A stretch of DNA of 64,000 bases from positions 91,819 to 155,818 of the forward strand of contig CAYQUS010000001.1 of NCBI GenBank assembly GCA_964421015.1. The letters run 5' to 3'. Of the stretch, positions 1 to 64,000 are shown piece by piece. How positions within the stretch are numbered: position 1 is the first letter of the stretch; every line of letters starts with the position of its first letter. This DNA comes from an uncultured Planctomycetia bacterium. GTDB lineage: Bacteria > Omnitrophota > Gorgyraeia > Tantalellales > Tantalellaceae. The position numbers and the translations under genes are program-made. The notes below the pieces were generated by a model that saw nothing but the letters and a program-made list of their open reading frames with translations, was not told the origin of the DNA and ran no database searches.

Positions 1-716
<716 letters not shown>

Positions 717-763
717 GCTCTCCTCCTCTTTACTTTATCTTTAGTGGAATATTGTTTTCTGAT

Positions 764-790
764 TTAGCACTCTTTATTAAGGAGTGCTAA
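764..790. promoter_or_regulatory. CIRCE element (HrcA operator): TTAGCACTC-N9-GAGTGCTAA, perfect inverted repeat
   Basis: Exact consensus TTAGCACTC tttattaag GAGTGCTAA read directly; located about 50 nt upstream of groES start. Confidence 0.85.
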
Positions 791-799
791 CGAGAAATC

Positions 800-827
800 A
801 TTATAAAAAAAACAGGTTTTTTGTCAA
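800..827 (-). promoter_or_regulatory. Putative sigma70 promoter of groESL (TTGACA-N16-TATAAT on minus strand)
   Basis: Minus-strand reading gives TTGACAaaaaacctgtttttttTATAAT, immediately upstream of the CIRCE element. Confidence 0.5.
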
Positions 828-867
828 GGGGTTTTTTGAAGGCATATCCGGCTGAAAAATTTAAGAA

Positions 868-1617
868 CTATTCCCCGGAAAGAGAGATAAGCGCTTCAAA
901 GATGATATCCTTATGCACCTTATCTATTGACCCGGCGTAACGAGCCACCAGAGAGGCGTCTCCGCCCGTGGCTATGACCTTAGGAGCGGAGGCGCTTTCT
1001 CTTTTAAGTTTTTCAACGATGCCGTCGCAGGCCCCGGCAAAACCGTAAAGCACCCCGCTTGTTATACTGCTCTGGGTATCCCTTCCCACAAGTTCTCTAG
1101 CCGGATGAAGTTCTATTTTCGGGAGAAGAGCTGCCTTTGATGAAAGCGCCTCGAGAGCTATTCTAAGCCCCGGAAAGATAAGCCCTCCCTCATAAACTCC
1201 TTCATCTCCAACATAATCAAATGTCACCGCGGTGCCGAAATCTATCATTATAAGAGGAAAACCGTATGCCTCGACTCCCCCGTAAGAAGTTACCAGCCTG
1301 TCCTGGCCCACCTGTGACGGATCTTTGTATCTGATCTTCATGGGTACCTTTATATCCTTCCCTATGACCCGGACCGGCAGGTCCGGCGCGGCTTGAGCCA
1401 GGCTCTTTGAAAGCGCCCTGAAAAAATCAGGGACCACTTGGACCGCGACGATCTCATCCGATACCGGAAGCCACCGACCTAAAAGGCGCTTTAGAGAAGA
1501 CGGATCGATCTCCTTTTTAGCGGTACGTATGAAACACTTGTGCTTGAGGGTCTTCCCCTCGGCAAAGGCTATGGAAGTGTTGGTATTCCCCACATCGATC
1601 AGTATTTTTCTTTTCAT
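868..1617 (-). CDS. coaX: Type III pantothenate kinase
   Basis: MKRKILIDVGNTNTSIAF N-terminus and acetate/sugar-kinase fold motifs (DFGTAVTFD, ATGG) characteristic of CoaX. Confidence 0.85.
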   Translation of the reverse strand: MKRKILIDVGNTNTSIAFAEGKTLKHKCFIRTAKKEIDPSSLKRLLGRWLPVSDEIVAVQVVPDFFRALSKSLAQAAPDLPVRVIGKDIKVPMKIRYKDPSQVGQDRLVTSYGGVEAYGFPLIMIDFGTAVTFDYVGDEGVYEGGLIFPGLRIALEALSSKAALLPKIELHPARELVGRDTQSSITSGVLYGFAGACDGIVEKLKRESASAPKVIATGGDASLVARYAGSIDKVHKDIIFEALISLSGE

Positions 1618-1636
1618 AAGTTATCCGCCTAAAATG

Positions 1637-2638
1637 TTAAAAGGAGAACACAACCACGTCTCCGCTGAATGCTTTGCACAATCCGCCGCTTCGCTCCCTT
1701 ACGATAAGAGCGCCTCGTTCGTCAATATCCACCGCCTCGCCTTCTTTTCTGTCCCGGGAAGTTTCAACGCTGACTTTTCTTCCTATCACACAGGACCTTT
1801 CTCTGGCCTCTGATCGGAACGGCTGAAAACCTTCCGACAGGAAAAGGCGGTAGGAACTTCCTATCTCGTTCAATATGGCGGCCAGCAGTGAGGACCGGTC
1901 CAGCGCTGTCCCTGTTTCGTTCTTGACGCTCGTCGCCGATTCCGGAAGTTCCTCCGAAGAAGTATTAACGTTTACCCCGATCCCCAGCACTACAAAATCC
2001 GTTCGGTCCGGCTCCGCCCTTGTTTCAGCGAGTATCCCGGAAACCTTTTTACCGTTCATAAAAATATCGTTGGGCCACTTGATCATGACCTTACATCCCG
2101 AAACTGTCTCAAGGGCCCTCGCTACCGAAGAAGCCGCTACCAGCGTCATGGCGGGAATGTCATCCAATCTCATTTCCGGCCTCAAAACGACCGAAAAATA
2201 TAATCCCCCGCACGGAGATACCCATGTGCGCCCTCTCCGGCCCCTTCCGCCGCCCTGAGTCTCGGAGGTTACCACGGTCCACTCTTCGGCCCCATCCGAA
2301 GCGAGAGAACAGGCAGTATCATTCGTTGACACCAGGCTGCGATGAGGCAGGATCTTAACTACATCCGACAGCCCGGGAGAGAGACGAATATACACCTCTT
2401 CGGGGATTATCAGGTCCGGAACACTTTTAAGCCTGTACCCTTTTCTCGGGAATGATTCAACCAGGTATCCCTCCCGCCTTAAGGCCTCGACATGCTTCCA
2501 TAATGCCGCTCTTGAAACCCCAAGATCCCGGGAAACGCTTTCGCCTGAAACGAACAGCGATCCGGTATCCTTCAGTATTCTGAGCAGTTCATTGCGGATC
2601 CGATCGGAACCGTCTTTTTTTGAGCATCTTTTTAACAT
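1637..2638 (-). CDS. birA: Bifunctional biotin-[acetyl-CoA-carboxylase] ligase / biotin operon repressor BirA
   Basis: N-terminal HTH (GESVSRDLGVSRAALWKHVEALRREGY), GGGRGRRGRTWVSP biotin-ligase signature, 333 aa; birA-coaX adjacency is common. Confidence 0.85.
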   Translation of the reverse strand: MLKRCSKKDGSDRIRNELLRILKDTGSLFVSGESVSRDLGVSRAALWKHVEALRREGYLVESFPRKGYRLKSVPDLIIPEEVYIRLSPGLSDVVKILPHRSLVSTNDTACSLASDGAEEWTVVTSETQGGGRGRRGRTWVSPCGGLYFSVVLRPEMRLDDIPAMTLVAASSVARALETVSGCKVMIKWPNDIFMNGKKVSGILAETRAEPDRTDFVVLGIGVNVNTSSEELPESATSVKNETGTALDRSSLLAAILNEIGSSYRLFLSEGFQPFRSEARERSCVIGRKVSVETSRDRKEGEAVDIDERGALIVRERSGGLCKAFSGDVVVFSF

Positions 2639-2652
2639 TTAAGGGTCCCGCC

Positions 2653-3267
2653 TCATCCCGTTAAAAAGCGCATAATAACCTGCGCCGCCGGCATTATGAT
2701 TTTTTCAAAAAGTCCAAGATACAAAAGAGCGGCCACGGCTAAAAACCCGTAACGGGAAAACCTGAGATACGCGGCGGCTGTACCCGGAGGCAATATCCCG
2801 GCAAGTATGCCGGAGCCGTCGAACGGAGGAACAGGGATAAGGTTGAAGATCCCTATAACAACATTAAGAAAGACCGCGTAAAGGCAGAACATCACCAGGA
2901 TCCTAGGAAGATCGCCTCCAGCCGATAAAAAAGATCTGAAGATAAAACCAAAAATACAGGCCGTTATAAAATTTGCCGCCGGTCCCGCCGCCGAGGTCAT
3001 CATCATTCCTTTCCTTGGCGACTCGAAATTCAGAGGGTTTACGGGAACCGGTTTAGCCCATCCGAAAACCACCGGGAAGCCGGTTAAGACAAGTAAAGCA
3101 GGCAGTACGATCGTACCGAAAGGATCGATATGCGCCAGAGGGTTCAGCGTCAACCTTCCCGCCGAACGGGCCGTGGTATCCCCAAGACGGTAAGCTACCA
3201 GCGCGTGAGCTGCCTCATGCACTCCTATAGCGATTATAAAAGTTACCAGAGAAAGCGCGGTATCCAT
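2653..3267 (-). CDS. Site-2 protease family (peptidase M50B-like) membrane metalloprotease
   Basis: HEAAHAL zinc motif in TM1 and NLIPVPPFDG motif, polytopic hydrophobic 204 aa. Confidence 0.7.
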   Translation of the reverse strand: MDTALSLVTFIIAIGVHEAAHALVAYRLGDTTARSAGRLTLNPLAHIDPFGTIVLPALLVLTGFPVVFGWAKPVPVNPLNFESPRKGMMMTSAAGPAANFITACIFGFIFRSFLSAGGDLPRILVMFCLYAVFLNVVIGIFNLIPVPPFDGSGILAGILPPGTAAAYLRFSRYGFLAVAALLYLGLFEKIIMPAAQVIMRFLTG

Positions 3268-3294
3268 TTACGTGTAAGCCCCCGAGAGGGGTTT

Positions 3295-3477
3295 TTACCC
3301 TATGACAAGACCCATTCTTTTCAGGGCCACATTCATTCTTCTCAGCGCTTCCTGCTCGGAAATGCCTTCCGTCAGATTATTTTCACAAACCGCCGCGAAC
3401 CCTTTTCGGTTCCTTATTTTAAAGACTGCTACCTTGGAACGGGGGATCTTTTTCAGCTCTATCTCTTTCTTTGCCAT
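3295..3477 (-). CDS. Small hypothetical protein (60 aa)
   Basis: Start ATG preceded by strong RBS AAGGAGGT with 5-nt spacer; MAKKEIELKKIPRSKVAVFKIRNRKGFAAVCENNLTEGISEQEALRRMNVALKRMGLVIG; no family recognised. Confidence 0.4.
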   Translation of the reverse strand: MAKKEIELKKIPRSKVAVFKIRNRKGFAAVCENNLTEGISEQEALRRMNVALKRMGLVIG

Positions 3478-3502
3478 AAAAACCTCCTTTTTGTAATATC
3501 CT

Positions 3503-4240
3503 TCACTCAAGAAGTTTTTCCCTTTCTATCTCCATCTCATCGAGAAAAGCCTGTATGTCCCTGTTGGCTTCCCATATCACCCTTATCCTGTCCATCTGTT
3601 TAAGAAAAGCTTTCACTACGGCAGGCGAAAAATGGGTTCCCGCTCTTTCCTTTACCATGCTTACGGCCGTATCGAAATCAAAGGCTTCCTTATAAGGCCT
3701 TCTTGATGTATAAGCGTCAAAACAGTCCGCCAGAGCTACTATACGGCCGTAAAGAGGGATATCTTCCCCCTTTAGCCCTCCTGGATACCCTGACCCGTCG
3801 TATTTTTCGTGGTGGCTCAGCGCTATGACCTGACACGCCCGCAGTAAAGGAGTTTTAGCGTGAGCGAAGATCCTGGCCCCCACTGAAGGGTGTTTTTTGA
3901 CCTCGGCCATTTCCTCTTCCGTAAGGGGCCCGTCTTTTTTCAATATAGAGTCAGAAAGCATTACCTTGCCTATATCGTGCATCGGACTGGCCATTCGGAT
4001 TATCTCCACTTCTTCCCTGCTCATCCCGAGAGCCTCCGCTATAAGAGCGCTGTAATCCGCTATGCGCACCAGATGAACACCGGTCGACCTGTCCCTCATT
4101 TCAGCTACAAGAGCAAGCTTAAAAACCATTTCCGCGTGAGAATCCCTAAGTTCAAGATAAGCTTTTTTCAGTTTAGCGTAAGCTTTCTCAACCCGTTCGG
4201 AAGACCTGTCCTTGTGCCCCGGAGTCATCATCTTGCCCAT
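3503..4240 (-). CDS. Standalone HD-GYP domain phosphodiesterase (putative c-di-GMP hydrolase)
   Basis: HD motif (MHDIGKV) and HHEKYDGSGYPGG signature of HD-GYP; 245 aa with no receiver domain. Confidence 0.85.
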   Translation of the reverse strand: MGKMMTPGHKDRSSERVEKAYAKLKKAYLELRDSHAEMVFKLALVAEMRDRSTGVHLVRIADYSALIAEALGMSREEVEIIRMASPMHDIGKVMLSDSILKKDGPLTEEEMAEVKKHPSVGARIFAHAKTPLLRACQVIALSHHEKYDGSGYPGGLKGEDIPLYGRIVALADCFDAYTSRRPYKEAFDFDTAVSMVKERAGTHFSPAVVKAFLKQMDRIRVIWEANRDIQAFLDEMEIEREKLLE

Positions 4241-4255
4241 CCATCTGCTGGACCG

Positions 4256-5203
4256 TTAATCGGATTCCTTAAGGTAACGATAATAGTCAGAGTCTGTCGT
4301 AAGCATCAGAGTTGTCGTTCCGTCCACGGTGTCAGAGTATGTCTCAAGAGTCTTAACAAAAGAATAAAAGGCCGGATCCACGCCATAAGCCCCGGCGTAA
4401 ATCTCCGTGACCGAGGCATCAGCCTCTCCTATTATCTCCTGCGCCGTCCTGTAAGCCCCGGATGTGATCGTTTTAAGCTCTCTCTCGGTCTGCCCCTGTA
4501 TATCCGCGCTTCTGCCGCGCCCCTCGGAACGGTATTTTTCCGCGGCCCGCTTCCTCTCGGAGATCATCCTATCGTAAACCCTCTTACGCACCTCATCGAC
4601 ATAATTGAGCCTTTTTACCCTTACGTCAACTATCTCTATCCCGTACTGAGGCGCTATTACAAGGGTTTTCTCCAGGATCCTTTCTTCAAGTTTCTCCCTG
4701 CCCGAGTGTATTCTTTCTAAGGCCTCTTCCGATATCGCCACCTCGCCTATTTCCTCGTCGGGTTTAGTGTCCAGTATCCGGTTGGTATCCCTTATCACCT
4801 CAACAAGAGCGTTGCCCGTTATAACATCCCTCGTCGCGGAATTTATTATGTCATCTATCCTAGCGTACGCCCCCCATTCATTCCCAACAGATTGAAAGAA
4901 CTTAAGAGGATCCACTATCCTCCATCTCGCGGTCGTGTCGACCCATATGTATTTCTTGTCGCGGGTAGGGATCTGATTCGGGTCCCCGTCCCACTCCAAA
5001 AGACGTTTTTCGAAATAGTTAGCCTTATGTATAAAAGGCAATTTAAAGTGAAGCCCGGCCTCCATGACGGCGGAACCTACAGGCATCCCGAACTGCGTTA
5101 TAACGACCTGCTGGGTCTCTGTAACAACGTAGGCAGGCCCTCCCGCAATAATAAGGAACACCGCTGCCAGAACTGATATGTAAAAACCATTTATTTTTTT
5201 CAT
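4256..5203 (-). CDS. hflC: FtsH protease modulator HflC (SPFH/band-7)
   Basis: N-terminal TM then SPFH domain; follows hflK with 4-nt overlap. Confidence 0.85.
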   Translation of the reverse strand: MKKINGFYISVLAAVFLIIAGGPAYVVTETQQVVITQFGMPVGSAVMEAGLHFKLPFIHKANYFEKRLLEWDGDPNQIPTRDKKYIWVDTTARWRIVDPLKFFQSVGNEWGAYARIDDIINSATRDVITGNALVEVIRDTNRILDTKPDEEIGEVAISEEALERIHSGREKLEERILEKTLVIAPQYGIEIVDVRVKRLNYVDEVRKRVYDRMISERKRAAEKYRSEGRGRSADIQGQTERELKTITSGAYRTAQEIIGEADASVTEIYAGAYGVDPAFYSFVKTLETYSDTVDGTTTLMLTTDSDYYRYLKESD

Positions 5204-6267
5204 ATGGCATTCCCCCCGTCCTCACCGAGTTTAAGAAGCGGAAGTATGGAATTATGCTCTTTGTCCACTATGTATTTGGCTTTGGCTTTTCGTAGCACTT
5301 CCGCCATGGTCTCAAGATATATCCTTTTTTTTGTCACATCAGGCGCTTTGGCATATTCTTCGCGCACTTTAGAGAACTTAGCCGCCTCTCCTTCGGCCCT
5401 GTTGATCCTGTCGATCTTGTATCCTTCAGCCTGGTGCACGGTTCTCTTAGCTTCGCCTTCCGCCTTAGGGATGGCCTTATTGTAAGCCTCCCATGCCTGA
5501 TTTATCATCTGCTCTCTTTCCTGGCGCGCCTCATTCACCTCGTTGAAAGCGGGTTTTACTGGATCAGGAGGATTAACGTCCAGAAGTTTTACGGTAACTA
5601 TTGTCACGCCGGTGCCGAATTTGTCCATAAGAGCCTGGAGCGACCTGTGTGCCATTGTGTCTATTTCCTCTCTTTTTGTAGTCAGCACCTCGTCAACGGT
5701 ATAATCTCCGACAAGGCGGCGCATAACCACCTCCGCCATGTCACGGACATTACCCACAGGTTTACGTGTTTTAAAGAGAAGCGCTTTGGGGTCACTGACC
5801 CGGTACTGCACTATCCACCGCACATCGAGGATATTAAGGTCCCCAGTCAACATAAGGGACTCTTCAGGGAAATTCTTAGCCGAATATATTGACGTAACTC
5901 CCGGCTGAGTGGTCCTGAACCCAAACTCCTCCTTGAATATTTTTTTGACCTTTACCGGGGTCATTTTCTCTATGCCAAACGGTATCTTTAAATGCAGCCC
6001 CGGCTCCGACATTCTTATAAATTTCCCGAACCGCTGGATTATCCCCATCTCGTCGGTAGACACTGAATAGAAGGCCCCTTTGAGGGCAATTATCCCCACC
6101 AGTATAAGTATCAAAAATGGCGCGTGCCCCCAGTATTCTTTTCCCGCGCGTATGGCTTTTCTGGCCTCTTCCTTAAAGAGATCATCGGGTGACCGGAAAT
6201 CATCCATTTTCTTCCCCCCTAAAGTTTGTCCTGAAACAAAATTTACTTTTTGCGTCCTGTGGAACAT
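5200..6267 (-). CDS. hflK: FtsH protease modulator HflK (SPFH/band-7)
   Basis: TM segment plus SPFH domain and C-terminal coiled-coil, hflK-hflC order; exact start codon uncertain. Confidence 0.85.
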   Translation of the reverse strand: MFHRTQKVNFVSGQTLGGKKMDDFRSPDDLFKEEARKAIRAGKEYWGHAPFLILILVGIIALKGAFYSVSTDEMGIIQRFGKFIRMSEPGLHLKIPFGIEKMTPVKVKKIFKEEFGFRTTQPGVTSIYSAKNFPEESLMLTGDLNILDVRWIVQYRVSDPKALLFKTRKPVGNVRDMAEVVMRRLVGDYTVDEVLTTKREEIDTMAHRSLQALMDKFGTGVTIVTVKLLDVNPPDPVKPAFNEVNEARQEREQMINQAWEAYNKAIPKAEGEAKRTVHQAEGYKIDRINRAEGEAAKFSKVREEYAKAPDVTKKRIYLETMAEVLRKAKAKYIVDKEHNSILPLLKLGEDGGNAI

Positions 6268-6322
6268 AATAACATTTTTGCGAGTTTATGCAATAAACTT
6301 GATACCAAAGCTCATATTGCTC

Positions 6323-6354
6323 AAAAAAAAAGAGCCGGTCATAAAAACCGGCTC
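6323..6354 (-). terminator. Rho-independent terminator downstream of tRNA-Met
   Basis: Minus-strand GAGCCGGT-tttttat-ACCGGCTC hairpin (8 bp) followed by T9. Confidence 0.6.
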
Positions 6355-6365
6355 TTTCGGAAAAA

Positions 6366-6442
6366 TGGTAGCGGGGGACGGACTCGAACCGTCGACAACA
6401 CGGGTATGAGCCGTGTGCTCTAACCAGCTGAGCTACCCCGCC
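6366..6442 (-). tRNA. tRNA with CAU anticodon (Met; lysidine-modified Ile2 cannot be excluded)
   Basis: Minus-strand GGCGGGGTAGCTCAGCTGGTTAGAGCACACGGCTCATACCGTG..GGTTCGAGTCCGTCCCCCGCTACCA: cloverleaf with D-loop AGCTGGTTAGAGC, anticodon loop CTCATAC, T-loop GGTTCGAGTCC, encoded CCA. Confidence 0.85.
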
Positions 6443-6520
6443 AAAAATTCAAGAGCGTTCATTATATGGAAAACCTCCGTCTTTGTCAATGCGCGTCCCG
6501 GCCCCCGCTAAGGTAAGGCT

Positions 6521-7597
6521 CTACTCCGAAACGCTTTCTATCCAGGCCGCTCCCTCCACTACTTCTCCGGAGTAAAAAACCGCGGCCTGTCCCGGGGTAG
6601 GAGCGAACTGTTTTTCTCTGAACCTTACAAGAACCTCTTCGCCCGAAATACCGATAACTTCCGCGTCGGCTTTAGAGCCTTTATACCTTATCCTCACTCC
6701 GTACTTTTTCCCCGGTTCCGGACCGGGACCGTAGAACCAGTTAAAGACTTTCACGCTTATAAGGGATCGCATGACATTTTCTTTACCCCCCACAGTCACC
6801 GTATTACTGGCAGTGTCTATATTAACGACATAAAGAGGAAGGTGGAATCCGATCCCCAGACCGTGACGTTGTCCGACCGTATACGCCGCTACTCCACGGT
6901 GTTTTCCTATGATCCTTCCTTTAGTGTCAATGATATCCCCCGGAACAAAACCCTCCGGACCCTTTTCACGGATATATTCCCTGTAATCCATTCCGGGAAA
7001 GGTAAAACAAATGTCCTGGCTAGATCTTCTGAAAGCAGAGATAAGACCGTTTTCCGAAGCTATCTTTCTAACCTCCTCTTTTTCCAATTCTCCCAGGGGG
7101 AAAATTATATTTCCGAGTTCACTTCTCGGGATGCCGCACAAAAAATATGACTGGTCTTTTCTTTTATCGAGGGCCTCACGAAGAACTTTGCCTTTGTCGG
7201 CATTATCGATCCTGGCATAATGCCCGGTCGCCACGGCCTCCATGCCAAGCTGACGGGCCTTGGTCAAAAGAAGACCGAACTTAAGCCGGCTATTGCAGTA
7301 AATACAGGGGTTGGGTGTTCTCCCCCGGGAGTACTCAGTGAAAAAATAGTCCCTTACTTCCCTGGCGAATTCCTGTGAAAAATCTACCACATAGTGCGCT
7401 ATCCCGATATCCTCAGCCACTCCCCTGGCATACTGGACAGCCTCAAGAGAACAGCAAGCCCTGTCCCCGGAACGGCCGCAATCTTCCTTAGGCCAGGTCT
7501 TCATCGTTATCCCTATTACCTCATGCCCGCCGTCACGAAGCCTCAATGCCGCCACCGAAGAGTCAACCCCGCCTGACATGGCTACCGCTACTCTCAT
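6521..7597 (-). CDS. mnmA: tRNA-specific 2-thiouridylase MnmA
   Basis: MRVAVAMSGGVDSSVAA PP-loop, catalytic Cys pattern, 358 aa. Confidence 0.9.
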   Translation of the reverse strand: MRVAVAMSGGVDSSVAALRLRDGGHEVIGITMKTWPKEDCGRSGDRACCSLEAVQYARGVAEDIGIAHYVVDFSQEFAREVRDYFFTEYSRGRTPNPCIYCNSRLKFGLLLTKARQLGMEAVATGHYARIDNADKGKVLREALDKRKDQSYFLCGIPRSELGNIIFPLGELEKEEVRKIASENGLISAFRRSSQDICFTFPGMDYREYIREKGPEGFVPGDIIDTKGRIIGKHRGVAAYTVGQRHGLGIGFHLPLYVVNIDTASNTVTVGGKENVMRSLISVKVFNWFYGPGPEPGKKYGVRIRYKGSKADAEVIGISGEEVLVRFREKQFAPTPGQAAVFYSGEVVEGAAWIESVSE

Positions 7598-8649
7598 CTT
7601 GACCCCTCCCCCGAGAGATACCTTTTAGCCCCGGGTGTCATGAAAACTGTCCACTCCCCATCTTTGTTCGAGACCGCTATCACCTCTACCCCGGGAATAA
7701 GGCCGGCCGTCTCGGAAGCCTTTTCAATACCCCTGGCCGTTATCCCTGTAGCCAGAGCGTCGGCCAGGGCGCAGTTCTCGGCTATGACGGTCATTCCCGT
7801 CAGGACCTGGTCCGTCATTTCAAGTTCCGAGGTATCGGCTATGTGTGACATTACCCTTGAAGTTTTACCGTCTACCAGAAAATTCTCATAATCACCGCTT
7901 GTCGCCACCGCGCAGGACTCAAGCTCCAGAACACGCCATATTTCGCCGCTTCCGGGCCTTCTTATACCCACGCGCCAGATAGAACCCCTGGGAGATCTGC
8001 CACAGTATATGTCCCCTCCGGCGTTGATGATGAAGCTCTCGATCCCGGCGTCATTCAAATAGGCCGCCATTCGGTCAACTATGTATCCTTTAGCTATTCC
8101 CGAGAGGTCGAGCCACGCTGAATTTTCAAGGAAGATCTCCCCTCTATCTTTATCCAACCGTACGTTACGGAACCCTACAGCTTCATCGTTTTCCGGGATA
8201 CGGCTTAGGATCTCCGGCGGCATATTCCCGTAAAAACCGTTCCTTTTAAGTATCGGGGCGACCGTAGGATCGAAAGCTCCCGAGGTAACCCGGCTTATAT
8301 CTATAGCGAGGGATATGACTTCCTCCAGATCCTCTGACACTTTAATTCTTTTACGGGTATTCAGTTCGTTCAGTTCGCTGGAGGGAACGTACATGCTCAG
8401 CTTATCCTCAAGTTGCGAGGCCAGAGAGAAAACCTCCGCGAGTGACCTGGAAACCTTCTCCGCCTCTTCTGGCCCGTGAACCGCTTTCACTGTTACAAAA
8501 GTCCCCATTAGAGGCAATGTGCGGGAAACCTCGGAGGAAGAACCCGCGAGTTTTCCGCAGCCGGACGCGCACGGAAAACAGATCACCAGCGCCGGAATAA
8601 GCGCCTTACGGCTCAAATTAAAGAATATTGTCGAAAGCCTTGAAAACAT
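7594..8649 (-). CDS. apbE: FAD:protein FMN transferase (ApbE family) lipoprotein
   Basis: Signal peptide plus lipobox-like Cys, DLSGIAKGY motif typical of ApbE. Confidence 0.8.
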   Translation of the reverse strand: MFSRLSTIFFNLSRKALIPALVICFPCASGCGKLAGSSSEVSRTLPLMGTFVTVKAVHGPEEAEKVSRSLAEVFSLASQLEDKLSMYVPSSELNELNTRKRIKVSEDLEEVISLAIDISRVTSGAFDPTVAPILKRNGFYGNMPPEILSRIPENDEAVGFRNVRLDKDRGEIFLENSAWLDLSGIAKGYIVDRMAAYLNDAGIESFIINAGGDIYCGRSPRGSIWRVGIRRPGSGEIWRVLELESCAVATSGDYENFLVDGKTSRVMSHIADTSELEMTDQVLTGMTVIAENCALADALATGITARGIEKASETAGLIPGVEVIAVSNKDGEWTVFMTPGAKRYLSGEGSR

Positions 8650-8658
8650 CGATTGGGA

Positions 8659-9795
8659 TTACCCGAGGTTGCTGATAACCATTTCAAGATCTACGTGCTT
8701 TTCCACCATGTCGATGGCCAGCCTGACCTTGTTGTTATCACGGTATTTGATCTTTACGGTAAGGTCATGCACCCTGGCGGCCACATCATACGTGTCCAGC
8801 CTGGATAAAAGAGTGGGTATACCGGCCTGCTTAAGCGCTGAATAGGCTCTTCTTTTGGGGGCCACGCCTCCGGAAAGTATAAGCCCGGCGACACGTTTCG
8901 GGGACTTTACTCTGCCTGTCTGCACCTTGATAATAAGGCTTATAAGATCCGTCCTGTTGCCGGGGGTTATAACAAGACAGTCGTCCTCGAGGTCATGTAT
9001 GGCCTCTCTTACTTCCATGGCTCCTACCAGCACCCTGGACATCTGTCTTCCCAGAAGATCTTCTCCGCACAGCACATGCATATCAAGCTCTTCTTTTATA
9101 TCGCGCATAGTCGGGATATCGAGTATCTCGGCGTATGGCATGACGCCCAAAACAGGTATTCCCAGACGATTGAGCCCGACGCGGACGTATTTGCTTACCT
9201 TCTCATACTTATGGGGCAGTACCTTATTGACTATGACCCCGGCTATCTTCACTCCCATCTTGTCGAATAGGGACTTATTGAGCATAACTTCATCGATAGG
9301 ATTGCCTATCCCGCCCGTAGAGACTATTATTACCTTTGAATCCAGCATTTTAGCTACGGCCGCGTTTGAAAGGTCGAACACGGACCCCACACCCGCGTGC
9401 CCCGTCCCTTCGATTATCACAACTTCCCTGTTTTCGGCGACGCTTTCGAAAGCGGCGCGTATCTTAGACCCCGCGTCTGACGTTATGGCTCCGTCCAGGA
9501 ACCTTTCGGTGTAGCCTTTTTCCACGGCTACCGGTGACATATTCTGGATAGGTATCCCAAAATTGAAAATACGGTCCATCAGTATTGAATCCTCGTCCAC
9601 CTTGTGCCCATCCTCTACAAGGTATCTCTGCCCGACAGGCTTGATAAAGGAAATACCGTTGAATTTCTTGCCGAGGGACGCTATAAGCCCCATGGACACG
9701 GTTGTCTTCCCCACATTCTGACGTGTGGCCGCTATGAATATCCTCTTAACTTTTTTTATGCCGAGGATCTTCTCCCAGGCCTCTATGTAACTCAT
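8659..9795 (-). CDS. DRTGG-domain P-loop protein homologous to the phosphotransacetylase N-terminal (BioD-like) region, standalone
   Basis: N-terminal IFIAATRQNVGKTTVSMGL P-loop (dethiobiotin-synthetase-like), C-terminal LILSGG..DRTGG-like segment; no Pta catalytic domain follows. Confidence 0.6.
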   Translation of the reverse strand: MSYIEAWEKILGIKKVKRIFIAATRQNVGKTTVSMGLIASLGKKFNGISFIKPVGQRYLVEDGHKVDEDSILMDRIFNFGIPIQNMSPVAVEKGYTERFLDGAITSDAGSKIRAAFESVAENREVVIIEGTGHAGVGSVFDLSNAAVAKMLDSKVIIVSTGGIGNPIDEVMLNKSLFDKMGVKIAGVIVNKVLPHKYEKVSKYVRVGLNRLGIPVLGVMPYAEILDIPTMRDIKEELDMHVLCGEDLLGRQMSRVLVGAMEVREAIHDLEDDCLVITPGNRTDLISLIIKVQTGRVKSPKRVAGLILSGGVAPKRRAYSALKQAGIPTLLSRLDTYDVAARVHDLTVKIKYRDNNKVRLAIDMVEKHVDLEMVISNLG

Positions 9796-9847
9796 TATAA
9801 AACCGTTTCCTTCCCGCGCCGTTAACTTCCTTCGCGGATATGACGGT

Positions 9848-10648
9848 TCAGAAAAATGAATTCTCCTTGCCCGGGAAAACCCCGGACTCGACGTCTTTCT
9901 TAAAACTTTCCACGGCGTTTCTCATGACATCTCCCACATTAGCATACCTCTTGGCGAATTTAGGCAGGAACCTGTCGAAATAACCTATAATATCGTGTGT
10001 CACCAGCACCTGACCGTCGCATCCGCTCCCCGCTCCTATTCCTATTGTGGGTATTCTTAATCTGCCTGTTATCTCTTTGGCCAGACCTGCCGGTACACAT
10101 TCAAGTGTTAGGGCAAAACATCCGGCTTTCTCCAGCTTTACGGCATCTGATATTATCTCTTCGGCTCTTTCGGGGTCCCTGCCCTGGACCTTGTACCCGC
10201 CCATCTGAGAGGAACTCTGCGGCGTTAGCCCTATATGGCCGACCACGGGAATACCCGCCGACACTATAGCCTCGGCCCTCTGGGCCATTTCTCCTCCGAG
10301 TTCTATCTTAACTGCGTCGCAACCGGCTTCTTTGATAAGCCTGCCCGCGTTCCTGACGGCGCTCTCGCTGCTGGCCTGGTACGACATAAAGGGCATATCG
10401 GCTATTACCAGAGCCCTCTCTACGCCCCTTACAACAGCCTTTGCGTGGTGTATCATCTCCCTCATAGTCACCTTTACGGTGGAGTCGTGACCTAGCACCA
10501 CCATCCCAAGGGAATCCCCCACGAGAACCGCGTCAATACCGCACGAGTCCACTATCCGCGCCATCGGATAGTCATACGCGGTAAGAACCGTTATTTTTTC
10601 ACCCGACAGCTTTTTTCTGGCGAAATCCAGAACAGTAGTTTTTTTCAT
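9848..10648 (-). CDS. panB: 3-methyl-2-oxobutanoate hydroxymethyltransferase (ketopantoate hydroxymethyltransferase)
   Basis: ITVLTAYDYPMARIVDSCGIDAVLVGDSLGMV.. strongly PanB; 266 aa. Confidence 0.9.
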   Translation of the reverse strand: MKKTTVLDFARKKLSGEKITVLTAYDYPMARIVDSCGIDAVLVGDSLGMVVLGHDSTVKVTMREMIHHAKAVVRGVERALVIADMPFMSYQASSESAVRNAGRLIKEAGCDAVKIELGGEMAQRAEAIVSAGIPVVGHIGLTPQSSSQMGGYKVQGRDPERAEEIISDAVKLEKAGCFALTLECVPAGLAKEITGRLRIPTIGIGAGSGCDGQVLVTHDIIGYFDRFLPKFAKRYANVGDVMRNAVESFKKDVESGVFPGKENSFF

Positions 10649-10661
10649 CTCACAGCTCCGG

Positions 10662-11402
10662 TCAGACTATCCCTTCCAGATATTCCTCGAAATCCACCGT
10701 TATAGGACAAAAATAAACGTTAAAATTGTCATCCCGGGAAAACTCCAGCACCTCTTTGGCGAAATCCTGGTTCCACTTCATTGTACACTCGAAGTCCGGC
10801 GGAAAAATAACTTTGTTCTTCGTTTCCCAGTAATGCCTCGAAGACTCCCTTATGACCGGGGCCAGGCCCCAGAACACCGGAACTCCAGGCAGGGACGACA
10901 CCCATTTTTCCAAAAGACGCGTATCAAAAAAAGGCTGTGTGAAGAAACCATCGGCTCCGCTGTCTATTTTCTTTTTCGCGTATTCAAGCTCGCTCCTGAA
11001 ACTTCCTCGCCACTGGTCAAGCCCGGCGTATACTTTTATATGGGGCCAGTCTTTCTTGAGCTTTTTTATGAGATGAAGAGAATCGCAAGGTTCGGAACTC
11101 TTTGAGATTATATCGGGGTTATCCCCGAGGATAACAAGCGCCTCCTTGATCCCCTGTTCCTGAAAAAGAACAGAACACGGCATGCTTTCGGAACGCGAAA
11201 CGGATACCGCTCTTATGTGAGGTATGATGTCCTTAAAGTAGCCTCCCGCGACGTCGCAGGCTTCCGGTATGCGCATGTCAAACTTCAATATGTCGGGTAT
11301 ATTCAGCGTGTCGATGCGGGGGAACTTCTCCCTCACCGTATTGAGTTCGTCGGCGAAAGATTTTCTGTCACGCGGCACGATTTCGAGTGATATCCTTCCC
11401 AT
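10662..11402 (-). CDS. Methylenetetrahydrofolate reductase-like protein (short, divergent MetF family)
   Basis: ISLEIVPR (cf. MetF SFEFFPPR) near N-terminus and GADGFFTQPFFD (cf. GANRAITQFFFD); only 246 aa. Confidence 0.6.
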   Translation of the reverse strand: MGRISLEIVPRDRKSFADELNTVREKFPRIDTLNIPDILKFDMRIPEACDVAGGYFKDIIPHIRAVSVSRSESMPCSVLFQEQGIKEALVILGDNPDIISKSSEPCDSLHLIKKLKKDWPHIKVYAGLDQWRGSFRSELEYAKKKIDSGADGFFTQPFFDTRLLEKWVSSLPGVPVFWGLAPVIRESSRHYWETKNKVIFPPDFECTMKWNQDFAKEVLEFSRDDNFNVYFCPITVDFEEYLEGIV

Positions 11403-12286
11403 TATTGCTCTTTTTCTTTTTTCCCCTGGTCCAGCACCCTGCTCCTGTAGGAACGAAAGACATTCCTCATAAGTATGGCCACCGTAACCGGCCCCACTCC
11501 ACCGGGCACCGGAGTCACAAGAGAAGCTTTTTTCGAAACTTCATCAAAATCTACATCTCCCACTATTCTGTCCCCGACCCTGTTTATACCTACGTCAATT
11601 ACGGCCGCCCCGGGTTTTATCCAGTCGCCTTTTACCATGTTAGCCCTTCCCACGGCCACTATCAGGATATCAGCTCTGCGGCAATGCTCCTTAAGATCTC
11701 CCTTTTCGTGGGTGCCTATGTGACACACCGTGGTAGTAGCCAGCGCATTAAGCATCATAAGGCTCAAAGGTTTTCCCACTATGGCGGAATGCCCTATTAT
11801 CACTACCTCCTTGCCGAAAAGATCCATACCCTCGGAAGTGATAACCTTCATAACGGCTCCCGGCGTGCATGGCACGATCTCCGCTTCCATTCTCAATATC
11901 CTGCCGAGATTATAGGGGTGTATACCTTCAGCGTCTTTCCAAGGGTCGAGGCTGGCGACTATCTTGTCGTGGCTTATATCCCCCGGCAGAGGCTTCTGGA
12001 CTATGACCGAAGTCACTGAGTCGTCGCTGTTAAGATCCTTTATTCTGGAAAGTATTTCCTCCTGCGTGGAACTGCCCGGAAGCTCGATGGGCATGAACTC
12101 TATGCCGACGTCAAGCGCCAGTCTTCTTTGCATATTGACGTAAATATCCGCCCCCTCGCTCCTCCCGGCAGAAAGCGATACAAGCCTGGGTTTGAGGCCT
12201 GATGACGCATAAAGTTCCTTGATCTTGCTCCGCACGGAATCGCTCATCTCTCGGGCGATCTTTCTGCCGTCCACTATCTTCGCCAT
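11402..12286 (-). CDS. folD: Bifunctional methylenetetrahydrofolate dehydrogenase / methenyl-THF cyclohydrolase
   Basis: MAKIVDGRKIAREM start, Rossmann GxSxxVGxP region (GHSAIVGKPL) and PGGVGPVTVA motif; start trimmed to MAKIVDG. Confidence 0.9.
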   Translation of the reverse strand: MAKIVDGRKIAREMSDSVRSKIKELYASSGLKPRLVSLSAGRSEGADIYVNMQRRLALDVGIEFMPIELPGSSTQEEILSRIKDLNSDDSVTSVIVQKPLPGDISHDKIVASLDPWKDAEGIHPYNLGRILRMEAEIVPCTPGAVMKVITSEGMDLFGKEVVIIGHSAIVGKPLSLMMLNALATTTVCHIGTHEKGDLKEHCRRADILIVAVGRANMVKGDWIKPGAAVIDVGINRVGDRIVGDVDFDEVSKKASLVTPVPGGVGPVTVAILMRNVFRSYRSRVLDQGKKEKEQ

Positions 12287-12294
12287 CGGTGGCT

Positions 12295-12909
12295 TCACTT
12301 CCTTTCTGCTTTAAGTATGCCGGCTTCCCGTAGCCGACTGTTTATCGAGGAAGAATCTGACTCTATCCCGGCCGCCATTTCAAGAAGCTCTCCTGTTAAT
12401 TCGGATGAAACTTTCCCAGGGCCTATCCCATCCAGATTGATCTCAACGTTGACACGAGCTGAGTAAAAAGCCGAGCGGAGGATACCGCTGGCACAGGCTA
12501 TATCGGCCGTTATGGACCCCTTGACAAGATCAAGCAATCTGAGTGATATCCGCATGGATTCACGGGAAACACGGCATACCCTCATGGGCACATCAGCGGC
12601 GGAAATATATTCTTCAGGCGTGACCTTTTTGAGGGAGATCGCGTTCATGAGCGCGGTAAAAGCTTCACAATCCTCGTTTATAAGGCTTAAAGCCTCCCTC
12701 ATGAGAGCCGCTTGACGTTCCTTCAGCTCTGAAAGTTCCTGAGCCTTGTCGGGGTCGGTCCTCGGAGATATACCGAAATTTATGACCATTGTGTTAAGCG
12801 CCGCTCCCAAAGCGGCCACCAGAGCAGAGGCGCTACCTCCCCCGGGAGAAACTTTCCTCGAGGCAAGATCATTTACGTATTCCGCAAGCGGAGTTTTTAT
12901 ATAGTCCAC
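12295..12909 (-). CDS. fchA: Cyclodeaminase/cyclohydrolase family protein (FTCD C-terminal-like; methenyl-THF cyclohydrolase FchA-like)
   Basis: VSPGGGSASALVAALGAAL motif characteristic of the formiminotransferase-cyclodeaminase helical domain; 204 aa. Confidence 0.7.
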   Translation of the reverse strand: MDYIKTPLAEYVNDLASRKVSPGGGSASALVAALGAALNTMVINFGISPRTDPDKAQELSELKERQAALMREALSLINEDCEAFTALMNAISLKKVTPEEYISAADVPMRVCRVSRESMRISLRLLDLVKGSITADIACASGILRSAFYSARVNVEINLDGIGPGKVSSELTGELLEMAAGIESDSSSINSRLREAGILKAERK

Positions 12910-12938
12910 AAGACCTCCTCTTGAGGGGTTTCCCTACC

Positions 12939-14642
12939 CTAGAAAAGCCCCTTTATCGCCCCCGTCTTAACATCAACGTCCACTCCGGCAGAACGGGGAA
13001 GCTTAGGCATCCCGGGCATGGTGTTAACCCCTTCGCACAGCACCACTATGTACCCCGCTCCGGACTCGACCACAACATCCTCTATCATCAGCCTGAACCC
13101 TTTAGGTCTTCCCTTTTTTTCCGGGTTATTGGTGAGCGACAAGTGAGTTTTGGCCATACAGACCGGGAATTTATCCAGGCCCGCCGCAACTATTCTTGCC
13201 ATACTCTCCGCTGCCTCTTCCGAGTATTTAACTTCGCTGGCCCCGTACATCGATTTGGCGACCCTTTCTATTTTACTTTCAAGGGGCATGTCCACGGGAT
13301 ACAGATATCTCATCTTAGCTTTTTCGGAGCACGCCTTCACAACAACTTTAGCAAGGTCCATGGCTCCGGCGCTGCCCGCTCTGTACGCGTCACATACTGC
13401 CACTCCCTGGACCCCGAGCGCCTCCACACGCCTTAAGACAACATCTATTTCTTTTCTGGTATCAGATTCAAAACGGTTGATGCTGACCACTATGGGTATC
13501 CCGAAAAGTTTCAGGTTCTCTACCTGTTTTTCCAGGTTAGAACAGCCTCTGTCAACGGCCGAGAGGTTCTCTTTCTTGAGCTCCGGAGGAAGAGACGACC
13601 CCTTCGAAGCGAAATCCCCGCTGTGTATCTTAAGCGCTCTCACCGAGCAGTTTATCACTACCGCGTCGGGTTTTAGCCCGGACTGCCTGCACTTTATATC
13701 GATGAACTTTTCCGCTCCCAGGTCGGCGCCAAAACCGCTTTCCGTGACCGTGTAATCGGAAAGTTTGAGAGCCAGCTTATCCGCTATAACGGAACTGGAT
13801 CCGTGAGAAGTATTGGCGAAGGCCCCGGTGTGCACAAAACAGGCAGTATGTTCCATCGTCTGCAGGAGATTCGGGTTAAGAGCGTCCTTAAGGAGCGCCG
13901 TCATGGCACCCGCGGCCTTTATATCTTCCGCTTTAACCGGTTTTCCGGCGGGATCGAACCCAAGAGTGATCCGTCCGAGCCTGGCGCGAAGGTCCTTAAG
14001 GTCCTCCGAAAGGGAGAGTACCGCCATGCATTCCCCGGCCGGGGTTATATCCATGCCGGTCCTGCGGTTGACACCGTGCAGTTTTCCCCCTCCGCCTATG
14101 GACATGTTCCTGAGAGCCCTGTCGCTTATGTCAGAAACCCTCTTCCAGGTTATCCCGTCTTTGTCCGGCATCCCTTTTTCTTCCCAGAAAAGACAGTTAT
14201 CCAGCATAGCCGCGCACAAGTTCTGAGCCGAAGCGACGGCATAAGAATCACCGGTGAGATATAGCCCCAATTCTTCCTGCGGCAGTACCTGGCAAAGACC
14301 TCCGCCGGTTCCGCTTCCTTTTATACCGAAAGTCGGCCCCAAAGAAGACTGTCTTATACAGGCTATGGATTTCTTCTTCATGCGGTTGAGGGCCATAGAA
14401 AGTCCTATCGTCGTAACGGTTTTACCCTCACCGAACTGGGTCGGAGTTATGGAAGTCACAAGGATATGTTTTCCGGGTTTTCGTTTCTTCAAAGATAAAA
14501 GCAATTCCTCACAAGATATCTTCGCGACATAGTTGCCGTACTTTTTGATGTATTTCCCGGATATACCGAATTTTCTGGCGATATCGCCTATATCGGCCAG
14601 TTTAACCGAGGAAGCGACTCGCAAGTTATGACTGTACACCAT
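12939..14642 (-). CDS. fhs: Formate--tetrahydrofolate ligase
   Basis: 567 aa, SDIEIA-type N-terminus (LADIGDIARKFGI), TPTQFGEGKTVTTIGL P-loop, classic Fhs. Confidence 0.9.
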   Translation of the reverse strand: MVYSHNLRVASSVKLADIGDIARKFGISGKYIKKYGNYVAKISCEELLLSLKKRKPGKHILVTSITPTQFGEGKTVTTIGLSMALNRMKKKSIACIRQSSLGPTFGIKGSGTGGGLCQVLPQEELGLYLTGDSYAVASAQNLCAAMLDNCLFWEEKGMPDKDGITWKRVSDISDRALRNMSIGGGGKLHGVNRRTGMDITPAGECMAVLSLSEDLKDLRARLGRITLGFDPAGKPVKAEDIKAAGAMTALLKDALNPNLLQTMEHTACFVHTGAFANTSHGSSSVIADKLALKLSDYTVTESGFGADLGAEKFIDIKCRQSGLKPDAVVINCSVRALKIHSGDFASKGSSLPPELKKENLSAVDRGCSNLEKQVENLKLFGIPIVVSINRFESDTRKEIDVVLRRVEALGVQGVAVCDAYRAGSAGAMDLAKVVVKACSEKAKMRYLYPVDMPLESKIERVAKSMYGASEVKYSEEAAESMARIVAAGLDKFPVCMAKTHLSLTNNPEKKGRPKGFRLMIEDVVVESGAGYIVVLCEGVNTMPGMPKLPRSAGVDVDVKTGAIKGLF

Positions 14643-14696
14643 ATCGATCTCCTTTTTTGTAGGGCCGTCTATCCGGCCTACCCCCGGAGCGAACCG

Positions 14697-15320
14697 TCAT
14701 CCTCCGAAAGGGCCGAAAGTTTTTCTGTGTATGGGTGAAAAACCATTCATCCTTATAGCCTCGATATGCGCCTTGGTTCCGTACCCCTTGTGCTGACTGA
14801 AACCGTAAACAGGATATTTTCTGTCCTCGTCGAGCATTATCCTGTCACGGGTAACTTTGGCTACTATCGAGGCAGCGGCAATGGACAAGCTCTTCTCCTC
14901 ACCGCGAAAAAGATACGTTCTCGCATGCAGGGTATCCACTGGCATCTTGCCGTCTATAAGAAGATATTCCGGATCCGGCTTGAGTTCCTCGACAGCCATC
15001 CGCATTGCCATTAGAGTAGCCTGGAAAATGTTTATTTTATCTATGGTCTCCGGCCCCACGACACCAAGGCCCACTTCACAACGCTCAAGTATCTCGATAT
15101 ACGACCTTTCCCTCATCCCGGGTGACATTTTCTTCGAATCGTCGATCCTTTCCCTGAAAGACGCGTCGCGTATCACCACGGCCGCTGCCACAACAGGCCC
15201 CGCCAATGGCCCCCGGCCCGCCTCATCTATGCCGGCCACCCTGAGAAACCCTTCTTCGAAGGCTTTTCTCTCATGTACCAGCCTGTCAGGAAAAACTTTC
15301 TCAATCCTTTTTCTGGGCAA
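14697..15320 (-). CDS. rnhB: Ribonuclease HII
   Basis: [16 protein letters not shown] catalytic motif. Confidence 0.9.
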
Positions 15321-15660
15321 TTTTTTCCTTCACTTTGGTGGCTTTCTTACCCGTCTTGTCCCTCAAAAAGTAAAGTTTGGCCCTGCGGACTTTTCCCCGT
15401 TTTTTTACCACCACTTTTTCTATGCGCGGCGAATAGAGCGGGAAGATCCTTTCCACGCCTTCCCCGTACGATATTCTTCTGACGGTAAATGTCTTGCTCA
15501 TCCCCTTGCCTTTCTTCCCGATGACTATCCCGCCGAAAAGCTGAACACGCATCTTGTTCTCTTCTTTTACCTTGAAGTGAACATCCACGGTGTCCCCTAT
15601 CTCGAATTCCGGGGTTTTTCTGTCGCTATATTTTTTTTCTATAGCCGCTATCTTGTCCAT
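15301..15660 (-). CDS. rplS: 50S ribosomal protein L19 (with Lys-rich C-terminal extension)
   Basis: [46 protein letters not shown]..; start trimmed from longer ORF to MDKI. Confidence 0.9.
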
Positions 15661-15722
15661 TTCTCTCTCCTCGTTTTTTGTGCGTCCCTGCACTTATTTA
15701 CATGTCACAAATGTCTCTCGGT

Positions 15723-16403
15723 TCACTTCAGAAGGTCCGGCCGTCGGGATCGCGTTCTTTCCAAGGCTTTTTCTCCCCGCCATTTATTAATCTTTTTCGG
15801 ATCGCCGCAAAGAAGAACATCCGGCACCTTCATACCCTTGTACTCATAGGGCCTTGTGTATTGCGGATATTCCAGCATTCCCGACTCAAAAGACTCTTCC
15901 ATCAAACATCCCGAATCTCCAAGTACCCCGGGTTTGAGCCTCACCACAGCATCACACACTGCCATTGCCGGTATCTCCCCGCAAGTGAGGATATAATCTC
16001 CCACCGACAACTCCATATCGACCAGCTCTCTTATTCTCTCATCAAACCCCTCGTAATGCCCGCATATGAGAACAAGATGCCTTTTTTCGAAAAACCTCCT
16101 TGCTACCGTCTGATCGAAAGTCTCTCCTTGCGGGGTCAGGAGAACCACCAGAGTTTCGTTTTCGCCGGCGCTAATTTTCCTTATATCTGCCAGAGCCCTG
16201 TCTATCGGCTCGACTTTCATCACCATACCGGGTCCGCCTCCGTAAGGCTTGTCGTCAGCCGTACGGTGCCTGTCATTCGTCCAATCCCTGATGTCCCTGG
16301 TATTTATCTCTACTATACCCCTCTCCCGGGCTATCTTCATCATAGACTCGTCAAAAACACCCCTGAACATTCCCGGGAAAAGAGTAAGAATATCTATGAC
16401 CAT
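15723..16403 (-). CDS. trmD: tRNA (guanine37-N1)-methyltransferase
   Basis: MVIDILTLFPGMF..PYGGGPGMVM SPOUT knot motifs. Confidence 0.9.
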   Translation of the reverse strand: MVIDILTLFPGMFRGVFDESMMKIARERGIVEINTRDIRDWTNDRHRTADDKPYGGGPGMVMKVEPIDRALADIRKISAGENETLVVLLTPQGETFDQTVARRFFEKRHLVLICGHYEGFDERIRELVDMELSVGDYILTCGEIPAMAVCDAVVRLKPGVLGDSGCLMEESFESGMLEYPQYTRPYEYKGMKVPDVLLCGDPKKINKWRGEKALERTRSRRPDLLK

Positions 16404-16456
16404 ATTCTGATATCCTGTTTCTCCGGCGCCGTATCCCCGCCGGAGGAACGAGGGAT

Positions 16457-16696
16457 CTATCCGTTAACCCTTTTAATTATGTCCTTCACCGTATCCGAAG
16501 GTTTGGCTCCGCTTTTCAGCCAGTAATCCACCCTGGTCTTGTCAAGCTCAACGGAAGCTTTACCTTTTTTAGGATCATAGAACCCAAGCTCCTCGATGGT
16601 TTTGCCGTCCCTTTTCTCGCTTTTTGTTATTGCCACTATACGGTAGAAAGGTTTTTTCTTGGTTCCCATTTTCTTTAATCTCAAAACAACAGACAT
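16457..16696 (-). CDS. rpsP: 30S ribosomal protein S16
   Basis: MSVVLRLKKMGTKKKPFYRIVAITKSEKRDG typical S16. Confidence 0.9.
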   Translation of the reverse strand: MSVVLRLKKMGTKKKPFYRIVAITKSEKRDGKTIEELGFYDPKKGKASVELDKTRVDYWLKSGAKPSDTVKDIIKRVNG

Positions 16697-16728
16697 TATC
16701 TTTTCTCCTCCTTTGATTGCACTTCTTC

Positions 16729-18000
16729 CTACGACTCGTCCTTTACTCTTTTTATCCTTGCCCCTACTTTTGAGAGTTTTTCCTCTATTTTTTCATAACC
16801 CCTGTCCAGGTGATATATCCTGTGTATCTCAGTTTCCCCTTCCGCTACCAGTCCGGCAAGAACAAGAGCCGCCGAGGCCCTCAGATCCGAAGCCATCACC
16901 GGGGCTCCGCTGAGGCGGTTCACACCCTTGACTATGGCCGTGGCTCCCTCCAGAAGTATATTGGCACCCATCCTGTTAAGCTCGCTTATGTGAATGAACC
17001 TCTCCGGGTAAACTTTTTCGGTTATTACGCTGATTCCAGCCGAGAGTGACACAAGGCTCATCATTTGCGCCTGAAGATCGGTAGGGAACCCCGGATATGT
17101 GAAGGTAGTGACATCAGTAGGTTTTATTTTTCTATTGAGCCTTGAAACTGTTACGCAACCGTCTGATTCTTCTACAAGCCCCCCTATTTCCCTGAGCTTG
17201 TCCACTAACGCTATATTATGCTCTATTTCCGAGCCGTGTATCTTTAGTTTTCCATCGGTTATGATCGCGGCCATCATGTAAGTCCCGGCTTCTATCCTGT
17301 CGGGGATGACCGAGTGATTAGCCCCTTTGAGTTTTTTAACTCCTCTTATCCTCAGAGTAGGAGTTCCCGCGCCTCTTATGTCAGCTCCCATCTTGACCAG
17401 AAAATCAGCCAGATCCGTCACCTCAGGCTCGCAAGCGGCGTCCTCTATAACGGTTTCTCCATTTGCCATTACGGCCGCCATCATAGTGTTGGCCGTGGCA
17501 AGCACGCTTGAACCGAAATGGCCGCCAAGGTACACCCTAGAGCCTTTCAGCTTTTTACCCTTGGCCACAATATAACCTTCTTCAACTGTTATCTCCGCAC
17601 CGAGGGCGCGCAGTCCCTTAAGGTGCAGATCCACCGGCCTTGGGCCGATCACACAGCCCCCGGGGAAAGAGACTTTTGCCTCTCCGTATTTCGCCAAGAG
17701 AGGCCCAAGGACAGCTATGGACGCTCGCATGGTTCTTACAAGATCATACTGCGCAGTGAGGCTTGTTACCTTTCCTCCTGAAACTTCTATGGTACCGTTA
17801 CTTTTTTTTACGCGCCTACCCATGCCCTCAAGTATTTTGAGCATTGTAGAAACATCTTTAAGGTCCGGAACATTGCTTATTTCGCATTTGTCGTCCGTAA
17901 GCAGTGTTGCCGCTAGAAGAGGCAAACACGCGTTCTTGGCTCCGCTTATGGTTATTGATCCGGAAAGTTTTCTTCCACCCTCGATAACGAGCTTATCCAT
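16729..18000 (-). CDS. murA: UDP-N-acetylglucosamine 1-carboxyvinyltransferase
   Basis: [25 protein letters not shown]-terminus, 423 aa EPSP-synthase fold. Confidence 0.9.
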   Translation of the reverse strand: MDKLVIEGGRKLSGSITISGAKNACLPLLAATLLTDDKCEISNVPDLKDVSTMLKILEGMGRRVKKSNGTIEVSGGKVTSLTAQYDLVRTMRASIAVLGPLLAKYGEAKVSFPGGCVIGPRPVDLHLKGLRALGAEITVEEGYIVAKGKKLKGSRVYLGGHFGSSVLATANTMMAAVMANGETVIEDAACEPEVTDLADFLVKMGADIRGAGTPTLRIRGVKKLKGANHSVIPDRIEAGTYMMAAIITDGKLKIHGSEIEHNIALVDKLREIGGLVEESDGCVTVSRLNRKIKPTDVTTFTYPGFPTDLQAQMMSLVSLSAGISVITEKVYPERFIHISELNRMGANILLEGATAIVKGVNRLSGAPVMASDLRASAALVLAGLVAEGETEIHRIYHLDRGYEKIEEKLSKVGARIKRVKDES

Positions 18001-18697
18001 TTTTCCTTCCTATCACAACTCTGTTAAATCCGTTCCCGTCCCTGATAGCCTCTATGCGGCTGAATCCGTTCTCCGCCATTTTGTCCCGCACCTTGCGGGA
18101 CTGGTCGTATCCTACTTCCAGAGCCAAAAAACCGCCTTTTCTTATGAACTTTCCGCTTTCCTCACACAGTATCTCGAGAAAGTCCAAACCTTCCCTTCCG
18201 CCTCTTAACGCTACCTCAGGTTCCGCTTTCACCCATGGGTCAAGAAATTCAAAATCCCTGTCGGAAACGTACGGCGGATTGGAAACCACGGCGTCATACG
18301 CTTCTTCGTCATCCGATGAAAACCCGGAAAACATATCCGAGGCAAACGTCCGTATCCTGTCTGAAAGATCAAAAACACCTACGTTCTCGACGGCGACCTG
18401 TAAAGCTTCGGAAGACACATCCACAGCTTTTATCTTTGCCCCGGGGAGCATGCGTGAAATAGCTATTGCCACCGCCCCGCTTCCGGTGCACATATCAACA
18501 ACTTTCGGCTCCGCAACCGACGAACGCGAAAGCTCATCTACCGCCGTTCTAACAAGTATCTCTGTTTCGGGTCTGGGTATAAGGACCCGGGGATCGACTT
18601 TTATCCTCATCCCCATAAAAAGCGAAAAACCGTCTTCATACTGCACCGGAACGGTTTCGGAATATTCTCTTCCAGCCTTCCCGTAACGCATTTTCAC
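17993..18697 (-). CDS. prmC: Release factor glutamine N5-methyltransferase PrmC (HemK)
   Basis: [17 protein letters not shown] motif and NPPY; overlaps prfA stop by 4 nt (prfA-prmC operon). Confidence 0.85.
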
Positions 18698-19785
18698 CCG
18701 CCCAACTCGGAACTCTCGAGTTTGAGCCGCCTATCGGCCTCAAGAAGCCCGTTTATAAGATCATCGAGATCCCCATCCATGATATCCGCAAGCTTGTACA
18801 GGGTCAAGTTCACCCTGTGATCGGTTATCCGGTTCTCCGGGAAATTGTATGTCCGTATCTTCTCGGACCTGTCGCCTGTCCCTACCTGTTTTTTACGCTG
18901 AGCTGACCTGTCGGCGTGATGTTTCTGTTCCAAGCTCTCAAGTATCCTTGCCTTAAGGACCCTCATCGCCTTGGCCTTGTTCTTATGCTGGCTTCGTTCA
19001 TCCTGGCAGCTCACTATAACGCCCGTGGGCATATGAGTTATGCGAACAGCCGAATCAGTGGTGTTAACATGCTGCCCTCCGGCCCCGGCTGCCCTGTAAT
19101 AATCTATTTTGAGATCCTGTGGCTTTATATCCACCTCAACATCGTCCGGTTCGGGAAGAACAGCTACGGTGGCGGCCGAAGTGTGTATCCTGCCGGAGGC
19201 CTCTGTTTCAGGAACCCGCTGAACACGGTGGGTCCCCATCTCAAATTTCATATGCTTGAATACATTAACTCCTTCCACCGAAAAAACTATCTCCTTAAGT
19301 CCGCCGAGCTCTGAAATGTTCCTGCTCATAACGGATATCTTCCAGCCCTTAGAATCGGCGTATTTTGAGTACATCTTGAACAGGTCCTGCGCGAAAAGCC
19401 CGGCCTCGTTGCCTCCAGTCCCTGCCCGGATCTCCATTATCACGTTCTTCTTGCTGGTGGAAAGGTCCTCGGAAAGGACCATGTCCTCTATCCCTCTTAT
19501 CTTGCTCTCAATGGCCTGTCTGATCTCAACAAGCTCCATTTCGGCAAGCACAGAATATTCTGACTTTATCTTTTCTTCCTGGATAAGCTTTTCAAGGGAT
19601 TCCTTTTCCCGTTCAAGCTTCAGATAAGAGTCATACTCCCCTATGATCTCCTTGAGCTCGGAGTACTCCTTTGTTTTCGAGCGGTACTGGACTCTGTCAG
19701 CTATAAGCTCCTGAGAAGAAAGTTCCTGCTCCAGTTTTTTGAGTCTTTCCCTTTTTTCTTCCAGCCTTGTAAGAAATTTTTCCAT
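18694..19785 (-). CDS. prfA: Peptide chain release factor 1
   Basis: [20 protein letters not shown] (GGQ motif) and PxT-type decoding region; 363 aa. Confidence 0.9.
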
Positions 19786-19802
19786 GCTTAATGCGCCCGG
19801 CC

Positions 19803-19841
19803 GTAAAAAACACGGACCGGGGATATGAAAAACATCCCCGG
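19803..19841 (-). terminator. Putative rho-independent terminator after rpmE
   Basis: Minus-strand CCGGGGAT-gtttttcat-ATCCCCGG hairpin followed by tccgtgTTTTTTac. Confidence 0.5.
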
Positions 19842-19889
19842 CTGCGCCTTTCGCTTACGGGATATCTCCCGCATTTTTAATATCGTTGT

Positions 19890-20111
19890 TTACTCTTTCT
19901 CTTTTCCTGCCGCCTTGCCGGAATAACGTTTCTGGAAACGTTCCACCCTTCCCGCAGAGTCCACTAGCTTCTGCTTACCGGTGTAAAAAGGATGACATTG
20001 AGAGCAAATCTCAACGTGTATGTTTTCTTTGGAAGCCCTTGTATGCACAGTGTTTCCGCACACGCAGACTATGGTACAATCGACATATTTAGGATGTATA
20101 CCTTTTTTCAC
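19890..20111 (-). CDS. rpmE: 50S ribosomal protein L31 (zinc-ribbon type A)
   Basis: GTG start with AAGGAGGG RBS; MKKGIHPKY..CxC..CxxCHPFYTGKQK. Confidence 0.85.
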   Translation of the reverse strand: MKKGIHPKYVDCTIVCVCGNTVHTRASKENIHVEICSQCHPFYTGKQKLVDSAGRVERFQKRYSGKAAGKEKE

Positions 20112-20211
20112 TTCTAACCCTCCTTAACATTCATTATTTAAAATCCCCCGCAAAGATATAATATTTTACTCATTACGCTGCAAATATCAAGAAATATCGC
20201 AAAATCTACGC

Positions 20212-21498
20212 TTACCCCTTACCCATATTCTCAAGAAACTCTTTATTCGTCTTGGATTTATGCAACCTGTCGATAAGAAGTTCCATGGCTTCTACAGAGT
20301 CCAGATCGCTGAGAGCCTTGCGCATAAGCCATATTTTCTTGAGTTCGTCCTCCTCGACAAGGAGATCCTCTTTCCTGGTATTGGAACGCTTGATATCTAT
20401 GGCCGGGTATATTCTCCTCTGGAAAAGGTTACGGTCAAGCTGTATCTCCATATTGCCGGTACCTTTAAATTCCTCGAATATCACCTCATCCATTCTGCTG
20501 CCCGTATCCACCAGGGCCGTCGCTATTATAGTAAGGCTCCCGCCCTCTTCTATGTTGCGGGCCGCACCGAAAAACCTTTTTGGTTTATGCAGCGCGTTGG
20601 AATCCACTCCGCCGGAAAGTATCTTGCCAGAATGCGGCACGGTAGAGTTATAGGCCCTTGCGAGCCTTGTTATGGAATCCAGAAGTATGACCACGTCATA
20701 CTTGTGCTCAACCAGCCGCTTGGCTTTGTGCAAAACCATTTCCGCGACTTGTATGTGCCTCTGAGCCTGTTCGTCGAAAGTCGACGCCACCACTTCCGCC
20801 TCGACCGAACGCTGCATGTCGGTAACTTCCTCCGGCCTTTCATCCACAAGAAGTATGATGAGCTTTACCTCAGGGTAGTTCTTGCTTATGCTGTTGGCGA
20901 ACTTCTGGAGAAATACCGTTTTACCGCTGTAGGGCTGGGCCACTATCATCCCTCTCTGCCCTTTACCCACGGGGGTGAGGATATCCATTATCCTCATTGA
21001 TATTTCATCAGGCACGGTTTCCAGCACGAACCTCTTGTTCGGATAAAGCGGCGTCAGGTTCTCGAACAGTATCCGGTTCTTTGCAATCTCAGGGTTCTCG
21101 AAATTCACGGCCTCCACCTTAAGAAGGGCAAAATATCTCTCGCCCTCCTTTGGCGGCCGTATCTGTCCGCTCACGGTGTCTCCGGTTTTAAGGTTGAACC
21201 GTCTTATCTGGGAAGGAGAAACATATATGTCATCTGGACAAGGCAAATAGTTGTAATCGGGGCTCCTCAGGAAACCGAACCCGTCTTCGAGTATTTCCAG
21301 CACTCCTTCCCCGTACGCGAACCCGTCTTTCTCAACCTTGGCCTGAAGTATGCTGAAAATAAGATCATGCTTCTTAAGCCCGCTTATACCGTTTATGTTC
21401 AGCTGTTTGGCCAGTTCCGTAAGTTCGGATATCTTCATATTCTTCAGCTGCACTATATCAAGTTCCTGACCAGCCTTTTTTTTCACTTCTTTTGCCAT
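20212..21498 (-). CDS. rho: Transcription termination factor Rho
   Basis: N-terminal SAP-like domain, OB fold GFGFLR, RecA-like ATPase; 428 aa. Confidence 0.9.
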
Positions 21499-22073
21499 AC
21501 CTTTTTCACTCCTTCTTTGAGTTTTTCTACGCTTTTTTCGTTCTCTATGACATAATCAGCCCTTTTTACCTTCTCTTCAGAAGACATCTGGCTGTCCATA
21601 ATAGCTCTCGCGGTTTTCTCCGGCATCCCCCTGGACACCGCTCTTTTAAGGCAGGTTTTCTCGCTTGCGTTAACCACGACCGACATATCGGTCTGCTTAT
21701 CGAGCCCGCTCTCGAAAAGAAGAGGCGCGTCAACCACCACATCTCCCGGCGCCTCGTCCACGGCTTTTTTTATCCTGCTTATTATCTTCGGGTGCATTAT
21801 CCCGCAAAGTTTCCCCAGAAGCTCCTTGTTAAAAAAAACTATCGAAGCCAGTTTTTCCCTGTTTACCGCCCCCGAAACCATAACTTCGGTACCGAAGATC
21901 TCTGTTATTTCCTTTTGTGTATCCGCGTCTTTATCCAAAAGCTCATGGGCTATAGCGTCGGCGTCTATGACCGTTGCCCCCAGAGCCGCAAACTCCCTGG
22001 CCGCTGTTGTTTTTCCGGATGAAAGGCTGCCGGTCAGGCCTATTACTCTCTTTTTTCGCTTCATTATCAGCAT
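21483..22073 (-). CDS. coaE: Dephospho-CoA kinase
   Basis: [15 protein letters not shown]-loop, 196 aa. Confidence 0.85.
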
Positions 22074-24712
22074 TCCACAGGCTCCATATCACGCCAGTTA
22101 GGCCCGGATTCCACATTGACCCTGAGAGGCACCTTAAGAGAGACCACCTCTTCCATTATTTTCCTGATATCAGAAGCGTCCTCTTTATACGTTTTCTTCG
22201 GGGTGTCAAAAACCAGCTCGTCATGCACCTGTATTATCATCGTTGTGCCCGTTCCCATGAACTTTTCCCGGCACTTTATCATCGCCATTTTTATTATGTC
22301 TGCGGCCGTACCCTGCACCGCGGTATTAACGGCGGCCCTTTCCGCGAAAGACCGTACCTTATCGTTCAAACTTGTTATGCCCGGGAGATACCTGCGCCTG
22401 CCGAAAAGAGTGGTCACGTATCCGTCTTTCCTGGTCCTGTCTATTGTCTTCGAGATAAAATCATTTATGCCGCTGTATCGGCTGAAATACGCAGATATGA
22501 AATCTTCCGCCTCTTTTACCGGTATACCCAGCGCGCCGGCAAGACCAAAAGCTCCCATACCGTAAATTATCCCGAAATTCACTGTCTTAGCGGCGGACCT
22601 CATCTCATACGTGACTTTTTCCATATCGCACCCGTATATGAGAGACGCGGTAAAAACATGCACATCCAGTTCTTCCTTGAAGGCACCTGTAAGCATCGGA
22701 TCTGCCGACAAGTGAGCCAGCACCCTAAGCTCCACCTGAGAGTAATCCGCGGCCACAAGAACGTTCTCGATTTTGCGGGGCTTGAAGGCCCTGCGTATTT
22801 CCCTTCCCACTTCCGTCTTAACGGGTATATTCTGCAGGTTGGGCTCGCTGGAGGAAAGCCGCCCCGTGGACGTCACCGCCTGATTGAATTTCGCGTGAAG
22901 CATTGCGTCCTTTGTATCGGTGAAAGTCAGGATCGAATCATAGTATCCCGTTTTGAGCTTGCTCAAACGCCGGTATTCAAGTATCTTACCGGGCAGTTCG
23001 TGCAGCTTGGAAAGTTTTTTAAGAGCCTCTTCGTCTGTGCTCCTGCCTGTCTTTATCTTCTTCCCGGCTGGCAGAGAAAGCTTTACATACAGGATATCCT
23101 GTATCTGTTTAGGCGAGTTTATATTGAATTCTTCCCCGGCCAGAGCGTACGCTTTGCGGACCAAACTGGCGAGCTCTTCTTCTATCCTTTCGGCGCCTTG
23201 TTTCAAAAGATCTAAGTCAAGCTTCACTCCGGCGGTTTCCATATCGGCCAGCACTTCCACAAGAGGCATTTCCACGTCGCGGAACAGGCTGTACAATTCC
23301 TTTTCCTTAAGCCCCTTTTCAAGCGGTCCTGTTAGCCTGAAGACGGCATCGCACATCATACAGGCCTTCAGGATGTCTTTCTCGGCCAAAAGATCTTCCA
23401 CAAGGTCTTCTCCTCCGCTCTTAGCGCGGGAAGAAGACTTATCCGAAGTTAAGGCCATACCGTGACGCGCAGCTATGTCCGCAAGAGAGTACCCCGAAAA
23501 AGAAGGGTCCAGAAGATAATCAGCCATCATAACGTCAAAAAACGGCATTTTTATTTCCACTCCGGCTTTCCCAAATAGACGCATGTCCCTTTTTATGTCG
23601 TGCCCGGCCTTGACTACGCCCCTAGCCCCGGCCACAGTGGAAAGCGCTTTAAGAGCCTCTTCGCGAAACGCCGCGTTCTTTTCAAGATCCGCGTAAAATA
23701 CCTCTCCTTCGGAAAAAGACAAGGCATATCCAACCAGACCGTTATCTGCCCGGATCGAAACAACCGGAGACTTTACAGCCGACGATACCATTTTTTTGAG
23801 ATCTTCAATGGTTGAAAGAACCGTCATTTTAACACTGGGAACTTCTGGGACTTCCAGTTCCTTTAAAAGTTTAGTGAACTCCATTTCCCTGAAGATCTCC
23901 CTGAGGGAATCGCTGTCCGGCTCTTCCAGCGAAGCCGGTATTTTTTCGTCCCCGAGCGGTACATCATGGTCCAGTATCGCCAGATCCCTGCTCAAAAAAG
24001 CCGATTCTCTGCCTTCTTCAAGTTTTTTACGTACAGATACCGGCAGAACGCTCTGAAGATCGTCATATACCTTCTCCAGGCTCCCGAATTCCCTTATAAG
24101 CTTACCGGCGGTAACCCTGCCTATACCTTTCACCCCCGGAATATTGTCGCTTGAGTCTCCCATAAGCGCCATAAGGTCGGTCATTCTCTCCGGCGGAACC
24201 CCGAATTTCTCGACCACTCCCTCAGCGTCATAAAGTTTGTCCCCGACGGGATGGGGCGAAAGCACCTTCACGCGGTCTCCCACAAGCTGGAGAGCATCCT
24301 TATCCCCCGTGACTATTGTGACGTTAAATCCTTTCTTCAGGGCTCTACGGGTCAATGTCGCTATTACGTCATCAGCCTCATAGCCGGTTTTCTCAAAAAT
24401 GGGCATCCTGTATGCCTCTACCACCGACTTTATGGTGTCCATCTGCGAAACAAGATCCTCAGGCATGGGAGACCTGTTTTCCTTGTACTTCTCATATTTT
24501 TTGTGCCGCTCAGTTTCCCCCGGAAGATCAAAGGCCACCAGAACGCTTTTGGGAGAATAATCCTTCATTATCTTCCTGATCATGGCTATAAAGCCGTAAA
24601 CAGCGTTGGTCGGGACCCCTTTTGAAGTAGAAAGCTGAGGTATGGCGTAATACGCCCTGTAACACAAAGAGTTTCCGTCTATGAGGAATATGTCGCTTTT
24701 TTCTTTATTCAT
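22067..24712 (-). CDS. polA: DNA polymerase I
   Basis: 881 aa; 5'-nuclease N-terminus (IFLIDGNSLCYRAYYA), polymerase motifs (DYSQVELR, QVHDELVF). Confidence 0.9.
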   Translation of the reverse strand: MNKEKSDIFLIDGNSLCYRAYYAIPQLSTSKGVPTNAVYGFIAMIRKIMKDYSPKSVLVAFDLPGETERHKKYEKYKENRSPMPEDLVSQMDTIKSVVEAYRMPIFEKTGYEADDVIATLTRRALKKGFNVTIVTGDKDALQLVGDRVKVLSPHPVGDKLYDAEGVVEKFGVPPERMTDLMALMGDSSDNIPGVKGIGRVTAGKLIREFGSLEKVYDDLQSVLPVSVRKKLEEGRESAFLSRDLAILDHDVPLGDEKIPASLEEPDSDSLREIFREMEFTKLLKELEVPEVPSVKMTVLSTIEDLKKMVSSAVKSPVVSIRADNGLVGYALSFSEGEVFYADLEKNAAFREEALKALSTVAGARGVVKAGHDIKRDMRLFGKAGVEIKMPFFDVMMADYLLDPSFSGYSLADIAARHGMALTSDKSSSRAKSGGEDLVEDLLAEKDILKACMMCDAVFRLTGPLEKGLKEKELYSLFRDVEMPLVEVLADMETAGVKLDLDLLKQGAERIEEELASLVRKAYALAGEEFNINSPKQIQDILYVKLSLPAGKKIKTGRSTDEEALKKLSKLHELPGKILEYRRLSKLKTGYYDSILTFTDTKDAMLHAKFNQAVTSTGRLSSSEPNLQNIPVKTEVGREIRRAFKPRKIENVLVAADYSQVELRVLAHLSADPMLTGAFKEELDVHVFTASLIYGCDMEKVTYEMRSAAKTVNFGIIYGMGAFGLAGALGIPVKEAEDFISAYFSRYSGINDFISKTIDRTRKDGYVTTLFGRRRYLPGITSLNDKVRSFAERAAVNTAVQGTAADIIKMAMIKCREKFMGTGTTMIIQVHDELVFDTPKKTYKEDASDIRKIMEEVVSLKVPLRVNVESGPNWRDMEPVEC

Positions 24713-24863
24713 TACCGGGATTTTATATGGATCGGACGCGCCCTGTGAAATTTAATTTAAGGATGGTATAGTTTTAACTGAAAAAATAAATCCACCTGTC
24801 GGATACAAGACCTGTACTGGGATCATTATCGGAGAGTGAACGATCAAACCTGGTACATCCGCA

Positions 24864-24891
24864 ATTATACCCCTCCCTGTCCGGTTGTCAA
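24864..24891 (-). promoter_or_regulatory. Perfect-consensus sigma70 promoter (TTGACA-N17-TATAAT) on minus strand, about 145 nt upstream of polA
   Basis: Minus strand reads TTGACAaccggacagggaggggTATAAT; -35 at 24886-24891, -10 at 24864-24869. Confidence 0.45.
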
Positions 24892-24914
24892 GGAATATGT
24901 CGCCATTCCGTCTT

Positions 24915-25277
24915 TTATCCCATGAATATCACTGCCAGCAGTATACCGGCTATCGCCGCCGACAAAATATAAAAATCGTTGAAATAAAAGAAATCGCTTA
25001 CCGATTCGAAAAAATTGTTGCCGCGTTCTATCACGGGTCTGCCGCTCTTCTTGCCCGGAGATTGCGCCGCCGCCGGGATCTTCTGCCTGGGAGAATCGTC
25101 CACGCGCGCGTCTATCTCCCTTCTCATGGCGTCTATCTGCTCTTTTCTGAAACGGAGAAGTTCACCGCCTATGCGGTAAGCGGGTATCACCCTATCCTCA
25201 ACAAGACGGGTAAGCCTATCTTCCGGGACCCTCAGGTATTCGGAGAGTTCCCGCAAAGTCATGAGTTTTTCGGGCAT
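24915..25277 (-). CDS. Tail-anchored helix-turn-helix protein (N-terminal excisionase/MerR-like HTH_17, C-terminal transmembrane helix)
   Basis: MTLRELSEYLRVPEDRLTRLVEDRVIPAYRIGGELLRFRKEQIDAM HTH_17-like; C-terminus FYILSAAIAGILLAVIFMG hydrophobic helix. Confidence 0.6.
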   Translation of the reverse strand: MPEKLMTLRELSEYLRVPEDRLTRLVEDRVIPAYRIGGELLRFRKEQIDAMRREIDARVDDSPRQKIPAAAQSPGKKSGRPVIERGNNFFESVSDFFYFNDFYILSAAIAGILLAVIFMG

Positions 25278-25278
25278 A

Positions 25279-25866
25279 CTAGACCTTTACCTTCCCTTCG
25301 GATATCCACTGGTCCACCTTGGCGCGCTCGAACACCCATTCTCCGCCTTCTTTAGTTCCAGGCAAAAGACCGTTGGTGGCCCACTCGTTTATCTTGATAG
25401 AATCTACCTCAAGGTATTTAGCGAGCTGGGTCATGTTCATCCAGTCACCTCTGGTCCCGGAAGAATTGACCATAAATCCAGGCATATGTATGTTCCCGGA
25501 AATAAAAGCGCCTTCCGAAATTGATATCCTGGGGGTTTCGACATCACCTGTAACTCTTGCCGTGCTCTCGAGCTTAAGCAGAGTAGTGGCTTTAACATTA
25601 CCTGTTATGGTCCCTGACACGGAAATGGTCTCGCCGGTTATATTGGCTTTAACTTCCGCGCGGTCTCCGACCATAAGACGGCCCTTAATATCCAGGGTGC
25701 CCTCGAACTTCCCGTTTATGCGAAGATTAACGGGATCATCGAAACGTAAAGTTCCCTGCATGCTGGCATTAACGTCAAGGACCTTTTCCTCCGGGACCGG
25801 TACCACGGGTTCGTTTCTTCTTTTCATGTAAGCCTCCTCTTTTAATTGCGGAGCGGTTTTCTTCAA
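25279..25866 (-). CDS. Bactofilin-domain protein fused to a C-terminal HTH_17 (excisionase-like) DNA-binding domain
   Basis: Central beta-helix repeats GTLDIKGRLMVGDRAEVKANITGETISVSGTITGNVKA..VTGDVETPRISISEGAFISGNIHMPG (bactofilin/DUF583-like); C-terminal MNMTQLAKYLEVDSIKINEWATNGLLPGTKEGGEWVFERAKVDQWI paralogous to the HTH of the adjacent gene. Confidence 0.7.
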   Translation of the reverse strand: MKKTAPQLKEEAYMKRRNEPVVPVPEEKVLDVNASMQGTLRFDDPVNLRINGKFEGTLDIKGRLMVGDRAEVKANITGETISVSGTITGNVKATTLLKLESTARVTGDVETPRISISEGAFISGNIHMPGFMVNSSGTRGDWMNMTQLAKYLEVDSIKINEWATNGLLPGTKEGGEWVFERAKVDQWISEGKVKV

Positions 25867-25885
25867 GCCTTAAGACACTATATAC

Positions 25886-26368
25886 CTATCTTCCCGTTCT
25901 TTCAGTATCTTTTTTCCCGTTCAACTTCCGTATAAGGTCATCCCTGCGTGCCTCGAATTTTTCCTGTAACGTCGAAAAAACAAGAACCACAAGCACCACG
26001 ACTGTCGTCATTACCGCCGCGCCGTACATCCCTGCTCCCACCGACAGACCTATGGCCGCCACTACCCAGACACTTGCGGCGGTGGTAAGCCCCTTTATGG
26101 ACTCACCATACCTCATTATGGCCCCCGCCCCTAGAAATCCTATTCCGGTGACCACGCCGGCCGCTATCCTCGAAGGGTCCACAGCGCCCGCCGACGAATA
26201 AGTTACCGCAACGGATATGGATGTAAGCATAAAAAGAGTCGATCCGAGACATACAAGTATGTGCGTCCGGAACCCGGCGGCCCTTTTGTGTATCTCTCGC
26301 TCGATCCCTATAACTGCCGAAAGGATAGTAGATATCGCCAGCCTGAGCGCTATATCACCCAACGTCAT
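25886..26368 (-). CDS. mgtC: MgtC/SapB family membrane protein
   Basis: LAISTILSAVIGIEREIHKRAAGFRTHILVCLGSTLFM typical MgtC N-terminus. Confidence 0.8.
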   Translation of the reverse strand: MTLGDIALRLAISTILSAVIGIEREIHKRAAGFRTHILVCLGSTLFMLTSISVAVTYSSAGAVDPSRIAAGVVTGIGFLGAGAIMRYGESIKGLTTAASVWVVAAIGLSVGAGMYGAAVMTTVVVLVVLVFSTLQEKFEARRDDLIRKLNGKKDTERTGR

Positions 26369-26405
26369 AAAGATCTCCTTTCCGGTTACAGTAACGTATG
26401 CCGCG

Positions 26406-27413
26406 CTAAAACTCGCCTAATTCCACGTTCATGAGGTCGTCCGACCTGAACCCATCCGCGAATAACCTCTCGCCCAGAACTCCTATCATGGCGGCGTTAT
26501 CGGAACAGTATTTCCGTAGTGGCAGGTAAAGATCGATACCGTTTCTTGAGCAGACATCTTTTAGGGCAGTTCTCAGGGCGGTGTTGTTAACTACCCCTCC
26601 TCCTACCGCGAGAGTCCTTGATCCTACGGAACTCACAGCCCTCAGCATTTTTTTACATATAACGTCCACCACGGCTTCCTGGAAAGAATAACATATTCTT
26701 TGGATTTCTGCATCGTTTTTTTCCGAATCTTTCCACTTATACATCACGGCTGTTTTAATACCGCTGAAACTGAAGTCCAGGTTGTGAGGGTCCTGCATAA
26801 GAGCCCTTGGAAAAACTATCTTGTCACTACCCGAGAAGTTCCCGGCAGCTCTCTCAACAGCCGGACCTCCGGGATATCCAAGGCCAAGGACCTTACCCAC
26901 CTTATCAAAGGCTTCCCCCACGGCGTCATCGACAGTACGCCCTATGACCGACACATCGCTTATGGACCTTACCATAAGCGAGCTCGTGTGTCCTCCGGAT
27001 ATGACCATGCCCGTGAAGGGATATTCAATGCCGTCAAGCCCGTTTTCATTTTCCAAAAAACATGAAAAAACATGTCCAATGATGTGGTTGACCCCGATCA
27101 TAGGTATCCCCAGAGCAATGCTTAACGCTTTGCCAAAAGCTATACCGACGAGCAAAGAACCTGCCAACCCGGGACCTTTTGTGACAGCCACAAGATCAAT
27201 ATCATTGACCGAACAAGCCGCGTCTTTAAGGGCTTTTTCGGCCACTGAAAAAATATACTCGGTATGATACCGGGAAGCTATCTCCGGGACAACCCCTCCG
27301 TAGGCCGCGTGAAGCTGCACGCTCGAGGAAACTTCGCTTGAAAGGACCCTCCCGTCCCTCACGACCGCAACGGCGGTCTCATCGCATGATGTCTCTATCC
27401 CGAGCGTAAGCAT
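26406..27413 (-). CDS. tsaD: tRNA N6-adenosine threonylcarbamoyltransferase
   Basis: MLTLGIETSCDETAVAVV and HxxGH metal motif; 335 aa. Confidence 0.9.
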   Translation of the reverse strand: MLTLGIETSCDETAVAVVRDGRVLSSEVSSSVQLHAAYGGVVPEIASRYHTEYIFSVAEKALKDAACSVNDIDLVAVTKGPGLAGSLLVGIAFGKALSIALGIPMIGVNHIIGHVFSCFLENENGLDGIEYPFTGMVISGGHTSSLMVRSISDVSVIGRTVDDAVGEAFDKVGKVLGLGYPGGPAVERAAGNFSGSDKIVFPRALMQDPHNLDFSFSGIKTAVMYKWKDSEKNDAEIQRICYSFQEAVVDVICKKMLRAVSSVGSRTLAVGGGVVNNTALRTALKDVCSRNGIDLYLPLRKYCSDNAAMIGVLGERLFADGFRSDDLMNVELGEF

Positions 27414-27443
27414 ATGGTCCCGTGTCCCCCCGGCGAACTTAGA

Positions 27444-28346
27444 TCAAAGACCGTCGATAGCCGTTATTTTAACGCCTCGGCTCTTCAGCCCGGGTAGAGC
27501 CGCTTTCAGAGCCGCTATTGTGTTTTTTCTGTCGTGGCCTATCGCCACGGCCTTTCCCTTTTTGATGGCTATATCTGCCGCTTCGTTTATTTTGGAAACT
27601 ATGTAAGGTATCTCCGACTGGTTATCCAGGAAAATATCCCTGCGGTAATATTTAACACCCTTAAGTGAGGCTTCTTCCCGGCACACGGATCCGGCTGTGG
27701 TCAGAGAGTCCAGAAAAAAAAGACCTCTCTTTTTAAGAGCTTTCATAAGAGCAGCGGAAGCCGTCCTGTCGCCTGTCGCCCTTGACCCCATGTGATTTGA
27801 TACACCTCTGGCGTAAGGGACAGTCTTTAACGCAACGTCAAGTATGAAATCGGCATCATCTTCTCCCATCCCGGCCATTAGCGTATTTTTTTCCCTGGCC
27901 CACGTCTTGGCCTCGGGCTCCATGGGAAGATGCAGAACTATTCCCATACCGTTGTCCCTGGCAAAAACCGCCGCTTCGCTGGAATGTTCAAGCCCGGGAA
28001 GTATAGCCAGCGTTATGGGTTCTTTCAGGGAACGCATTTCCTCAAAATTAGATCTGGTATACCCCGCGTCGTCAATGACCACTGCCATAAGAGCCCGGTA
28101 CGTTTCCTTTTTTTCTTCAGGTACGGCCGGGACAGCTCTGGGGACATCGACCTCTTTTTCAATACGTTCGGCTTTTTTAACTGCATCTTTTTTTACATCG
28201 ACGGGTTTTTGCCCGATAACCGGCTGTGTCTTCTCAAAAGAGACGTTCCGCCCGACAAAAAAAGCCAGTACTATGAGCGCCAGCAACCCGCCGGCAAAAA
28301 ACTGTATAAGATACTTGCCGGCCTTTAAATTCTTTTTCCTGCTCAA
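27444..28346 (-). CDS. Divergent polysaccharide deacetylase family protein (YibQ-like)
   Basis: N-terminal TM then ALMAVVIDDAGY..LAILPGLEHS..HLPMEP motifs of the YibQ/DUF610 family. Confidence 0.7.
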   Translation of the reverse strand: MSRKKNLKAGKYLIQFFAGGLLALIVLAFFVGRNVSFEKTQPVIGQKPVDVKKDAVKKAERIEKEVDVPRAVPAVPEEKKETYRALMAVVIDDAGYTRSNFEEMRSLKEPITLAILPGLEHSSEAAVFARDNGMGIVLHLPMEPEAKTWAREKNTLMAGMGEDDADFILDVALKTVPYARGVSNHMGSRATGDRTASAALMKALKKRGLFFLDSLTTAGSVCREEASLKGVKYYRRDIFLDNQSEIPYIVSKINEAADIAIKKGKAVAIGHDRKNTIAALKAALPGLKSRGVKITAIDGL

Positions 28347-29722
28347 TTATCAGCTCCCGCCTTTTCCGAAGTTGCTTCTTCTTTTTTCTTTCTATTTGCC
28401 TCAAAAACCCTTGCCCCCCTCAAAATGTTGACCGCCGTTCTTATCTGCTCGTCCTCCATTTCCTTTTCCTCGGCAGCCTCCCGGGTTTTATCGTTTTTCC
28501 CGTCAGGCAGAGTTATGTCTTTCTCTATTCTTTCGAACACCCGTGTCTTTTCGTCAGCGTCCGCAGGCTCGTCCGATCCTTTAGGGCCTCTTCTGTCCGA
28601 AGAAGTGACGATTATATCGGGCTCTATCCCCTTATCCATAAGGTTTCGCCCGGAGGGGGTGTAATACGCCGCTGTGGTGAGCCTTAAAGCGGCTTTATCC
28701 CTTAACGGTATCACCGTTTGCACAGACCCCTTCCCGAAACTTGTCTCTCCTACAAGAAGAGCCTTATTGTTGTCCCCTAAAGCTCCGGCCACTATCTCAG
28801 CCGCGCTGGCTGATCCTTTGTTTATGAGAACAACTATGTTCATATCGGAGTGCTCGGGGTCTTTCCTGGATAAAAATTCCGTCCTATCGGAAACCTCACG
28901 TCCTTCGGTATAAACAATAAGCGTTCCCTTCTCCAGGAACTTCTCCGAAACCTCGATAGCGGAATCCAGAAGCCCTCCGGGGTTATTCCTCAGATCAAGC
29001 ACAAGGCCCTTTGCTCCCTTTTTTTTCATGTCCCAAAGCGCCGAATCCATATCGCGGGCTGTCCTTTCCTGGAACTCTACAAGCTTAATGTAAGCTATGT
29101 CTCCGGAAAGTATTTTAGCCTCCTTAACGCTTTTGAGCTTGATAACGGCTCTTTTAAGTGTCATGTCGGACATTTCTCCGTCCTCGCTCATCACTGTTAT
29201 CGACACCTCTGTGCCGGGAACTCCTCTAAGCTTGCGAACTGCCTCATCAAGTGTTATGTCCCGGGTGATGTCCCCGTTTATTTTCACTACCTTGTCTCCG
29301 GCGGATATTCCCGACTCCGCCGCGGGGGTTCCTTCTATGGGTGTTATGACTGTCAAAAAACCCTCCCTGATACCTATCTCTACCCCTATCCCGCCGAACT
29401 CGCCCTTTGTCTCCTCCCTTATATCCTGAAAACTTTCTTCGTCGAGGAACTGGCTGTACCCGTCAAGCGTCTGCATCATTCCGCGTATGGCGCCGTATAC
29501 GAGATCTTTGATCTCCACTTTTTTCACATAATCCGAATTTATAAGGGTTATAGCGTCCGAGAACATCTGTATCCTTTTAAAGAGCTCCGCGGACCCGGAA
29601 CCCGCTTTAACATCGGCAGCCCCCGATACGAAAGCCCCGATGATCAGTAAGGAAACTATGACGAACAAAGAGACTCCCAGGTTTTTACTTAAAACTTTTC
29701 CATCCGCCCCGCGTCTACTCAT
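28343..29722 (-). CDS. ctpA: Carboxyl-terminal processing protease (peptidase S41, PDZ-containing)
   Basis: PDZ (GISAGDKVVKING) and S41 catalytic region VVLINKGSASAAEIVAGAL..GETSFGKGSVQT. Confidence 0.85.
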   Translation of the reverse strand: MSRRGADGKVLSKNLGVSLFVIVSLLIIGAFVSGAADVKAGSGSAELFKRIQMFSDAITLINSDYVKKVEIKDLVYGAIRGMMQTLDGYSQFLDEESFQDIREETKGEFGGIGVEIGIREGFLTVITPIEGTPAAESGISAGDKVVKINGDITRDITLDEAVRKLRGVPGTEVSITVMSEDGEMSDMTLKRAVIKLKSVKEAKILSGDIAYIKLVEFQERTARDMDSALWDMKKKGAKGLVLDLRNNPGGLLDSAIEVSEKFLEKGTLIVYTEGREVSDRTEFLSRKDPEHSDMNIVVLINKGSASAAEIVAGALGDNNKALLVGETSFGKGSVQTVIPLRDKAALRLTTAAYYTPSGRNLMDKGIEPDIIVTSSDRRGPKGSDEPADADEKTRVFERIEKDITLPDGKNDKTREAAEEKEMEDEQIRTAVNILRGARVFEANRKKKEEATSEKAGADN

Positions 29723-31191
29723 GTCAGCCTCTTTCGCAGCATTTCCCCTGCTACTTTTGGGTTTGCCTTTCCTTTTGTCAGTTTCATAACCTGTCCCACA
29801 AGAAAACTCAGAGCCGCTTCCTTTCCCGACCTGTAATCCTCCACACTTTTAGCGTTACCGTCTATTACCCCCGATATCACTTCTTCGAGTTCGGATGTAT
29901 CGGAGACCTGCTCCATGCCGAGTTCCCTGACTATATCCTCCGGATTTTTCCCGCTCTCGAGCGTTCTCTTTAGCACCTCTTTCGCGGAAAGCGCGCTTAT
30001 CCTTGAGGAAACCGTCATCCTGACTATCCCGGCAAGATGTCCCGGGTCAAGTCCGATGGAAAGGATGTCCTTTCCTTTTTCATTCATGTGCATCATTACC
30101 TCGCCCTTGATCCAGTTGCACACGGCCTGTTTTTCGGGATATAGCTTGACGGTATTTTCGTAAAAATCGGCGACATCCCTATCCGCCACAAGAGCATCAA
30201 CGTCTTTCTCGGAAAGACCATACTGCTCTAAGAACCGTTTCTTTTTCTCTCCTGCCAATTCGGGAAGACCTTTCCTTATATGCTCCACCACTTCCGGCTC
30301 CACCTCGAAAGGAACAAGATCAGGGTCCGGAAAGTACCGGTAATCCTGCGCCTCTTCCTTGGATCTCATCGATACGGTAACTCCCCTTTTTTCATCCCAC
30401 AACCGGGTCTCCTGGGATATTGTCCCCCCGTCTTCAAGAATGTCTTTCTGACGCGATATCTCATAAGAAAGAGCTTCCCTTACCGCCTTGAAAGAATTAA
30501 GGTTCTTTATCTCCACTTTCACCCCTAACTTGGAAACACCCGAGGGTTTAAGGGAGATATTGGCGTCACATCTCAAACTTCCTTCCTCCATATTGCAGTC
30601 GGAAACGCCGAGATACTTCACTGTGCGTTTAAGTTCCACTAGGTACTTATAGGCTTCCTCCGGCGAATTCATGTGCGGCTCCGAAACTATCTCAAGCAGA
30701 GGGGTGCCCGTCCGGTTAAGATCGACGTAACTGAACGGTCCGGAAGTGTCATGGATAAGTTTGCCCGCGTCCTCTTCCAGGTGCGCCCGGGTAACCCCGA
30801 TCACTTTCGGCTCGCCATTTTCACCCTGAATGGTTATTTTACCGTCATAGGCTATTGGCATGTCGTACTGACTTATCTGATAGTTCTTGGGAAGATCGGG
30901 ATAATAGTAATTTTTACGGTCGAATTTAACTATTTTCTGCACACCGCAATCCAGGGCAAGAGCTACCTTTATGGCATATTCGAATGCTTTCCTGTTAAGT
31001 ACCGGCAGGGTCCCGGGATGTCCAAGGCATACGGGACAGACCGCCGAATTGGGTTCCAGTCCGAAAGTGTTCCTGCAGGAACAGAAAACTTTTGTTTCCG
31101 TAGAAAGCTGAACATGCGTCTCTAAACCTATCACAGTGTCGTATCCTGGCATAAAACCCCTATCTTGTGGTATATCCCGCCGAGCTTTCAA
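29719..31191 (-). CDS. gatB: Asp-tRNA(Asn)/Glu-tRNA(Gln) amidotransferase subunit B
   Basis: YDTVIGLETHVQLSTETKVFCSC N-terminus, 490 aa. Confidence 0.9.
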   Translation of the reverse strand: MKARRDIPQDRGFMPGYDTVIGLETHVQLSTETKVFCSCRNTFGLEPNSAVCPVCLGHPGTLPVLNRKAFEYAIKVALALDCGVQKIVKFDRKNYYYPDLPKNYQISQYDMPIAYDGKITIQGENGEPKVIGVTRAHLEEDAGKLIHDTSGPFSYVDLNRTGTPLLEIVSEPHMNSPEEAYKYLVELKRTVKYLGVSDCNMEEGSLRCDANISLKPSGVSKLGVKVEIKNLNSFKAVREALSYEISRQKDILEDGGTISQETRLWDEKRGVTVSMRSKEEAQDYRYFPDPDLVPFEVEPEVVEHIRKGLPELAGEKKKRFLEQYGLSEKDVDALVADRDVADFYENTVKLYPEKQAVCNWIKGEVMMHMNEKGKDILSIGLDPGHLAGIVRMTVSSRISALSAKEVLKRTLESGKNPEDIVRELGMEQVSDTSELEEVISGVIDGNAKSVEDYRSGKEAALSFLVGQVMKLTKGKANPKVAGEMLRKRLT

Positions 31192-32596
31192 AAGCGTGGG
31201 CGGCTCTTATGACTATATCCTCACGAAAAGCCCCTGCCATTATCTGAAGACCCGCCGGCATGTTGTTCTCAGCCGGTCCGCACGGCACCGAAATGGCCGG
31301 TATCCCGGCCAGGTTAGCGGGTATCGTGAAAATATCAGACAGGTACATCTCAAGCGGATCCCTGGTCTTCTCCCCTATGCCGAAAGCCGTGGTCGGTGAA
31401 GTCGGAGTGATAAGGCAGTCGCAAGAGCTAAAAACCGACCTGAAATCATCCGCGATCTTGGTTCTTACCTTCTGTGCCTTAAGATAGTATTCTCCGTAAT
31501 AACCGCTGCTTAGTGAATATGTCCCGAGAAGTATTCTTCTTTTCACCTCGTCGCCGAAACCCTCGCTGCGCGACTTTACGTACATATCTATCATGTCATC
31601 ATGATGCCGGGACCGGTACCCGTAATGCGCCCCGTCATATCTGGCCAGATTGGAACTCGCCTCGGCCGGCCCCACTATGTAGTAGCAGCTTATGGCGTAT
31701 TTCGTGTGGGGTAGAGACACATCTATTATCTCTGCTCCCAGAGACCTGAAAACCTGTATGGCCTCCTCCACTCTCTTCCTTACTCCGTCGGATATGCCTT
31801 GCGGAAAATATTCCTTAGGCACCCCTACCCTGAGACCTTTTATGTCACGCCCCAGCTCCCTTGTATAATCAGGAACATCTATGTCTACCGAGGTAGAATC
31901 CCTTTTGTCGTACCCGGCTATTATCTGAAGCATCGCGGCGGCGTCAGCCACATTCCTTGTTATGGGCCCGATCTGATCAAGACTTGAAGCGAAAGCTATG
32001 AGTCCATACCTGGAAACCCTGCCGTATGTGGGCTTAAGCCCTACAACTCCGCACATGGACGCCGGCTGTCTTATCGAGCCTCCGGTATCCGACCCTATGG
32101 CCGAGGGGACCTCTCCCGCGGCTACGGCCGCGGCGGCTCCCCCGCTCGACCCCCCGGGTATCCTTGCTTTATCCAGAGGATTCTTTGTGGGCCCGAAACA
32201 GGATGTTTCGCATGACGAACCGAACGCGAACTCGTCCATATTCAGGCCTTCCAGTAAAAGCGCCCCTTCTGAATAGAGCCTCTCTGCCACATGAGCGTCG
32301 TATATGGGCCTGAAACTCTCTAGCATCCTGGAACAACAGGTGGTAAGAGCCCCTTTCAGGCATATGTTGTTCTTTATGCCTATCGGTACTCCCCAGAGCT
32401 TCCCCTTCCCGTCGGACTTCGCCACCTCATCCGCTCTTCGCTTTATCTCCTTTTCATCGATAAAAGCAAAAGCTTTTATATCACGATCTGTCTCTTTTAT
32501 ATGCCCTATTACAGCTTCGGCTGCGGCAGGAAAATCCGCCCGATAGCCTTTAACCCATTCCCTGCAACTTTCTATGCCTGAAAGACTGTTCTTCAT
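31160..32596 (-). CDS. gatA: Asp-tRNA(Asn)/Glu-tRNA(Gln) amidotransferase subunit A
   Basis: Amidase signature GGSSGGAAAAVAAG..GSDTGGSIRQPAS. Confidence 0.9.
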   Translation of the reverse strand: MKNSLSGIESCREWVKGYRADFPAAAEAVIGHIKETDRDIKAFAFIDEKEIKRRADEVAKSDGKGKLWGVPIGIKNNICLKGALTTCCSRMLESFRPIYDAHVAERLYSEGALLLEGLNMDEFAFGSSCETSCFGPTKNPLDKARIPGGSSGGAAAAVAAGEVPSAIGSDTGGSIRQPASMCGVVGLKPTYGRVSRYGLIAFASSLDQIGPITRNVADAAAMLQIIAGYDKRDSTSVDIDVPDYTRELGRDIKGLRVGVPKEYFPQGISDGVRKRVEEAIQVFRSLGAEIIDVSLPHTKYAISCYYIVGPAEASSNLARYDGAHYGYRSRHHDDMIDMYVKSRSEGFGDEVKRRILLGTYSLSSGYYGEYYLKAQKVRTKIADDFRSVFSSCDCLITPTSPTTAFGIGEKTRDPLEMYLSDIFTIPANLAGIPAISVPCGPAENNMPAGLQIMAGAFREDIVIRAAHAFESSAGYTTR

Positions 32597-32901
32597 TCCG
32601 TTTTTCCCTTGATGATACGCGGCACTTTAAAAAACTCCTCGGTCGCGTCGGGAGCGTTCAAAAGCGCCTCCCTGGTCGTGACCGAAGGCATTTGCTTGTC
32701 TTCCCTGAAAACATTTTTCATAGAAGGAAGCACATGTGTCGTGGGCGCCACACCGTCGGTGTTCACCTCATGCAGCTGTTCGATGTACCCCAGTATCCCC
32801 GAAAGCTGTTCTCTGAACATCTTTTCCTCGCCCTTGCCCAGGGATATCCTGGCAAGCGAGGCCGCGTAATGCACCACAGCGTCATTTACTATGTTTTCCA
32901 T
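32593..32901 (-). CDS. gatC: Asp-tRNA(Asn)/Glu-tRNA(Gln) amidotransferase subunit C
   Basis: 102 aa, VAHLARLS-like (VVHYAASLARISL), gatC-gatA-gatB order. Confidence 0.85.
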   Translation of the reverse strand: MENIVNDAVVHYAASLARISLGKGEEKMFREQLSGILGYIEQLHEVNTDGVAPTTHVLPSMKNVFREDKQMPSVTTREALLNAPDATEEFFKVPRIIKGKTE

Positions 32902-32940
32902 ACTCCGCCTTTCATTCCGGTCATTATGAACACTTCGGCG

Positions 32941-33798
32941 TTAATTGCCGCCAATAGCCTTTTCTGCCTCATCCGATATCCTGGCATAGAGCTCCAGAGA
33001 AATATCCTCGGCTCTTAAGGATCCGTCCACGCCAGAACTTTTAAGAACGGCCGCCCATTTATCTTTACACATTCCCATAAACCCCGAAGAGGACAACGGG
33101 TTAAGGACCTTCTTTCTCCTCTCGGAAAAGGCCTTCCTTATTATCCGGAACATAACCTCGGGATTTCCCACCTCAACGGATGGTCTATCGAGGAAATCTA
33201 TCCCGACAAGACAGGATTCGACCTTGGGTTTCGGGAAAAAACAGTTTTTGCTTATTTTAAAAAATCTGCGGACCCGCGCGTGATAGTTCACGTAACACGT
33301 AACCGCTCCGTAAACCTTCGTCCCGGGAGAGGCGCACAGCCTCGCCGCCACTTCGTCCTGTATTACCATGTAAAGCGCGCTTACTGAATCCTTGTTTTCT
33401 ATAGCCTTCTCTATTATGGGGACGGTTATGTTGTATGGAACATTGCCGTAAATAAATATCCTCCCGTCTACCCCTGCCGCCATAGCTTTTATGTCAACAT
33501 CCAGAATATCCGAGAAAACAGGTTCTACTTTAGGATCATCCCCGAACTTTTCCGCGATATATCGGTAAAGTTCCTCGTCCTTTTCCACGGCGAAAACTTT
33601 CCCGGACGCTTGCGCCAGGCTTTCGGTCATCATCCCGAACCCCGGGCCTATCTCAAGTACTGTCAAATCCCCGGCGAGAGGCAAGAACGTCAGTATCTTG
33701 TCGCGCACGTTCTTATCCACCAAAAAATTCTGCCCCAGTCTCTTGTCTGGCCTGAAAGCCCCGGAAAAACATCTTCCCTTTAATTCCCCTATATCCAT
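32941..33798 (-). CDS. rsmA: 16S rRNA (adenine1518/1519-N6)-dimethyltransferase
   Basis: LGQNFLVD..LEIGPGFGMMTE motifs of KsgA. Confidence 0.9.
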   Translation of the reverse strand: MDIGELKGRCFSGAFRPDKRLGQNFLVDKNVRDKILTFLPLAGDLTVLEIGPGFGMMTESLAQASGKVFAVEKDEELYRYIAEKFGDDPKVEPVFSDILDVDIKAMAAGVDGRIFIYGNVPYNITVPIIEKAIENKDSVSALYMVIQDEVAARLCASPGTKVYGAVTCYVNYHARVRRFFKISKNCFFPKPKVESCLVGIDFLDRPSVEVGNPEVMFRIIRKAFSERRKKVLNPLSSSGFMGMCKDKWAAVLKSSGVDGSLRAEDISLELYARISDEAEKAIGGN

Positions 33799-33809
33799 AA
33801 AGGCGGCCC

Positions 33810-34808
33810 CTACACCGGATGCTTCGCGCTTAGAGCCCTGATAGCGAGTTTTATGGCGCTTTCCATGGATTCCGGATCGGCTATACCCTTGCCGGCTATA
33901 TCAAAAGCCGTACCGTGATCGGGAGATGTCCTTACTAAACCCAACCCCAGGGTCAGGTTAACCCCGTCATTGAAATCCAGCATTTTAAACGGTCCCAGAC
34001 ATTGATCATGATACATGGCTATAACGATACTCCCCGGTCTTGAAAGGGCCTTATAGAACGCCACGTCCGAGGGAACCGGCCCCTCTATGAAAGGATATTT
34101 TCCGAGAGCCTGTTTTATCGCCGGCGCTATAACCGTCTTTTCCTCGTCTCCCATTTTACCGCCTTCACCCGCGTGAGGGTTAAGCGCTGTCACGATAACC
34201 ACCGGGTCCGGCACTCCCGACAGCAGGGCTCTGTCCTTTACCACCTGCTCAATGGTCCTGTGCACAAGATCTTTCGTCAATCTCCTGGACACATCCTTCA
34301 ATGCGACGTGACGTGTAACGGGGACCACCCTGAGCTTTTCTCCGACAAAAGCCATAACGACGAAATCAGACCCCACTGCTTCCTGCAGGAATTCCGTGTG
34401 CCCCACGAAACCGCTTTGTACCATAGATATGTTTTCTTTGCTGACCGGAGAAGTGACCAGCGCTCTGGGACGGCCGTCATCTTGCCGTAAAACCAGTTCA
34501 AGGCCCTTTTCTATGGATTTAAGCGCTTTGACCGCGCCCTCCTTTGTGGGCTTCCCCGGGATAGACTCGCCAAGAGTCTCTCCTGTATCCACAAAAGTCA
34601 CATCCCCCCTGTAATCAAAAAAGACCTCGGGGAAATGATCCTTAAAACTCTCCGAAAGAACATTTCTGTCCCCGACCACGGCGAACGTCACCTTTCCCGA
34701 AGGCAAGATCCGTTTGATCGCCTTGGCCAATATCTCCGGGCCTATACCGGCAGGATCTCCCATTGTTATGACTATTTCCGGAACGGGAATTTTCTTTTCG
34801 TCAGGCAT
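33810..34808 (-). CDS. pdxA: 4-hydroxythreonine-4-phosphate dehydrogenase
   Basis: ITMGDPAGIGPEI and GHTE motifs. Confidence 0.9.
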   Translation of the reverse strand: MPDEKKIPVPEIVITMGDPAGIGPEILAKAIKRILPSGKVTFAVVGDRNVLSESFKDHFPEVFFDYRGDVTFVDTGETLGESIPGKPTKEGAVKALKSIEKGLELVLRQDDGRPRALVTSPVSKENISMVQSGFVGHTEFLQEAVGSDFVVMAFVGEKLRVVPVTRHVALKDVSRRLTKDLVHRTIEQVVKDRALLSGVPDPVVIVTALNPHAGEGGKMGDEEKTVIAPAIKQALGKYPFIEGPVPSDVAFYKALSRPGSIVIAMYHDQCLGPFKMLDFNDGVNLTLGLGLVRTSPDHGTAFDIAGKGIADPESMESAIKLAIRALSAKHPV

Positions 34809-34844
34809 ATTGTTAAAAATTTTTTGAATTAACCGGGAACTTCG

Positions 34845-35828
34845 TTACTTGTATGATATGTACGCCTCTTTCCTCTGTTCCTCAAGATACTTTATGAGCC
34901 CCTCCTGGAATTTACCCATAAAGATCTGCTCCCTGAGAAAATCATTAACTTCGGCAAATTCGAGGGTCCTTGGCTCCTTTACCTCTTCAACCTTAAAGAT
35001 GTGGTACCCTATCGGAGTCTCAACTATCTCCGAGATATCGCCTACCCCGAGCGAGAACAGCACCGTGTCTATCTCGGGGACCGTCTGTCCTTGGGCGATA
35101 TAACCCATATTCCCGCCGTCTTCGGCATACGGCCCTTCAGAGGTCTCCACCGCAAGAAGTGAAAAGTCTTTGGTATTAAGGGCCTTTTCCCTCACCTCTT
35201 CCATTTTTTTACGAGAGTCCTCGTTGCTTCGGTCCTCTCTTTTTCGGATCATGATGGTCTTAACAAGGAGCTGTTTGGGCGCCATCATCTCATCGATATG
35301 CTCGTCGTAAAAATCCTTCACTTCACCCGGGGTCACCATTATGGAGGAAGCTACCTCCTCCTGCACAAGTTTCTGCGCCAGCATTTGTTCCCGGATCTCT
35401 TTCTCGAACTCGGAAAGATTGGTCCCTCTGTCACTGAGCGCTTTAAGAAAATCCGCTTCGCTTCCGTAGTACGCTTTCTTTATCGTATCGATGCGCCTTT
35501 TCAGCTCTTCCTCATCTATCTCTATTTTCTTTTTTTTAGCTATGCTGGTGGCTAGCTTGGCGTTTATCAGGTGGTCCTTTACTCCGCTTTCGGCTTCCTG
35601 TAGCTTCTGATTAAGCTCGTCTCCTGAGAAATTCTGCTCAAGATTTCTCTTTATCGGCTGAAAAACCCTGTCAAATTCCCTTTGAGTCACAACTTCATCG
35701 TTCACTACTATGAGTATCCTGTCCAGGGCCTCGGCCCATGAAACAGATGGTTTTGCCGATGAAAAAACCAAAAGAGCCAGTATCAAAAATACGGTGAAAA
35801 CCGTTTTCTCAGATTTCTTTTCAAACAT
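34845..35828 (-). CDS. surA: SurA-like periplasmic chaperone / parvulin-type peptidyl-prolyl isomerase
   Basis: Signal peptide, SurA N-domain-like helices, PpiC domain (GGNMGYIAQGQTVPE..PIGYHIFKV); surA-pdxA-ksgA synteny as in E. coli. Confidence 0.7.
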   Translation of the reverse strand: MFEKKSEKTVFTVFLILALLVFSSAKPSVSWAEALDRILIVVNDEVVTQREFDRVFQPIKRNLEQNFSGDELNQKLQEAESGVKDHLINAKLATSIAKKKKIEIDEEELKRRIDTIKKAYYGSEADFLKALSDRGTNLSEFEKEIREQMLAQKLVQEEVASSIMVTPGEVKDFYDEHIDEMMAPKQLLVKTIMIRKREDRSNEDSRKKMEEVREKALNTKDFSLLAVETSEGPYAEDGGNMGYIAQGQTVPEIDTVLFSLGVGDISEIVETPIGYHIFKVEEVKEPRTLEFAEVNDFLREQIFMGKFQEGLIKYLEEQRKEAYISYK

Positions 35829-36741
35829 CCTGTATCCCTCCGTCTTTTTTACCGGGATCTTTCCCGGGTACGTTGCTTTCCGCTGGAACTTCCTCCGACA
35901 ACGCTTCCTCGTTAACCTCTATTACCGTGGATCCCTTGAGGCCCTCGATCAGTTCATTGAACTTCTCCCGCCTTTTCTCTTCACGTATCCTGAGCGATAT
36001 CTCATCCTTTACCTGTTCTATGGGCTTTTCCGACGGGTCCCTTCGATCTGTAAGCTTGATTATGTGATACCCCAGACTGGTTCTCACCACCCCGCTTGTT
36101 TCACCTATTTTCAACCTGGAACAGACCTGGTCGAATTCCGGAAGAAGCTGCCCTTTAGGGAAATACCCTATGTCCCCTCCGCTCTGCGCAGTCGGATCTA
36201 AAGATCTTTCTCTGGCCACTTTCTCGAAACTTTCTCCGGCTCTGAGCTCCTCGAGGACCTCATTGGCGTCCTCCAGCGTCCCCACAAGTATGTGGGAGGC
36301 TCTCATGGCCTCGGGAGTCATGTACCGGGATATATTGGCACGGTAAAATTCCTCTATCTCCCCGTCGGTGACTTCCATCCCCGACTCTATCTCGTTGCTG
36401 AGAAGCTTCGCCACAAGTATCTTCTTTCTGGCTTCGTCTATTACTTTTTTTACATCCTCATCCTCATCTATCCCCTTTCTCAGGGCTTCCTGGTAAAGCA
36501 AAGTGTCATTTATGAGCTCCTGAAGATAGGCGGCTTTTCTTTTCTTAACTATCTCCCTATACCGGTCAGGAAGGTTAGACACTCTTTCATTGAAATCTGT
36601 TACGGTTATGCTTGTATCTCCTATGCGCACAAGCACGTCTTCCTTTTTAGAAGGCGTTTTCCCGCAGCCCGGAACACATAAGAACATGACCGTTATAAGA
36701 CACGCTATTATTCTCTCTCTGGCAGCCTTCATGATATGCAC
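35821..36741 (-). CDS. PpiC/parvulin-type peptidyl-prolyl isomerase lipoprotein (PrsA-like)
   Basis: Lipobox LCVPGCG, PpiC domain MRASHILV..GGDIGYF..GYHIIKL. Confidence 0.7.
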   Translation of the reverse strand: MHIMKAARERIIACLITVMFLCVPGCGKTPSKKEDVLVRIGDTSITVTDFNERVSNLPDRYREIVKKRKAAYLQELINDTLLYQEALRKGIDEDEDVKKVIDEARKKILVAKLLSNEIESGMEVTDGEIEEFYRANISRYMTPEAMRASHILVGTLEDANEVLEELRAGESFEKVARERSLDPTAQSGGDIGYFPKGQLLPEFDQVCSRLKIGETSGVVRTSLGYHIIKLTDRRDPSEKPIEQVKDEISLRIREEKRREKFNELIEGLKGSTVIEVNEEALSEEVPAESNVPGKDPGKKDGGIQDV

Positions 36742-36864
36742 GCTCTTTCGTGGGTTATATTTTAAAAAGTCCCCGACTATAATATCAGAATAACCTTAGG
36801 CCTTCAAGCTCATTCAGGGCAACTGAAAGTGTTACCGTAAGCAAAACCACGGCTTATCCGTAAA

Positions 36865-38769
36865 TTACTCACGGGGCTTCGCCTCTCCCCGCAGCCTGGC
36901 TATCTCACCTCTCAAAAGACGGCAGTAGAGATCGAACCCTACCTGATCTATGAATCCGCTTTGCTCTACCCCAAGGATGTTCCCCGCCCCTCTCATTTCA
37001 AGGTCATGCATCGCTATCTTGAAACCCGACCCCAGCTTCTGGTATTTGACTATCGCGTCCAACCTGGACTGAACTTCCCCGGGAAGAGAAGAAAGGTCCC
37101 TGACCGTAAGATACGCGTAAGCCTCTCTGTCGAAACGGCCTATGCGTCCTCTCAGCTGATATAGCTCGGCCAAACCGAATCTGTCAGCGTCGTCTATTAT
37201 CATTGTGTTTGCGTTAGGGATATCTATGCCTGATTCAATTATTGTCGTACATACCAGGATATCGGCCTCGCCTCTTATGAACTTTATCATGGTCCTCTCA
37301 AGCGTCCTGGAGCTCATCTGGCCGTGGGCTATCATGATCCTGGCTTTCGGGGAAAGTTTCGCCACTCTGGAGGCGACTTTATCTATGCTTTCCACCCTGT
37401 TGTGCACGTAATACACCTGACCCTTTCTGTCAAGTTCAAGCCGTATGGCATCCCGTACAATACCGTCCTCGTACTGAATGACCTTTGTACTTACGGGCAG
37501 GCGTTCGAGAGGGGGCGTCTCTATTACCGACATATCTTTCCCTCCCATAAGGGCAAGATAGAGCGTCCTCGGAATAGGGGTCGCCGTCATGCTGAGAACG
37601 TCTACGCTGACCCTCATTTTTTTTATCTTCTCTTTGTGCCTGACCCCGAACCTTTGTTCTTCGTCCACAATAAGAAGACCAAGATCCTTAAAGACCACGT
37701 CTTTAGATAAAAGCCTGTGTGTGCCTATGACAATATCCACTTCTCCGGATTCGAGGGATGCGAGGATAGCTTTCTGCTCAGCGGCCGTCCTGAACCTGTT
37801 GAGCATCTGTATATTAAGCGGAAAATCCTTTAGGCGCCTTGTAAAAGTGTCCGTATGCTGTTCCGCAAGTATTGTTGTCGGGACAAGAAACGCCACCTGT
37901 TTATTGTCCATCACGGCTTTAAAGGCCGCCCGAAGCGCTACCTCTGTCTTTCCGTACCCCACATCCCCGCAGAGAAGCCTGTCCATGGGTCTTTCGGACT
38001 CCATATCTTTCTTAACATCTGCTGTGGCCTTAAGCTGATCTTTGGTCTCTTTATGCGGGAAAGCTTCCTCGACGTCTTTTTGCCAGTCCGTATCCGGGCT
38101 GAAAGCGAAGGCCCTTGAACTTTCACGCTGGGCGGCCATTTCCAGAAGATCTTCGGCTATTTTATGGGCGGCCTTAGCGGCCTTCTTTTTGTCGGCCTCC
38201 CACTTTGTGCCCTTCAGGCTGCTTAGACCGGGAAGCTTCCTGTGGAAAGAAACATACCTCTGTATCTTGTTAAGATCTTTCCTCTCCACATAAAGCCGGT
38301 CCCCGCCTTCATATTCCAGGACAAGGTAATCTTTAAGGACACCTCCTCGCCTCATTCTCTGGAGCCCCACGTACCTGCCTATTCCGTGATCAATATGAAC
38401 TACCGTATCCCCGGGCTCGATATCCACAAAAGAATCTATCGGCATGTCCTCTCCGCTGAGAACAGCGCGCTTAAGACCTGAGCGCCTGAGAACAGTGAGA
38501 GGCAATATGACAACACCATTATGCTCGTCTATGGTCCTGAGAGAATCGAGTTCAACGCTTTTTATGGAAAGAATGACGCCTTCTGAAATATCCAGCCTGA
38601 CGGGATACTCGAAAGTGACCGGAAAAACCACCAGGGTCTCTCCCACGAGGGAGTAATCCCCCTCGCAAGAAACCTTTTTTACGCGAGTGTACCCATGCTC
38701 CTCAAGAAAGGAACCTATGCCTTCTATATCGCACGGCTCACCCGAGAAGAGCTTGATAGATTCCACCAT
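36865..38769 (-). CDS. mfd: Transcription-repair coupling factor Mfd, short form (634 aa) lacking N-terminal UvrA-binding module and C-terminal D7
   Basis: RNAP-interacting CarD/TRCF domain (IEPGDTVVHIDHGIGRYVGL), SF2 motifs (CGDVGYGKTEVA, DEEQRFG), TRG motif (LRGRIGRFDREAYAYL); no ORF upstream between it and argS. Confidence 0.8.
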   Translation of the reverse strand: MVESIKLFSGEPCDIEGIGSFLEEHGYTRVKKVSCEGDYSLVGETLVVFPVTFEYPVRLDISEGVILSIKSVELDSLRTIDEHNGVVILPLTVLRRSGLKRAVLSGEDMPIDSFVDIEPGDTVVHIDHGIGRYVGLQRMRRGGVLKDYLVLEYEGGDRLYVERKDLNKIQRYVSFHRKLPGLSSLKGTKWEADKKKAAKAAHKIAEDLLEMAAQRESSRAFAFSPDTDWQKDVEEAFPHKETKDQLKATADVKKDMESERPMDRLLCGDVGYGKTEVALRAAFKAVMDNKQVAFLVPTTILAEQHTDTFTRRLKDFPLNIQMLNRFRTAAEQKAILASLESGEVDIVIGTHRLLSKDVVFKDLGLLIVDEEQRFGVRHKEKIKKMRVSVDVLSMTATPIPRTLYLALMGGKDMSVIETPPLERLPVSTKVIQYEDGIVRDAIRLELDRKGQVYYVHNRVESIDKVASRVAKLSPKARIMIAHGQMSSRTLERTMIKFIRGEADILVCTTIIESGIDIPNANTMIIDDADRFGLAELYQLRGRIGRFDREAYAYLTVRDLSSLPGEVQSRLDAIVKYQKLGSGFKIAMHDLEMRGAGNILGVEQSGFIDQVGFDLYCRLLRGEIARLRGEAKPRE

Positions 38770-38820
38770 TTATTATCCGCCCCCGCTTCCCCGTTCTCCA
38801 GAGGATCACGCCGGAAAGCT

Positions 38821-40515
38821 TTACATTCTTTCTGGCAGAGTGATATTCAGAACGCCTAGCCCGTTAGCTAGCACGATCCGGGTGCATTCCACGAGGAAAA
38901 GCCGCGATTTTGTCATGGAACGGTCCTCCGAAACAACACGGCAGGCCGTATAGAAGGAGTGAAAGGATCTGGCCAGCTCATTCAGGTACGTGAGAAGTCT
39001 GTTAGGCTCAAGCGACTCGGCGCTGGACCGCAGGACGAACGGGAACTCTCCCAATTTCCTCATAAGCTGACGTTCAGGTTCAGAAGTTAGCATATCGAGC
39101 CTGGTTCTGGTGAAAATAAGTCTTAGAGGCATTTTCCCGCTGAATTTCTGTATGCTCCTTATGCGCGCGTGAGCGTACTGCATATAGAACACCGGATTGT
39201 CGGAAGACTCCTTTTTGACAAGATCCACGTCGAGATCAAGATGGCTGTCAAGCCTTCGCGACAGAAAACAAAAACGGGTCACGTCCGAACCTATATCGTC
39301 AAGCAATTCCCTCAAGCTTACGAACTCTCCTTTACGCGTGGACATTGACACCGTCTCGCCGCCTCTCATAAGAGTGACCAGCTGGACTATAAGGATATCA
39401 AGAGAAGAAGCGTTATGCCCGAGCGCCTGTACCGCGGCTTTCATTCTTTTTATGTATCCGTGATGATCCGGCCCCAGAAGATCTATCACCCGGTCAAATC
39501 CCCTGCTGTATTTATCCCTGTGATACGCCATATCCGGCGCCAGATAGGTGAAAGATCCGTCGCTTTTCACTACGACCCTGTCCTTGTCGTCTCCGAGGGC
39601 TGTGGACCTGAACCACCTGGCCCCTTCCGAACTGTATATGTGGCCCGACCTTTCAAGCTCCTGAAGAGTGGCCTCTACCTCGTTGCGTTTTTCGATACCG
39701 GATTGTTTTGTCCATACGTCAAACCTTACCCTGAAATCCTCCAGATCTCTATGTATCATCTCCATAATGCGTTCCACGGCGTGTTCCCTGAAAAAATCAT
39801 CCGTGAGGTCTTCTTCCCGCAGCTCGCCCTTTTCCAGCTTGTCCTTGAGGCCCCTGGCCATATCTATCACGTAGTCCCCCATATAACCGTCTTCCGGCAT
39901 GGGAGATTCTTCGCCCCCGAGGTTCATATACCTGACCTTAAGGGACCTGCCAAGCATGTTTATCTGGTTGCCCATGTCGTTAAGGTAGTATTCCCGGGTC
40001 ACGCTGTATCCGCAATACTCAAGTATACTGGCCAGAGCGTCACCTATAGCGGCCTGCCTTCCATGCGCTATAGTAAGGGGGCCGGTGGGATTAGCGCTTA
40101 CATATTCTATGTTCACCTTCTGCCCCAGGCCGGATCTTACACGTCCGTAATTTTCGCGCTTTTTCATTATCTCGGCAAGAAGCCCGCGATAATAGAGGTC
40201 AGACAGCCTGAAATTTATGAACCCCCCCTTGACCTGGGCTGTACCTACGTAAGGTTCAATGGCCGACCCGCGCAAAGCCTCGAAAAAAACACCGAGTATT
40301 CCTTCGGCGATCTCTGCGGGAGGCCTTTTTAGAAATGATGAAAGCCGCATCGCTATGTTCGAGGAAAGATCTCCGTGCTCAGGATCCCTTGTAAGCTGTA
40401 AAACCGAATTTACTCCCTCGGGGAAACCTTTTTCGGGAAACTTATCCGCCGCGTATTTTTTAGCGGAAACAAAAAGGGTTTTCTCTATATTGTCCGAAAT
40501 GTCATATCCTGCCAT
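38821..40515 (-). CDS. argS: Arginine--tRNA ligase
   Basis: YVSANPTGPLTIAHGR HIGH-region, 564 aa with DALR anticodon-binding C-terminus. Confidence 0.9.
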   Translation of the reverse strand: MAGYDISDNIEKTLFVSAKKYAADKFPEKGFPEGVNSVLQLTRDPEHGDLSSNIAMRLSSFLKRPPAEIAEGILGVFFEALRGSAIEPYVGTAQVKGGFINFRLSDLYYRGLLAEIMKKRENYGRVRSGLGQKVNIEYVSANPTGPLTIAHGRQAAIGDALASILEYCGYSVTREYYLNDMGNQINMLGRSLKVRYMNLGGEESPMPEDGYMGDYVIDMARGLKDKLEKGELREEDLTDDFFREHAVERIMEMIHRDLEDFRVRFDVWTKQSGIEKRNEVEATLQELERSGHIYSSEGARWFRSTALGDDKDRVVVKSDGSFTYLAPDMAYHRDKYSRGFDRVIDLLGPDHHGYIKRMKAAVQALGHNASSLDILIVQLVTLMRGGETVSMSTRKGEFVSLRELLDDIGSDVTRFCFLSRRLDSHLDLDVDLVKKESSDNPVFYMQYAHARIRSIQKFSGKMPLRLIFTRTRLDMLTSEPERQLMRKLGEFPFVLRSSAESLEPNRLLTYLNELARSFHSFYTACRVVSEDRSMTKSRLFLVECTRIVLANGLGVLNITLPERM

Positions 40516-40867
40516 GCTGCTCTATCCTTTCCGAAGGGGCATCGGACCACAATCTCTCAAGACCGTAAAAATCCCGCATCTCCGAGCTGAAAACATGCAT
40601 TACCACGTCCTCGAAGTCCACAAGGACCCAGTAAAGACTGGACCTTCCCTCAACACTTATGGGGAAGATCTTGTCTTTACCGAGTACCTTCTGAACCTCA
40701 TCGCATATTGTCTTTATTCGGCGGGAAGAACCGGCTGAAACTATGACGAACCAGTCACATACGGCCGACTGTTCCGTCATGTCCACAAGGACTATGTCCT
40801 CACCTTTTTTTTCGCCGGCTATTTTAGCAATAAGCCTGGCTTTCTCTTTGGAGGTGATATTTTTCAC
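40502..40867 (-). CDS. rsfS: Ribosome silencing factor RsfS (Iojap)
   Basis: 121 aa, DIVLVDM..DWFVIVSAGSSRR..VVMHVF motifs; nadD-rsfS linkage. Confidence 0.85.
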   Translation of the reverse strand: MKNITSKEKARLIAKIAGEKKGEDIVLVDMTEQSAVCDWFVIVSAGSSRRIKTICDEVQKVLGKDKIFPISVEGRSSLYWVLVDFEDVVMHVFSSEMRDFYGLERLWSDAPSERIEQHGRI

Positions 40868-40921
40868 TTATAATAGGTCTGTATTGTAGCTTTATATCTC
40901 CTACACTCACGAACTGAAACA

Positions 40922-41065
40922 CTACTTGCCCATGATCTTATACATGCCTGTACCGCAGTCAGGGCATGAACCTTTGACGGCTTTTCTGCCGTTCTTCATG
41001 GTTACTTCCTGAGAGTTCTTCATTTCCTTTTTAGCCTTGCATTTTACGCAGTAACCCTGTGCCAT
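40922..41065 (-). CDS. Small zinc-ribbon protein (47 aa, CxxC...CxxC)
   Basis: Minus-strand ORF MAQGYCVKCKAKKEMKNSQEVTMKNGRKAVKGSCPDCGTGMYKIMGK, two CxxC pairs; not in supplied track (below length cutoff); RBS GGAGG upstream. Confidence 0.5.
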   Translation of the reverse strand: MAQGYCVKCKAKKEMKNSQEVTMKNGRKAVKGSCPDCGTGMYKIMGK

Positions 41066-41175
41066 CTGTGGCCTCCTTGATTTTAGTTGCGTGGATCAGA
41101 ACTGGAAATGCCAAAAGTTTATCATACCGTTCATTAAAGTTCAAGCTAAACCGCAATAAAGCCCGACTCTTCAGA

Positions 41176-41751
41176 CTACTGCCTGTACAGCCCCTTGTTC
41201 CGTATAAAGTCAGCCACATCGGGATGAAGAAATCCCTCTATGGGCTCTTTGTCCCGGACCCTCTGCCTTATCATCGTAGAGGACACATCGATAAGAGGCG
41301 TTTCAATTAAAACTATCCCGTTTTTTTTTAGCCCGCTTAAGGATATCCCCGGTCGGGCGACCGCCACGAATGTGGAAAGTTTCAGAATATCATCAAAATC
41401 CTTCCACTTATCAAGGCTCCCGGCAGAATCAGCCCCTGAAAGAAAAAAGAGCCTGGTTCCAGATCCGTATTCCAGAGCCACTTCCCTTAAAGTGTCAACG
41501 GTGTAAGACACTCCCCCCCTGTCCAGTTCTATCGTGGATATCCCGAACCTTTTATCGTGCCCTACGGCGAGCCTCAACATGTTCAATCTGTCGGCGGGAG
41601 AAGCCGCCATCTGGCTGTTTTTGAAAGGCGAAACACTGGCCGGCACGAAGATAACTTTGTCCAGCCCAAGCCTGTGCCAACATTCAAGAGCAAGTATTGT
41701 GTGCCCGATGTGCACGGGGTCAAAAGTCCCCCCGAAAACTCCGATCTTCAT
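41176..41751 (-). CDS. nadD: Nicotinate-nucleotide adenylyltransferase
   Basis: MKIGVFGGTFDPVHIGH (start trimmed to MKIG); HxGH nucleotidyltransferase motif. Confidence 0.85.
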   Translation of the reverse strand: MKIGVFGGTFDPVHIGHTILALECWHRLGLDKVIFVPASVSPFKNSQMAASPADRLNMLRLAVGHDKRFGISTIELDRGGVSYTVDTLREVALEYGSGTRLFFLSGADSAGSLDKWKDFDDILKLSTFVAVARPGISLSGLKKNGIVLIETPLIDVSSTMIRQRVRDKEPIEGFLHPDVADFIRNKGLYRQ

Positions 41752-41853
41752 AAGCACCGTTTTCCCGTTTAAAACTATCCGGTTAACCCTTGCTGACATT
41801 AAGACCGTGACAACTGCCGTGTTTTCTGTCCCGGGTCAGGAGGCTTCCGATAG

Positions 41854-43119
41854 CTATGACCTTACCTGCCCTGTCCCGTGTACGACATATTTGTACGAAC
41901 AAAGTTCCTCAAGCCCCATCGGGCCCCTGGCATGTATCTTATCCGTAGAAATACCTATCTCCGCGCCCTTCCCGAACTCCCCTCCGTCGGTGAACCTGGT
42001 GGAAGCGTTAACGTAGACAGCCGCGGAATCAACCTTCAGAGTGAACTCATTGGCATTGTCGTTATTATCGGTGATTATGGCATCGGAATGGGCCGAACCG
42101 TACTTTGATATATGCTCTATGGCCTCGTCCAGAGAAGCCACCACCTTAACGTTGAGCACCAGGTCAAGCCATTCCGTGTAGTAATCCTTCTCGGAAGATT
42201 CCTGCGCGTATTTTATTATTTTCCTTGTCTCGGGGCATCCCTTTATCTGAACACCGTTTTTCTTTAGTTCATCCCCGGCTACAGCGAGGAACTTCGGCGC
42301 GATTTTCCTGTGGACCAGCATTGTTTCCATGGCGTTGCATACTCCGGGCCTCTGTACCTTCGCGTTAAGGCAGATCCTCAGCGCCATATCGATGTCCGCG
42401 TCGGCGTCGACGTAGATATGGCAGACTCCCTTGTAATGCTTTATCACCGGTACACGGCTTTTTTCCACAACCTCTTTTATAAGGGACTCTCCTCCCCTGG
42501 GCATTATAAGATCTATCCCGCCGCTTGCCTCCAGCATAGCGTCTACCATTTCGCGCGAAGTGTCTTCGACCAGTATGAAGGCTCCCGGATCCAGACCCTC
42601 TTTTTGCGCTCCCTGTTTCAGCGCTTCATATATCGCTATATTAGAGGATATGGCGTCGGACCCGCCTCTAAGAATGACAGAATTCCCCGATTTCAGGCAG
42701 AGAGCCGCGCAATCGGCTGTCACATTCGGACGGGCCTCGTATATTATGCCTATAACACCTATAGGCACTCTGACCTTGTTAATGTGAAGCCCGTTGGGCC
42801 TGACAGAAGACTCAAGAACAGCTCCCACCGGGTCGTCAAGGCGCGCTACGGAGCATATCATGTCCCTCATAGCGTCTATTCTGGCATTGGTAAGCCTTAG
42901 CCTGTCTATAAAAGCGCTGTTTCGCCCGGAAGATTCTGCAAGGGAAACGTCTTTAGCGTTGGCTTTCTTTATCTCTTCTCTGGCGGCGTCAAGATGCTTG
43001 GCCATCCTGAAAAGAGCCCTGTCCTTGACGGCTGTATGGGTAACCGCCAGGGCCCTGGCTCCGCTTCTGGCTCTGGTTATGATCCCTCTCATTTCCTTAA
43101 CGGTGTCCTTAGCTGCCAT
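41854..43119 (-). CDS. proA: Gamma-glutamyl phosphate reductase (glutamate-5-semialdehyde dehydrogenase)
   Basis: 421 aa aldehyde-dehydrogenase fold with ProA-specific N-terminus. Confidence 0.9.
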   Translation of the reverse strand: MAAKDTVKEMRGIITRARSGARALAVTHTAVKDRALFRMAKHLDAAREEIKKANAKDVSLAESSGRNSAFIDRLRLTNARIDAMRDMICSVARLDDPVGAVLESSVRPNGLHINKVRVPIGVIGIIYEARPNVTADCAALCLKSGNSVILRGGSDAISSNIAIYEALKQGAQKEGLDPGAFILVEDTSREMVDAMLEASGGIDLIMPRGGESLIKEVVEKSRVPVIKHYKGVCHIYVDADADIDMALRICLNAKVQRPGVCNAMETMLVHRKIAPKFLAVAGDELKKNGVQIKGCPETRKIIKYAQESSEKDYYTEWLDLVLNVKVVASLDEAIEHISKYGSAHSDAIITDNNDNANEFTLKVDSAAVYVNASTRFTDGGEFGKGAEIGISTDKIHARGPMGLEELCSYKYVVHGTGQVRS

Positions 43120-43170
43120 CGCGACCTCCCCGTATCTTATTCACACTTACCGCAGACTTACCGGCGCCTG

Positions 43171-44277
43171 TCACTGTTCTGTCATCACCACGAGGTTGTC
43201 CCTGTGGACCACCTCATCATAATCTTTATACCCCAGGATAGACTCTATGTCCGCTGTTTTTTTTCTTTTTATCCTGTCTATCTCGCTTGAAGAGTAATTT
43301 GAAAGCCCCCTGGCAAGGACTGTTTTTCCGCCGCAGGTTATGTCCACCACGTCGCCCTGCGCGAATTGTCCGGACACCGACACTATCCCTCCCGGAAGCA
43401 GGCTCCTGTTTTTTTTAACGATAGCTTCCCCCGCTCCCTCATCCACGGACAACGTTCCCTTTGATTTCCTGCCGAACGCTATCCATCTTTTTCTGGCTTC
43501 CATGGGCTTTTGCGAAGCGTGGAAATAAGTACCGCATTTCTCTCCGGAAAGCACGCTTTTTATCACCCCTTTTCTCTTGCCTCTTGCTATCACACAGGGT
43601 ATACCCGCGTGCGTGGCGTTCCTTATGGCGTCCAGCTTGGATATCATTCCCCCGGTACTTTCCTCGCATCCCTTGCCGCGGCACAAACCTTTTACCTTGC
43701 CGGTAACAGCGTCAACCTCTTCTATAACCGTGCCGCCCGCGTCGTAAAGTCCGTCCACGTCCGTAAGAATGATGAGAAGATCAGAATCTGCCAGGTCGGC
43801 GACAAGACTCGAAAGACGGTCGTTATCCCCGAACTTGATCTCTTCGGTTGAAACAGAATCGTTCTCATTTATTATGGGAACCGCCTTATACCTGAAAAGA
43901 GCGTTCAGAGTGTACCGTATGTTAAGGAACCTTCCCCTGTCGTTGAGGTCCTCCTGGGTAAGAAGTATCTGCCCGGCTCTGTATCCCCTCTTCCCGAGAT
44001 ACTCATTGTAAATGTCCATAAGATGGTTCTGGCCTATGCTGGCTATCGCCTGAAGTTCCGCCAGAGACCTTCCTTTTTTTGCTATGTCAAGAAGCCCAAG
44101 TCCCGACCCTATGGCGCCGGATGTCACAAGGACGGTCTCTATGCCGCTGTCGGCAAGATCCGCTATCTCCTCTGAAAGCCCTTTTACCACGGCCTTATCT
44201 ATGAGATTGCTATCCGCCGTAAGGACTCTCGTCCCCACTTTCACCGTTATCCGTTTCGGATTTTTCCCTTTTAGCAT
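43171..44277 (-). CDS. proB: Glutamate 5-kinase (with C-terminal PUA domain)
   Basis: KRITVKVGTRVLT amino-acid-kinase N-terminus, 368 aa. Confidence 0.9.
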   Translation of the reverse strand: MLKGKNPKRITVKVGTRVLTADSNLIDKAVVKGLSEEIADLADSGIETVLVTSGAIGSGLGLLDIAKKGRSLAELQAIASIGQNHLMDIYNEYLGKRGYRAGQILLTQEDLNDRGRFLNIRYTLNALFRYKAVPIINENDSVSTEEIKFGDNDRLSSLVADLADSDLLIILTDVDGLYDAGGTVIEEVDAVTGKVKGLCRGKGCEESTGGMISKLDAIRNATHAGIPCVIARGKRKGVIKSVLSGEKCGTYFHASQKPMEARKRWIAFGRKSKGTLSVDEGAGEAIVKKNRSLLPGGIVSVSGQFAQGDVVDITCGGKTVLARGLSNYSSSEIDRIKRKKTADIESILGYKDYDEVVHRDNLVVMTEQ

Positions 44278-45232
44278 CTTTGATCTTCCTGTGTATGGCC
44301 GGTATCAGCTCTTTTATCCCCTCACCCGTAACCCCTGAGATCGGATAAACCTCTACCGGCACTTTTTTAACGAACCTCTCAAGACTTTCCGAAGCCCCTG
44401 AAATATCCATCTTGTTGGCCACGACTACACGGGGCTTGTTAAAAACGTCCTCAGCGTAAAGCTTGAGCTCTCTCTCTAGAAGCTCATAATTGGCCGCCGG
44501 GTCTGAACCGTCAAAAGGCATTATGTCCACCACGTGCACCAGCACCGAAGTCCTTTCAATGTGCCTTAAAAATCTGTCGCCAAGGCCTTTGCCCCCATGC
44601 GCTCCCTCTATCAGGCCAGGCATATCCGCCGCGACAAAACTCTCGCCACCCACAGAGACAACCCCCAGCTTTGGGCTTTTGGTGGTAAAAGGATACGGCG
44701 CGATCTTCGAGTGTGATCTTGATATTCTGGAAACCAGAGTGGATTTTCCGGCATTAGGCAGACCTATTATCCCGGCGTCCGCCACAAGCTTAAGTTCAAG
44801 GAGTATAGTCTTGCTTTCGCCCGGCTCTCCCTCGGTGGCCTCGAAATTTTTAGAGTTCCCCCTGCCTCCGTTCCCTCCTCTGGCAACAAGCACGCTCTCT
44901 CCCGGGAAAGCCAGATCTTTTATGACAAGCGAAGTAGCGGCATCTACCAGAACCGTACCCGCGGGGACTTTGACCACAAGATCTCTTCCCTGCCTTCCGA
45001 ACTTATGGTTAGACCCGCCGTGTCCGCCTCTTTCGGCCTTGTAGTGCTGATTGTATCGGAAATCAAGAAGTGTATGAAGATTTTGATCGGCTTTAAAGAC
45101 AACATCCCCGCCTCGGCCGCCTGGGCCTCCGTCGGGGATGCCTTTTCTGTGGAATATATCCTTGAAGAAACTGCGGCATCCTTTGCCGCCGCCTCCGCCT
45201 TCAACATAGATCTTTGCCTGATCTATAAGCAT
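44210..45232 (-). CDS. obg: GTPase Obg/CgtA
   Basis: Gly-rich Obg fold (VEGGGGGKGCRSF, GGHGGSN, GGNGGRGN), G domain GLPNAGKSTL; rplU-rpmA-obg order. Confidence 0.9.
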   Translation of the reverse strand: MLIDQAKIYVEGGGGGKGCRSFFKDIFHRKGIPDGGPGGRGGDVVFKADQNLHTLLDFRYNQHYKAERGGHGGSNHKFGRQGRDLVVKVPAGTVLVDAATSLVIKDLAFPGESVLVARGGNGGRGNSKNFEATEGEPGESKTILLELKLVADAGIIGLPNAGKSTLVSRISRSHSKIAPYPFTTKSPKLGVVSVGGESFVAADMPGLIEGAHGGKGLGDRFLRHIERTSVLVHVVDIMPFDGSDPAANYELLERELKLYAEDVFNKPRVVVANKMDISGASESLERFVKKVPVEVYPISGVTGEGIKELIPAIHRKIKDAKREKSETDNGESGDESPYGG

Positions 45233-45233
45233 T

Positions 45234-45476
45234 TCATTTTGGCAGTACGCTTACCACTCTTCCAGACGAAAAAGCTACTACCCCCGCGCATTTCGCGAAA
45301 AGGGTATCATCCTTTCCCATTCCTACATTCATACCGGCTTTATACCTGGAACCTCTCTGCCTCAAAATTATGCTTCCCGCGGTGACCGTTTCCCCTCCAT
45401 AGGCCTTGACACCAAGCCTTTGGGAGTTAGAATCACGGCCGTTCCTGGAAGAACCTTGTCCTTTTTTATGCGCCAT
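45234..45476 (-). CDS. rpmA: 50S ribosomal protein L27
   Basis: [24 protein letters not shown] typical L27. Confidence 0.9.
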
Positions 45477-45502
45477 TGCCAGCTCCTATTGGATTCAGCG
45501 CT

Positions 45503-45862
45503 TTATTCAGCGCTTTCTTTTGTTTTTCCCTTTTTCTGGGTTTTCGCCCCGGAAAAATGTATCTCTTTTACCTTAAGCTCTGTCACATCCTGCCTGTGAC
45601 CTTTCTTGGACTGTGAACTTTTTCTGTCACGATATTTGAACGCTATAACCTTTTTCAACCTCTTGTCGGCTATGATTTCGCATTCCACATAAGCCCCCTC
45701 GACATAGGGCTGTCCGACAAATATCGACGAATCGCTTTTGCCGAAGAGCACCTTGTCTATTCTTAGGGTCTTACTTTCCTGCTCGCGCAGGCGGTTCACA
45801 ACTATCCGGTCGCCCTTCTCTACCTTTTCCTGGAACCCCTGAACCTCTATTATCGCGTACAT
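45503..45862 (-). CDS. rplU: 50S ribosomal protein L21 (with Lys-rich C-terminal tail)
   Basis: MYAIIEVQGFQEKVEKGDRIVVNRL typical L21. Confidence 0.9.
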   Translation of the reverse strand: MYAIIEVQGFQEKVEKGDRIVVNRLREQESKTLRIDKVLFGKSDSSIFVGQPYVEGAYVECEIIADKRLKKVIAFKYRDRKSSQSKKGHRQDVTELKVKEIHFSGAKTQKKGKTKESAE

Positions 45863-46058
45863 GTTTTCTCCCTTATTGATGCTTTTAAACTGACGCTCCC
45901 GCTAAAAAGCATGCGGCAGCTGGATCAACTTTAAAATAACCCCTGAACCAGAAGGCTAAATCTATGCCTCCGGCTTACATGGGCCCAAAAACTACACAAT
46001 ACTATCAAACGGATGTGGTGTTGTCAAGAGCATTTAAGCTATTTAGAGGGAATAAACT

Positions 46059-47294
46059 CTACTTGGTCCAGTTCACTATGGCCAGCCCTTCGTCCGGACT
46101 GGCTTCGTCGTCATCGTAAAAATCGAAATCCAGACTCAGGTCCGAAGGATAAGTAAGCACATATTCATAAACAACGTTAGTTTGAACATCCCAAAATGAC
46201 ATTTCCCCTGTCTCCGCCAGTACTATCCCGTTTATGTTCACCTGCACCCCGGATGACCTTGTCCTGATACCGGTCTTAGCGTAAACAAGAGCCTCGTCCA
46301 CGTTTAGCCCCCCGAATATACCTATTTCGGAGTTTTTGGCCAAAATAAAATTCCTCGTGGGCGATATCCCTCCCGCGTGGGCAGTCTGATTCAGCGTTCC
46401 CTGTATGTCTATTTCATCGGCCACTATCCCGCCGTTAAGGGTTGTGGTCCCCTTTATGGTCGCTTTACCGTCGACATAGACCACGCCCTTACCGGGCGTC
46501 AGGGTAGCATTATTGAAGGTAGTGTTTCCGCTATAGTAATTCCCTGACGCTATTGCCTGCTGTTTGTACACCAGATAGTCAAACACGGGGAAAGCTATTC
46601 TTCTGGCTCCTTCCGACACACTGCCCCCGTCACTACCAATACCGTTTATGTATACCTCGGCATCATTTTCATCGGCCGCATCATGCTGGGCCCCTTCCCT
46701 CACTATCCCCACAGCCGCGACTGTTCCGGAGAGGTCCTGTGGCTCTTCAGCCTCCGCGTCATATTCGAGCCCTTCTATCCATACAAGCCCGTTATTGAGA
46801 GACCTTAGCTCAACGTCTCCGTTAGCGTGTATATCGCCAACGACCGTTATACTGGAATCGGCCCTTGTTGCCCTGGCCTTTATGCCGGCTCCTCCCGCGA
46901 ACATTTTAGTAAGGACCGGAGGTATTGATCCCTTTATCTCGGCTGAGACCGATTTTGAAACTCCCGTGCCCGTAACTGTACCTACGGAAGTAACAAGTAT
47001 CCTGGACCCGACCTTATTGTAGGTGACAGAATAAGTGCCCGTATCCATAGTCCCTGAAAAGTCCTCTCTGGAGCCTATCCCCTGAGCCTTCAGCATGACA
47101 AATGCGTGGTATATGCCTGCCTCCGCTAGATTTTTAGCCTGTTCACCTGTCTTACAGCGCCCCACAAGCTCGATATCGCTTTTTATCATGGACGAAAAAG
47201 AAACTATGGACATGGACATAAGCAGCACAAAGCCCATCACCATGAGCATCACAAAACCTTTCTCGTTCTTTTCGATACCGAACCCTCTTATCAT
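46059..47294 (-). CDS. PilX_N-like minor pilin / pilus-associated secreted protein (411 aa)
   Basis: N-terminus EKNEKGFVMLMVMGFVLLMSMSIVSFSS..IELV resembles PilX N-terminal domain; rest Gly/Thr/Asn-rich predicted beta structure; sits in pilus gene cluster. Confidence 0.55.
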   Translation of the reverse strand: MIRGFGIEKNEKGFVMLMVMGFVLLMSMSIVSFSSMIKSDIELVGRCKTGEQAKNLAEAGIYHAFVMLKAQGIGSREDFSGTMDTGTYSVTYNKVGSRILVTSVGTVTGTGVSKSVSAEIKGSIPPVLTKMFAGGAGIKARATRADSSITVVGDIHANGDVELRSLNNGLVWIEGLEYDAEAEEPQDLSGTVAAVGIVREGAQHDAADENDAEVYINGIGSDGGSVSEGARRIAFPVFDYLVYKQQAIASGNYYSGNTTFNNATLTPGKGVVYVDGKATIKGTTTLNGGIVADEIDIQGTLNQTAHAGGISPTRNFILAKNSEIGIFGGLNVDEALVYAKTGIRTRSSGVQVNINGIVLAETGEMSFWDVQTNVVYEYVLTYPSDLSLDFDFYDDDEASPDEGLAIVNWTK

Positions 47295-47345
47295 GTTAAT
47301 CCTCGTTTAGATATACTCCGCTTAAAAACCCATGGAACTCCGGTA

Positions 47346-49919
47346 TCAGCTTCCGGTATTTTTAGTCTCTATCCCGAACACCTTTTCTTCCGCAAAAACC
47401 CTTCCATTATGCTCCATTTCCACCGAAACCACTATCCCATATCCCCAGGAAAGAGGTTTCCCGTCAAACTCGACATACACTTTTCCATAATCGTTCTTCT
47501 TGGCTATATCCGCCCTCAGCACGCATACCCTGCCCTCGCCGGCCCAGTTTATCTCAACATCGTCTATCCACAGTTCATCGACCGCGGAAACCAGGTATTC
47601 CCCTCCGTTGGAGGGAAAAACGTAGGGATCTGCCGAAACCTGCTCCGTAACGTAATCCTCATAGGTCGAAGTCCCTCCGGAATATTCCCAGTATGGCTGC
47701 GTCACCATTTCCGCGAGATACTGAACATACCTTACGGAGTCTATGGAAAGCTCGAACGGGCTCGTGGAAGACCCCGAGACATCCGCCCAGTCCGGCGCTC
47801 CGGTCATGGCGAAATTTCCCGAAGAGCGTGCCTTGAGCACTATCGGGGCAGCCGACAAATTCTCCTCGCTCCACGTCAAGCTGTCATAACTCGGGGCAAA
47901 AACCTCGGTATCGAATATGCGAGACTCCACGGTTCCCTTTTTCCTCCACGAATCCATCTCCACCACGATGTAAATGTCGTCGTTTGCCGCGGGTTCCAAT
48001 TTGGCGAACGCAACACCTACGCCCACAGAGGTAAAATCCACGGCAACCCCGCCGTCCTCAGGAGTGATCTGAAAATGATCGGCGGTACTGTTAGCGACCA
48101 CGTATACGTCGGATCGCGCCGACGCGAGGTCGCTCCATGAAGGCGTACCGGCTATCTGGGACAGCCCGGTCTCAAGCGAAAAAACTTCCAGATTTCCGGG
48201 AGTCCCGCCCACATCTATACCCGGCGAAGACGTAGCGGTAAAAACCACCATATCCCCGTCCTCAAGTCCGTGCCCGGCCGAATCTATCCTGTCATCTTCT
48301 ATGTTGACTATCCCGGATGAAAAAACAGGGCTTATGACGTAGGTGTTATCCCCTGTGCCGTTAAAATACCTGCAGTCCGCGGCATCCGGGTCGAAATCCA
48401 CCCCAAATTCGGCCTCAAGATCAGGCACTTTTATGGTCAGTAGATATTCCGCGTCATTGCCCGAGGCGTCATCCACCGCTAACGGGAAAGCTGTCCACTC
48501 GCTCCACGCGAAAGAGCCGGCTGCTACCCATGCCTCGGCAAGGATCTCTTCACTGTCACTGTTTTCGTTCCCGTCCGTAAGGTCCTTAAAAAAAAGCTGC
48601 TGATGCGTGTGATACTCATAGGGCTCGTCGTCCGCTCCCGGAGCGGTATTCCCCTGCCCGTCGTAATCCGCCGCGCCGACGGATGTATCTTTCCGTGTTA
48701 TGTACGCGCTGTCTATCTTAAGAGGGTTAACACTGGAAGACATTATCTTCACGCGTACCATGTCGGCCCTGACCGGTTCCGTAGCCCCTGTACCCGAAGG
48801 ATCAATTTTGGAGTTAGAAATATTGTTCCTAAATACGGCGGGATACGCCGGAAGCGTCCCGTCCGCGGGCGGGTACTGGGCGTCGGCTCCGGATTCGTCA
48901 AATGCCTCCCAAACGACATCGTCGGCGTTCTCATCAAGCCGTGATTCTTCGGATGGCGTTACCATTTTAGCCCTTACCTCTTCCCCGTAAAGAGAGACAT
49001 TGCTGAAACTCGCGCTGTCGAAAGCGGAATTTCTCCAGAGGTCGTATCCATCGGTGAACTCTATGTAGTCGCCCTCCTCTGCCGCTGAATACTCCACGTA
49101 GTTGTGATTGCTGAACACCGTGTCGTAGATCCTCGTGACGTCGCCTCCGGAGGAGTCCCACATCCCTTCGGGGGCAAGTTCGGATATGTAGTACTCAGCC
49201 TCTCTGTAACTGTTGGCCGGATCTATTCTCACATTGTCTATCCCGAATGAAAAACCTCCCGAATCGTCATTTTTCCCGGATACCACAAAACTAACGGTAT
49301 GTTCTCCCGGAGTCACGTTAACTGTACCGAATATCACATCCGACTCCCTCACCGCGGACTCGGAATCGGTATAAAAATCGACTTCCCTGGCCAGGGGGCC
49401 GATAGTAAAGGTCTTGAGATAGGAATCTATTACAACCTCTCTGGAATCCCAATCAAGTTCACCGGATATCAGCGAGGCCAGAAGCTGCTGTCTTCCATCC
49501 TCATCAAGATCATCATCCCACGAGTTTACCACCGTTCTTACGAGGTTAAACCCCTCCCCGTCAGATTCCGCGTGATAGAACACTGTCTTGTCCCAGATTA
49601 TCTTCCGGTTAGCGTCAACCGTAAAAAAACCGTTCTCGTCAAGAGTGGCCTGGGGCATCATTACGGCGGTATACAAAAAAGCGTCTTCAGGATAAAAACT
49701 CATAAAGTCCCCGCTGGAAAGGCGAAGATCGCTTTTTATCTTTTCTACCGACGATAAAAGTTCGATCCTCATCCTGGTCCTTTCCCTCTCCCCGGACCAG
49801 GTCCTGTGAGTGAATATCCATGCCGATGTCACTGACGCCACAAGAAAAGCCGTCACTACGCCGACGAACATAACTTCCGTCAATGTGAACCCTTTTTGTC
49901 CTGAAAAAAACTTTTTCAT
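47346..49919 (-). CDS. Giant prepilin-type protein (857 aa) with N-terminal class III (type IV pilin) signal
   Basis: MKKFFSGQKG|FTLTEVMFVGVVTAFLVA: prepilin-peptidase site G|FTLTE with Glu at +5 and hydrophobic alpha1; long acidic Asp/Ser/Glu/Trp-rich C-terminal region. Confidence 0.6.
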   Translation of the reverse strand: MKKFFSGQKGFTLTEVMFVGVVTAFLVASVTSAWIFTHRTWSGERERTRMRIELLSSVEKIKSDLRLSSGDFMSFYPEDAFLYTAVMMPQATLDENGFFTVDANRKIIWDKTVFYHAESDGEGFNLVRTVVNSWDDDLDEDGRQQLLASLISGELDWDSREVVIDSYLKTFTIGPLAREVDFYTDSESAVRESDVIFGTVNVTPGEHTVSFVVSGKNDDSGGFSFGIDNVRIDPANSYREAEYYISELAPEGMWDSSGGDVTRIYDTVFSNHNYVEYSAAEEGDYIEFTDGYDLWRNSAFDSASFSNVSLYGEEVRAKMVTPSEESRLDENADDVVWEAFDESGADAQYPPADGTLPAYPAVFRNNISNSKIDPSGTGATEPVRADMVRVKIMSSSVNPLKIDSAYITRKDTSVGAADYDGQGNTAPGADDEPYEYHTHQQLFFKDLTDGNENSDSEEILAEAWVAAGSFAWSEWTAFPLAVDDASGNDAEYLLTIKVPDLEAEFGVDFDPDAADCRYFNGTGDNTYVISPVFSSGIVNIEDDRIDSAGHGLEDGDMVVFTATSSPGIDVGGTPGNLEVFSLETGLSQIAGTPSWSDLASARSDVYVVANSTADHFQITPEDGGVAVDFTSVGVGVAFAKLEPAANDDIYIVVEMDSWRKKGTVESRIFDTEVFAPSYDSLTWSEENLSAAPIVLKARSSGNFAMTGAPDWADVSGSSTSPFELSIDSVRYVQYLAEMVTQPYWEYSGGTSTYEDYVTEQVSADPYVFPSNGGEYLVSAVDELWIDDVEINWAGEGRVCVLRADIAKKNDYGKVYVEFDGKPLSWGYGIVVSVEMEHNGRVFAEEKVFGIETKNTGS

Positions 49920-49934
49920 ATAAGCCCCGGCGTA

Positions 49935-50351
49935 TTATTCCGTAGAAATATCAGCTATCAGAGTTTCCATTACAACCGGGCCTCCCGCCTTAACTCCGGA
50001 GGAAGCCCTGTAGACCGTGACCTTAACGTGCAATAGGTTAGCATAGCCGTCATAGTCCTCTTCTACCTCGGTAGTCCTGAAATAGTCCGTTACACCGTCT
50101 CCGTCATTGTCGACCTCTATATCCGTTTCGGGAGCCTCCTCAGGGATATCTCCGAAAACCATATTACGCAAGTCTTCCACCCGCTTAAGAGCCACAAGAG
50201 ACGTATTGTATATACCATCGGCTCCCACTCCAAGAACAGCACTTTGGGAAACAGCCGACAGGACGGCAAGGGTAACTATTGTGACAATTACCATGCCGGC
50301 TATGACCTCGACCAGAGTTATGCCTTTTTCATTCGTAGAAAAAGAAAACAA
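49935..50351 (-). CDS. Pseudopilin / minor pilin (prepilin-type N-terminal domain)
   Basis: NEKG|ITLVEVIAGMVIVTIVTLAVL prepilin motif; start proposed at TTG seven nt after a GGAGG RBS, giving a 9-aa leader (upstream in-frame ORF extension judged spurious). Confidence 0.5.
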   Translation of the reverse strand: MFSFSTNEKGITLVEVIAGMVIVTIVTLAVLSAVSQSAVLGVGADGIYNTSLVALKRVEDLRNMVFGDIPEEAPETDIEVDNDGDGVTDYFRTTEVEEDYDGYANLLHVKVTVYRASSGVKAGGPVVMETLIADISTE

Positions 50352-50557
50352 CACTACACCTCCGCGTTTTAAACCCCTAATATAAGTATACATTATATCC
50401 AGGCCGAAAACTATCATAGTCAGAGAAATAACGCGCAAGTAGCCTGAAAACCGACTTTTGACGAAAGTACACGCTTCTATGGCCATGAACCCGCTAAATT
50501 TGAATGCAAGAGAAGTGTTAATCCTAGAACTCTCTCCCGGGCATAACCGGGAAGAGC

Positions 50558-52105
50558 TCATTTCTCATCGATGATAACATCCTCTATGTGAAGAGATTTA
50601 TCGGATACGAGGTCGATCCGGCACCGATGTTTTTTCTGTATGTCTCCCAGCATCGCGGCCTGATCGGAAATAAGGGCGTCATGTATATCTGGATGCAGTA
50701 GAACGTTCACATGTTTTAGCTTTTTCGGGGATAAAGCGAACTTCTGGTCTATTCTTCGAACAGCCTCTATAGCTATGGTTTCCACGCTCTTTATCATGCC
50801 CTTCCCGGAACAATAGGGACACTCTACTCGTGAGGCGCTCTCAAGGCTCTTTCTCATCCTTTGGCGTGTCATCTCCACTACGCCGAACTGGCTTATTCCT
50901 CTGACGCTTATCCTGGCTTTATCGCGTTTCAGGGCATTTTCCAGCGTATGAGATATCTTGTCACGGTGTTCCTTTATCTCCATGTCTATGAAATCTATTA
51001 TGACTATGCCTCCGATGTCCCTCAGCATAAGCTGCTTTGGTATCTCCTCGGCGGCTTCCATGTTCGTACGAAAAGCTGTCTGCTCAAGCCCTTTTTTGCC
51101 GACAAAACTGCCTGTATTTACGTCTATTACTACCACTCCCTCGGTCTGTTCGATTATCAGGTAACCGCCGCTTTTAAGAGGCACCTTGCGCTCGAATATC
51201 CCGTCGATCTGTCTGTCCAGATCATATTTCTGGAAAAGAGGTGTTTTACCGTTGTAAAGTTTCACGTTATTACGTAAAGACGGCATGTAGGATTTAAGAA
51301 AACGCATGATACGGATATATTCTTCCCTGGAATCAACGAGAAACCTGCTGACGTCCTTTGAAAAAACATCTCTTATCATTCGCAGAACAAGTCCGTATTC
51401 CTCATAAACCGTAACCGGCGCTTTTTGCCGTGTTGACCTTTCTTTGATCGTCTTCCAAAGATTGACCAGGTACTTGTATTCGCTAAGCAGTTCCTCCTCC
51501 GAGCGCCCCTCGGCAACCGTTCTGACGATACATCCCGTTTCCTCCACGCCTCCTATCTTGGAGATTATGTCCCTTATGCGTTTTCGCTCATTCTTGTCGG
51601 TGATCCTGCGGGAAATGCCAAGACCTTTGTCATATGGGGTTAGAACAAGGTACCTGCCCGGAAGGCTGACAAATGTCGTAAGCCGCGGGCCTTTCGTACC
51701 CATTGCCTCCTTTACTACCTGGACCATCAGCTCTTCACCTATCTTCAGTATTTCCTTTATTTTTGGAAGCCCTCCATGCCGCACCTTTTTGACCTTGGGC
51801 TCGTCCTCGTCCGACAAAAGCTCCTTGAGAACAGAGTCCTTGTCTATAACGTCGCTCACGTGCAAGAATCCGTTCTTTTCCATGCCGATATCCACAAAAG
51901 CGGCGTCTATACCCTGCAGTATAGCGCTGACCCTACCTTTGTATATGCTGCCGGCGTAATGAACTTTGCTTTTCCTTTCCATGAAAAAATCCACAAGCTC
52001 TCCATTCTCAAGAACGGCCACCCGGGTCTCGATGGGGCTTGTGTCCACGAGCATTTCTTTCAGAACATGCTGCGCTTTTTTATCTTTCTGATGATGCTTT
52101 ATCAT
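50558..52105 (-). CDS. rng: Ribonuclease G / RNase E-family endoribonuclease
   Basis: S1 domain (AGSIYKGRVSAILQGIDAAFVDIG) then RNase E/G catalytic core; 515 aa without a scaffold region. Confidence 0.85.
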   Translation of the reverse strand: MIKHHQKDKKAQHVLKEMLVDTSPIETRVAVLENGELVDFFMERKSKVHYAGSIYKGRVSAILQGIDAAFVDIGMEKNGFLHVSDVIDKDSVLKELLSDEDEPKVKKVRHGGLPKIKEILKIGEELMVQVVKEAMGTKGPRLTTFVSLPGRYLVLTPYDKGLGISRRITDKNERKRIRDIISKIGGVEETGCIVRTVAEGRSEEELLSEYKYLVNLWKTIKERSTRQKAPVTVYEEYGLVLRMIRDVFSKDVSRFLVDSREEYIRIMRFLKSYMPSLRNNVKLYNGKTPLFQKYDLDRQIDGIFERKVPLKSGGYLIIEQTEGVVVIDVNTGSFVGKKGLEQTAFRTNMEAAEEIPKQLMLRDIGGIVIIDFIDMEIKEHRDKISHTLENALKRDKARISVRGISQFGVVEMTRQRMRKSLESASRVECPYCSGKGMIKSVETIAIEAVRRIDQKFALSPKKLKHVNVLLHPDIHDALISDQAAMLGDIQKKHRCRIDLVSDKSLHIEDVIIDEK

Positions 52106-52116
52106 GCTTTCTCCTT

Positions 52117-52416
52117 CTATTTCGTTATATCCAGTATCCTAACCCCGTCGGGCAGGCACCGGTTAATAGAGTCCGTTACCTCGGCTTCCGGCACATCGCG
52201 TGTCAACCATAGGGACAATTCCTCTTTCTCGCTCTCCACCCCCAGCTTAAGAGCCTTGGGCATACTTATCTTCACCCTGGGGGAAAACCCGCCTGTCAGA
52301 AAAAAAGGCAGACCGGCCCTTCTTATAGCCCTCCTGAAAAGGGTCATAAGGTCAAGGTGGGAAATATACACCATGTCCCCCTTTTTGCAGAAAACAGCGT
52401 TATATCTTGTAAGCAC
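52117..52416 (-). CDS. DUF2344/TIGR03936-like protein, short (99 aa, N-terminal half only)
   Basis: MVYISHLDLMTLFRRAIRRAGLPFFLTGGFSPRVKISMPKALKLGVESE matches conserved N-terminus of radical-SAM-linked DUF2344 proteins that are commonly adjacent to rng. Confidence 0.55.
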   Translation of the reverse strand: MLTRYNAVFCKKGDMVYISHLDLMTLFRRAIRRAGLPFFLTGGFSPRVKISMPKALKLGVESEKEELSLWLTRDVPEAEVTDSINRCLPDGVRILDITK

Positions 52417-52496
52417 CTGAGTCTTATTCCTCGTGGCTTTCAGGCGGGATGTTCCTTGAAATAAAAACCCTTTAGTGAAGCCCGCCGGTCCTTGCC

Positions 52497-54287
52497 CTAC
52501 TTTTTGTCCCTGAAATCCCAGAAAGACCTTTTCTTTTTCTCCTCGGCCGGAGCCTTGGAAACCGAGCCCACTATCTCCGTCTTTTCCTTTATACTGAGCT
52601 CTCCTTTCTTAACAAAAGGAAGAGAAGCCCCCGGCCCGTCCTTCATCTTGTCGCCGAACTTGTCACGTCCTTCCTTCTTGACATAAGCGTCGTAAGCGCC
52701 CTGAGACTGGGAGAATTCAACCGAATCTTTCCCGTCCCTCACTATGTGTACTGTCACAAAGAACACTATCTCTGTCCTGGTAATATCCTCAGCCTCGTAT
52801 TTAAAAATATGTCCTATGCCGGGTACATTGCCGAAAATGTCCCCCAATACCGGAACTTTATTATCCGTAGTCGTGGCATTCTTGCGTATAAGTCCCCCAA
52901 GAAAAATAGTTTCTCCGTCCTTTACCCTGACTATTGTGTTAGCCTCCCTGGAACTGTACGTAAGAGCTACGCTGCTGTCGGCTCCTCCTACCGGGATGAC
53001 GCTGAACTCAAGGTCTGAAGAAACCTCCGGAAGAAGATTTACGGATATCTCTCCTTCCTCGTTGACATGGGGGATAACAGCCAGTTTCACTCCTACTTCC
53101 CTGGCGTCACTTTCGCTTTCGAACTCGACAGTGACAAGAGTCGCGGTCTGCGTTGTCTCGACCGATTTCTGCAGCATTATCTTGTCTATGACCTTTATCG
53201 TGGCTTTCTGGTTATTGAGCGTAGTAATTCTTGGGCTCGATAGTATTTCCGTATCCCCTCTGTCGTTCAAAAGCTGCAAAGTAGCCGAGAATGTCGAGAA
53301 ATCAAGAGTTCCGAAACTGTACACGGAGTTGGCGGTCTGGGCCCCTGTCGGGCTCTGGAATATTGTGGCGTTCATCCGGGGGAACCTCTGGTTCTGATCA
53401 CTGCCCTCGGCCCCGTACTGGGGATAAAAATCCCGCTGGGTATCTCCCGGCATAAAAGGTAAAAGCCCGTCAGCGGTGAACGGGAAAGTTATTGGCCTTC
53501 TCGCGCCCGACGCTGTTATCACGGTGTTCCAGTCTATCCCGAACCTCTCATCCTTATCCAGAGTTATTTCCACGACCTTGGCGTCCAAAACTATCTGCGG
53601 AGGCTTCTGGTCTACCCCGGCGATCACCTTCTTTATCTCGCTCATTTTCGAAGGAATAGCCGTCACCACGAGGGAATTCACGCTGGGTATAAAGGTTACG
53701 CCCTCTCCTCTTTTCGTGTCCAAGAGATCGCCTATAGCCTTCATTAGCTGGGCAACGCTTATTTCCGTCTGGGAAACGCCAACCTCATCGCTTGAGTCGC
53801 TGGAACTCTTGGTAAGTTCAGTTTCCCTGGTGAGGTGACTCAGCTTTATGACCTCGGTAACTGTCTCCTCGGCAGCCAACTGCCCCCTGGGCATAACGCG
53901 TATTATGTGGTCTTCCCTGGAATAAACGTAACCGTAGTTTCTCGTAACTATGTCCAGAGCCGTTTCCCAAGGTTTGTCCCTAAGTCTCATGGTAACCTTC
54001 CCGGAAACCCCCGGAGCGGGAATTATATCAACCCCGCTAACTTCCGAAAGGTAGTGCAGGACGGTATTTATCTCGACATCCTTAAAATCCACGGTTATGC
54101 TCCCGGGAGAGGGCAGGACCACGGGCTTGGCCGGCTGAGAAACCGGCTGAGAAACCTGCGCCTGCGCTCCGGCAGTCTCACTGACCTGCGCAAAGGCATG
54201 AGTTCCGTCAAAAAGCGAAAAAACTAAAAAAAACGCCGTCAGGACACGAATTATCCCCTTCGATCCTATTTTAAACGCTCCGGACAT
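52497..54287 (-). CDS. pilQ: Type IV pilus secretin PilQ
   Basis: Signal peptide; N-domains; C-terminal secretin domain (VPVLGDIFGNVPGIGHIF..TEIVFFVT). Confidence 0.85.
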   Translation of the reverse strand: MSGAFKIGSKGIIRVLTAFFLVFSLFDGTHAFAQVSETAGAQAQVSQPVSQPAKPVVLPSPGSITVDFKDVEINTVLHYLSEVSGVDIIPAPGVSGKVTMRLRDKPWETALDIVTRNYGYVYSREDHIIRVMPRGQLAAEETVTEVIKLSHLTRETELTKSSSDSSDEVGVSQTEISVAQLMKAIGDLLDTKRGEGVTFIPSVNSLVVTAIPSKMSEIKKVIAGVDQKPPQIVLDAKVVEITLDKDERFGIDWNTVITASGARRPITFPFTADGLLPFMPGDTQRDFYPQYGAEGSDQNQRFPRMNATIFQSPTGAQTANSVYSFGTLDFSTFSATLQLLNDRGDTEILSSPRITTLNNQKATIKVIDKIMLQKSVETTQTATLVTVEFESESDAREVGVKLAVIPHVNEEGEISVNLLPEVSSDLEFSVIPVGGADSSVALTYSSREANTIVRVKDGETIFLGGLIRKNATTTDNKVPVLGDIFGNVPGIGHIFKYEAEDITRTEIVFFVTVHIVRDGKDSVEFSQSQGAYDAYVKKEGRDKFGDKMKDGPGASLPFVKKGELSIKEKTEIVGSVSKAPAEEKKKRSFWDFRDKK

Positions 54288-54311
54288 GATCCCTCCTCAT
54301 ATATCATTGAT

Positions 54312-54695
54312 TCACTGCTGAACCTTGTGTTCATACAGCAATATCTCATGAACAGCCCCGTCAATGGATATCACGGCTTTGTTGTCCCCTACCTCAACAA
54401 GTTCAACAAGCCCCACCGTCTGGCCTTCCTCTAAAATTTCCCCGTTGAGCACTATAGCCTTCTTTCCCTCAGACCCCGTTGCTATACCCTGAAACTTGGC
54501 GTCCACTATCGTGAATATTCCGGCTATACCGCTTCTGGATTTTACCGTGTCGACCCCGACAAGGGGAACAAAGGGGTCTCTCCTTAAACTCTTCTCCGGC
54601 TCCGTTTCATCTTCGCCGTAGAAAACTCCGGCATAAAAAAACACCCCTAGAAAAAGCATAACCGCCAGGATCTTTGAAAAAGCGTTATTTGGCAT
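54312..54695 (-). CDS. pilP: PilP-like pilus assembly protein
   Basis: Small protein with N-terminal TM/signal (AFSKILAVMLFLGVFFYAG) and beta-rich C-terminus, located between pilO and pilQ; start trimmed to MPNN. Confidence 0.5.
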   Translation of the reverse strand: MPNNAFSKILAVMLFLGVFFYAGVFYGEDETEPEKSLRRDPFVPLVGVDTVKSRSGIAGIFTIVDAKFQGIATGSEGKKAIVLNGEILEEGQTVGLVELVEVGDNKAVISIDGAVHEILLYEHKVQQ

Positions 54696-55296
54696 CTTTT
54701 CCGCCTTTTTGCGAAATGTATATCTTAAGAACAATGTGCGCGTCATGCCGTGTAGGAGATTTGGGATCGTACTGCAACCTTATGTCACGTACAGAGGGAA
54801 AACCCTTGCCTTTTTCCAGCTCGCCTATAAAATGCCTCATCTGGTGATATCCGCCCTTGGCCGATATGACCACCATCATACTCGGGTAAAGATCAGCCGA
54901 CTTGTCAACTGCCGCCTGGACCCCCATCGGGGTAACGCTTATTATCCTTACGTTCGAGTCCTTGGCCACGACTGCCAGAGAATCCAGAAAGGCGGCTATT
55001 TCCTTGGTTCCAGGCACCTGGCTCGCGTAAGAGGAAAACTCTTCCCTGAGGGATTCCAGTTTTTTTTCAAGCTTGCCCGTGTTTTCCAGATCTTTCCTTG
55101 CCATATCGATTTTCTTGGAAATTTTAAGAGAATTCTTCGATACGTTTCCCAGATTCTTTACCGTCGGCACCACAAGAAAAAAACCGTAGAGAGCCGCGAA
55201 AACCGCCGCCGCTGAAACAGCCGCATAAGCCCTTTTCTTCTCATCCTGAAGAAAATCCCTTATCTCATCTGCAATTTTCTCTAATTTCGGGTCCAT
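54685..55296 (-). CDS. pilO: PilO-like pilus assembly protein
   Basis: Single TM (AVSAAAVFAALYGFFLVV) followed by coiled coil and PilO-type periplasmic domain; position after pilN; start trimmed to MDPK. Confidence 0.6.
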   Translation of the reverse strand: MDPKLEKIADEIRDFLQDEKKRAYAAVSAAAVFAALYGFFLVVPTVKNLGNVSKNSLKISKKIDMARKDLENTGKLEKKLESLREEFSSYASQVPGTKEIAAFLDSLAVVAKDSNVRIISVTPMGVQAAVDKSADLYPSMMVVISAKGGYHQMRHFIGELEKGKGFPSVRDIRLQYDPKSPTRHDAHIVLKIYISQKGGKDAK

Positions 55297-55313
55297 CCGC
55301 GATTTCCCGCTCC

Positions 55314-55982
55314 TTACTTTCTTCTTTTTCTTTTCGAACCCGCTTTTTTGGCGGACTCTGCCCTTCTCGGAAATTCGCATTTCAGACGAAAAAGCATTGT
55401 CGCTTCGTCATCAACGGCTTTGGAACTCATGTCTATAAGCTCTATCTCTCTGAAATACCCCGAGAAATCCTTGTTCGCCTTAAGCGAGTTTATGAACCTG
55501 GCCACGCCGGACGTAGCCACCTCGCTGTTCCCCAGAAAATGTCCGGTGAGGACCAGCCTGGTGGGATACTGTTCCGTGTCTTTATAGTTGAAGGTTTTTC
55601 CCGAAGACTCAAGCGCGAGCCTCGACAGCCATACTCCAGGGATAACCGCCTCATCAAGCCCGCCGAGAAGACGGTACCATTTTACCTCGGTACCCGATAT
55701 CTTTTTGACGAACTTTATGGCCTTTTCCATTTCGGCTATTTCGGATGACAGAGCGTCATATTTTTCTTTCAGTGGTTTAATATCCTCCCATTCGCCCTCG
55801 AGCCGTCCGGCATGGTTTCCCTTAAGAAGCACCGCCACCCCCAAAAACGCGTGAACAATAAGAACAAGAGCCGAAATCCCGATAGCTATCGGGATAAGCG
55901 GAAGCACTATGGGGCCGGAGCTTTTCGCCCGTTTTTTTACCCTGAACTCTTTAGGCAGAAGGTTTATTTCTATCATTTTCAT
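55314..55982 (-). CDS. pilN: PilN pilus assembly protein
   Basis: MKMIEINLLPKE conserved PilN N-terminus, TM, coiled coil. Confidence 0.7.
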   Translation of the reverse strand: MKMIEINLLPKEFRVKKRAKSSGPIVLPLIPIAIGISALVLIVHAFLGVAVLLKGNHAGRLEGEWEDIKPLKEKYDALSSEIAEMEKAIKFVKKISGTEVKWYRLLGGLDEAVIPGVWLSRLALESSGKTFNYKDTEQYPTRLVLTGHFLGNSEVATSGVARFINSLKANKDFSGYFREIELIDMSSKAVDDEATMLFRLKCEFPRRAESAKKAGSKRKRRK

Positions 55983-55996
55983 GGTTTCAAGCTCGG

Positions 55997-57016
55997 CTAT
56001 CCTCTTTTGGCCAGACCTACGCTTACCGCGAGCCGCGAAGAGACAAGATCAACGTCCTTTCTCGATAAAACATCAGAAGTTTTCATCCCGAAAAGGGGGT
56101 CCCACTTTTCCACGCTGGTTCCCATTTTTTCCGAGAGGAACTCAATAACTCCTCCCGCGTACACCAGACCTCCCGAACAGAAAATACCTTCTATTGACCT
56201 GTTGCATGTCCCCTCAAAATACCCGAAAGAAAGCTGAACCTCTCTGACTATATCGTTAAGGACCTTACGGACGCAATTCTCCACCGTCTCTTTGTCGAAC
56301 TCGCCTATACCTCGCTTATACTCGTCCGCCTGGGCATGAGACACAGAGAGGTTCCTGGCTATCAGAGAGTCTATATCCCCTCCTCCGATCTGTATCTGCC
56401 TCATAAAATAAGGGGCTTCGTCCACTGATATAAGCAGCGACGTAACGGAATGCCCCATGTCCACAAGAGCGAAAACGTTTTTGTTAGACGCCGCTTTGGA
56501 GGTAACAAAGGCGTTGAATAACGCGAAGGCGTTCACATCTATGAAATTTATTCTTATGCCCATATCCATCAAAAGCTTGACCCTTTCTTCCACGAAAGCT
56601 CTTTTCGCGGCCGTGAGAAGAACTTTCATCTGCCCCTGCTCGGGCGCGTCTCCCAGAATAACGCTGTCAAGGATAACTTCCTTGACACTGAAAGGGATAT
56701 ATTTTTCAGCCTCGAAAACAAGAGCCGCCTCAAGCTGCTCTTTTGTCATTTTAGGCAGAGTTATGAACCTGACTATTACCTCAGGTCCGCCGACGGAAAG
56801 ATTGACGTTACGGGGACGTATGTCTATCTCTGCGAGAGCCGCCTTAAGTTCGGCGGCAAGATCGGGTTTTTCAGCGTTCTTGGAGAAATCCCTGACATTG
56901 TAAGCTTCCAGCAGGGGCTCTTCAGTAGAGCCGCTTAGAACGGCCACTTTTATTGAATGCGAGCCTATGTCTATCCCGACGGTCGCGTCGTCCCTGCCGG
57001 ACCCCAGCTTTGCCAT
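55997..57016 (-). CDS. pilM: Type IV pilus assembly ATPase-like protein PilM (actin fold)
   Basis: VGIDIGSHSIKVAVL..; 339 aa actin/FtsA-like; pilMNOPQ order. Confidence 0.85.
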   Translation of the reverse strand: MAKLGSGRDDATVGIDIGSHSIKVAVLSGSTEEPLLEAYNVRDFSKNAEKPDLAAELKAALAEIDIRPRNVNLSVGGPEVIVRFITLPKMTKEQLEAALVFEAEKYIPFSVKEVILDSVILGDAPEQGQMKVLLTAAKRAFVEERVKLLMDMGIRINFIDVNAFALFNAFVTSKAASNKNVFALVDMGHSVTSLLISVDEAPYFMRQIQIGGGDIDSLIARNLSVSHAQADEYKRGIGEFDKETVENCVRKVLNDIVREVQLSFGYFEGTCNRSIEGIFCSGGLVYAGGVIEFLSEKMGTSVEKWDPLFGMKTSDVLSRKDVDLVSSRLAVSVGLAKRG

Positions 57017-57081
57017 TTTAAAGGGTTTTTCCTCCGATTGCGTCGCTGTTTTGTTTGGAGAGTTATATTATATTTGTACAA

Positions 57082-57110
57082 AGAGTATCATATGGGATAG
57101 CCATTGTCAA
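57082..57110 (-). promoter_or_regulatory. Candidate sigma70 promoter for pilMNOPQ (TTGACA-N17-TACTCT)
   Basis: Minus strand ggcTTGACAatggctatcccatatgaTACTCT between pilin terminator and pilM. Confidence 0.3.
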
Positions 57111-57134
57111 GCCGGCACACCTATCGACCTGTCT

Positions 57135-57170
57135 AAAAAAAAGAGGAGAACCGCCGAAACGGTTCTCCTC
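57135..57170 (-). terminator. Strong rho-independent terminator downstream of the pilin gene
   Basis: Minus-strand perfect 11-bp stem GAGGAGAACCG-tttcgg-CGGTTCTCCTC followed by T8. Confidence 0.75.
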
Positions 57171-57200
57171 TTTCGGGAGGCAAAAGCCTCGCCAACTTTA

Positions 57201-57611
57201 TTATCCAGCAGGTACTTCCTCTTCCTCTTCTTCCTCTTCCTCAGCAGCGGTAGTCGGCAAAGTGTGCTCAGGGTAATCAGCAACCCTGGGACATGCTGGC
57301 GGATCCGCAACTGTCGCCACCGTATAGCCTGTCTGGTCAGTATCCAGCGGGCAATAAGGCGTGGTCTTTATGTAATCACCCACAAGATCAGCCATAGTTA
57401 CCGCGTCCGTACTACCCATTCCCTCATCAAGAGCCCAGAGAGTTATGGCGCCGTCTATCTGCTTCAGGTTGGCTATACACGCGTTCTTCTGAGCGGTTTC
57501 ACGGGCCCGCATAAAGTTCGGTATCGCTATCGCGGCTAAAAGACCTATAATTGCGACCACTATCATTATTTCAACCAGCGTGAACCCACCCTTTTTAGTC
57601 AGCATCTTCAT
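57201..57611 (-). CDS. Type IV pilin (PilA-like) with C-terminal poly-Glu tail
   Basis: MKMLTKKGG|FTLVEIMIVVAIIGLLAAIAIPNF classic type IVa pilin N-terminus (start taken at ATG 7 nt after AGGAGGT); two Cys pairs; C-terminal E10. Confidence 0.8.
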   Translation of the reverse strand: MKMLTKKGGFTLVEIMIVVAIIGLLAAIAIPNFMRARETAQKNACIANLKQIDGAITLWALDEGMGSTDAVTMADLVGDYIKTTPYCPLDTDQTGYTVATVADPPACPRVADYPEHTLPTTAAEEEEEEEEEVPAG

Positions 57612-57671
57612 ACATATCACCTCCTTTCAAAGAACAAAATTGAAGGCCAAAGCCCTCTTTTCTTCTAACTA

Positions 57672-57700
57672 AAGTATACCTGTACAAAAGGGGCAATGCA
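57672..57700 (-). promoter_or_regulatory. Candidate sigma70 promoter of the poly-Glu pilin gene (TTGCAT-N17-TATACT)
   Basis: Minus strand TTGCATtgccccttttgtacaggTATACT about 55 nt upstream of pilin start. Confidence 0.3.
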
Positions 57701-57712
57701 AATTTATAGGGG

Positions 57713-58105
57713 TTATTCCTGTTCGGGGTTCGGTTGGGTATTGTCGGGAGGTAATACGTGTCCCGGGTATTCGCTGGCTTTCGGACAAACAGGCGAAGCT
57801 GATACAACGGTGACTACGTATCCTTCTTTTTCGCTGTCCAAGGGGCAATATGGCGTCGTTTTTATATAGTCGCCCACAAGATCTTCCATCGTAACCGCGT
57901 CGTCGCTCCCTTTTCCCCCGTCGAGAGCCCACAAAGAGATAGCCTCGTCTATCTCTTTAAGATTAGCCACGCAGGATTTTCTCTGTGCAGTTTCACGAAC
58001 CCTCATATAGCCAGGTATGGCTATAACCGCCAGAAGGCTTATTATCGCTATCACGATCATTATCTCAACCAGAGTAAATCCCGGTGATGTTTTTTTTATA
58101 TCCAT
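57713..58105 (-). CDS. Type IV pilin (PilA-like), paralog of the downstream pilin
   Basis: MDIKKTSPG|FTLVEIMIVIAIISLLAVIAIPGY; shares ANLKxID.AI.LWALD..GDYIKTTPYCPLD core with the neighbouring pilin. Confidence 0.8.
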   Translation of the reverse strand: MDIKKTSPGFTLVEIMIVIAIISLLAVIAIPGYMRVRETAQRKSCVANLKEIDEAISLWALDGGKGSDDAVTMEDLVGDYIKTTPYCPLDSEKEGYVVTVVSASPVCPKASEYPGHVLPPDNTQPNPEQE

Positions 58106-58156
58106 CTTTGACCCCGTTCGCTGTCCGCCCCGTACCGTAACGGAAATGCAGGAAAG

Positions 58157-59377
58157 CTAGAAATTAATTATCTCTGAGATCTTGAAAATTGGCAGGAACA
58201 TGCATATCACTATGCCGCCTATCACTATCCCGAGAAAAGCTATGATAAGCGGTTCAAGAAGGCTTGTAAGAGAATCTACCATAACATCCACCTGTTCGTC
58301 GAAAAAGTCGGCTATCTTAGTAAGCATCTTTTCGAGCTCTCCCGTCTTTTCACCCACAGATATCATCCTGGTCACAAGGGGCGGGAAAATACCGCTTCGC
58401 TCCATGGGTTCGGATATGCTTTCCCCTTCTTTGACGTTGTCTCTGACCTTTGTTATCGTGTTTTCTACCACGACGTTTCCGGCCGTCTTCGAGACTATCT
58501 CAAGAGCCTGAAGTATTGGCACGCCGCTTTTAACCAGAGTGCTGAGAGTCCTTGAAAATTTGCTTATGGCCACTTTTTTCTGCAACGGCCCGAAAACCGG
58601 AAGCTTAAGCTTCAGCTCGTCAAGCTTCCATTTGCCTTTTTCCGTGGAGATGTACCATTTTACGACCGAAGAAAATATAATTACAAACACCACGAATACC
58701 GCGAAATACTTCCGGGCGTAATCGCTGAGATCTATCAGGAACTGTGTGGGCCCCGGAAGAGCCGCCCCGAACCCTGAAAATATGTCCTTAAAAACCGGTA
58801 TGACCTTCAGTATCATGAGCGCCGATATCCCCACCGCCATTCCGGTGACGGCCGTAGGATACACCATTGCGGACTTTATCTTCCTTTGCAGATTATTGGT
58901 CTTTTCAAGGTATGTCGCCACCCTTTCAAGAACATCATCAAGCATACCTCCTGACTCTCCCGCCTTTACCATGTTTATGAAAAAATCGGAAAATATGGCC
59001 CTGTGCTTTTCCATGGCCTCGGAAAGGCTGGAACCTGTATTAACACTGTCCCTGGCGTCAATTATCGCTTTTTTGAAAGCCGGGCTCTGGGCCTGTTCGG
59101 AAAGCGTGTCTAGCGATGTAACTATCGTTATACCCGCGGCGGTCAGGGTCGCCATCTGCCGCGTAAAGATCACAAGCTCATCGAGAGAGACCTTCTCCTT
59201 GCCCCCTAACTTGAATGAGGAAAGAGAAAACGAACTCTGCTTCGCCTCCTCGAGCTTCAGAACGAGAAGGTCCCTGTTCCTCAGCATGTCAAGAGCTCTG
59301 GACCTTTCCGGAGCCTCTATCTCACCTTTAATGCTTTTCCCCGTCCTGTCCTTTGCCGAGTAATTGAATTTTCCCAT
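58157..59377 (-). CDS. pilC: Type IV pilus platform protein PilC (GspF family)
   Basis: 406 aa, two T2SSF repeats, three TM segments. Confidence 0.9.
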   Translation of the reverse strand: MGKFNYSAKDRTGKSIKGEIEAPERSRALDMLRNRDLLVLKLEEAKQSSFSLSSFKLGGKEKVSLDELVIFTRQMATLTAAGITIVTSLDTLSEQAQSPAFKKAIIDARDSVNTGSSLSEAMEKHRAIFSDFFINMVKAGESGGMLDDVLERVATYLEKTNNLQRKIKSAMVYPTAVTGMAVGISALMILKVIPVFKDIFSGFGAALPGPTQFLIDLSDYARKYFAVFVVFVIIFSSVVKWYISTEKGKWKLDELKLKLPVFGPLQKKVAISKFSRTLSTLVKSGVPILQALEIVSKTAGNVVVENTITKVRDNVKEGESISEPMERSGIFPPLVTRMISVGEKTGELEKMLTKIADFFDEQVDVMVDSLTSLLEPLIIAFLGIVIGGIVICMFLPIFKISEIINF

Positions 59378-59396
59378 ACCTGCCCTCTCCGTTGAA

Positions 59397-61103
59397 CTAA
59401 GTTGCCCTGTACACTTCCTCCAGCGATGTCCATCCGGTTATGAACTTTATCATGGCGTTGTCTCTCAGGTTACGGACACCCTTTTTCTGAAGGTAAGAAC
59501 GTATATCCAGTTCCGAACGCTGTTTGGTAACCATATCGCGGATCTCGTCGTCGACAAGCAGAGTTTCAAGAACGGCAAGCCTTCCCCTGTATCCGGTTCC
59601 GGAACAGTGCGCGCATCCTCTTCCTCTGTAGAACTTAGTAACATCGCGCGCCTCCGGATACTCGCTGCGTATTTTTTCAAGAAGCGGGCCCGGTATGTCG
59701 AATTCCTCTTTACAGTTGGGACATATCCTCTTAAGAAGCCTCTGAGCGCAGGCCATCACGAGGCTCGAGGACACAAGGAACGGCTCCACTCCCATGTTAA
59801 CAAGACGCGTTATGGCCCCCACGGAGTCGTTTGTGTGCAGTGTGCTTAATACCATCTGTCCGGTAAGAGAAGCTTTTATCGCTATATCGGCTGTCTCAAA
59901 ATCGCGTATCTCTCCTACCATTATAACGTCGGGAGACTGCCGCAATATGGCCCTGAGGCCGTTTGCGAAATCAAGCCCTATCTCAGGCTTGGCGGCTATC
60001 TGTGTTATCCCCGCTACCTGATACTCCACCGGGTCTTCCACGGTAACTATGTTCCTGGCCGGAACGTTCATTTCGTTAAGTACAGAGTAAAGCGTGGTTG
60101 ATTTACCGCTCCCGGTGGGCCCGGTGACAAGTATTATCCCGAAAGGCCTGGATAATGCGGTCTTAAAATCCTCGAGCGGTCCCGGGAGAAACCCCAGGGA
60201 ATCCAGCCCCACGGAAAGATTCGTGCGATCCAGAGCCCTCAGAACCATTTTATTCCCGTATATGAGAGGAAGCGCCGATACCCTGAAATCTATGTCCCTT
60301 GAACTTACCCTCACCCTGAACCTTCCGTCCTGAGGAACACGGTTCTCGGTAATATCCATGTTCGACATTATTTTAAGGCGCGTAAGAACGGCATTCTGAT
60401 TTTTCTTGGGAAGATTGAAAGCCTCCTGCAGCTCCCCGTCTATTCTGTACCTTATCCTAAGGCTTTTCTCCTGTGGTTCTATATGAATATCGCTGGAACG
60501 CTTCTTTATGGCTTCGTTGATGATAACCGATACCATCTTGACTATGGGAGCCATGCCGCTTTCTTTTTCCATTTCGGACGCGCTGTCCCCGCCAACCTTC
60601 ATAACTATTTCCAGATCCGATTCCTCGGCGTTCTCCTCGATAAGCCCTGTTATTTCCCTTTCCTCGCTGTCGTAAAGCGACCTTACCACCTGCTCGATAT
60701 CTCTTCTTGTAGACAAAAGCAGGTCGATATTGCATCCCGTAACGGTCTTTATATCGTCTATGGCCATAACATCCGTTGGGTCATAGACAACGAGCGTAAG
60801 GTTCTTGCCTATACGGGCTATCGGTATGACCATATGTTTTCTTACAAGTTTCTCCGGGACAGATTTTACCACCTTGTCGTCGAGAACAACTCTCGAGATA
60901 TCTATAGGGGGGATACCAAGCTCCTTCGAAAGGACTTTAAGAAGATCCGCCTGTGATACTATCCCGCTCTCCGAAAGCGATTTAACGCTCAGGTTCTCGC
61001 CTTTTCTCGAGACCCGTTCAACAAAATCGTTGAGTTTCTTTTCGTCAACGACCCCGCTTTTTTTAAGAGCGCCGAATATTCTGTCTTTTATTGAGCCTAC
61101 CAT
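59397..61103 (-). CDS. pilB: Type IV pilus assembly ATPase PilB/GspE family (copy 1)
   Basis: GspE_N-like N-terminus, Walker A GPTGSGKSTTLY, tetracysteine zinc motif CPNC..CAHC, His box; 568 aa. Confidence 0.9.
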   Translation of the reverse strand: MVGSIKDRIFGALKKSGVVDEKKLNDFVERVSRKGENLSVKSLSESGIVSQADLLKVLSKELGIPPIDISRVVLDDKVVKSVPEKLVRKHMVIPIARIGKNLTLVVYDPTDVMAIDDIKTVTGCNIDLLLSTRRDIEQVVRSLYDSEEREITGLIEENAEESDLEIVMKVGGDSASEMEKESGMAPIVKMVSVIINEAIKKRSSDIHIEPQEKSLRIRYRIDGELQEAFNLPKKNQNAVLTRLKIMSNMDITENRVPQDGRFRVRVSSRDIDFRVSALPLIYGNKMVLRALDRTNLSVGLDSLGFLPGPLEDFKTALSRPFGIILVTGPTGSGKSTTLYSVLNEMNVPARNIVTVEDPVEYQVAGITQIAAKPEIGLDFANGLRAILRQSPDVIMVGEIRDFETADIAIKASLTGQMVLSTLHTNDSVGAITRLVNMGVEPFLVSSSLVMACAQRLLKRICPNCKEEFDIPGPLLEKIRSEYPEARDVTKFYRGRGCAHCSGTGYRGRLAVLETLLVDDEIRDMVTKQRSELDIRSYLQKKGVRNLRDNAMIKFITGWTSLEEVYRAT

Positions 61104-61107
61104 AACA

Positions 61108-62838
61108 TCACTTGTTCTCCATGGGACGGTTCTCGACCGTAACCCTCAGGACTTCCTCAAGAGACGTAGTTCCTCCGATGACATTCTGTATGCCGTTCTC
61201 TCTGAGAGTGGTCATTCCTTCTTCCCTGGCGGCCATCTCTATCTCAAACTCCTGTCCTCCCCTGAAAATTATGTCTTTTATCTTGGGAGAAAGCACCAGG
61301 CACTCCACTATGGCGATCCTGCCCTTATACCCGGAATTGAGGCACCTCTTACATCCCACCGGGGAGTATATTTCGGGTATATTCCCGTTTTCATCCACTA
61401 TCCCGTATTTTCTGGCCAGTTCTTCCGGAGGAGTATAAGGCTTGCGGCAATCCGTACAAAGTTTCCTTATAAGCCTCTGGGCGGCTATCAGTTCCACCGA
61501 TGAGGTTATTAGAAAGTGTTCCACTCCCATATTTACCATTCTCACTATGGCGCCCGCCGCCGTATTAGTGTGAAGAGTGCTTAAGACCAGATGTCCCGTA
61601 AGAGCCGATTTTATGGCAATGTCCAGAGTCTCATGGTCCCTTATCTCTCCCACCATTATTACGTCCGGGTCCTGTCTTAAGATAGACCTAAGGCACGCTG
61701 CGAATGTCAGCCCGATCTCTTCGTTTATGCTTACCTGGTTGACCCCCCAGAACTCGTATTCTACGGGATCCTCTACCGTAACCAGATTTTTCCCGGGAGC
61801 GTCCACATGTTTCAGTATCGAATACAGGGTGGTTGTCTTTCCGCATCCTGTGGGACCGCACACGAGTATCATCCCGTGAGGTTTCCTGCTCACTTCCCTT
61901 ATCGTATCGATATCTTTCTTCTTAAGTCCCAGCATATCAAGGTCTGTCATGGCCTGCTGTTTGTCGAGAACCCTGAGAGCCACTTTCTCTCCGAAACTCG
62001 AAGGCACGACCGACACCCTGAAATCAACTTTCCGGCCTTCTATCTTGACCTGGAAACGCCCGTCCTGGGGAAGCCGCCGCTCTGTTATGTCAAGATCGGC
62101 AAGCACCTTTATCTTGGAAACAAGCGCCTGGTGGAATTTTCTGGGAGGGTTGTAACTTTCCGTCAGGACCCCGTCCACCCTGTACCTTATGCGGGTGCGG
62201 TCTTCCATCGGTTCTATGAGGATGTCTCCGGCCCGGTCTTTTATCGCCCTGGAAAGTATCATGTTCGTAAGCTTGACCACAGGAGCTTCCTCTGTTATTT
62301 TCAGAAGTTCCGCCGTGGAAACGCTGTCCTCCCCTTCCGACACGGTTTCTATCTGCGCATCCTCTATTTCCTCGACTATCTTGCTTATCTCTTCATCGGC
62401 TGATTTCTCATAATACTTCTGTACGGCCTCAGTAATATCCTCTTCGGAAGCTATTACGGGGCTGAGTTCAAGATTGGTCATTACCTTAAGATCATCGAGA
62501 GCCATTACGTTAAGAGGGTCGGACATGGCCACAGTAAGCATTTTCCCTACCCTTGATATAGGGAGAACCTTGTACATGAAGGCTACTTTTCTGGGAATGA
62601 GCCCGAGTGTCTCCTCATCCACCCTGAAATAAGACAACTTTATGGGGGGGAACCCCAGGCCTTCGCTGAGAGTTGAAAGAAGATCCTGTTTCGAAACAAC
62701 GTTCATACCCACAAGAACGTCGCTGAGGCTTCCGCCTTTTTCGAGGCATATTCCTCTGGCTTTCTCGAGGGCTTCCGCCGTAACCAGCCCTTTTTTTATC
62801 AGCAGACTGGATATCTTTTCAGTAATGGGAAGGGCCAT
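61108..62838 (-). CDS. PilB/GspE-family secretion ATPase (copy 2, tandem paralog)
   Basis: 576 aa, Walker A GPTGCGKTTTLY, zinc motif CTDC..CKRC, GspE_N-like N-domain. Confidence 0.85.
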   Translation of the reverse strand: MALPITEKISSLLIKKGLVTAEALEKARGICLEKGGSLSDVLVGMNVVSKQDLLSTLSEGLGFPPIKLSYFRVDEETLGLIPRKVAFMYKVLPISRVGKMLTVAMSDPLNVMALDDLKVMTNLELSPVIASEEDITEAVQKYYEKSADEEISKIVEEIEDAQIETVSEGEDSVSTAELLKITEEAPVVKLTNMILSRAIKDRAGDILIEPMEDRTRIRYRVDGVLTESYNPPRKFHQALVSKIKVLADLDITERRLPQDGRFQVKIEGRKVDFRVSVVPSSFGEKVALRVLDKQQAMTDLDMLGLKKKDIDTIREVSRKPHGMILVCGPTGCGKTTTLYSILKHVDAPGKNLVTVEDPVEYEFWGVNQVSINEEIGLTFAACLRSILRQDPDVIMVGEIRDHETLDIAIKSALTGHLVLSTLHTNTAAGAIVRMVNMGVEHFLITSSVELIAAQRLIRKLCTDCRKPYTPPEELARKYGIVDENGNIPEIYSPVGCKRCLNSGYKGRIAIVECLVLSPKIKDIIFRGGQEFEIEMAAREEGMTTLRENGIQNVIGGTTSLEEVLRVTVENRPMENK

Positions 62839-62854
62839 TTCTATCCTTTTTGCA

Positions 62855-63304
62855 TTACCTCTTTTTATAAAGTTTGTTAAGCGCTCCGGATATACCAGTG
62901 ACCGTGCCTATAAAAACCTGCACCTTTTTCTTTGTAAGTGTCTCCACGTCCTCTATGGCCTTGTCGTTGAGCGGATTGGACATGGCTATGGTAAGGATAT
63001 CTCCCATCACGTCTATGGGCACCACTCCGTACTGCCTTGCCATATTCTCGGGTATGACTTTTGTCATCTCCTGGTTGAGCTCATAATTCTCCACGGGAAT
63101 GTAGGGAAACCCGTACTGGGTCGTAAGCGCCTGAACTATATCTATCTCTCCCACAAAACCCAGTTTTATGAGTATTTCACCTATGAGCCCGCCTTCACCC
63201 TTCTGGAACTCAAGGGCCTTCTGAAGCTGCTGCTCAGATATAAGTCCGGAGGATTTAAGTATCTCTCCGAGTTTTTTTCTTTTTTCGTTTTCCGGTAAAA
63301 CCAC
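62855..63304 (-). CDS. Standalone MshEN/GspE-N-terminal-like domain protein, putative c-di-GMP receptor
   Basis: 149 aa; two tandem 24-residue motifs KLGEILKSSGLISEQQLQKALEFQ and LIGEILIKLGFVGEIDIVQALTTQ matching the RLGxxLLxxGLIxxxxLxxxLxxQ c-di-GMP-binding pattern of MshEN domains. Confidence 0.65.
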   Translation of the reverse strand: MVLPENEKRKKLGEILKSSGLISEQQLQKALEFQKGEGGLIGEILIKLGFVGEIDIVQALTTQYGFPYIPVENYELNQEMTKVIPENMARQYGVVPIDVMGDILTIAMSNPLNDKAIEDVETLTKKKVQVFIGTVTGISGALNKLYKKR

Positions 63305-63331
63305 TTTTTTCTCCTGTCCTTAAAAACAAGA

Positions 63332-64000
63332 CTATCCCAGCATCTTAAGGAGCTCTTCCACGTCATTCGCCCTTCCGATAGCCTCTTCCCTGGAAATAGC
63401 CCCGGACGAGACAAGTTCTACCAGGGACTGGTTCATGGTCACCATCCCGAATTTCTGGGAAGTCTGTATTATCGAATATATCTGATGTTCCTTGGCGTCG
63501 CGTATGGAGCTTCTGACTGCCGGTGTCGCTATCAGCACTTCAGCCGCAAGAGCCCTTCCGGGACGGTCCTTCCTGGGAATAAGCTGCTGCGATATTATGC
63601 CCACAAGAGCGAAAGAAAGCTGAGCCCTTATCTGTTTCTGCTGGTGGGCCGGAAAAACATCCACCACTCGGTTTATTGTCTGGGTACTGTCGGAAGTATG
63701 GAGCGTCCCGAACACAAGATGCCCCGTATCCGCTATTATCATGGCCTGTTCTATCGAGTCAAGGTCCCTCATCTCACCTATCAGTATTACATCAGGATCC
63801 TGCCTGAGTACGTGACGCAGGGCATTCGAGAAAGAACGCGTATCCTCTATTACCTGTCTCTGGTCTATTACCGCTTTTTTGTTCTTATGCACGAATTCTA
63901 TCGGATCCTCCACTGTAACTATGTGGCAATTCCTGGTATTGTTTATCTCGTCTATCATGGCCGCGAGGGTCGTGGACTTACCGCTTCCCGTAGCCCCCGT
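63332..64000 (-). CDS. pilT: Twitching motility ATPase PilT (C-terminal about 220 aa; gene continues beyond window end)
   Basis: ..GATGSGKSTTLAAMIDEINNTRNCHIVTVEDPIEFVH..GEMRD..HLVFGTLHT PilT-specific motifs. Confidence 0.9.
   Translation of the reverse strand, partial: TGATGSGKSTTLAAMIDEINNTRNCHIVTVEDPIEFVHKNKKAVIDQRQVIEDTRSFSNALRHVLRQDPDVILIGEMRDLDSIEQAMIIADTGHLVFGTLHTSDSTQTINRVVDVFPAHQQKQIRAQLSFALVGIISQQLIPRKDRPGRALAAEVLIATPAVRSSIRDAKEHQIYSIIQTSQKFGMVTMNQSLVELVSSGAISREEAIGRANDVEELLKMLG

Follow-up and report, generated by a model that had tools for sequence, protein, structure and literature searches.

In the usual description, a bactofilin consists of a β-helix core and short disordered tails. 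In RodZ, which spans the membrane once, the cytoplasmic HTH is bound to the cytoskeletal polymer MreB and not to DNA. A membrane-targeting sequence (MTS) is frequent in bactofilins, not obligatory. The published MTS consensus is MFSKKKK, in which the Phe and the Lys residues are critical, and the client protein PbpC can substitute for it in trans (PMC12448750). In the bactofilin operon of Bacillus subtilis, the HTH protein BacR (YhbD) physically binds BacE/BacF near its HTH; BacE/BacF draw it to the membrane and prevent it from binding DNA, and BacR is freed to the nucleoid upon cell-wall stress (PMC13649987).

Small winged HTH (wHTH) proteins supply the other half of the background. The recognition helices of BldC (K26, R30) and RacA (K15, R19) carry Lys and Arg residues that contact bases, and mutation of the Arg (BldC R30, RacA R19) abolishes DNA binding in both proteins (PMC5859096, PMC4914108). 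BldC H46E and R30A each abolish DNA binding, and BldC oligomerises head-to-tail via its α1-α2 turn, W31 and the wing (PMC5859096). RocS and pSK1 Par are proposed DNA-to-membrane tethers (PMC11500499; 8csh).

The window (the whole stretch of DNA that was analysed, 64 kb) contains a gene pair that combines elements of these systems. The pair, a bactofilin-wHTH fusion together with a related, membrane-anchored head, is real and uncharacterised; the two genes are the sole ORFs of this type in the window. A literature search for bactofilin-HTH fusions, and for bactofilins in Omnitrophota, found no paper.

Layout and conservation of the locus

An ORF check of the window found both ORFs of the pair on the minus strand, at 24915..25277 and 25279..25866. 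The features of the locus are as follows.

25886..26368, minus strand: gene for a 160-aa membrane protein of the MgtC/SapB family that has just the membrane domain (Pfam MgtC PF02308, E=1.6e-39)
25833..25837, minus strand: Shine-Dalgarno sequence GGAGG, 5 nt 5' of the ATG at 25827, read from the sequence
25279..25827, minus strand: bactofilin::wHTH fusion gene, 182 aa plus stop (Pfam Bactofilin and HTH_17; AF2 pLDDT 76)
25783..25827, minus strand: basic N-terminal tail of the fusion, aa 1-15, MKRRNEPVVPVPEEK, a degenerate bactofilin MTS
25483..25782, minus strand: bactofilin β-helix core, aa 16-115 (Pfam, AF2, Foldseek)
25444..25482, minus strand: variable linker, aa 116-128 (length variation, low pLDDT)
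25294..25443, minus strand: C-terminal winged HTH of the fusion, aa 129-178, β-α-α-β-β-α, acidic (HTH_17, fold neighbours)
24915..25277, minus strand: tail-anchored wHTH partner gene, 120 aa plus stop (HTH_17 and TIGR01764)
25110..25271, minus strand: N-terminal wHTH of the partner, aa 3-56 (AF2 secondary structure; R42 invariant)
25008..25109, minus strand: partner linker, aa 57-90, disordered, mildly basic and variable (lengths, charge, pLDDT)
24969..25007, minus strand: conserved aromatic/acidic juxtamembrane segment, aa 91-103, motif D-F-F-Y-F-N-D-F-Y
24918..24968, minus strand: C-terminal transmembrane helix, the tail anchor (hydropathy and AF2)
24864..24891, minus strand: perfect σ70-type promoter TTGACA-16-TATAAT, 24 nt past the partner stop and 152 nt 5' of the polA start codon (ATG 24712)

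The TTG at 25866 was dropped as the start of the fusion in favour of the ATG at 25827, because GGAGG lies 5 nt upstream of the latter, the fusion orthologues begin with MKRK or MRKK, and a 182-aa database protein (P0001, from a Candidatus Omnitrophota MAG) is 100% identical to the fusion. The two genes are tightly coupled on the same strand, as had been claimed from the sequence alone, with a spacer that is 1 nt (TAG-T-ATG) and not 2 nt. Since both genes are on the minus strand, mgtC (26368..25886) lies upstream of the pair; the sequence-only reading had placed it downstream. The perfect consensus promoter that it reported is present, but lies past the partner stop and points at polA. TTGACA-16-TATAAT was therefore ruled out as the pair's own promoter, being located 3' of the pair; it is outside the module and most likely drives polA.

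The comparative sample consisted of 80 related loci, one per species genome, all from Omnitrophota and down to 43% identity; residues, charges and lengths were counted in 81 orthologues. The family as a whole comprises more than 1,800 members that have a paired partner. The partner gene was immediately downstream of the fusion gene in all 80 loci, the commonest spacer being 1 nt, so that the pairing is not due to chance. This adjacency and the 1-nt spacer suggest co-translation and a fixed stoichiometry. The mgtC gene was directly upstream of the fusion gene in 77/80 loci, and the mgtC-fusion-partner trio was also kept in a relative of 31% identity (L082) in which the flanking genes shown differ. 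The sequence-only reading knew of no characterised bactofilin-HTH fusion, in agreement with the literature search. The fusion is not rare, however: it recurs throughout the sampled Omnitrophota (80/80 loci).

The module sits in a syntenic run of housekeeping genes (mfd ... gatAB, ctpA, yibQ-like, tsaD, mgtC, the pair, polA, coaE, rho), outside any mobile or defence island. The rate of the partner wHTH covaried with that of MgtC after removal of species divergence (r=0.43, partial Mantel p=0.0005), a signal partly driven by one clade and obtained with tests that are liberal on phylogenetically structured data. Between the two heads, rate covariation was not significant (r=0.10, p=0.09), and head covariation was dropped as evidence for direct head-head contact.

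Two other identities were rejected. A prophage or ICE excisionase did not fit, as no integrase was present among the annotated genes from rho (20212) to mfd (38769), the PHROG matches were generic, and synteny with core genes was kept across the sampled phylum. For the MADS anti-phage system, the MAD1 scores were 40.1 and 37.8 bits for a cut-off of 80; PADLOC gave weak mad1 matches only and no other component, and the neighbours are housekeeping genes. No structured RNA was found between positions 20 kb and 30 kb of the window.

A second Omnitrophota bactofilin-wHTH subfamily adjoins a ParA/MipZ-like ATPase gene. In one locus (L081) the paralogue has a MamF_MmsF neighbour, a Pfam family that is not specific to magnetosomes.

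Domains of the two proteins

The bactofilin core called by the sequence-only reading was confirmed by an HMM search, in which PF04519 matched ORF 25279..25866 over profile positions 2-97 of 98 (E=1.3e-24, 86.8 bits, cut-off 27.9). The core segment (aa 16-113, 98 aa) showed no length variation and no indels among the 81 orthologues. In the AF2 model of the fusion, β-strands occupy residues 17-110 with a core pLDDT of 84-92, and a Foldseek search with this model retrieved Thermus TtBac (6rib/6ria) with a TMt of 0.75-0.77 and a probability of 1.0, yet with E=0.08-0.18. The bactofilin domain of the fusion is complete, and it is predicted to form a right-handed β-helix like that of the solved bactofilins. 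Bactofilins polymerise into filaments independently of nucleotides, and the fusion may do so too.

The N-terminus of the fusion varies among species. In 44/81 orthologues it resembles an MTS, with a hydrophobic residue ahead of a K/R cluster (e.g. MAFKKKLEEK). The fusion of the window begins with MKRRNEPVV, which is basic and devoid of the hydrophobic residue; this residue is lost in the clade of the window, where the basic cluster alone remains. The median spacer within the pair is 1 nt in the clade without MTS versus 15 nt, a difference that is confounded by phylogeny. On the other side of the core, the linker segment (aa 114-128) ranges from 5 to 24 aa among orthologues, and its pLDDT falls below 50 at residues 120-125.

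Both proteins carry an HTH_17 domain, and the two domains are homologous, in line with the sequence-only reading. PF12728 scored 29.7 bits with the C-terminus of the fusion and 34.5 bits with residues 5-53 of the partner (cut-off 27), and hhalign of the two heads gave a probability of 97.9% (E=3.8e-13, 24% identity). TIGR01764 (cut-off 28.8) scored 41.2 with the partner and 25.4, below the cut-off, with the fusion. The β-α-α-β-β-α winged-helix fold was found in the AF2 models of both heads, with low confidence for the partner head. The Foldseek neighbours of the HTH in the fusion model were the RacA DNA-binding domain, BldC, RdfS, Xis and pSK1 Par (8csh); the closest solved fold is RacA (5i44, 27% identity), and the rmsd is 1.2-1.7 Å to BldC and 1.6 Å to RdfS. 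CbpM with the CbpA J-domain was also among the fold neighbours of the fusion head, and is a precedent for a MerR-like fold that binds a protein.

The single C-terminal transmembrane helix attributed to the partner is supported by both Kyte-Doolittle hydropathy and AF2. The best 17-aa hydropathy window has a mean of 2.94, with a median of 2 residues beyond it in the 81 orthologues, and AF2 predicts a helix at residues 101-119 with a pLDDT of 83-90, in a partner model that is otherwise of low confidence (pLDDT 63 overall, 59-71 in the head). Before this helix, the motif D-F-F-Y-F-N-D-F-Y is present in 71/81 partner orthologues; D95, F99, D101 and F102 are invariant (alignment A2), and AF2 places a helix at residues 88-99. 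The linker between the head and this segment is 10-46 aa long, with a mean charge of +1.7 and a pLDDT below 50 at residues 62-87.

DNA-contact residues and candidate roles

The HTH_17, MerR-like and excisionase domains characterised so far are almost all DNA-binding. The sequence-only reading had taken both heads to be DNA-binding, and the residue-level analysis argues against it. Contact positions were mapped by alignment to BldC (PMC5859096) and RacA (PMC4914108) in 81 sequences per head, and the recognition-helix contacts of the BldC/RacA type turned out to be mostly lost. At the key position (BldC R30, RacA R19), the fusion head has Glu or Asp in 78/81 sequences and a basic residue in none (E148 in the window); the partner head has Glu or Asp in 45/81 and a basic residue in 7/81, the window's own partner being one that carries Arg (R24). 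The position of BldC K26 is basic in 5/81 fusion heads and 43/81 partner heads, and that of BldC K33 is acidic in 56/81 partner heads. The position of BldC H46 is occupied by an aromatic or hydrophobic residue, W in 68/81 fusion heads. Overall, the heads lack the basic, base-contacting recognition-helix residues, and their natural state resembles that of BldC H46E and R30A.

Basic residues are retained in the wing (K159, R42, R44). At the position of BldC R41, K or R is found in 77/81 and 74/81 sequences of the two heads, and in the partner wing R42 is invariant and residue 44 is R or K in 77/81; because these residues are kept, non-canonical or non-specific DNA binding is possible. The mean net charge of the fusion head is -3.3 (range -7 to 0, never positive in 81 sequences). 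The reference stretches have net charges of +6 (BldC), +5 (Pukovnik Xis) and -1 (aligned RacA), and this last value makes net charge alone a weak argument. The ~820 kb of Omnitrophota DNA surveyed yielded a single ordinary HTH_17 (L072:3788-4081), which is basic (K-K) at the key position; this one background domain is too few for statistics. The altered head type of the pair was found almost nowhere else in the same DNA.

We tentatively favour a membrane-attached bactofilin scaffold whose wHTH heads would act as protein-docking adaptors. In the sampled Omnitrophota, mgtC, bactofilin::wHTH and wHTH::tail-anchor would form a three-gene core cytoskeletal module. The bactofilin core would polymerise at the inner face of the cytoplasmic membrane, every fusion subunit presenting its C-terminal winged-helix head via the flexible linker, and the partner would insert its C-terminal helix in the same membrane and carry its related head on a flexible stalk. 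The heads would be mainly docking adaptors, not classical sequence-specific DNA readers, because the canonical DNA-reading basic residues are swapped for acidic ones. They would link the filament to the tail-anchored partner and probably also to MgtC; in the clade of the window, where the fusion has lost the hydrophobic MTS residue, it would be anchored to the membrane in trans, by the partner. The contact of BacR with BacE/BacF, a precedent for HTH-to-bactofilin binding, counts for the adaptor reading, as do the replacement of the MTS by PbpC in trans together with the MTS loss in the window's clade, the tightest gene coupling in the clade without MTS, the rate covariation between MgtC and the partner head, the CbpM precedent, the complete and rigidly conserved bactofilin core, the constant adjacency of the pair, the acidic contact positions, the negative charge of the fusion head, and the housekeeping setting of the module. 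Counting against it are the DNA binding of almost all characterised domains of these types, the closest architectural analogues RacA, RocS and pSK1 Par, which are DNA tethers, the kept wing basic residues and R24 of the window partner, and the lack of detectable covariation between the two heads. As to the cellular role of such a scaffold, the housekeeping neighbourhood leads us to guess at envelope or cell organisation.

The sequence-only reading had proposed a two-component device tethering DNA to the membrane. One or both heads would bind the chromosome, specifically or not, the polymer would provide multivalency and the tail-anchored protein would fix the DNA, so that the pair would be a split RocS/pSK1 Par or RacA-DivIVA that anchors or segregates the chromosome or organises the nucleoid. 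The architecture invoked is there and the device has real precedents, since the HTH fold neighbours belong to chromosome-anchor and partition proteins (RacA DNA-binding domain, pSK1 Par, BldC, excisionases such as Xis). RocS joins wHTH, oligomeriser and membrane anchor in one chain and needs oligomerisation for membrane binding (PMC11500499), and in RacA a wHTH is coupled with a coiled coil that attaches to a polar scaffold (PMC4914108). The conserved basic residues of the wing, R24 of the window partner and the basic partner linker point the same way, as do the second subfamily beside a ParA/MipZ-like ATPase and the organisation of ParABS by bactofilins in Myxococcus (PMC5703909). However, the base-contacting positions of the recognition helix are acidic in most family members, the fusion head is never positively charged, and the natural residues resemble changes that abolish binding in BldC (PMC5859096); we regard a tether as somewhat unlikely, but as a serious rival. 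A more far-reaching version, in which the head-bearing filament, the tail-anchored partner and MgtC form a bactofilin-based and kinetochore-like scaffold for general chromosome-to-membrane anchoring and segregation in Omnitrophota, with wing-dominated non-canonical DNA binding and a ParA/MipZ-linked paralogue that adapts it to other cargo, is doubtful.

The partner or the fused head might also be a transcription factor gated by sequestration on the membrane bactofilin polymer, acting on its own mgtC-bactofilin operon or on an envelope-stress regulon. The HTH protein of the B. subtilis bactofilin operon, membrane-held and stress-released, is the model for such a switch (PMC13649987), and the operon organisation here is similar; but a tail-anchored protein cannot leave the membrane, DUF4004 (the BacR domain) had no match in either protein at E<=1 (Pfam), and the DNA-contact residues are lost, which makes a BacR-like switch quite improbable. 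Finally, the three genes could be housekeeping neighbours of independent functions that share a conserved gene order and form no complex. The run ctpA-yibQ-tsaD-mgtC-pair is indeed collinear in nearly all loci, and includes the clearly unrelated tsaD. The 1-nt spacing of the pair is nevertheless retained in many species, the trio survives in the 31%-identity relative with other flanking genes, and both proteins carry a similarly altered, specialised head; mere synteny is accordingly very improbable.

A folded domain on every subunit and a dedicated membrane partner, found phylum-wide, widen the repertoire of the bactofilin cytoskeleton. The Omnitrophota are uncultured, their cells are often ultra-small and their cell biology is all but uncharted; a module present in every sampled species offers one of few concrete leads to their envelope or chromosome organisation. 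The heads seem to show how an excisionase/MerR-type winged helix can, in nature, be turned to uses other than canonical DNA reading. The choice between adaptor and tether is directly answerable, the pair being small (182 + 120 aa) and easily tested in E. coli or in vitro.

Comparison with known systems

The fusion shares with canonical bactofilins (Caulobacter crescentus BacA, Thermus thermophilus TtBac) a complete PF04519 core, a short basic N-terminal tail and an association with membrane proteins, as exemplified by the clients PbpC, LmdC and Csd5/7. It differs from them in that a folded, 50-aa winged HTH replaces the short disordered C-terminal tail, and in that the fusion of the window is without the hydrophobic MTS residue; unlike the client-type membrane proteins, the membrane protein encoded next to it carries neither a periplasmic nor an enzymatic domain. 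Compared with the pair, RodZ has an XRE-type HTH, a periplasmic domain and an actin-like partner, MreB.

As in the BacR-BacE/BacF system, an HTH protein is encoded together with a bactofilin, here as same-strand neighbours in 80/80 loci. BacR, however, is soluble, binds DNA, belongs to DUF4004 and keeps its 'YRW' recognition helix intact. In the pair, one HTH forms part of the bactofilin protein itself and the other is permanently tied to the membrane; the recognition helices of both are acidic, and DUF4004 is absent. In the BacNOP-PadC-ParABS system of Myxococcus xanthus (PMC5703909), a bactofilin scaffold is connected with the chromosome by an adaptor; the DNA link is indirect (PadC, ParB) and involves no fused DNA-binding domain.

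RacA-DivIVA (PMC4914108) resembles the locus in that a flexible linker connects a wHTH with a self-associating domain, which in turn docks on a scaffold at the membrane. K15 and R19 of RacA are completely conserved and essential, whereas the corresponding positions are non-basic or acidic here, and the oligomeriser is a coiled coil in RacA and a bactofilin here. RocS of Streptococcus pneumoniae and pSK1 Par (PMC11500499; 8csh) start with a wHTH, carry an oligomerisation module and are anchored to the membrane at the C-terminus, but each does so in one polypeptide, by means of a coiled coil and an amphipathic helix. In the window the functions are divided between two proteins, with a bactofilin as the polymer and a true transmembrane helix as the tail anchor, and DNA binding appears disfavoured by the residues; the self-association module and the membrane anchor of a tether are thus both represented across the two proteins, with DNA binding by the heads being doubtful. 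BldC (PMC5859096) is, like the heads, a minimal MerR-like wHTH. It differs by its net charge of +6 and by R30, H46, R47 and R48, which contact DNA, the wing being only partly basic here, while the equivalents of its oligomerisation surface (YLEVD, W149 and the wing Gly) are the most conserved parts of the heads described here.

Organization and conservation of the module

Listed in order of transcription, the module and its flanks comprise:

27413..26406, minus: tsaD
26368..25886, minus: MgtC-family gene, upstream of the fusion (Pfam MgtC, E=1.6e-39)
25866 or 25827..25279, minus: bactofilin fusion gene (true start ATG 25827, 182 aa)
25277..24915, minus: small HTH gene (the partner), directly after the fusion
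24891..24864, minus: perfect consensus σ70 promoter TTGACA-16-TATAAT, past the partner stop and 152 nt before polA begins
24749-24720, minus: second, weaker promoter-like site, before polA
24712..22067, minus: polA, separated from the partner by a 202-nt spacer

The sequence-only reading had opened the fusion ORF at 25866; however, ATG 25827 has GGAGG 5 nt upstream, fusion orthologues begin with MKRK or MRKK, and a database entry of 182 aa, from a Candidatus Omnitrophota MAG, matches the fusion at 100% identity, so the start was placed at ATG 25827. The layout was also corrected: 1 nt (TAG-T-ATG), not 2, separates the two genes of the pair, MgtC lies upstream of these minus-strand genes rather than directly downstream, and the promoter, first placed directly upstream of the pair's stop, stands past the partner stop, upstream of polA. 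As these promoter sites lie just before it, transcription of polA seems to start from a strong promoter of its own rather than to run on from the module.

At 90% clustering, 1,837 relatives of the fusion were counted; the best 120 of these all carry both Pfam domains in about 180 aa, and every name given to them is Omnitrophota or Omnitrophica. The 574 partner relatives are labelled likewise. When 1.84 billion representatives were searched exhaustively, about 25-30 full-length two-domain representatives came up, then plain bactofilins. Profiling across relatives, a check that the sequence-only reading had proposed, found the fusion in 126 species (one genome per species); the 80 loci kept were all from Omnitrophota MAGs, some auto-labelled 'uncultured Planctomycetia'. 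In all 80 the partner gene is next after the fusion gene, most commonly with a 1-nt spacer, and an MgtC match was recovered upstream in 77; ctpA, a YibQ-like deacetylase gene and tsaD stand ahead of MgtC down to 43% identity. The distant relative P0283 (31% identity, locus L082) keeps the order MgtC, fusion, tail-anchored HTH, the last with the same DFFYFN motif. The module is made of known parts (bactofilin, HTH_17 domain, tail anchor), is conserved across the sampled phylum and is readily open to testing.

Many MAGs titled 'uncultured Planctomycetia/Planctomycetales bacterium' (L001, L003, L005, L008-L010, L017, L019, L021 and others) have Omnitrophota-type synteny and orthologues of 45-83% identity; these titles seem to be coarse labels given automatically rather than a mark of true Planctomycetes.

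In the window, the wider neighbourhood consists of core genes (mfd, two surA-like, pdxA, ksgA, gatA, gatB, ctpA, yibQ-like, tsaD), with polA, coaE and rho downstream of the module. No sign of a mobile element or defence island was seen in this neighbourhood, and a search of 20-30 kb of the window for structured RNA gave none. Positions 21483-40515 (minus) hold about 19 kb of unbroken same-strand housekeeping genes, from mfd and one unannotated ORF to coaE. Packing is very compact, stops and starts overlapping or abutting at coaE/polA (22067-22073), yibQ-like/ctpA (28343-28346), ctpA/gatB (29719-29722) and gatB/gatA (31160-31191).

Domains and membrane attachment

The proposed domain calls were borne out by profile searches above the Pfam cut-offs: the fusion has a complete Bactofilin domain (86.8 bits, cut-off 27.9, profile positions 2-97/98) and a C-terminal HTH_17 (29.7 bits, cut-off 27), and partner residues 5-53 match HTH_17 (34.5 bits, cut-off 27). 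The excisionase-type NCBIfam TIGR01764 was also matched, and likeness to NCBIfam MAD1 was below threshold. The AF2 model of the fusion (pLDDT 76 overall) comprises a β-helix (residues 17-110, pLDDT 84-92), a floppy linker and a winged helix, β-α-α-β-β-α (residues 129-176). In Foldseek searches of the PDB, the core matched the Thermus bactofilin 6rib/6ria (TMt 0.75-0.77), and the head matched the RacA DNA-binding domain 5i44 (27% identity), BldC 6ama/6amk (rmsd 1.2-1.7 Å), and RdfS, Pukovnik Xis, HiNmlR, pSK1 Par and CbpM, with probabilities of about 1 and E-values kept weak by the small size of the domains; PDB-sequence profile searches concur (Xis gp37, RacA, BldC). The two heads are homologous (hhalign probability 97.9%, E=3.8e-13, 24% identity), and no other ORF of the window carries such a head.

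In the partner, AF2 places a low-confidence winged HTH (wHTH; residues 5-60), a disordered stretch (62-87), a helix (88-99) and a terminal helix (101-119, pLDDT 83-90). The best 17-residue hydrophobic window has a mean Kyte-Doolittle value of 2.94 over 81 orthologues and is followed by a median of two residues, and by these sequence features the partner is classed as a genuine tail anchor, in agreement with the single C-terminal transmembrane helix first proposed. The motif D-F-x-Y-F-N-D-F-Y precedes this window in 71/81.

The bactofilin membrane-targeting sequence (MTS) has the consensus MFSKKKK; it depends critically on F2 and the lysines in BacA, and it can be replaced in trans by the client PbpC (PMC12448750). 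In 44/81 fusion proteins the N-terminus has a hydrophobic residue ahead of a K/R cluster (e.g. MAFKKKLEEK), the residue being Phe in 22 of the 44; the window clade (MKRRNE, MRKKK) has the basic cluster only. The median fusion-partner spacer was 1 nt at loci without the MTS-like motif versus 15 nt at the others (Mann-Whitney p=1.4e-4), a suggestive difference that shared ancestry confounds.

Head residues and rate covariation

In BldC, recognition-helix residues K26 and R30 read bases, T27, T29 and K33 contact phosphates, wing residues H46, R47 and R48 enter the minor groove, and R30A, H46E or G44E abolishes binding (PMC5859096). RacA shows complete conservation of K15 and R19 and loses binding with R19A (PMC4914108). 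The conserved Trp served as the anchor for an alignment of 81 fusion and 81 partner heads with BldC, RacA and Xis. At the BldC R30/RacA R19 position, 78/81 fusion heads are acidic and none basic; partner heads are acidic in 45/81 and basic in 7, and the window partner has R24 there. The BldC K26/RacA K15 position is basic in 5/81 fusion and 43/81 partner heads, and the K33 position is basic in 6/81 fusion heads and acidic in 56/81 partner heads. In the wing, the BldC R41 equivalent is K/R in 77/81 fusion and 74/81 partner heads, and the partner has an invariant R42 and R/K44 in 77/81. Net charge averages -3.3 (range -7 to 0) in fusion heads and 0.05 in partner heads, compared with +6 (BldC), +5 (Xis) and -1 (RacA) over the aligned stretches. 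Judged from these contact positions and charges, canonical major-groove insertion of the acidic helix is unlikely for either head. The suggestion that the heads bind DNA keeps the HTH fold and part of the basic wing, but the recognition-helix contact residues are mostly lost; wing-mediated or non-specific DNA binding is possible.

The head-to-tail protein interface of BldC is made of the α1-α2 turn, W31 and the wing (PMC5859096). The best-conserved parts of the heads (YLEVD, W149, wing Gly) are its equivalents, which would fit head-mediated protein contacts.

In about 820 kb of Omnitrophota sequence examined, a single ordinary HTH_17 protein encoded by a stand-alone ORF was found (L072:3788-4081). 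Unlike the module's acidic heads, it carries K-K at the key position and is basic both in the recognition helix (TLYKKV) and in the wing (RMGRALRFKK).

Pairwise distances were regressed on tsaD + ctpA divergence in the 62 taxa with all genes. Residuals of the partner wHTH and MgtC covaried (r=0.43, partial Mantel p=0.0005); those of other gene pairs, bactofilin core included, were near zero, and the two heads gave r=0.10, p=0.09. One clade (L054, L075, L076, L078), in which partner wHTH and MgtC are both accelerated, weighs strongly, and the covariation is a lead, not a finding. In Salmonella, the regulator of MgtC is a single-TM peptide, MgtR; a contact between the tail anchor and MgtC is conceivable here. 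The window MgtC (160 aa) is the membrane domain only; that of L082 (~100-765) is about 85 residues longer, the extra stretch probably corresponding to the soluble C-terminal domain that full-length MgtC proteins carry, apparently lost within the phylum.

A second, smaller subfamily of bactofilin::HTH_17 proteins shares 28% identity with the window fusion, has one member named Omnitrophica WOR_2 and adjoins neither MgtC nor a tail-anchored HTH (L081:6001-6567; L085:3754-4317; L086:3758-4321; L083:179-754; L084:151-726). Its head likewise has Glu ahead of the Trp/Leu position. In L081, L085 and L086 the gene is preceded by a 465-aa ParA/MipZ-like ATPase that has an AMPK1_CBM domain and by two unknown ORFs, and L081 also has an actin-like gene (Volactin Pfam) and a MamF_MmsF-family gene. 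For L083 and L084, where the upstream stretch falls outside the locus, gas-vesicle genes occur some 5 kb away from it (GvpA and, in L083, one for a GvpN-like AAA protein). This subfamily may be a cargo-positioning system.

Possible roles and known systems

Like the sequence-only reading, which knew of no characterised bactofilin-HTH fusion, the literature search found no paper on one, nor on bactofilins in Omnitrophota; database labels say only 'polymer-forming cytoskeletal protein' or 'excisionase family DNA binding protein'. We rank first, as a tentative preference, a protein-adaptor scaffold in which the bactofilin polymer would be tied through the wHTH heads to the tail-anchored partner, and possibly also to MgtC. 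This ranking follows from head residues that point away from classical DNA reading, which also tell against the DNA-membrane tether proposed earlier, and from MerR-like folds that serve as protein binders (BacR; CbpM, a Foldseek neighbour of the fusion head). The tether is rather doubtful. The architecture has clear precedents: RocS (PMC11500499) and pSK1 Par combine wHTH, oligomeriser and membrane anchor, and in RacA-DivIVA the wHTH is linked to a coiled coil docking at a polar scaffold (PMC4914108). That the genes are merely syntenic is the least probable reading, and a BacR-like regulatory switch is improbable as well. The adaptor scaffold and the switch both recall BacR-BacEF, in which an HTH protein is physically bound to bactofilins and kept at the membrane (PMC13649987).

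Follow-up and report, generated by a model that had tools for sequence, protein, structure and literature searches.

A conserved three-gene locus of Omnitrophota encodes a giant prepilin that may act as a tip adhesin scaffold of type IVa pili

Several type IV pilins are known to carry extra modules. A survey of modular type IV pilins includes PilB (vWA) and PilC (lectin) of S. sanguinis and CofB, and the largest one noted there is an 860-residue Falkowbacteria pilin (Raynaud et al. 2021, PMC8179133). Such proteins often carry lectin-like and carbohydrate-binding modules (PMC8179133). In Thermus, the tip pilin ComZ resembles GspK and binds its GspI-like neighbor PilA2, and a role as DNA receptor has been proposed for both (PMC6561018). 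Beta-solenoid PilX proteins have been proposed to form a tip plug that replaces PilY1 in cyanobacteria (bioRxiv 10.64898/2026.02.12.705559). Almost all Omnitrophota have type IVa pili, whose proposed role is host attachment (PMC10066038).

The window analyzed here is a 64,000-nucleotide stretch of DNA from an uncultured bacterium of the Omnitrophota. Three consecutive genes lie on its minus strand directly downstream of the RNase G/E gene rng, as the first-pass annotation had described, and all three open reading frames are present. The features of the window are as follows.

45999..46027, minus strand: promoter-like site in the gap that separates rplU from the trio (TTGACA-17-TAGTAT with an upstream TG, 10/12 matches; a consensus match only)
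46059..47294, minus strand: PilX_N-type solenoid protein, 411 aa
47346..49919, minus strand: giant prepilin, 857 aa, the middle (J-position) gene of the trio
47349..47999, minus strand: C-terminal all-beta region of the giant pilin, residues 641-857 (alignment occupancy 0.9-1.0 except in the loop 741-780)
48000..48431, minus strand: insertion hot spot of the giant pilin, residues ~497-640 (alignment occupancy 0.17-0.6 versus ~1.0 on either side)
49215..49340, minus strand: CBM-like segment of the giant pilin, residues 194-235, similar in sequence to the final strands of a carbohydrate-binding module from xanthan lyase
49722..49919, minus strand: giant-pilin residues 1-66, with leader MKKFFSGQKG, predicted cleavage site, Glu15 (+5) and alpha-1 helix
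49935..50351 or 50354, minus strand: small prepilin, 138 aa
50558..52105: rng (Pfam RNase_E_G, E 5.9e-103)
52497..57016, minus strand: pilM, a pilN-like gene, pilO, a 144-aa PilP-position gene and a PilQ-type secretin (Pfam)
57201..58105, minus strand: two small GspG/ComGC-like prepilins, 130 and 139 aa (TIGR02532 above cut-off; N_methyl E 7.1e-8)
58157..63958, minus strand: T2SSF platform protein, two tandem PilB/GspE-type ATPases with MshEN, a lone MshEN protein and a PilT-like fragment (Pfam)

The gene order pilMNOP-secretin-DUF2344-rng-small-giant-solenoid-rplU-rpmA-obg is kept in ~30 Omnitrophota genomes. Because this order recurs and the giant family comprises 266 cluster representatives (E<=1e-30), the trio is not a chance feature. 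It is duplicated as a unit, with two copies at loci L008 and L022 and three at L002, and it stands alone at L036 and L037. The promoter-like site may mark the trio as a unit of its own, distinct from the ribosomal-protein operon. Each of the three proteins is strongly acidic (pI 4.1, 4.1 and 4.6).

The N-termini quoted in the first-pass annotation for the small and giant proteins, with expected cleavage between NEKG and ITLVEV and between MKKFFSGQKG and FTLTEV, are correct as read. Its description of all three N-termini as prepilin-like needs a correction for the third. In the 411-aa protein the class III signal is not canonical: a hydrophobic stretch that lacks Glu+5 comes after a conserved Gly13, an arrangement shared with GspK, PilX and ComZ.

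The small pilin (14.7 kDa, pI 4.1) has the leader M/V-LFSFSTNEKG and matches Pfam N_methyl above the cut-off (E 4.7e-5). The gspI model TIGR01707 aligns over 97 of its 101 positions with E 1.1e-5, below its cut-off, and the GspI, PilV and ComGE models all match, each under its own cut-off. Among 31 orthologues, ComGE matches 23, PilV 22 and GspI 21. These matches suggest a minor pilin of the GspI/PilV/ComGE class (I-class). A GGAGG Shine-Dalgarno sequence at 50363-50359 lies 5-8 nt before the GTG at 50354 and the TTG at 50351; therefore, the start originally chosen is right, and the longest reading frame of this gene (208 aa, start 50561) is an over-extension.

The giant pilin (94.2 kDa, pI 4.13) contains 19 Trp and 37 Tyr and has 150 Asp+Glu versus 58 Lys+Arg. 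Its 10-residue leader is basic, with cleavage predicted between G10 and F11. In an alignment of 29 sequences, Glu+5 (E15) and Thr+2 (T12) are invariant and Gly-1 (G10) is at least 90% conserved. N_methyl is found in 27 of 29 homologues, and the motif G-x-[TSA]-x-x-E occurs inside the first 60 residues of 116 of the 151 full-length family representatives (601-1010 aa). AlphaFold2 predicts a 54-residue alpha-1 helix (residues 13-66). The proposed prepilin N-terminus thus holds, and it behaves as a class III signal rather than as an ordinary Sec signal or transmembrane anchor.

This protein is not a one-off. We found 31 close homologues (547-857 aa) and, more widely, hundreds of full-length relatives of 600-1010 aa, which make up a large, previously undescribed family conserved across the phylum. 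The median length is ~711 aa, and just 8 of the 151 full-length representatives reach at least 850 aa; at 857 aa, the window protein ranks among the longest members. The chance that the reading frame is an artefact, either through a misjudged N-terminus or through two genes fused by an assembly error, is practically negligible. Such an error would fit the N_methyl score of the giant pilin by itself, which is below the cut-off (E 0.024, 14.7 bits versus 21.2), and an extra insert of ~100 residues (about 541-640) that is modeled with low confidence and occurs only in the window's own lineage and a minority of relatives. However, the insert is in frame in P0002, P0003, P0008 and four loci, an identical protein was deposited independently (P0001), and the invariant Glu+5 is not required by a Sec signal. 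Full-length homologues that are 35-57% identical can be aligned over their whole extent, and for the 151 representatives the alignment reaches from the N-terminal motif through to the conserved tail at the C-terminus. These alignments refute the artefact, including the joining of two genes that had been raised at the outset.

Structure prediction, suggested earlier as a check, yielded a model (pLDDT 83, pTM 0.69) in which the helix is followed by all-beta domains. The pilin part resembles a chain of the XcpGHIJK pseudopilus model (Foldseek prob 0.97, TM 0.47, target-normalized), while the whole model gave weak matches. The J-class assignment comes from gene order and this one fold match, to a chain that is not necessarily the J subunit. 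None of the GspJ, PilW and ComGF models matches the giant pilin specifically, and comparisons with individual E. coli Gsp sequences by hhalign did not discriminate, with GspH aligned over more columns than GspJ.

The CBM-like segment has the pattern G-x-H-T-x-x-F-x-x-x-GKN-x-x-S-x-GY-x-x-G-x-D. A profile of residues 1-240 matched PDB 7ehg (MiXBM) with E 9.5e-6 and 6f2p (xanthan lyase, residues 858-899) with E 0.07, a similarity that spans 42 residues only. Within the segment, G198 and D228 are invariant among 57 diverse representatives. Local beta-sandwich fold matches were to a carbohydrate esterase and ConA, and also to phage structural proteins. The rest of the body had no sequence match in Pfam or PDB, nor did residues 641-857 in a PDB sequence search. 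In that region, S666, D670 and T671 are invariant. The tail is near-invariant (consensus P-R-N-T-G-K, TKNTGS in the window protein), and N[TS]G followed by at most two residues ends 106 of the 151 full-length representatives.

Between the conserved N- and C-terminal parts lies the insertion hot spot. The window's own insert had no match in Pfam. In a LamG-carrying relative (P0073), the insertions map after window residues 528-565, and five FG-GAP relatives (P0186, P0199, P0204, P0206 and P0210) have insertions of 110-119 residues after residue 497. The family seems to be built for the display of swappable binding modules. Tandem paralogues of the giant pilin diverge evenly, with no clear hypervariable ligand-binding patch. 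A large modular pilin that would display a binding module at the tip, as first proposed, fits the I/J/K-like gene order, the CBM-like segment and the LamG and FG-GAP swaps.

The same segment would suit a protein that is no filament subunit at all, in which the class III signal serves only as membrane anchor and sorting signal for an envelope binding protein, comparable to the archaeal bindosome with its sugar-binding proteins. The very large size compared with ordinary pilins and a body without a pilin-class-specific sequence signature also point that way. However, we regard this as quite improbable: the giant gene lies strictly between the I-class and K-class genes, and the three were duplicated together; Glu+5, which is needed for helix packing in the filament, is invariant; and large tip pilins have precedents in ComZ, CpaL, CofB and S. 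sanguinis PilB (PMC6561018, PMC13533445, PMC8179133). In addition, with a secretin present in this organism, domains anchored to the inner membrane would stay periplasmic.

The 411-aa protein combines a PilX_N-type N-terminus, a pilin fold, an inserted beta-solenoid, an acidic linker and a final strand (AlphaFold2 pLDDT 84). Foldseek ranked ComZ of Thermus thermophilus first (6qvi, E 1.8e-8, prob 1.0), with ice-binding solenoids next. PilX_N was detected in 10 and Bactofilin-like repeats in 11 of 36 family members, in line with the earlier description of a PilX_N-like protein with beta repeats, and the C-terminus IVSWN is conserved in the family. The model suggests a K-class-like minor pilin with a ComZ-like beta-solenoid.

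Since the best structural match is a DNA-binding tip pilin (PMC6561018), the solenoid protein, and perhaps the giant pilin, might be the DNA receptor of a competence pilus, capturing extracellular DNA for bacteria with reduced genomes. ComGE is the commonest model match in the small-pilin family, and the major pilins score on ComGC. We find this role doubtful. The acidity of the proteins, above all the charge balance of the giant pilin, is unfavorable for DNA binding, motility pili of cyanobacteria also use beta-solenoid PilX proteins (bioRxiv 10.64898/2026.02.12.705559), and the LamG and FG-GAP modules swapped into relatives are typical of glycan or protein adhesion.

The neighboring machinery appears type IVa pilus-like, with PilM (PilM_2, E 1.1e-45), PilO (E 5.9e-9), a secretin (Secretin E 2.6e-38, plus STN and Secretin_N), a platform protein (T2SSF, E 1.6e-68), two PilB-like ATPases (T2SSE, E 1.5e-138 and 1.4e-130), the lone MshEN protein (MshEN, E 1.4e-17) and a PilT-like ATPase fragment near the window end (T2SSE, E 6e-29). 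The 130- and 139-aa prepilins, on which the GspG, ComGC and PilA models score below cut-off, may include the major subunit. A search of the window for a prepilin peptidase motif gave none, and none of the trio was recognized as an H-class minor pilin. We found no PilY1-like protein among the large window ORFs scanned or in those gene tables of related loci that were examined, and no PilY1/PilC family in Pfam scans of window proteins and giant-pilin homologues.

Such a cluster could also build a type II secretion-like pseudopilus, with the trio capping a short periplasmic piston and the giant subunit binding or pushing substrates such as glycoside hydrolases or giant proteins. Several giant-family members are annotated as "type II secretion system protein" in their sources; the nearest structural relatives of ComZ and other Thermus minor pilins are type II secretion pseudopilins (PMC6561018); and secretion/pilus genes flank giant-protein loci in Omnitrophota (bioRxiv 10.64898/2026.06.07.730766). 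The best scores of both small pilins, which are on GspG/ComGC models, and the scores of the small minor pilin on GspI and of the PilO-position protein on GspM agree with this, but the GspG, GspI and GspM matches are all under curated cut-offs. PilM_2 and PilO are typical of type IVa pili, GspC and GspL were not detected in the window cluster, and a PilT-like retraction ATPase lies at the cluster end. Earlier work assigned such Omnitrophota clusters to type IVa pili and reports that V. archaeovorus expresses pili of this kind (PMC10066038). A pseudopilus is therefore unlikely.

We moderately favor the reading that the trio forms a complex that starts and caps an Omnitrophota type IVa pilus, with the giant subunit as a tip adhesin scaffold. 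It would be equivalent to GspI-GspJ-GspK, PilV-PilW-PilX or PilA2-PilA3-ComZ. The small (I-class), giant (J-position) and solenoid (K-class) proteins would enter the inner membrane via their N-terminal helices, and a prepilin peptidase encoded elsewhere would cleave the first two. The bundled alpha-1 helices could then license PilB, PilC and PilMNOP to polymerize small major pilins beneath them, so that the complex would come to sit at the distal tip, outside the cell, after passing through the secretin. There, the giant subunit would present ~790 residues of acidic, aromatic-rich beta-sandwich domains on a pilin helix and may recognize a ligand as a tip adhesin, in place of a separate PilY1/PilC adhesin. 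The solenoid protein would contribute its own last beta-strand in cis, so no PilY1 strand would be needed. Counted against the tip complex is that a 94-kDa subunit would have to pass the secretin.

Like GspI-GspJ-GspK and PilV-PilW-PilX (PilI/J/K), the trio consists of adjacent genes in the order small I-class, middle and K-class, of which the first two have Gly-1 and Glu+5 and the K-class member lacks Glu+5. The expected role, priming of assembly and capping of the filament, is also shared, as is the last beta-strand of GspK in cis (PMC13533445). In contrast, the middle subunit has 857 aa, and is large throughout its family, whereas E. coli GspJ has 195 aa, and it is not matched by GspJ/PilW models. 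The extra bulky domain of the K-class protein is a beta-solenoid here and an alpha-domain in GspK, and the trio has neither an H-class gene nor a detected PilY1.

With ComZ and cyanobacterial PilX, the 411-aa protein shares a pilin fold with an inserted triangular, ice-binding-protein-like beta-solenoid; as in the ComZ-PilA2 tip (with PilA3), a GspI-like small pilin lies in the vicinity and PilY1 is lacking. However, it is ~14% identical to ComZ and its solenoid is shorter (411 aa in total versus >500). Thermus and cyanobacteria have a bulky K-class subunit, whereas here the J-position protein is by far the larger. Because all three proteins are acidic, the DNA-receptor role of ComZ-PilA2 cannot be assumed.

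The giant pilin resembles modular pilins (PMC8179133) in joining a pilin module to extra modules for display on the filament, and in size (860 versus 857 residues). Proteins entered that survey only if an InterPro domain accompanied the pilin motif; the giant family lacks one, so most members would escape it. Unlike those pilins, the giant pilin is a conserved multi-domain scaffold with an internal hot spot, not one C-terminal graft, and its family occupies a fixed locus conserved across the phylum. PilY1/PilC and CpaL/TadG of Tad pili are likewise large (600-1200 aa) and tip-associated, and in them, too, a conserved carrier bears variable modules. PilY1 has a beta-propeller (IPR008707; PMC8179133), a fold typically formed by the FG-GAP repeats of some giant relatives, and the essential conserved C-terminal strands of PilY1 and CpaL (PMC13533445) recall the highly conserved extreme C-terminus of the giant family. 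Unlike the giant protein, with its canonical class III signal and Glu+5, PilY1 is no pilin and has no such signal, and CpaL takes a K-like position, whereas the trio has a separate K-class protein.

The first-pass annotation had described three consecutive ORFs with prepilin-like N-termini downstream of rng, and our ORF listing of the region recovered all three at exactly the positions it had assigned. We refer to the three genes as the trio, and to their products as the small pilin (138 aa), the giant pilin (857 aa), and the solenoid protein (411 aa). The trio and the genes of the surrounding pilus cluster all lie on the minus strand.

Pilus locus of the window in 5' to 3' order, with window positions where listed
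minus strand, PilT-like ATPase fragment
62855-63304, minus strand, stand-alone MshEN-domain protein (149 aa)
61108-62838, minus strand, PilB/GspE-type ATPase, also with an MshEN domain
59397-61103, minus strand, second (tandem) PilB/GspE-type ATPase, also with an MshEN domain
minus strand, PilC/GspF platform protein
57713-58105, minus strand, small GspG/ComGC-like prepilin (130 aa)
57201-57620, minus strand, small GspG/ComGC-like prepilin (139 aa)
minus strand, PilM
54312-55982, minus strand, PilN-position protein, PilO, and 144-aa PilP-position protein (longest ORFs)
minus strand, PilQ-type secretin
52117-52416, minus strand, DUF2344 remnant (99 aa)
minus strand, RNase G (rng)
49935-50354, minus strand, small pilin
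47346-49919, minus strand, giant pilin
46059-47294, minus strand, solenoid protein
minus strand, rplU, rpmA, obg, proB, and proA

A six-frame motif scan of the window's long ORFs yielded four canonical class III signals, belonging to the two small GspG/ComGC-like prepilins, the small pilin, and the giant pilin. A motif search within the window found no prepilin peptidase A24 motif (GGGDxKL-type), and the large ORFs scanned elsewhere in the window are housekeeping genes and include no PilY1.

Several features of the locus were recorded alongside. The stand-alone MshEN protein is encoded directly upstream of the two tandem ATPases. MshEN domains are c-di-GMP receptors, so pilus assembly in this organism may be under c-di-GMP control. 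The two GspG/ComGC-like prepilins are a paralogous pair; the 57201-57620 product has a run of nine Glu residues at its C-terminal end (…AAEEEEEEEEEVPAG), and the tail of the other is rich in Pro, Asn, and Glu. Overlaps of 60-70 nt between the longest PilN-position, PilO, and PilP-position ORFs (55314-55380 and 54685-54746) suggest that translation of the downstream genes actually begins beyond the first in-frame start codon. The DUF2344 protein aligns only to model positions 1-95 of 176, and in most of the ~30 Omnitrophota loci examined this short form separates the secretin gene from rng; housekeeping genes are thus embedded in the pilus cluster. A strong match to a sigma-70-like promoter consensus (45999-46027, minus strand; TTGACA, 17 nt, TAGTAT, with TG upstream) sits inside the 196-nt gap from the stop codon of the solenoid gene to rplU, and the ~200-nt spacer separating rng from the small pilin gene yielded nothing similar. 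Farther along, a Mfd/TRCF-like protein (36865-38769, minus strand; 634 aa) has UvrB-interaction, CarD/RID, DEAD, and Helicase_C domains in a chain about half as long as a typical Mfd. Over the 64 kb (window 1-64000), each 2-kb block has a negative GC skew and all genes identified in the window are on the minus strand, which places the window within one replichore with its genes co-oriented.

The 857-aa protein is a genuine pilin by sequence and predicted fold, and as such would be cleaved and N-methylated by a prepilin peptidase and enter a filament. Its N-terminus (predicted cleavage between MKKFFSGQKG and FTLTEVMFVGVVTAFLVASV) has a basic leader, Gly at -1, a hydrophobic residue at +1, Glu at +5 (Glu+5), and ~20 hydrophobic residues. 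In an alignment of 29 homologues that extends to the last residue, Thr+2 (T12) and Glu+5 (E15) are invariant and Gly-1 (G10) is at least 90% conserved. HMMER was run in full against 1.84 billion cluster representatives and recovered 266 from the family at E ≤ 1e-30, rising to 416 at E ≤ 1e-10; 151 are full-length (601-1010 aa, median 711). The strict motif G-x-[TSA]-x-x-E is present near the N-terminus of 116 of these 151, and the other 35 are mostly near variants or truncated gene calls. The window sequence alone scored below the cut-offs of PF07963 (N_methyl; 14.7 bits against 21.2) and TIGR02532 (12.5 bits against 16.3), a shortfall that is marginal because N_methyl matches were found in 27/29 homologues at E ≤ 0.5 (best, 1.5e-5). 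An AlphaFold2 model built from the homologue alignment (pLDDT 83, pTM 0.69) has an extended α1 helix (residues 13-66) followed by a β head (strands 74-76, 85-90, 111-119, and 124-131). An identical 857-aa protein has been deposited independently, and 30 further homologues from Candidatus Omnitrophota (547-840 aa) are 35-57% identical. The first-pass annotation had named an ordinary Sec signal and a fusion of two ORFs as possible artefacts. The homologue evidence excludes both: the prepilin motif is conserved among homologues, and their alignments identify the ORF as one gene.

The giant pilin (94.2 kDa, pI 4.13) contains 150 acidic versus 58 basic residues, 19 Trp, and 37 Tyr. Beyond the helix, the AlphaFold2 model is almost entirely β structure, with ~790 residues of predicted β domains. 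This combination of a pilin module with extra structural modules makes it a large modular pilin (sensu Raynaud et al. 2021), as had been proposed from the sequence. Apart from the N-terminal motif, neither the protein nor its close homologues had a significant Pfam match; recognizable modules, LamG or FG-GAP, appeared only in more distant relatives. A profile of residues 1-240 matched a xanthan lyase at the final strands of its xanthan-binding module (PDB 7ehg, E 9.5e-6) and, weakly, a second xanthan lyase (6f2p) at the equivalent region; at the sequence-profile level, this segment resembles a carbohydrate-binding module. PDB profile searches with residues 235-460 and 640-857 returned nothing. 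Foldseek with the whole model gave local matches of ~200 columns at high probability to a carbohydrate esterase, ConA-type lectins, and phage structural proteins, which, though non-specific, are consistent with jelly-roll β-sandwiches. The protein also has a DxDxDG-type loop, DLDEDG, at residues 137-142 (49494-49511, minus strand), and many homologues have D-x-D-x-D-G-x-x-D after a conserved HQQLFF motif in the family region near residue 450. Neither motif is conserved across the family; we therefore do not claim a calcium site and regard a PilY1-like calcium switch as no more than possible.

Alignment of 57 diverse representatives divides the giant pilin into zones. Residues 1-300 are fully occupied and residues 300-500 mostly so, residues 641-857 form a conserved C-terminal region, and between this core and the C-terminal region lies a variable zone (~497-640; occupancy 0.17-0.6), the hot spot for module insertion. 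The window lineage has its own insert of ~100 residues here, common to a minority of relatives and without a Pfam match even at E ≤ 10. The extra residues of a 1010-aa relative, which has a Laminin_G_3 (ConA-like lectin) domain, map after residues 528-565 of the window protein. Five relatives of 940-984 aa contain FG-GAP repeats, each with an insertion of 110-119 residues after window residue 497. Comparison of tandem paralogues revealed no hypervariable patch, with divergence even at 30-66% per 50-residue block. The family tail is nearly invariant (consensus P-R-N-T-G-K), and 106 of the 151 full-length representatives have N[TS]G followed by no more than two residues at their end; in the window it reads TKNTGS (47349-47366, minus strand) and is modeled as coil after the last strand. 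It may serve in docking, as the C-terminal strand does in PilY1 or CpaL.

The small pilin gene has a GGAGG 5-8 nt upstream of GTG 50354/TTG 50351, which gives a 138-aa prepilin with a leader of 10-11 residues ending in Gly. The longest possible ORF for this gene, 208 aa from 50561, extends too far upstream, as the GGAGG placement shows. Among 31 orthologues, ComGE (23), PilV (22), and GspI (21) matches occurred at E ≤ 0.01, all below curated cut-offs, and the window protein aligned to 97 of 101 positions of TIGR01707 (gspI) with 25.9 bits against a cut-off of 44.35. Judged by these matches, it resembles the GspI/PilV/ComGE class (I-class) and is a non-member by curated thresholds. In PDB, the profiles of the small pilin and the solenoid protein hit nothing beyond the N-terminal helix or a tail-fibre segment that matched by chance. 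The sub-threshold Gsp-like matches to curated models could also place the trio at the tip of a periplasmic pseudopilus like that of type II secretion, but the PilM, PilO, and PilT content of the cluster argues against this reading, and we favor a type IVa pilus.

Members of the solenoid protein family share a conserved Gly (Gly13), a hydrophobic helix without Glu+5, an AEAG motif, and an ...IVSWN end. The annotation of this protein as PilX_N-like was borne out, with PilX_N found in 10 of 36 family members. Its AlphaFold2 model (pLDDT 84) has a pilin-like fold with an inserted solenoid and a terminal strand (404-410) in cis after an acidic linker; these features and the missing Glu+5 are those of ComZ and β-solenoid PilX proteins (K-class). 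The first Foldseek match was ComZ of Thermus thermophilus (6qvi; E 1.8e-8, probability 1.0), followed by ice-binding solenoids. TM-scores were modest (0.25-0.33) and identity was 14%; by its model, the protein therefore shares the ComZ architecture without close kinship. ComZ is a GspK-like pilin with an inserted β-solenoid; it binds its neighbor, the GspI-like PilA2, and a tip location has been argued for it (PMC6561018). The ComZ architecture has recently been reported for all cyanobacterial PilX proteins, with a proposed role as a tip plug in place of PilY1 (bioRxiv 10.64898/2026.02.12.705559). A ComZ-like DNA receptor would also suit the ComZ fold match, a role we disfavor for the trio because all three proteins are strongly acidic. 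A tip complex is our preferred reading.

Our locus survey scanned one genome per GTDB species and returned 32 loci whose records name Omnitrophota (including Ca. Omnitrophus magneticus, Ca. Tantalella remota, and Ca. Makaraimicrobium thalassicum) or "uncultured Planctomycetia"; as a pattern-based scan, it does not prove that the giant pilin family is restricted to Omnitrophota. Nearly every locus of sufficient length to assess preserves the order pilMNOP-secretin-DUF2344-rng-small-giant-solenoid-rplU-rpmA-obg-proB. Tandem duplication of the whole trio is seen in three loci, with two copies in L008 (7508-15310) and L022 (7151-15745) and three in L002 (9586-20716). The solenoid gene alone is duplicated in L001, L015, and L033, and L036 and L037 contain orphan trios far from pilus machinery genes. 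Since the three genes travel and duplicate together, they most simply encode subunits of one complex, and the tandem and orphan trios suggest alternative tips for one machine.

In the window and ~30 loci, the giant pilin gene lies between the I-class and K-class genes, which is the J (GspJ/PilW) position, and the trio reads as I-class, middle subunit, K-class. When N-terminal segments of 25 giant pilins were compared with the J-class models TIGR01711, PRK08808, and NF041002, PRK08808 matched 1/25, and ComGF matched 3/25; in the same NCBIfam scan, helix-driven ComGE, ComGD, and GspH matches were commoner, mostly generic to the helix. Nor did aligning residues 1-240 by hhalign with individual GspH, GspI, GspJ, and GspK sequences of E. 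coli K-12 discriminate the classes, with only 21 helix columns aligned to GspJ. Foldseek matched the giant pilin to a 198-residue chain of the XcpGHIJK pseudopilus model (PDB 9a1f chain S, whose subunit identity the PDB sequence copy does not establish; probability 0.97, target-normalized TM 0.47). Gene position and this one Foldseek match point to the J class; because the sequence models and hhalign were non-discriminating, we label the giant pilin "J-position" instead of "a GspJ". The invariant Glu+5 and the I- and K-class neighbors speak against a bindosome-like anchored binding protein, and we prefer to regard the giant pilin as a filament subunit.

In the established model of type IV filament initiation, an I-J pair recognizes a folded K subunit, and the I-J-K trimer templates polymerization and remains at the tip (PMC13533445; for GspIJK, PMC6561018 and PMC8179133). 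By analogy, the trio would prime and cap the Omnitrophota type IVa pilus. The last strand of the solenoid protein is supplied in cis, after the acidic linker, so a PilY1 strand would not be required. The giant subunit would take over the function of PilY1 as a large, tip-exposed, module-swapping recognition protein, its ligands most plausibly glycans or surface proteins of hosts, prey, or particles. Omnitrophota are mostly ultra-small, possibly host-dependent bacteria. Type IVa pili are nearly universal in the phylum and have been proposed for host attachment (PMC10066038), a proposal that the inferred recognition role would fit.

A further, tentative reading, which we consider less likely than not, goes beyond this proposal. 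Omnitrophota may have replaced PilY1 with a 70-110 kDa adhesin built on the Glu+5-bearing middle tip subunit. Its conserved N- and C-terminal domains would form a rigid scaffold, and the hot spot at ~497-640 would accept interchangeable recognition modules (the window lineage's own insert, LamG, or FG-GAP). Tandem and orphan trios would provide several tips per machine with differing host or glycan specificities, and the P-R-N-T-G-K tail would dock into a partner subunit and license assembly in the manner of the PilY1 or CpaL C-terminal strand.

Type IVa pili are the main candidate for attachment of uncultured Omnitrophota nanobacteria to hosts or prey (PMC10066038), and a tip component of these pili was without prior description. 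The giant pilin family, of which we found no description in the literature searched, provides a concrete, phylum-wide tip candidate: at least 266 clusters of 600-1010-residue pilins encoded between I-class and ComZ-like pilin genes. If the giant pilin is a tip adhesin, its swappable modules offer a handle on host or substrate specificity.

Large tip-associated pilin-like proteins are already known, namely ComZ, CpaL, CofB, and HpsA-type PilX. Modular pilins are widespread, and an InterPro-based survey includes an 860-residue example (PMC8179133); in size by itself, the 857-aa protein therefore has precedent, and the overall concept is an established one. The survey of Raynaud et al. (2021) also required an InterPro signature, which the giant pilin lacks. 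Four aspects appear to be new: a large pilin family without domain signatures, one that domain-based surveys would miss; enlargement of the Glu+5-bearing middle subunit of a trio instead of its K-class member; a conserved scaffold that takes insertions at an internal hot spot, rather than a simple C-terminal graft; and a fixed, phylum-conserved locus wedged between housekeeping genes. The family shows that domain-signature surveys undercount modular pilins, and a tip adhesin role would extend the modular-pilin range to a conserved scaffold with an internal insertion site. The trio has the gene order of gspI-J-K, pilV-W-X, and pilA2-pilA3-comZ. No PilY1/PilC family occurred among the Pfam matches of the giant pilin or its homologues, and whereas the PilY1/PilC tip adhesin has a C-terminal β-propeller (IPR008707) and no pilin helix, the giant pilin has a class III signal. 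As a tip adhesin, it would represent a third PilY1-free solution to capping, beside GspK-type and solenoid-PilX-type tips.

Follow-up and report, generated by a model that had tools for sequence, protein, structure and literature searches.

A standalone MshEN protein as a candidate c-di-GMP receptor subunit of the type IVa pilus motor in Omnitrophota

MshEN domains in pilus motors

Of the c-di-GMP receptor families, only three have been described as widespread, and MshEN is among them (PMC12448109). Work on it has dealt almost exclusively with the domain at the N-terminus of secretion and pilus ATPases, where it acts in cis. In V. cholerae MshE (PDB 5HTL; Wang et al. 2016, PMC5013675) the substitution G11L abolishes c-di-GMP binding and G40I weakens it 72-fold. 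The GSPII-B domain of Thermus thermophilus PilF (PDB 8PDK; PMC11731258) binds c-di-GMP with a KD of 6 nM through an arginine-free site in which K167 and L196 open the two motifs (KLGE / L(L/I)G). Changing either residue to Arg weakens binding, and the published extended consensus, (R/K/L)LG..., derives from this domain (PMC11731258). GSPII-B adjoins the homologous GSPII-A, in which binding has been lost; all the domains of PilF belong to one polypeptide. Other arrangements include Clostridium thermocellum Cthe_1107, a (MshEN)2-T2SSE ATPase (supplementary table 4, PMC5013675), and Pseudomonas aeruginosa PA3740, an MshEN - xT2SSE_N1 protein which has been tested as a c-di-GMP binder and is linked to swarming motility (PMC5013675). 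Regulation in trans is described for the FimX–PilZ–PilB system of Xanthomonas and Pseudomonas (PDB 7LKO), in which FimX, a separate c-di-GMP-binding protein, acts on PilB (PMC8389850, PMC5595344). The N-domain of this PilB is MshEN-like. It is not known to bind c-di-GMP. The receptor in the FimX system combines a degenerate EAL domain with a PilZ adaptor, folds unrelated to MshEN, and is not known to have its gene between those of PilT and PilB.

Type IVa pili occur almost throughout the uncultured phylum Omnitrophota, where they are thought to mediate attachment to host or prey (PMC10066038). In the DNA analysed here, a 64-kb Omnitrophota stretch referred to as the window, a pilus operon encodes a free-standing MshEN protein. 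It has the 24+5+24 residue site of MshE, with the Leu, Gly and Gln contacts aligned without gaps, and both proteins occur in a type IV pilus context. Unlike MshE, it is unfused to a T2SSE ATPase, has Lys and Leu for the two arginines and has Asn in place of D108. With PilF it shares the arginine-free K.../L... site and the association of one intact MshEN with an ATPase containing degenerate copies, although the intact domain is here a separate gene product. PilF motif II is also one residue shorter, and its affinity-boosting D266–R268 pair corresponds to N110–L112. What would act in trans here, by contrast with the FimX system, is a paralogue of the N-domain that the ATPase itself carries. PA3740 likewise lacks an ATPase domain, but it is proteobacterial and its C-terminal subdomain is highly diverged, whilst that of the Omnitrophota protein is canonical; judged from sequence, the latter is a different standalone lineage. 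A plain single-domain MshEN architecture is absent from supplementary table 4 of PMC5013675, PA3740 being the nearest entry, and literature searches turned up no account of a standalone MshEN from pilus operons or from Omnitrophota.

The standalone protein and its predicted ligand site

The gene and its parts are as follows.

62855..63304, minus strand: standalone MshEN protein, 149 aa, GTG start
63203..63274, minus strand: c-di-GMP motif I, aa 11-34, KLGEILKSSGLISEQQLQKALEFQ, aligning to MshE R9-Q32
63188..63202, minus strand: 5-residue spacer KGEGG, aa 35-39, between motifs I and II
63116..63187, minus strand: c-di-GMP motif II, aa 40-63, LIGEILIKLGFVGEIDIVQALTTQ, aligning to MshE R38-Q61
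62861..63115, minus strand: MshEN_C / T2SSE_N1 alpha-beta subdomain, aa 64-148, from Pfam PF05157 and alignment to PilF

An AGGAG Shine-Dalgarno sequence can be read 7 nt 5' of the GTG start, and translation of 63116-63274 on the minus strand gives exactly KLGEILKSSGLISEQQLQKALEFQ-KGEGG-LIGEILIKLGFVGEIDIVQALTTQ, a layout of 24+5+24 residues, 53 in all. The NCBIfam model NF053729 ('c-di-GMP_motif'; 53 positions, cut-off 38 bits) matches aa 11-63 from end to end (model positions 1-53/53; 61.0 bits, E=6.9e-17), and Pfam PF05157 (MshEN) matches aa 64-148 (E=1.4e-17). By these profile scores the match to MshEN is one of homology, not chance. A profile search of the 149 aa found no T2SSE ATPase domain (Walker A/B, Asp box, His box), and TIGR02538 is matched only at model positions 1-138 of 564, with 73 bits against a cut-off of 676. 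A PilB/MshE/GspE-type ATPase identity was rejected on account of the short length and the missing T2SSE match. Several homologues are labelled 'PilB' by JGI.

The AF2 model (pLDDT 91.3) places helices at residues 12-18, 24-37, 41-47 and 53-64, followed by an alpha/beta part, and together with Foldseek it reveals the two-subdomain MshEN fold, an N-terminal four-helix bundle joined to an alpha/beta T2SSE_N1 subdomain at the C-terminus. In the PDB the predicted fold is closest to 5HTL, the complex of MshE with c-di-GMP, on which it superimposes (TM 0.82-0.87; rmsd 2.0 A over 139 residues); the PilF GSPII domains come next. Further fold matches are GspE-GspL (4PHT/2BH1) and PilB-PilZ (7LKO). The Pfam, NCBIfam and AF2 results together bear out the original prediction that the protein encoded between pilT and two PilB-like ATPases consists of an MshEN-like domain alone: the whole of it is one complete MshEN domain and nothing else. 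A patch of Lys residues at aa 125-127 is conserved.

Residues 9-61 of MshE align without gaps to aa 11-63 of the standalone protein. In motif I, L12, G13, G20, L27, L31 and Q34 fall at MshE L10, G11, G18, L25, L29 and Q32, and in motif II, I41, G42, G49, I56, L60 and Q63 fall at L39, G40, G47, L54, L58 and Q61. Both motifs accordingly have Gly at position 3 (G13, G42) and Gln at position 24 (Q34, Q63), and the two hydrophobic triads of MshE (L10/L54/L58 and L25/L29/L39) become L12/I56/L60 and L27/L31/I41, with conservative Ile for Leu at two positions. The only ligand-contact mismatch to MshE in this alignment is the first residue of each motif, which is K11 in motif I and L40 in motif II where MshE has Arg in both. 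The proposal that both motifs fit RLGxxLLxxGLIxxxxLxxxLxxQ stands for the Leu, Gly and Gln positions and needs refinement at the arginines. The motifs are not strictly canonical, since position 1 is K or L and not R; K11 and L40 depart from the Arg-first consensus (RLG...) but fit the extended one, and they equal K167 and L196 of PilF GSPII-B. The Asp which touches the guanine from the C-terminal subdomain (MshE D108, PilF D266) is replaced by Asn110, and this counts against a reading in terms of ligand binding.

The pilus operon and its tandem ATPases

The neighbouring genes in the window are listed below.

63332..64000, minus strand: 3' part of pilT, which continues beyond the window; TIGR01420
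61108..62838, minus strand: PilB1, 576 aa, MshEN+T2SSE ATPase by profile matches
59397..61103, minus strand: PilB2, 568 aa, MshEN+T2SSE ATPase by profile matches
58157..59377, minus strand: PilC platform protein (T2SSF x2), profile match
57713..58105, minus strand: pilin (N_methyl motif), profile match
57201..57620, minus strand: second pilin (N_methyl motif) with a nine-Glu C-terminal run, profile match
52497..57016, minus strand: pilM-pilQ block as a whole
55997-57016, minus strand: pilM
55314-55982, minus strand: pilN-like
54685-55380, minus strand: pilO
54312-54746, minus strand: pilP-like
52497-54287, minus strand: pilQ secretin

A full-length copy of pilT from the same organism, on the near-identical contig L006, encodes 353 aa and scores 457 bits with TIGR01420 (cut-off 319). 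More than 300 homologues of the standalone protein, of about 149 aa, were found, and 529 candidate stretches were confirmed in a scan of genomes. Gene order is the same in all 80 of the genome loci inspected, nearly all of them labelled Omnitrophota. The gene sits between pilT and pilB in most genomes, and the order GGDEF-like gene, pilT, MshEN is conserved. In a Velamenicoccus-type subclade pilT is missing at this position and the GGDEF-like gene directly precedes MshEN, whose adjacency to PilB1 persists. Median identity across loci is 57% for the standalone protein, 55% for PilB1, 54% for PilB2, 58% for PilC and 61% for PilT; the standalone MshEN diverges as slowly as the core motor proteins and is under purifying selection. 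Over a range of 35-100% identity the Gly and Gln positions are near-invariant: in MshE numbering, G11, G40 and Q61 are retained in 79/79 standalone proteins and Q32 in 78/79, and at least 98% of the family keeps the hydrophobic-triad and Gln positions. Gln is the first residue of motif I in 49/79 members, which is outside both published consensus patterns.

The two ATPases present a different picture at the same positions. PilB1 has an intact Walker A, Asp box, Walker B and His box. In its N-domain, motif I shows the changes G->S, L->R and Q->C, and motif II shows G->S, G->N and Q->G. PilB2, 43% identical to PilB1, has G->F and Q->V in motif I and G->S and Q->E in motif II. The statement that the neighbouring N-domains match the motif only partially is correct for this genome, because PilB1 scores 28.5 bits with NF053729, below the cut-off, and PilB2 has no match to the model. 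Across genomes the G11 position is retained in 0/79 PilB1 and 1/58 PilB2 N-domains, G40 in 5/79 and 22/58, and Q61 in 1/79 and 17/58, while the hydrophobic core positions are kept in 71-79 of 79 inspected genomes. NF053729 itself fails as a cross-genome discriminator: at E<=1e-9, an estimate of where the 38-bit cut-off falls, it matches 79/79 standalone proteins, 65/79 PilB1 and 27/58 PilB2 N-domains. Only position-level analysis separates the groups. Many PilB N-domains still match the profile, and so it is the Gly and Gln positions alone that carry the predicted loss of binding; the N-domains of PilB1 and PilB2 are predicted to have lost the c-di-GMP-binding positions and kept the hydrophobic core.

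In 76/77 loci the standalone gene adjoins PilB1; the median gap is 15 nt, and in several of these loci the stop and start codons overlap. Fused and split variants, both from metagenomic lineages, were also encountered. P0146 (locus L092) is a single 765-aa protein, in which a standalone-like MshEN (40% identity, Gly and Gln intact) is joined by a linker to a PilB1-like part (49% identity) whose own N-domain is degenerate. It has the domain order MshEN - MshEN - ATPase, fused as in Cthe_1107, where the window has the split form, and genes for PilB2 and PilC lie downstream. In locus L093 the standalone MshEN overlaps a 395-aa ATPase devoid of an N-domain. These forms suggest that the standalone domain is connected to the downstream ATPase and does not act against it.

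A further gene in the window may bear on c-di-GMP turnover.

3503..4240, minus strand: standalone HD-GYP domain protein, 245 aa, Pfam HD_5, 2e-32

As first noted, this gene encodes an HD-GYP protein on its own; it contains HDIGK and HHEKYDGSGYP, has no receiver domain and offers the potential for c-di-GMP turnover. It lies 59 kb from the pilus operon. A conserved GGDEF-domain gene adjoins the operon just outside the window, its product membrane-bound and HAMP-GGDEF-like. In this organism its A-site reads GALEF, the GG(D/E)EF signature being lost, and immediately upstream of it RxxD is missing. This sequence makes a local cyclase doubtful, as does the Arg which stands at PleD N335 even in orthologues with an intact GGDEF; these also have Glu at D344. 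The gene is absent in locus L089, reduced to a GAF-only protein in L090, and evolves much faster than the motor genes (median identity 29%). It is unsupported as a dedicated local cyclase in this organism and is retained as a conserved neighbour; given its degenerate active site, no local source of c-di-GMP is evident. Pattern searches of the ORFs in the 64-kb window found neither an active GG(D/E)EF motif nor a convincing EAL-domain signature, and the only RNA element is one tRNA, with no c-di-GMP riboswitch. The HD-GYP gene and the conserved GGDEF-family neighbour point to c-di-GMP signalling in this lineage.

A proposed detached receptor and the alternatives

We consider it probable, though well short of certain, that in Omnitrophota the standalone MshEN serves the type IVa pilus motor as a detached receptor subunit for c-di-GMP, working with PilB1 and PilB2. 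The detached-sensor interpretation is supported by the residue mapping, the fold, the conservation of the family, the loss of the Gly and Gln contacts in both PilBs and the fused and split variants. Both neighbouring ATPases have lost key binding residues, and therefore the motor's sensor seems to be a separate subunit across the phylum. We infer that the protein binds c-di-GMP, its partner being presumably PilB1 or PilB2 and its effect, by analogy with MshE and PilF, the activation of pilus extension. The four-helix bundle (aa 11-63) would bind one c-di-GMP by the MshE mechanism: the two Leu triads would stack on the guanines, the backbone amides of G13/E14 and G42/E43 would read the Hoogsteen edges, and Q34 and Q63 would hold the ribose-phosphate, with K11 and L40 as caps over the bases, like those of the nanomolar PilF GSPII-B site. 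The T2SSE_N1-like subdomain would attach the protein to the motor; the likeliest docking partner is PilB1, whose gene follows immediately downstream, with PilB2 or the PilM/PilC platform as less likely ones. Both extension ATPases, predicted to be without binding sites of their own, would so come under second-messenger control in trans, and the MshEN and PilB1 pair would be a functionally split version of a multi-MshEN ATPase such as PilF.

The same ligand could be read with a different sign and target. As a decoy or brake, free MshEN would compete with the PilB1 and PilB2 N-domains for a docking site on the platform (PilM/PilC), inhibiting extension or deciding which of PilB1, PilB2 and PilT is engaged, with c-di-GMP switching its affinity. 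Consistent with this, its T2SSE_N1-type subdomain is complete, highly conserved and folded like the N-domains of the PilBs; the pilT-MshEN-pilB placement in most genomes and the structures of related T2SSE_N1 domains solved with partner proteins (GspE-GspL, PilB-PilZ) fit as well. The variants P0146 and L093 suggest, however, that the domain works with the downstream ATPase, and the subclade without pilT here keeps the MshEN-PilB1 adjacency; we regard competition as unlikely. A structural accessory without nucleotide sensing, serving the assembly or docking of the tandem ATPases, is a slightly poorer candidate again. Its motif residues would contribute to bundle stability or protein contact, a view encouraged by the want of an evident local cyclase, the neighbouring GGDEF domain being degenerate, and by the drift of motif I position 1 to Gln in much of the family. 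Yet PilB1 and PilB2 maintain the fold without G11, G40, Q32 and Q61, the very residues which the standalone family holds nearly invariant, and the site equals an experimentally verified nanomolar binder residue for residue.

That the sensor acts elsewhere than on PilB, either on PilT in retraction or on the upstream membrane-bound HAMP-GGDEF-like protein, seems to us improbable. The conserved gene order and the GGDEF-like gene directly 5' of MshEN in the Velamenicoccus-type subclade speak for such a partner; against it, the GGDEF-like gene is missing or truncated in L089 and L090 and evolves rapidly, and pilT is absent from this position in other loci, whereas PilB1 is an almost constant follower. 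There is practically no likelihood that the ORF is an artefact, a chance reading frame or a frameshifted fragment of a broken PilB. The start of a PilB gene 16 nt downstream and the JGI name 'PilB' might raise the idea, but PilB1 has a complete N-domain of its own, the standalone ORF has its own ribosome-binding site and lies in a different frame, and the length of about 149 aa is strongly conserved in more than 100 clusters and 79 genomes, with the identical protein on 3 independent contigs. A broken-PilB or pseudogene origin was rejected on these grounds, and recent duplication of a neighbouring N-domain on the low identity to those of PilB1 (32%) and PilB2 (30%).

A bolder extension of the receptor-subunit reading is that c-di-GMP sensing has moved from two tandem extension ATPases to one detachable subunit of very high affinity, acting as a clutch or selector among PilB1, PilB2 and PilT; we offer this as a speculation with a low probability of being right. 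If true, type IV pili would here be controlled in a way new to the literature, and this in an organelle by which ultra-small predatory or parasitic bacteria attach. A free MshEN subunit occurs in every Omnitrophota genome inspected, alongside decayed cis domains in the same operon, and it constitutes a natural experiment in signal transmission because the signal would have to cross between polypeptides. As a soluble protein of 149 aa which is predicted to bind c-di-GMP tightly, it may provide an easy biochemical entry into pilus regulation in Omnitrophota. For the orthologue from Ca. Velamenicoccus archaeovorus LiM, WP_128700008.1, which alone among the members here comes from a complete named genome, the current annotation goes no further than hypothetical or 'protein containing General secretory system II'.

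Gene, family and neighbourhood of the standalone MshEN protein

As originally predicted, an open reading frame for a 149-aa protein consisting of an MshEN domain only lies between pilT and the genes for two PilB-like ATPases. It sits within a densely packed minus-strand pilus operon, and inspection of the sequence places an AGGAG ribosome-binding site 7 nt upstream of it.

Genes of the pilus operon within the window
63332 to past the window end (-): pilT
62855-63304 (-): standalone MshEN, 149 aa, GTG start (ORF calling)
61108-62838 (-): PilB1
59397-61103 (-): PilB2
following PilB2 (-): PilC, two pilins, PilM, PilN-like, PilO, PilP-like, PilQ secretin

A metagenomic contig, L006, shows 6 mismatches to the window over 11,146 bases, indicating the same organism. 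Beyond the window end it supplies the remainder of pilT, preceded by a gene for a 470-aa HAMP-GGDEF-domain protein.

MshEN is the sole Pfam family found in the 149-aa protein (aa 64-148, E=1.4e-17). In an NCBIfam profile search NF053729, which models the MshE c-di-GMP motif over 53 positions and has a curated cut-off of 38 bits, aligns over its full length with aa 11-63, scoring 61.0 bits. The AlphaFold2 model (mean pLDDT 91.3, from an alignment of 62 homologues) is closest among solved structures to c-di-GMP-bound V. cholerae MshE (5HTL; TM 0.82-0.87, rmsd 2.0 Å over 139 residues), followed by the Thermus PilF GSPII domains, the X. citri PilB N-domain and the XpsE N-domain. Since Pfam, NF053729 and the predicted fold all agree, the protein is a single complete MshEN domain, a four-helix bundle and a T2SSE_N1 subdomain, with no other part.

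A word-indexed search returned 306 homologues, nearly all of 145-150 aa and 55-100% identity, the named ones being from Candidatus Omnitrophota MAGs. Scanning one genome per GTDB species matched at least 599 stretches, with 529 confirmed relatives, and the best 80 of the 529 were inspected. These are mostly labelled Omnitrophota, together with about a dozen 'Planctomycetia' or 'Planctomycetales' MAGs and one 'Deltaproteobacteria', and include Ca. Tantalella, Ca. Makaraimicrobium and the complete genome of Ca. Velamenicoccus archaeovorus LiM, whose orthologue bears no annotation beyond hypothetical or 'protein containing General secretory system II'. Representatives at 50% identity, searched exhaustively, include many further short MshEN-only proteins, as well as multi-MshEN proteins.

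All 80 inspected loci share the synteny whatever the taxon label, as do two remote short representatives (43% and 35% identity). The near-invariant order is (mreCD-PBP2-rodA)-radical SAM, HAMP-GGDEF-like, pilT, MshEN, PilB1, PilB2, PilC, with no pilT before MshEN in the Velamenicoccus-type subclade. Of 77 loci, 76 have MshEN next to PilB1; the gap has a median of 15 nt, and in several loci the stop and start codons overlap. Median identity to the window copy is 57% for standalone MshEN, 55% for PilB1, 54% for PilB2, 58% for PilC and 61% for PilT; the standalone protein thus diverges at a rate equal to that of the core motor proteins. The corresponding figure for the GGDEF-like protein is 29%. 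In loci L001, L002, L004, L006, L089 and L090, mreC-mreD-PBP2-rodA and a radical-SAM gene with a Radical_SAM_N2 domain lie upstream of the pilus operon on the same strand.

The predicted c-di-GMP site and its counterparts in PilB1 and PilB2

Translation of 63116-63274 (-) gives 53 residues, KLGEILKSSGLISEQQLQKALEFQ-KGEGG-LIGEILIKLGFVGEIDIVQALTTQ. The claim that these hold two tandem motifs of the RLG type stands for the key Leu, Gly and Gln positions, which superimpose on those of MshE in the gapless alignment proposed as its check, but not for the first position of each motif, where K and L are found instead of R and R. These are the sole departures.

Equivalent residues, standalone protein and MshE
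K11, L12, G13: R9, L10, G11
G20: G18
L27, L31, Q34: L25, L29, Q32
L40, I41, G42: R38, L39, G40
G49: G47
I56, L60, Q63: L54, L58, Q61

In the MshE structure, Leu triads stack on the guanines, whose Hoogsteen edge is read by the backbone amides of Gly and of the residue after it, and the ribose-phosphate is held by Gln residues; binding is lost in the G11L mutant and 72-fold weaker in G40I (PMC5013675). [quoted passage not shown] In PilF GSPII-B, replacement of the first-position residue by Arg in either motif lowers binding; the consensus was subsequently widened to (R/K/L)LG..., and a hydrophobic first residue was proposed to predict very high affinity (PMC11731258). Motif I opens with Lys in the window protein; in 49 of 79 family members it opens with Gln, which the published consensus patterns do not include. 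Asn110 takes the position of the guanine-contacting Asp of the C-subdomain (MshE D108, PilF D266), a residue whose mutation in PilF (D266A) costs only ~4.5-fold in affinity (PMC11731258). An N-terminal basic patch (K8, R9, K10, K11) resembles MshE K5/R7/K8/R9. A further Lys-rich patch at aa 125-127 (T-K-K-K-V-Q-V-F, window 62920-62934 (-); K-C-K in remoter members) stands where PilB N-domains have a 'TG' motif. More than 80% of close relatives retain it, and it may form a contact surface particular to the standalone family.

PilB1 and PilB2 are 43% identical, and both have intact Walker A, Asp box, Walker B and His box. The tandem pair (window 59397-62838 (-)) is conserved across inspected genomes; both members carry a tetracysteine motif and score slightly under the NCBIfam equivalog cut-offs for PilB and GspE. 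Because their N-domains are only 32% (PilB1) and 30% (PilB2) identical to the standalone protein, the latter did not arise by recent copying of one of them. The expectation that these N-domains match the motif only partially was borne out: the core is kept and the contact positions are largely lost.

Retention of contact residues (MshE numbering)
G11: standalone 79/79, PilB1 0/79, PilB2 1/58
G40: standalone 79/79, PilB1 5/79, PilB2 22/58
Q32: standalone 78/79, PilB1 53/79, PilB2 33/58
Q61: standalone 79/79, PilB1 1/79, PilB2 17/58

As an internal control, hydrophobic core positions of the bundle are conserved in 71-79 of 79 PilB1 sequences. The fold can therefore do without the Gly and Gln positions, and their near-invariance in the standalone family argues for selection on ligand binding. 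For the PilB N-domains, loss of c-di-GMP binding is predicted, with precedents in XpsE (PMC5013675) and PilF GSPII-A (PMC11731258). This prediction rests on the contact residues, since outside the window genome 65 of 79 PilB1 and 27 of 58 PilB2 N-domains still reach NF053729 at E<=1e-9 and the profile fails to separate the groups.

Proposed partner and role

Two rearranged relatives bear on the partner. P0146, a natural fusion of 765 aa from a JGI metagenome (L092:7001-9298), joins a standalone-like MshEN (40% identity, Gly and Gln retained) through a low-complexity linker to a PilB1-like part, 49% identical over 563 residues and carrying a degenerate N-domain of its own (RVI..., SLL...G); next to it come PilB2-like and PilC genes. 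A natural split is seen at L093:2622-4257, where a 156-aa MshEN gene overlaps that of a 395-aa T2SSE ATPase without any N-domain, with genes for a complete PilB and for PilC coming next. Rosetta-stone relations of this kind make the downstream ATPase the likely partner, and suggest that MshEN and PilB1 are a split form of an (MshEN)2-ATPase. That architecture has been listed for Clostridia, and versions with three and four MshEN copies for Deinococcus-Thermus and Nitrospiraceae (PMC5013675). Set against this pairing, it is improbable that the partner is instead PilT or the GGDEF-like protein, despite the place of both genes in the conserved order.

On balance we favour the standalone protein as the subunit through which this pilus motor would sense c-di-GMP. 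A single c-di-GMP would be bound in the MshE mode, of K/L type, the C-subdomain would associate with PilB1 and possibly PilB2 or the platform, and promotion of extension would be the likely effect by analogy with MshE and PilF. Competition with the PilB N-domains for the platform would make it a decoy or selector; this seems unlikely, though it is the foremost of the alternatives. A purely structural subunit, to be set beside the near-invariant Gly and Gln positions, is slightly less probable still. An artefact, given the same gene in all 80 loci, is refuted and has virtually no probability.

The MshEN domain, its ligand chemistry and the control of PilB-type ATPases by c-di-GMP (MshE, PilF) are already established. 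FimX is described as a trans-acting c-di-GMP receptor for PilB (PMC8389850, PMC5595344), and PA3740 provides a precedent for a c-di-GMP-binding MshEN protein without an ATPase (PMC5013675). What appears to be new is a canonical free-standing MshEN between pilT and pilB, in every inspected genome, beside two tandem PilB paralogues with apparently decayed sites. Full-text literature searches gave no description of such a protein, and neither the MshEN paper with its table of architectures (PMC5013675) nor the Omnitrophota genomics paper (PMC10066038) contains one. The latter reports T4aP as near-universal in the phylum and makes no mention of PilB, c-di-GMP or GGDEF. The logic will not surprise a specialist; the case is clean, conserved in the inspected genomes and easily testable.

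Genes with a possible role in c-di-GMP turnover, and other genes in and near the window

The predicted standalone HD-GYP gene was recovered, 59 kb from the standalone MshEN gene.

HD-GYP gene and its surroundings
2653-3267 (-): M50-family peptidase, flanking the HD-GYP gene
3503-4240 (-): standalone HD-GYP domain protein (HD_5 2e-32; HDIGK and HHEKYDGSGYP motifs)
4256-5203 and 5200-6267 (-): two SPFH/Band-7 genes, flanking the HD-GYP gene
6369-6442 (-): tRNA gene near the cluster

The HAMP/GAF-like/GGDEF membrane protein of 470 aa (L006:6184-7596) is encoded just beyond window position 64000, and nearly all inspected Omnitrophota loci have its gene ahead of pilT-MshEN. With GALEF as its A-site in the window organism, it is not a credible cyclase there. 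Orthologues vary at this site, from canonical GGDEF by way of SGDEF and AGDEF to forms that can no longer be recognised, and even in one that keeps GGDEF, Arg replaces PleD N335 and Glu replaces D344; the gene is therefore treated as a conserved neighbour. It is missing in L089, with only the GAF part left in L090, and may represent an ancestral cyclase turned signalling scaffold. An RNA element search found no riboswitch in the 64-kb window.

Downstream of pilQ and an RNase E/G gene, window 47346-50561 (-) holds an 857-aa ORF without a Pfam match and a pilin-like ORF whose N-methylation motif lies at aa 77-101, so that its true start probably lies downstream of the listed one. The second pilin of the operon (57201-57620 (-)) ends in an unbroken run of nine glutamates, ...TTAAEEEEEEEEEVPAG.
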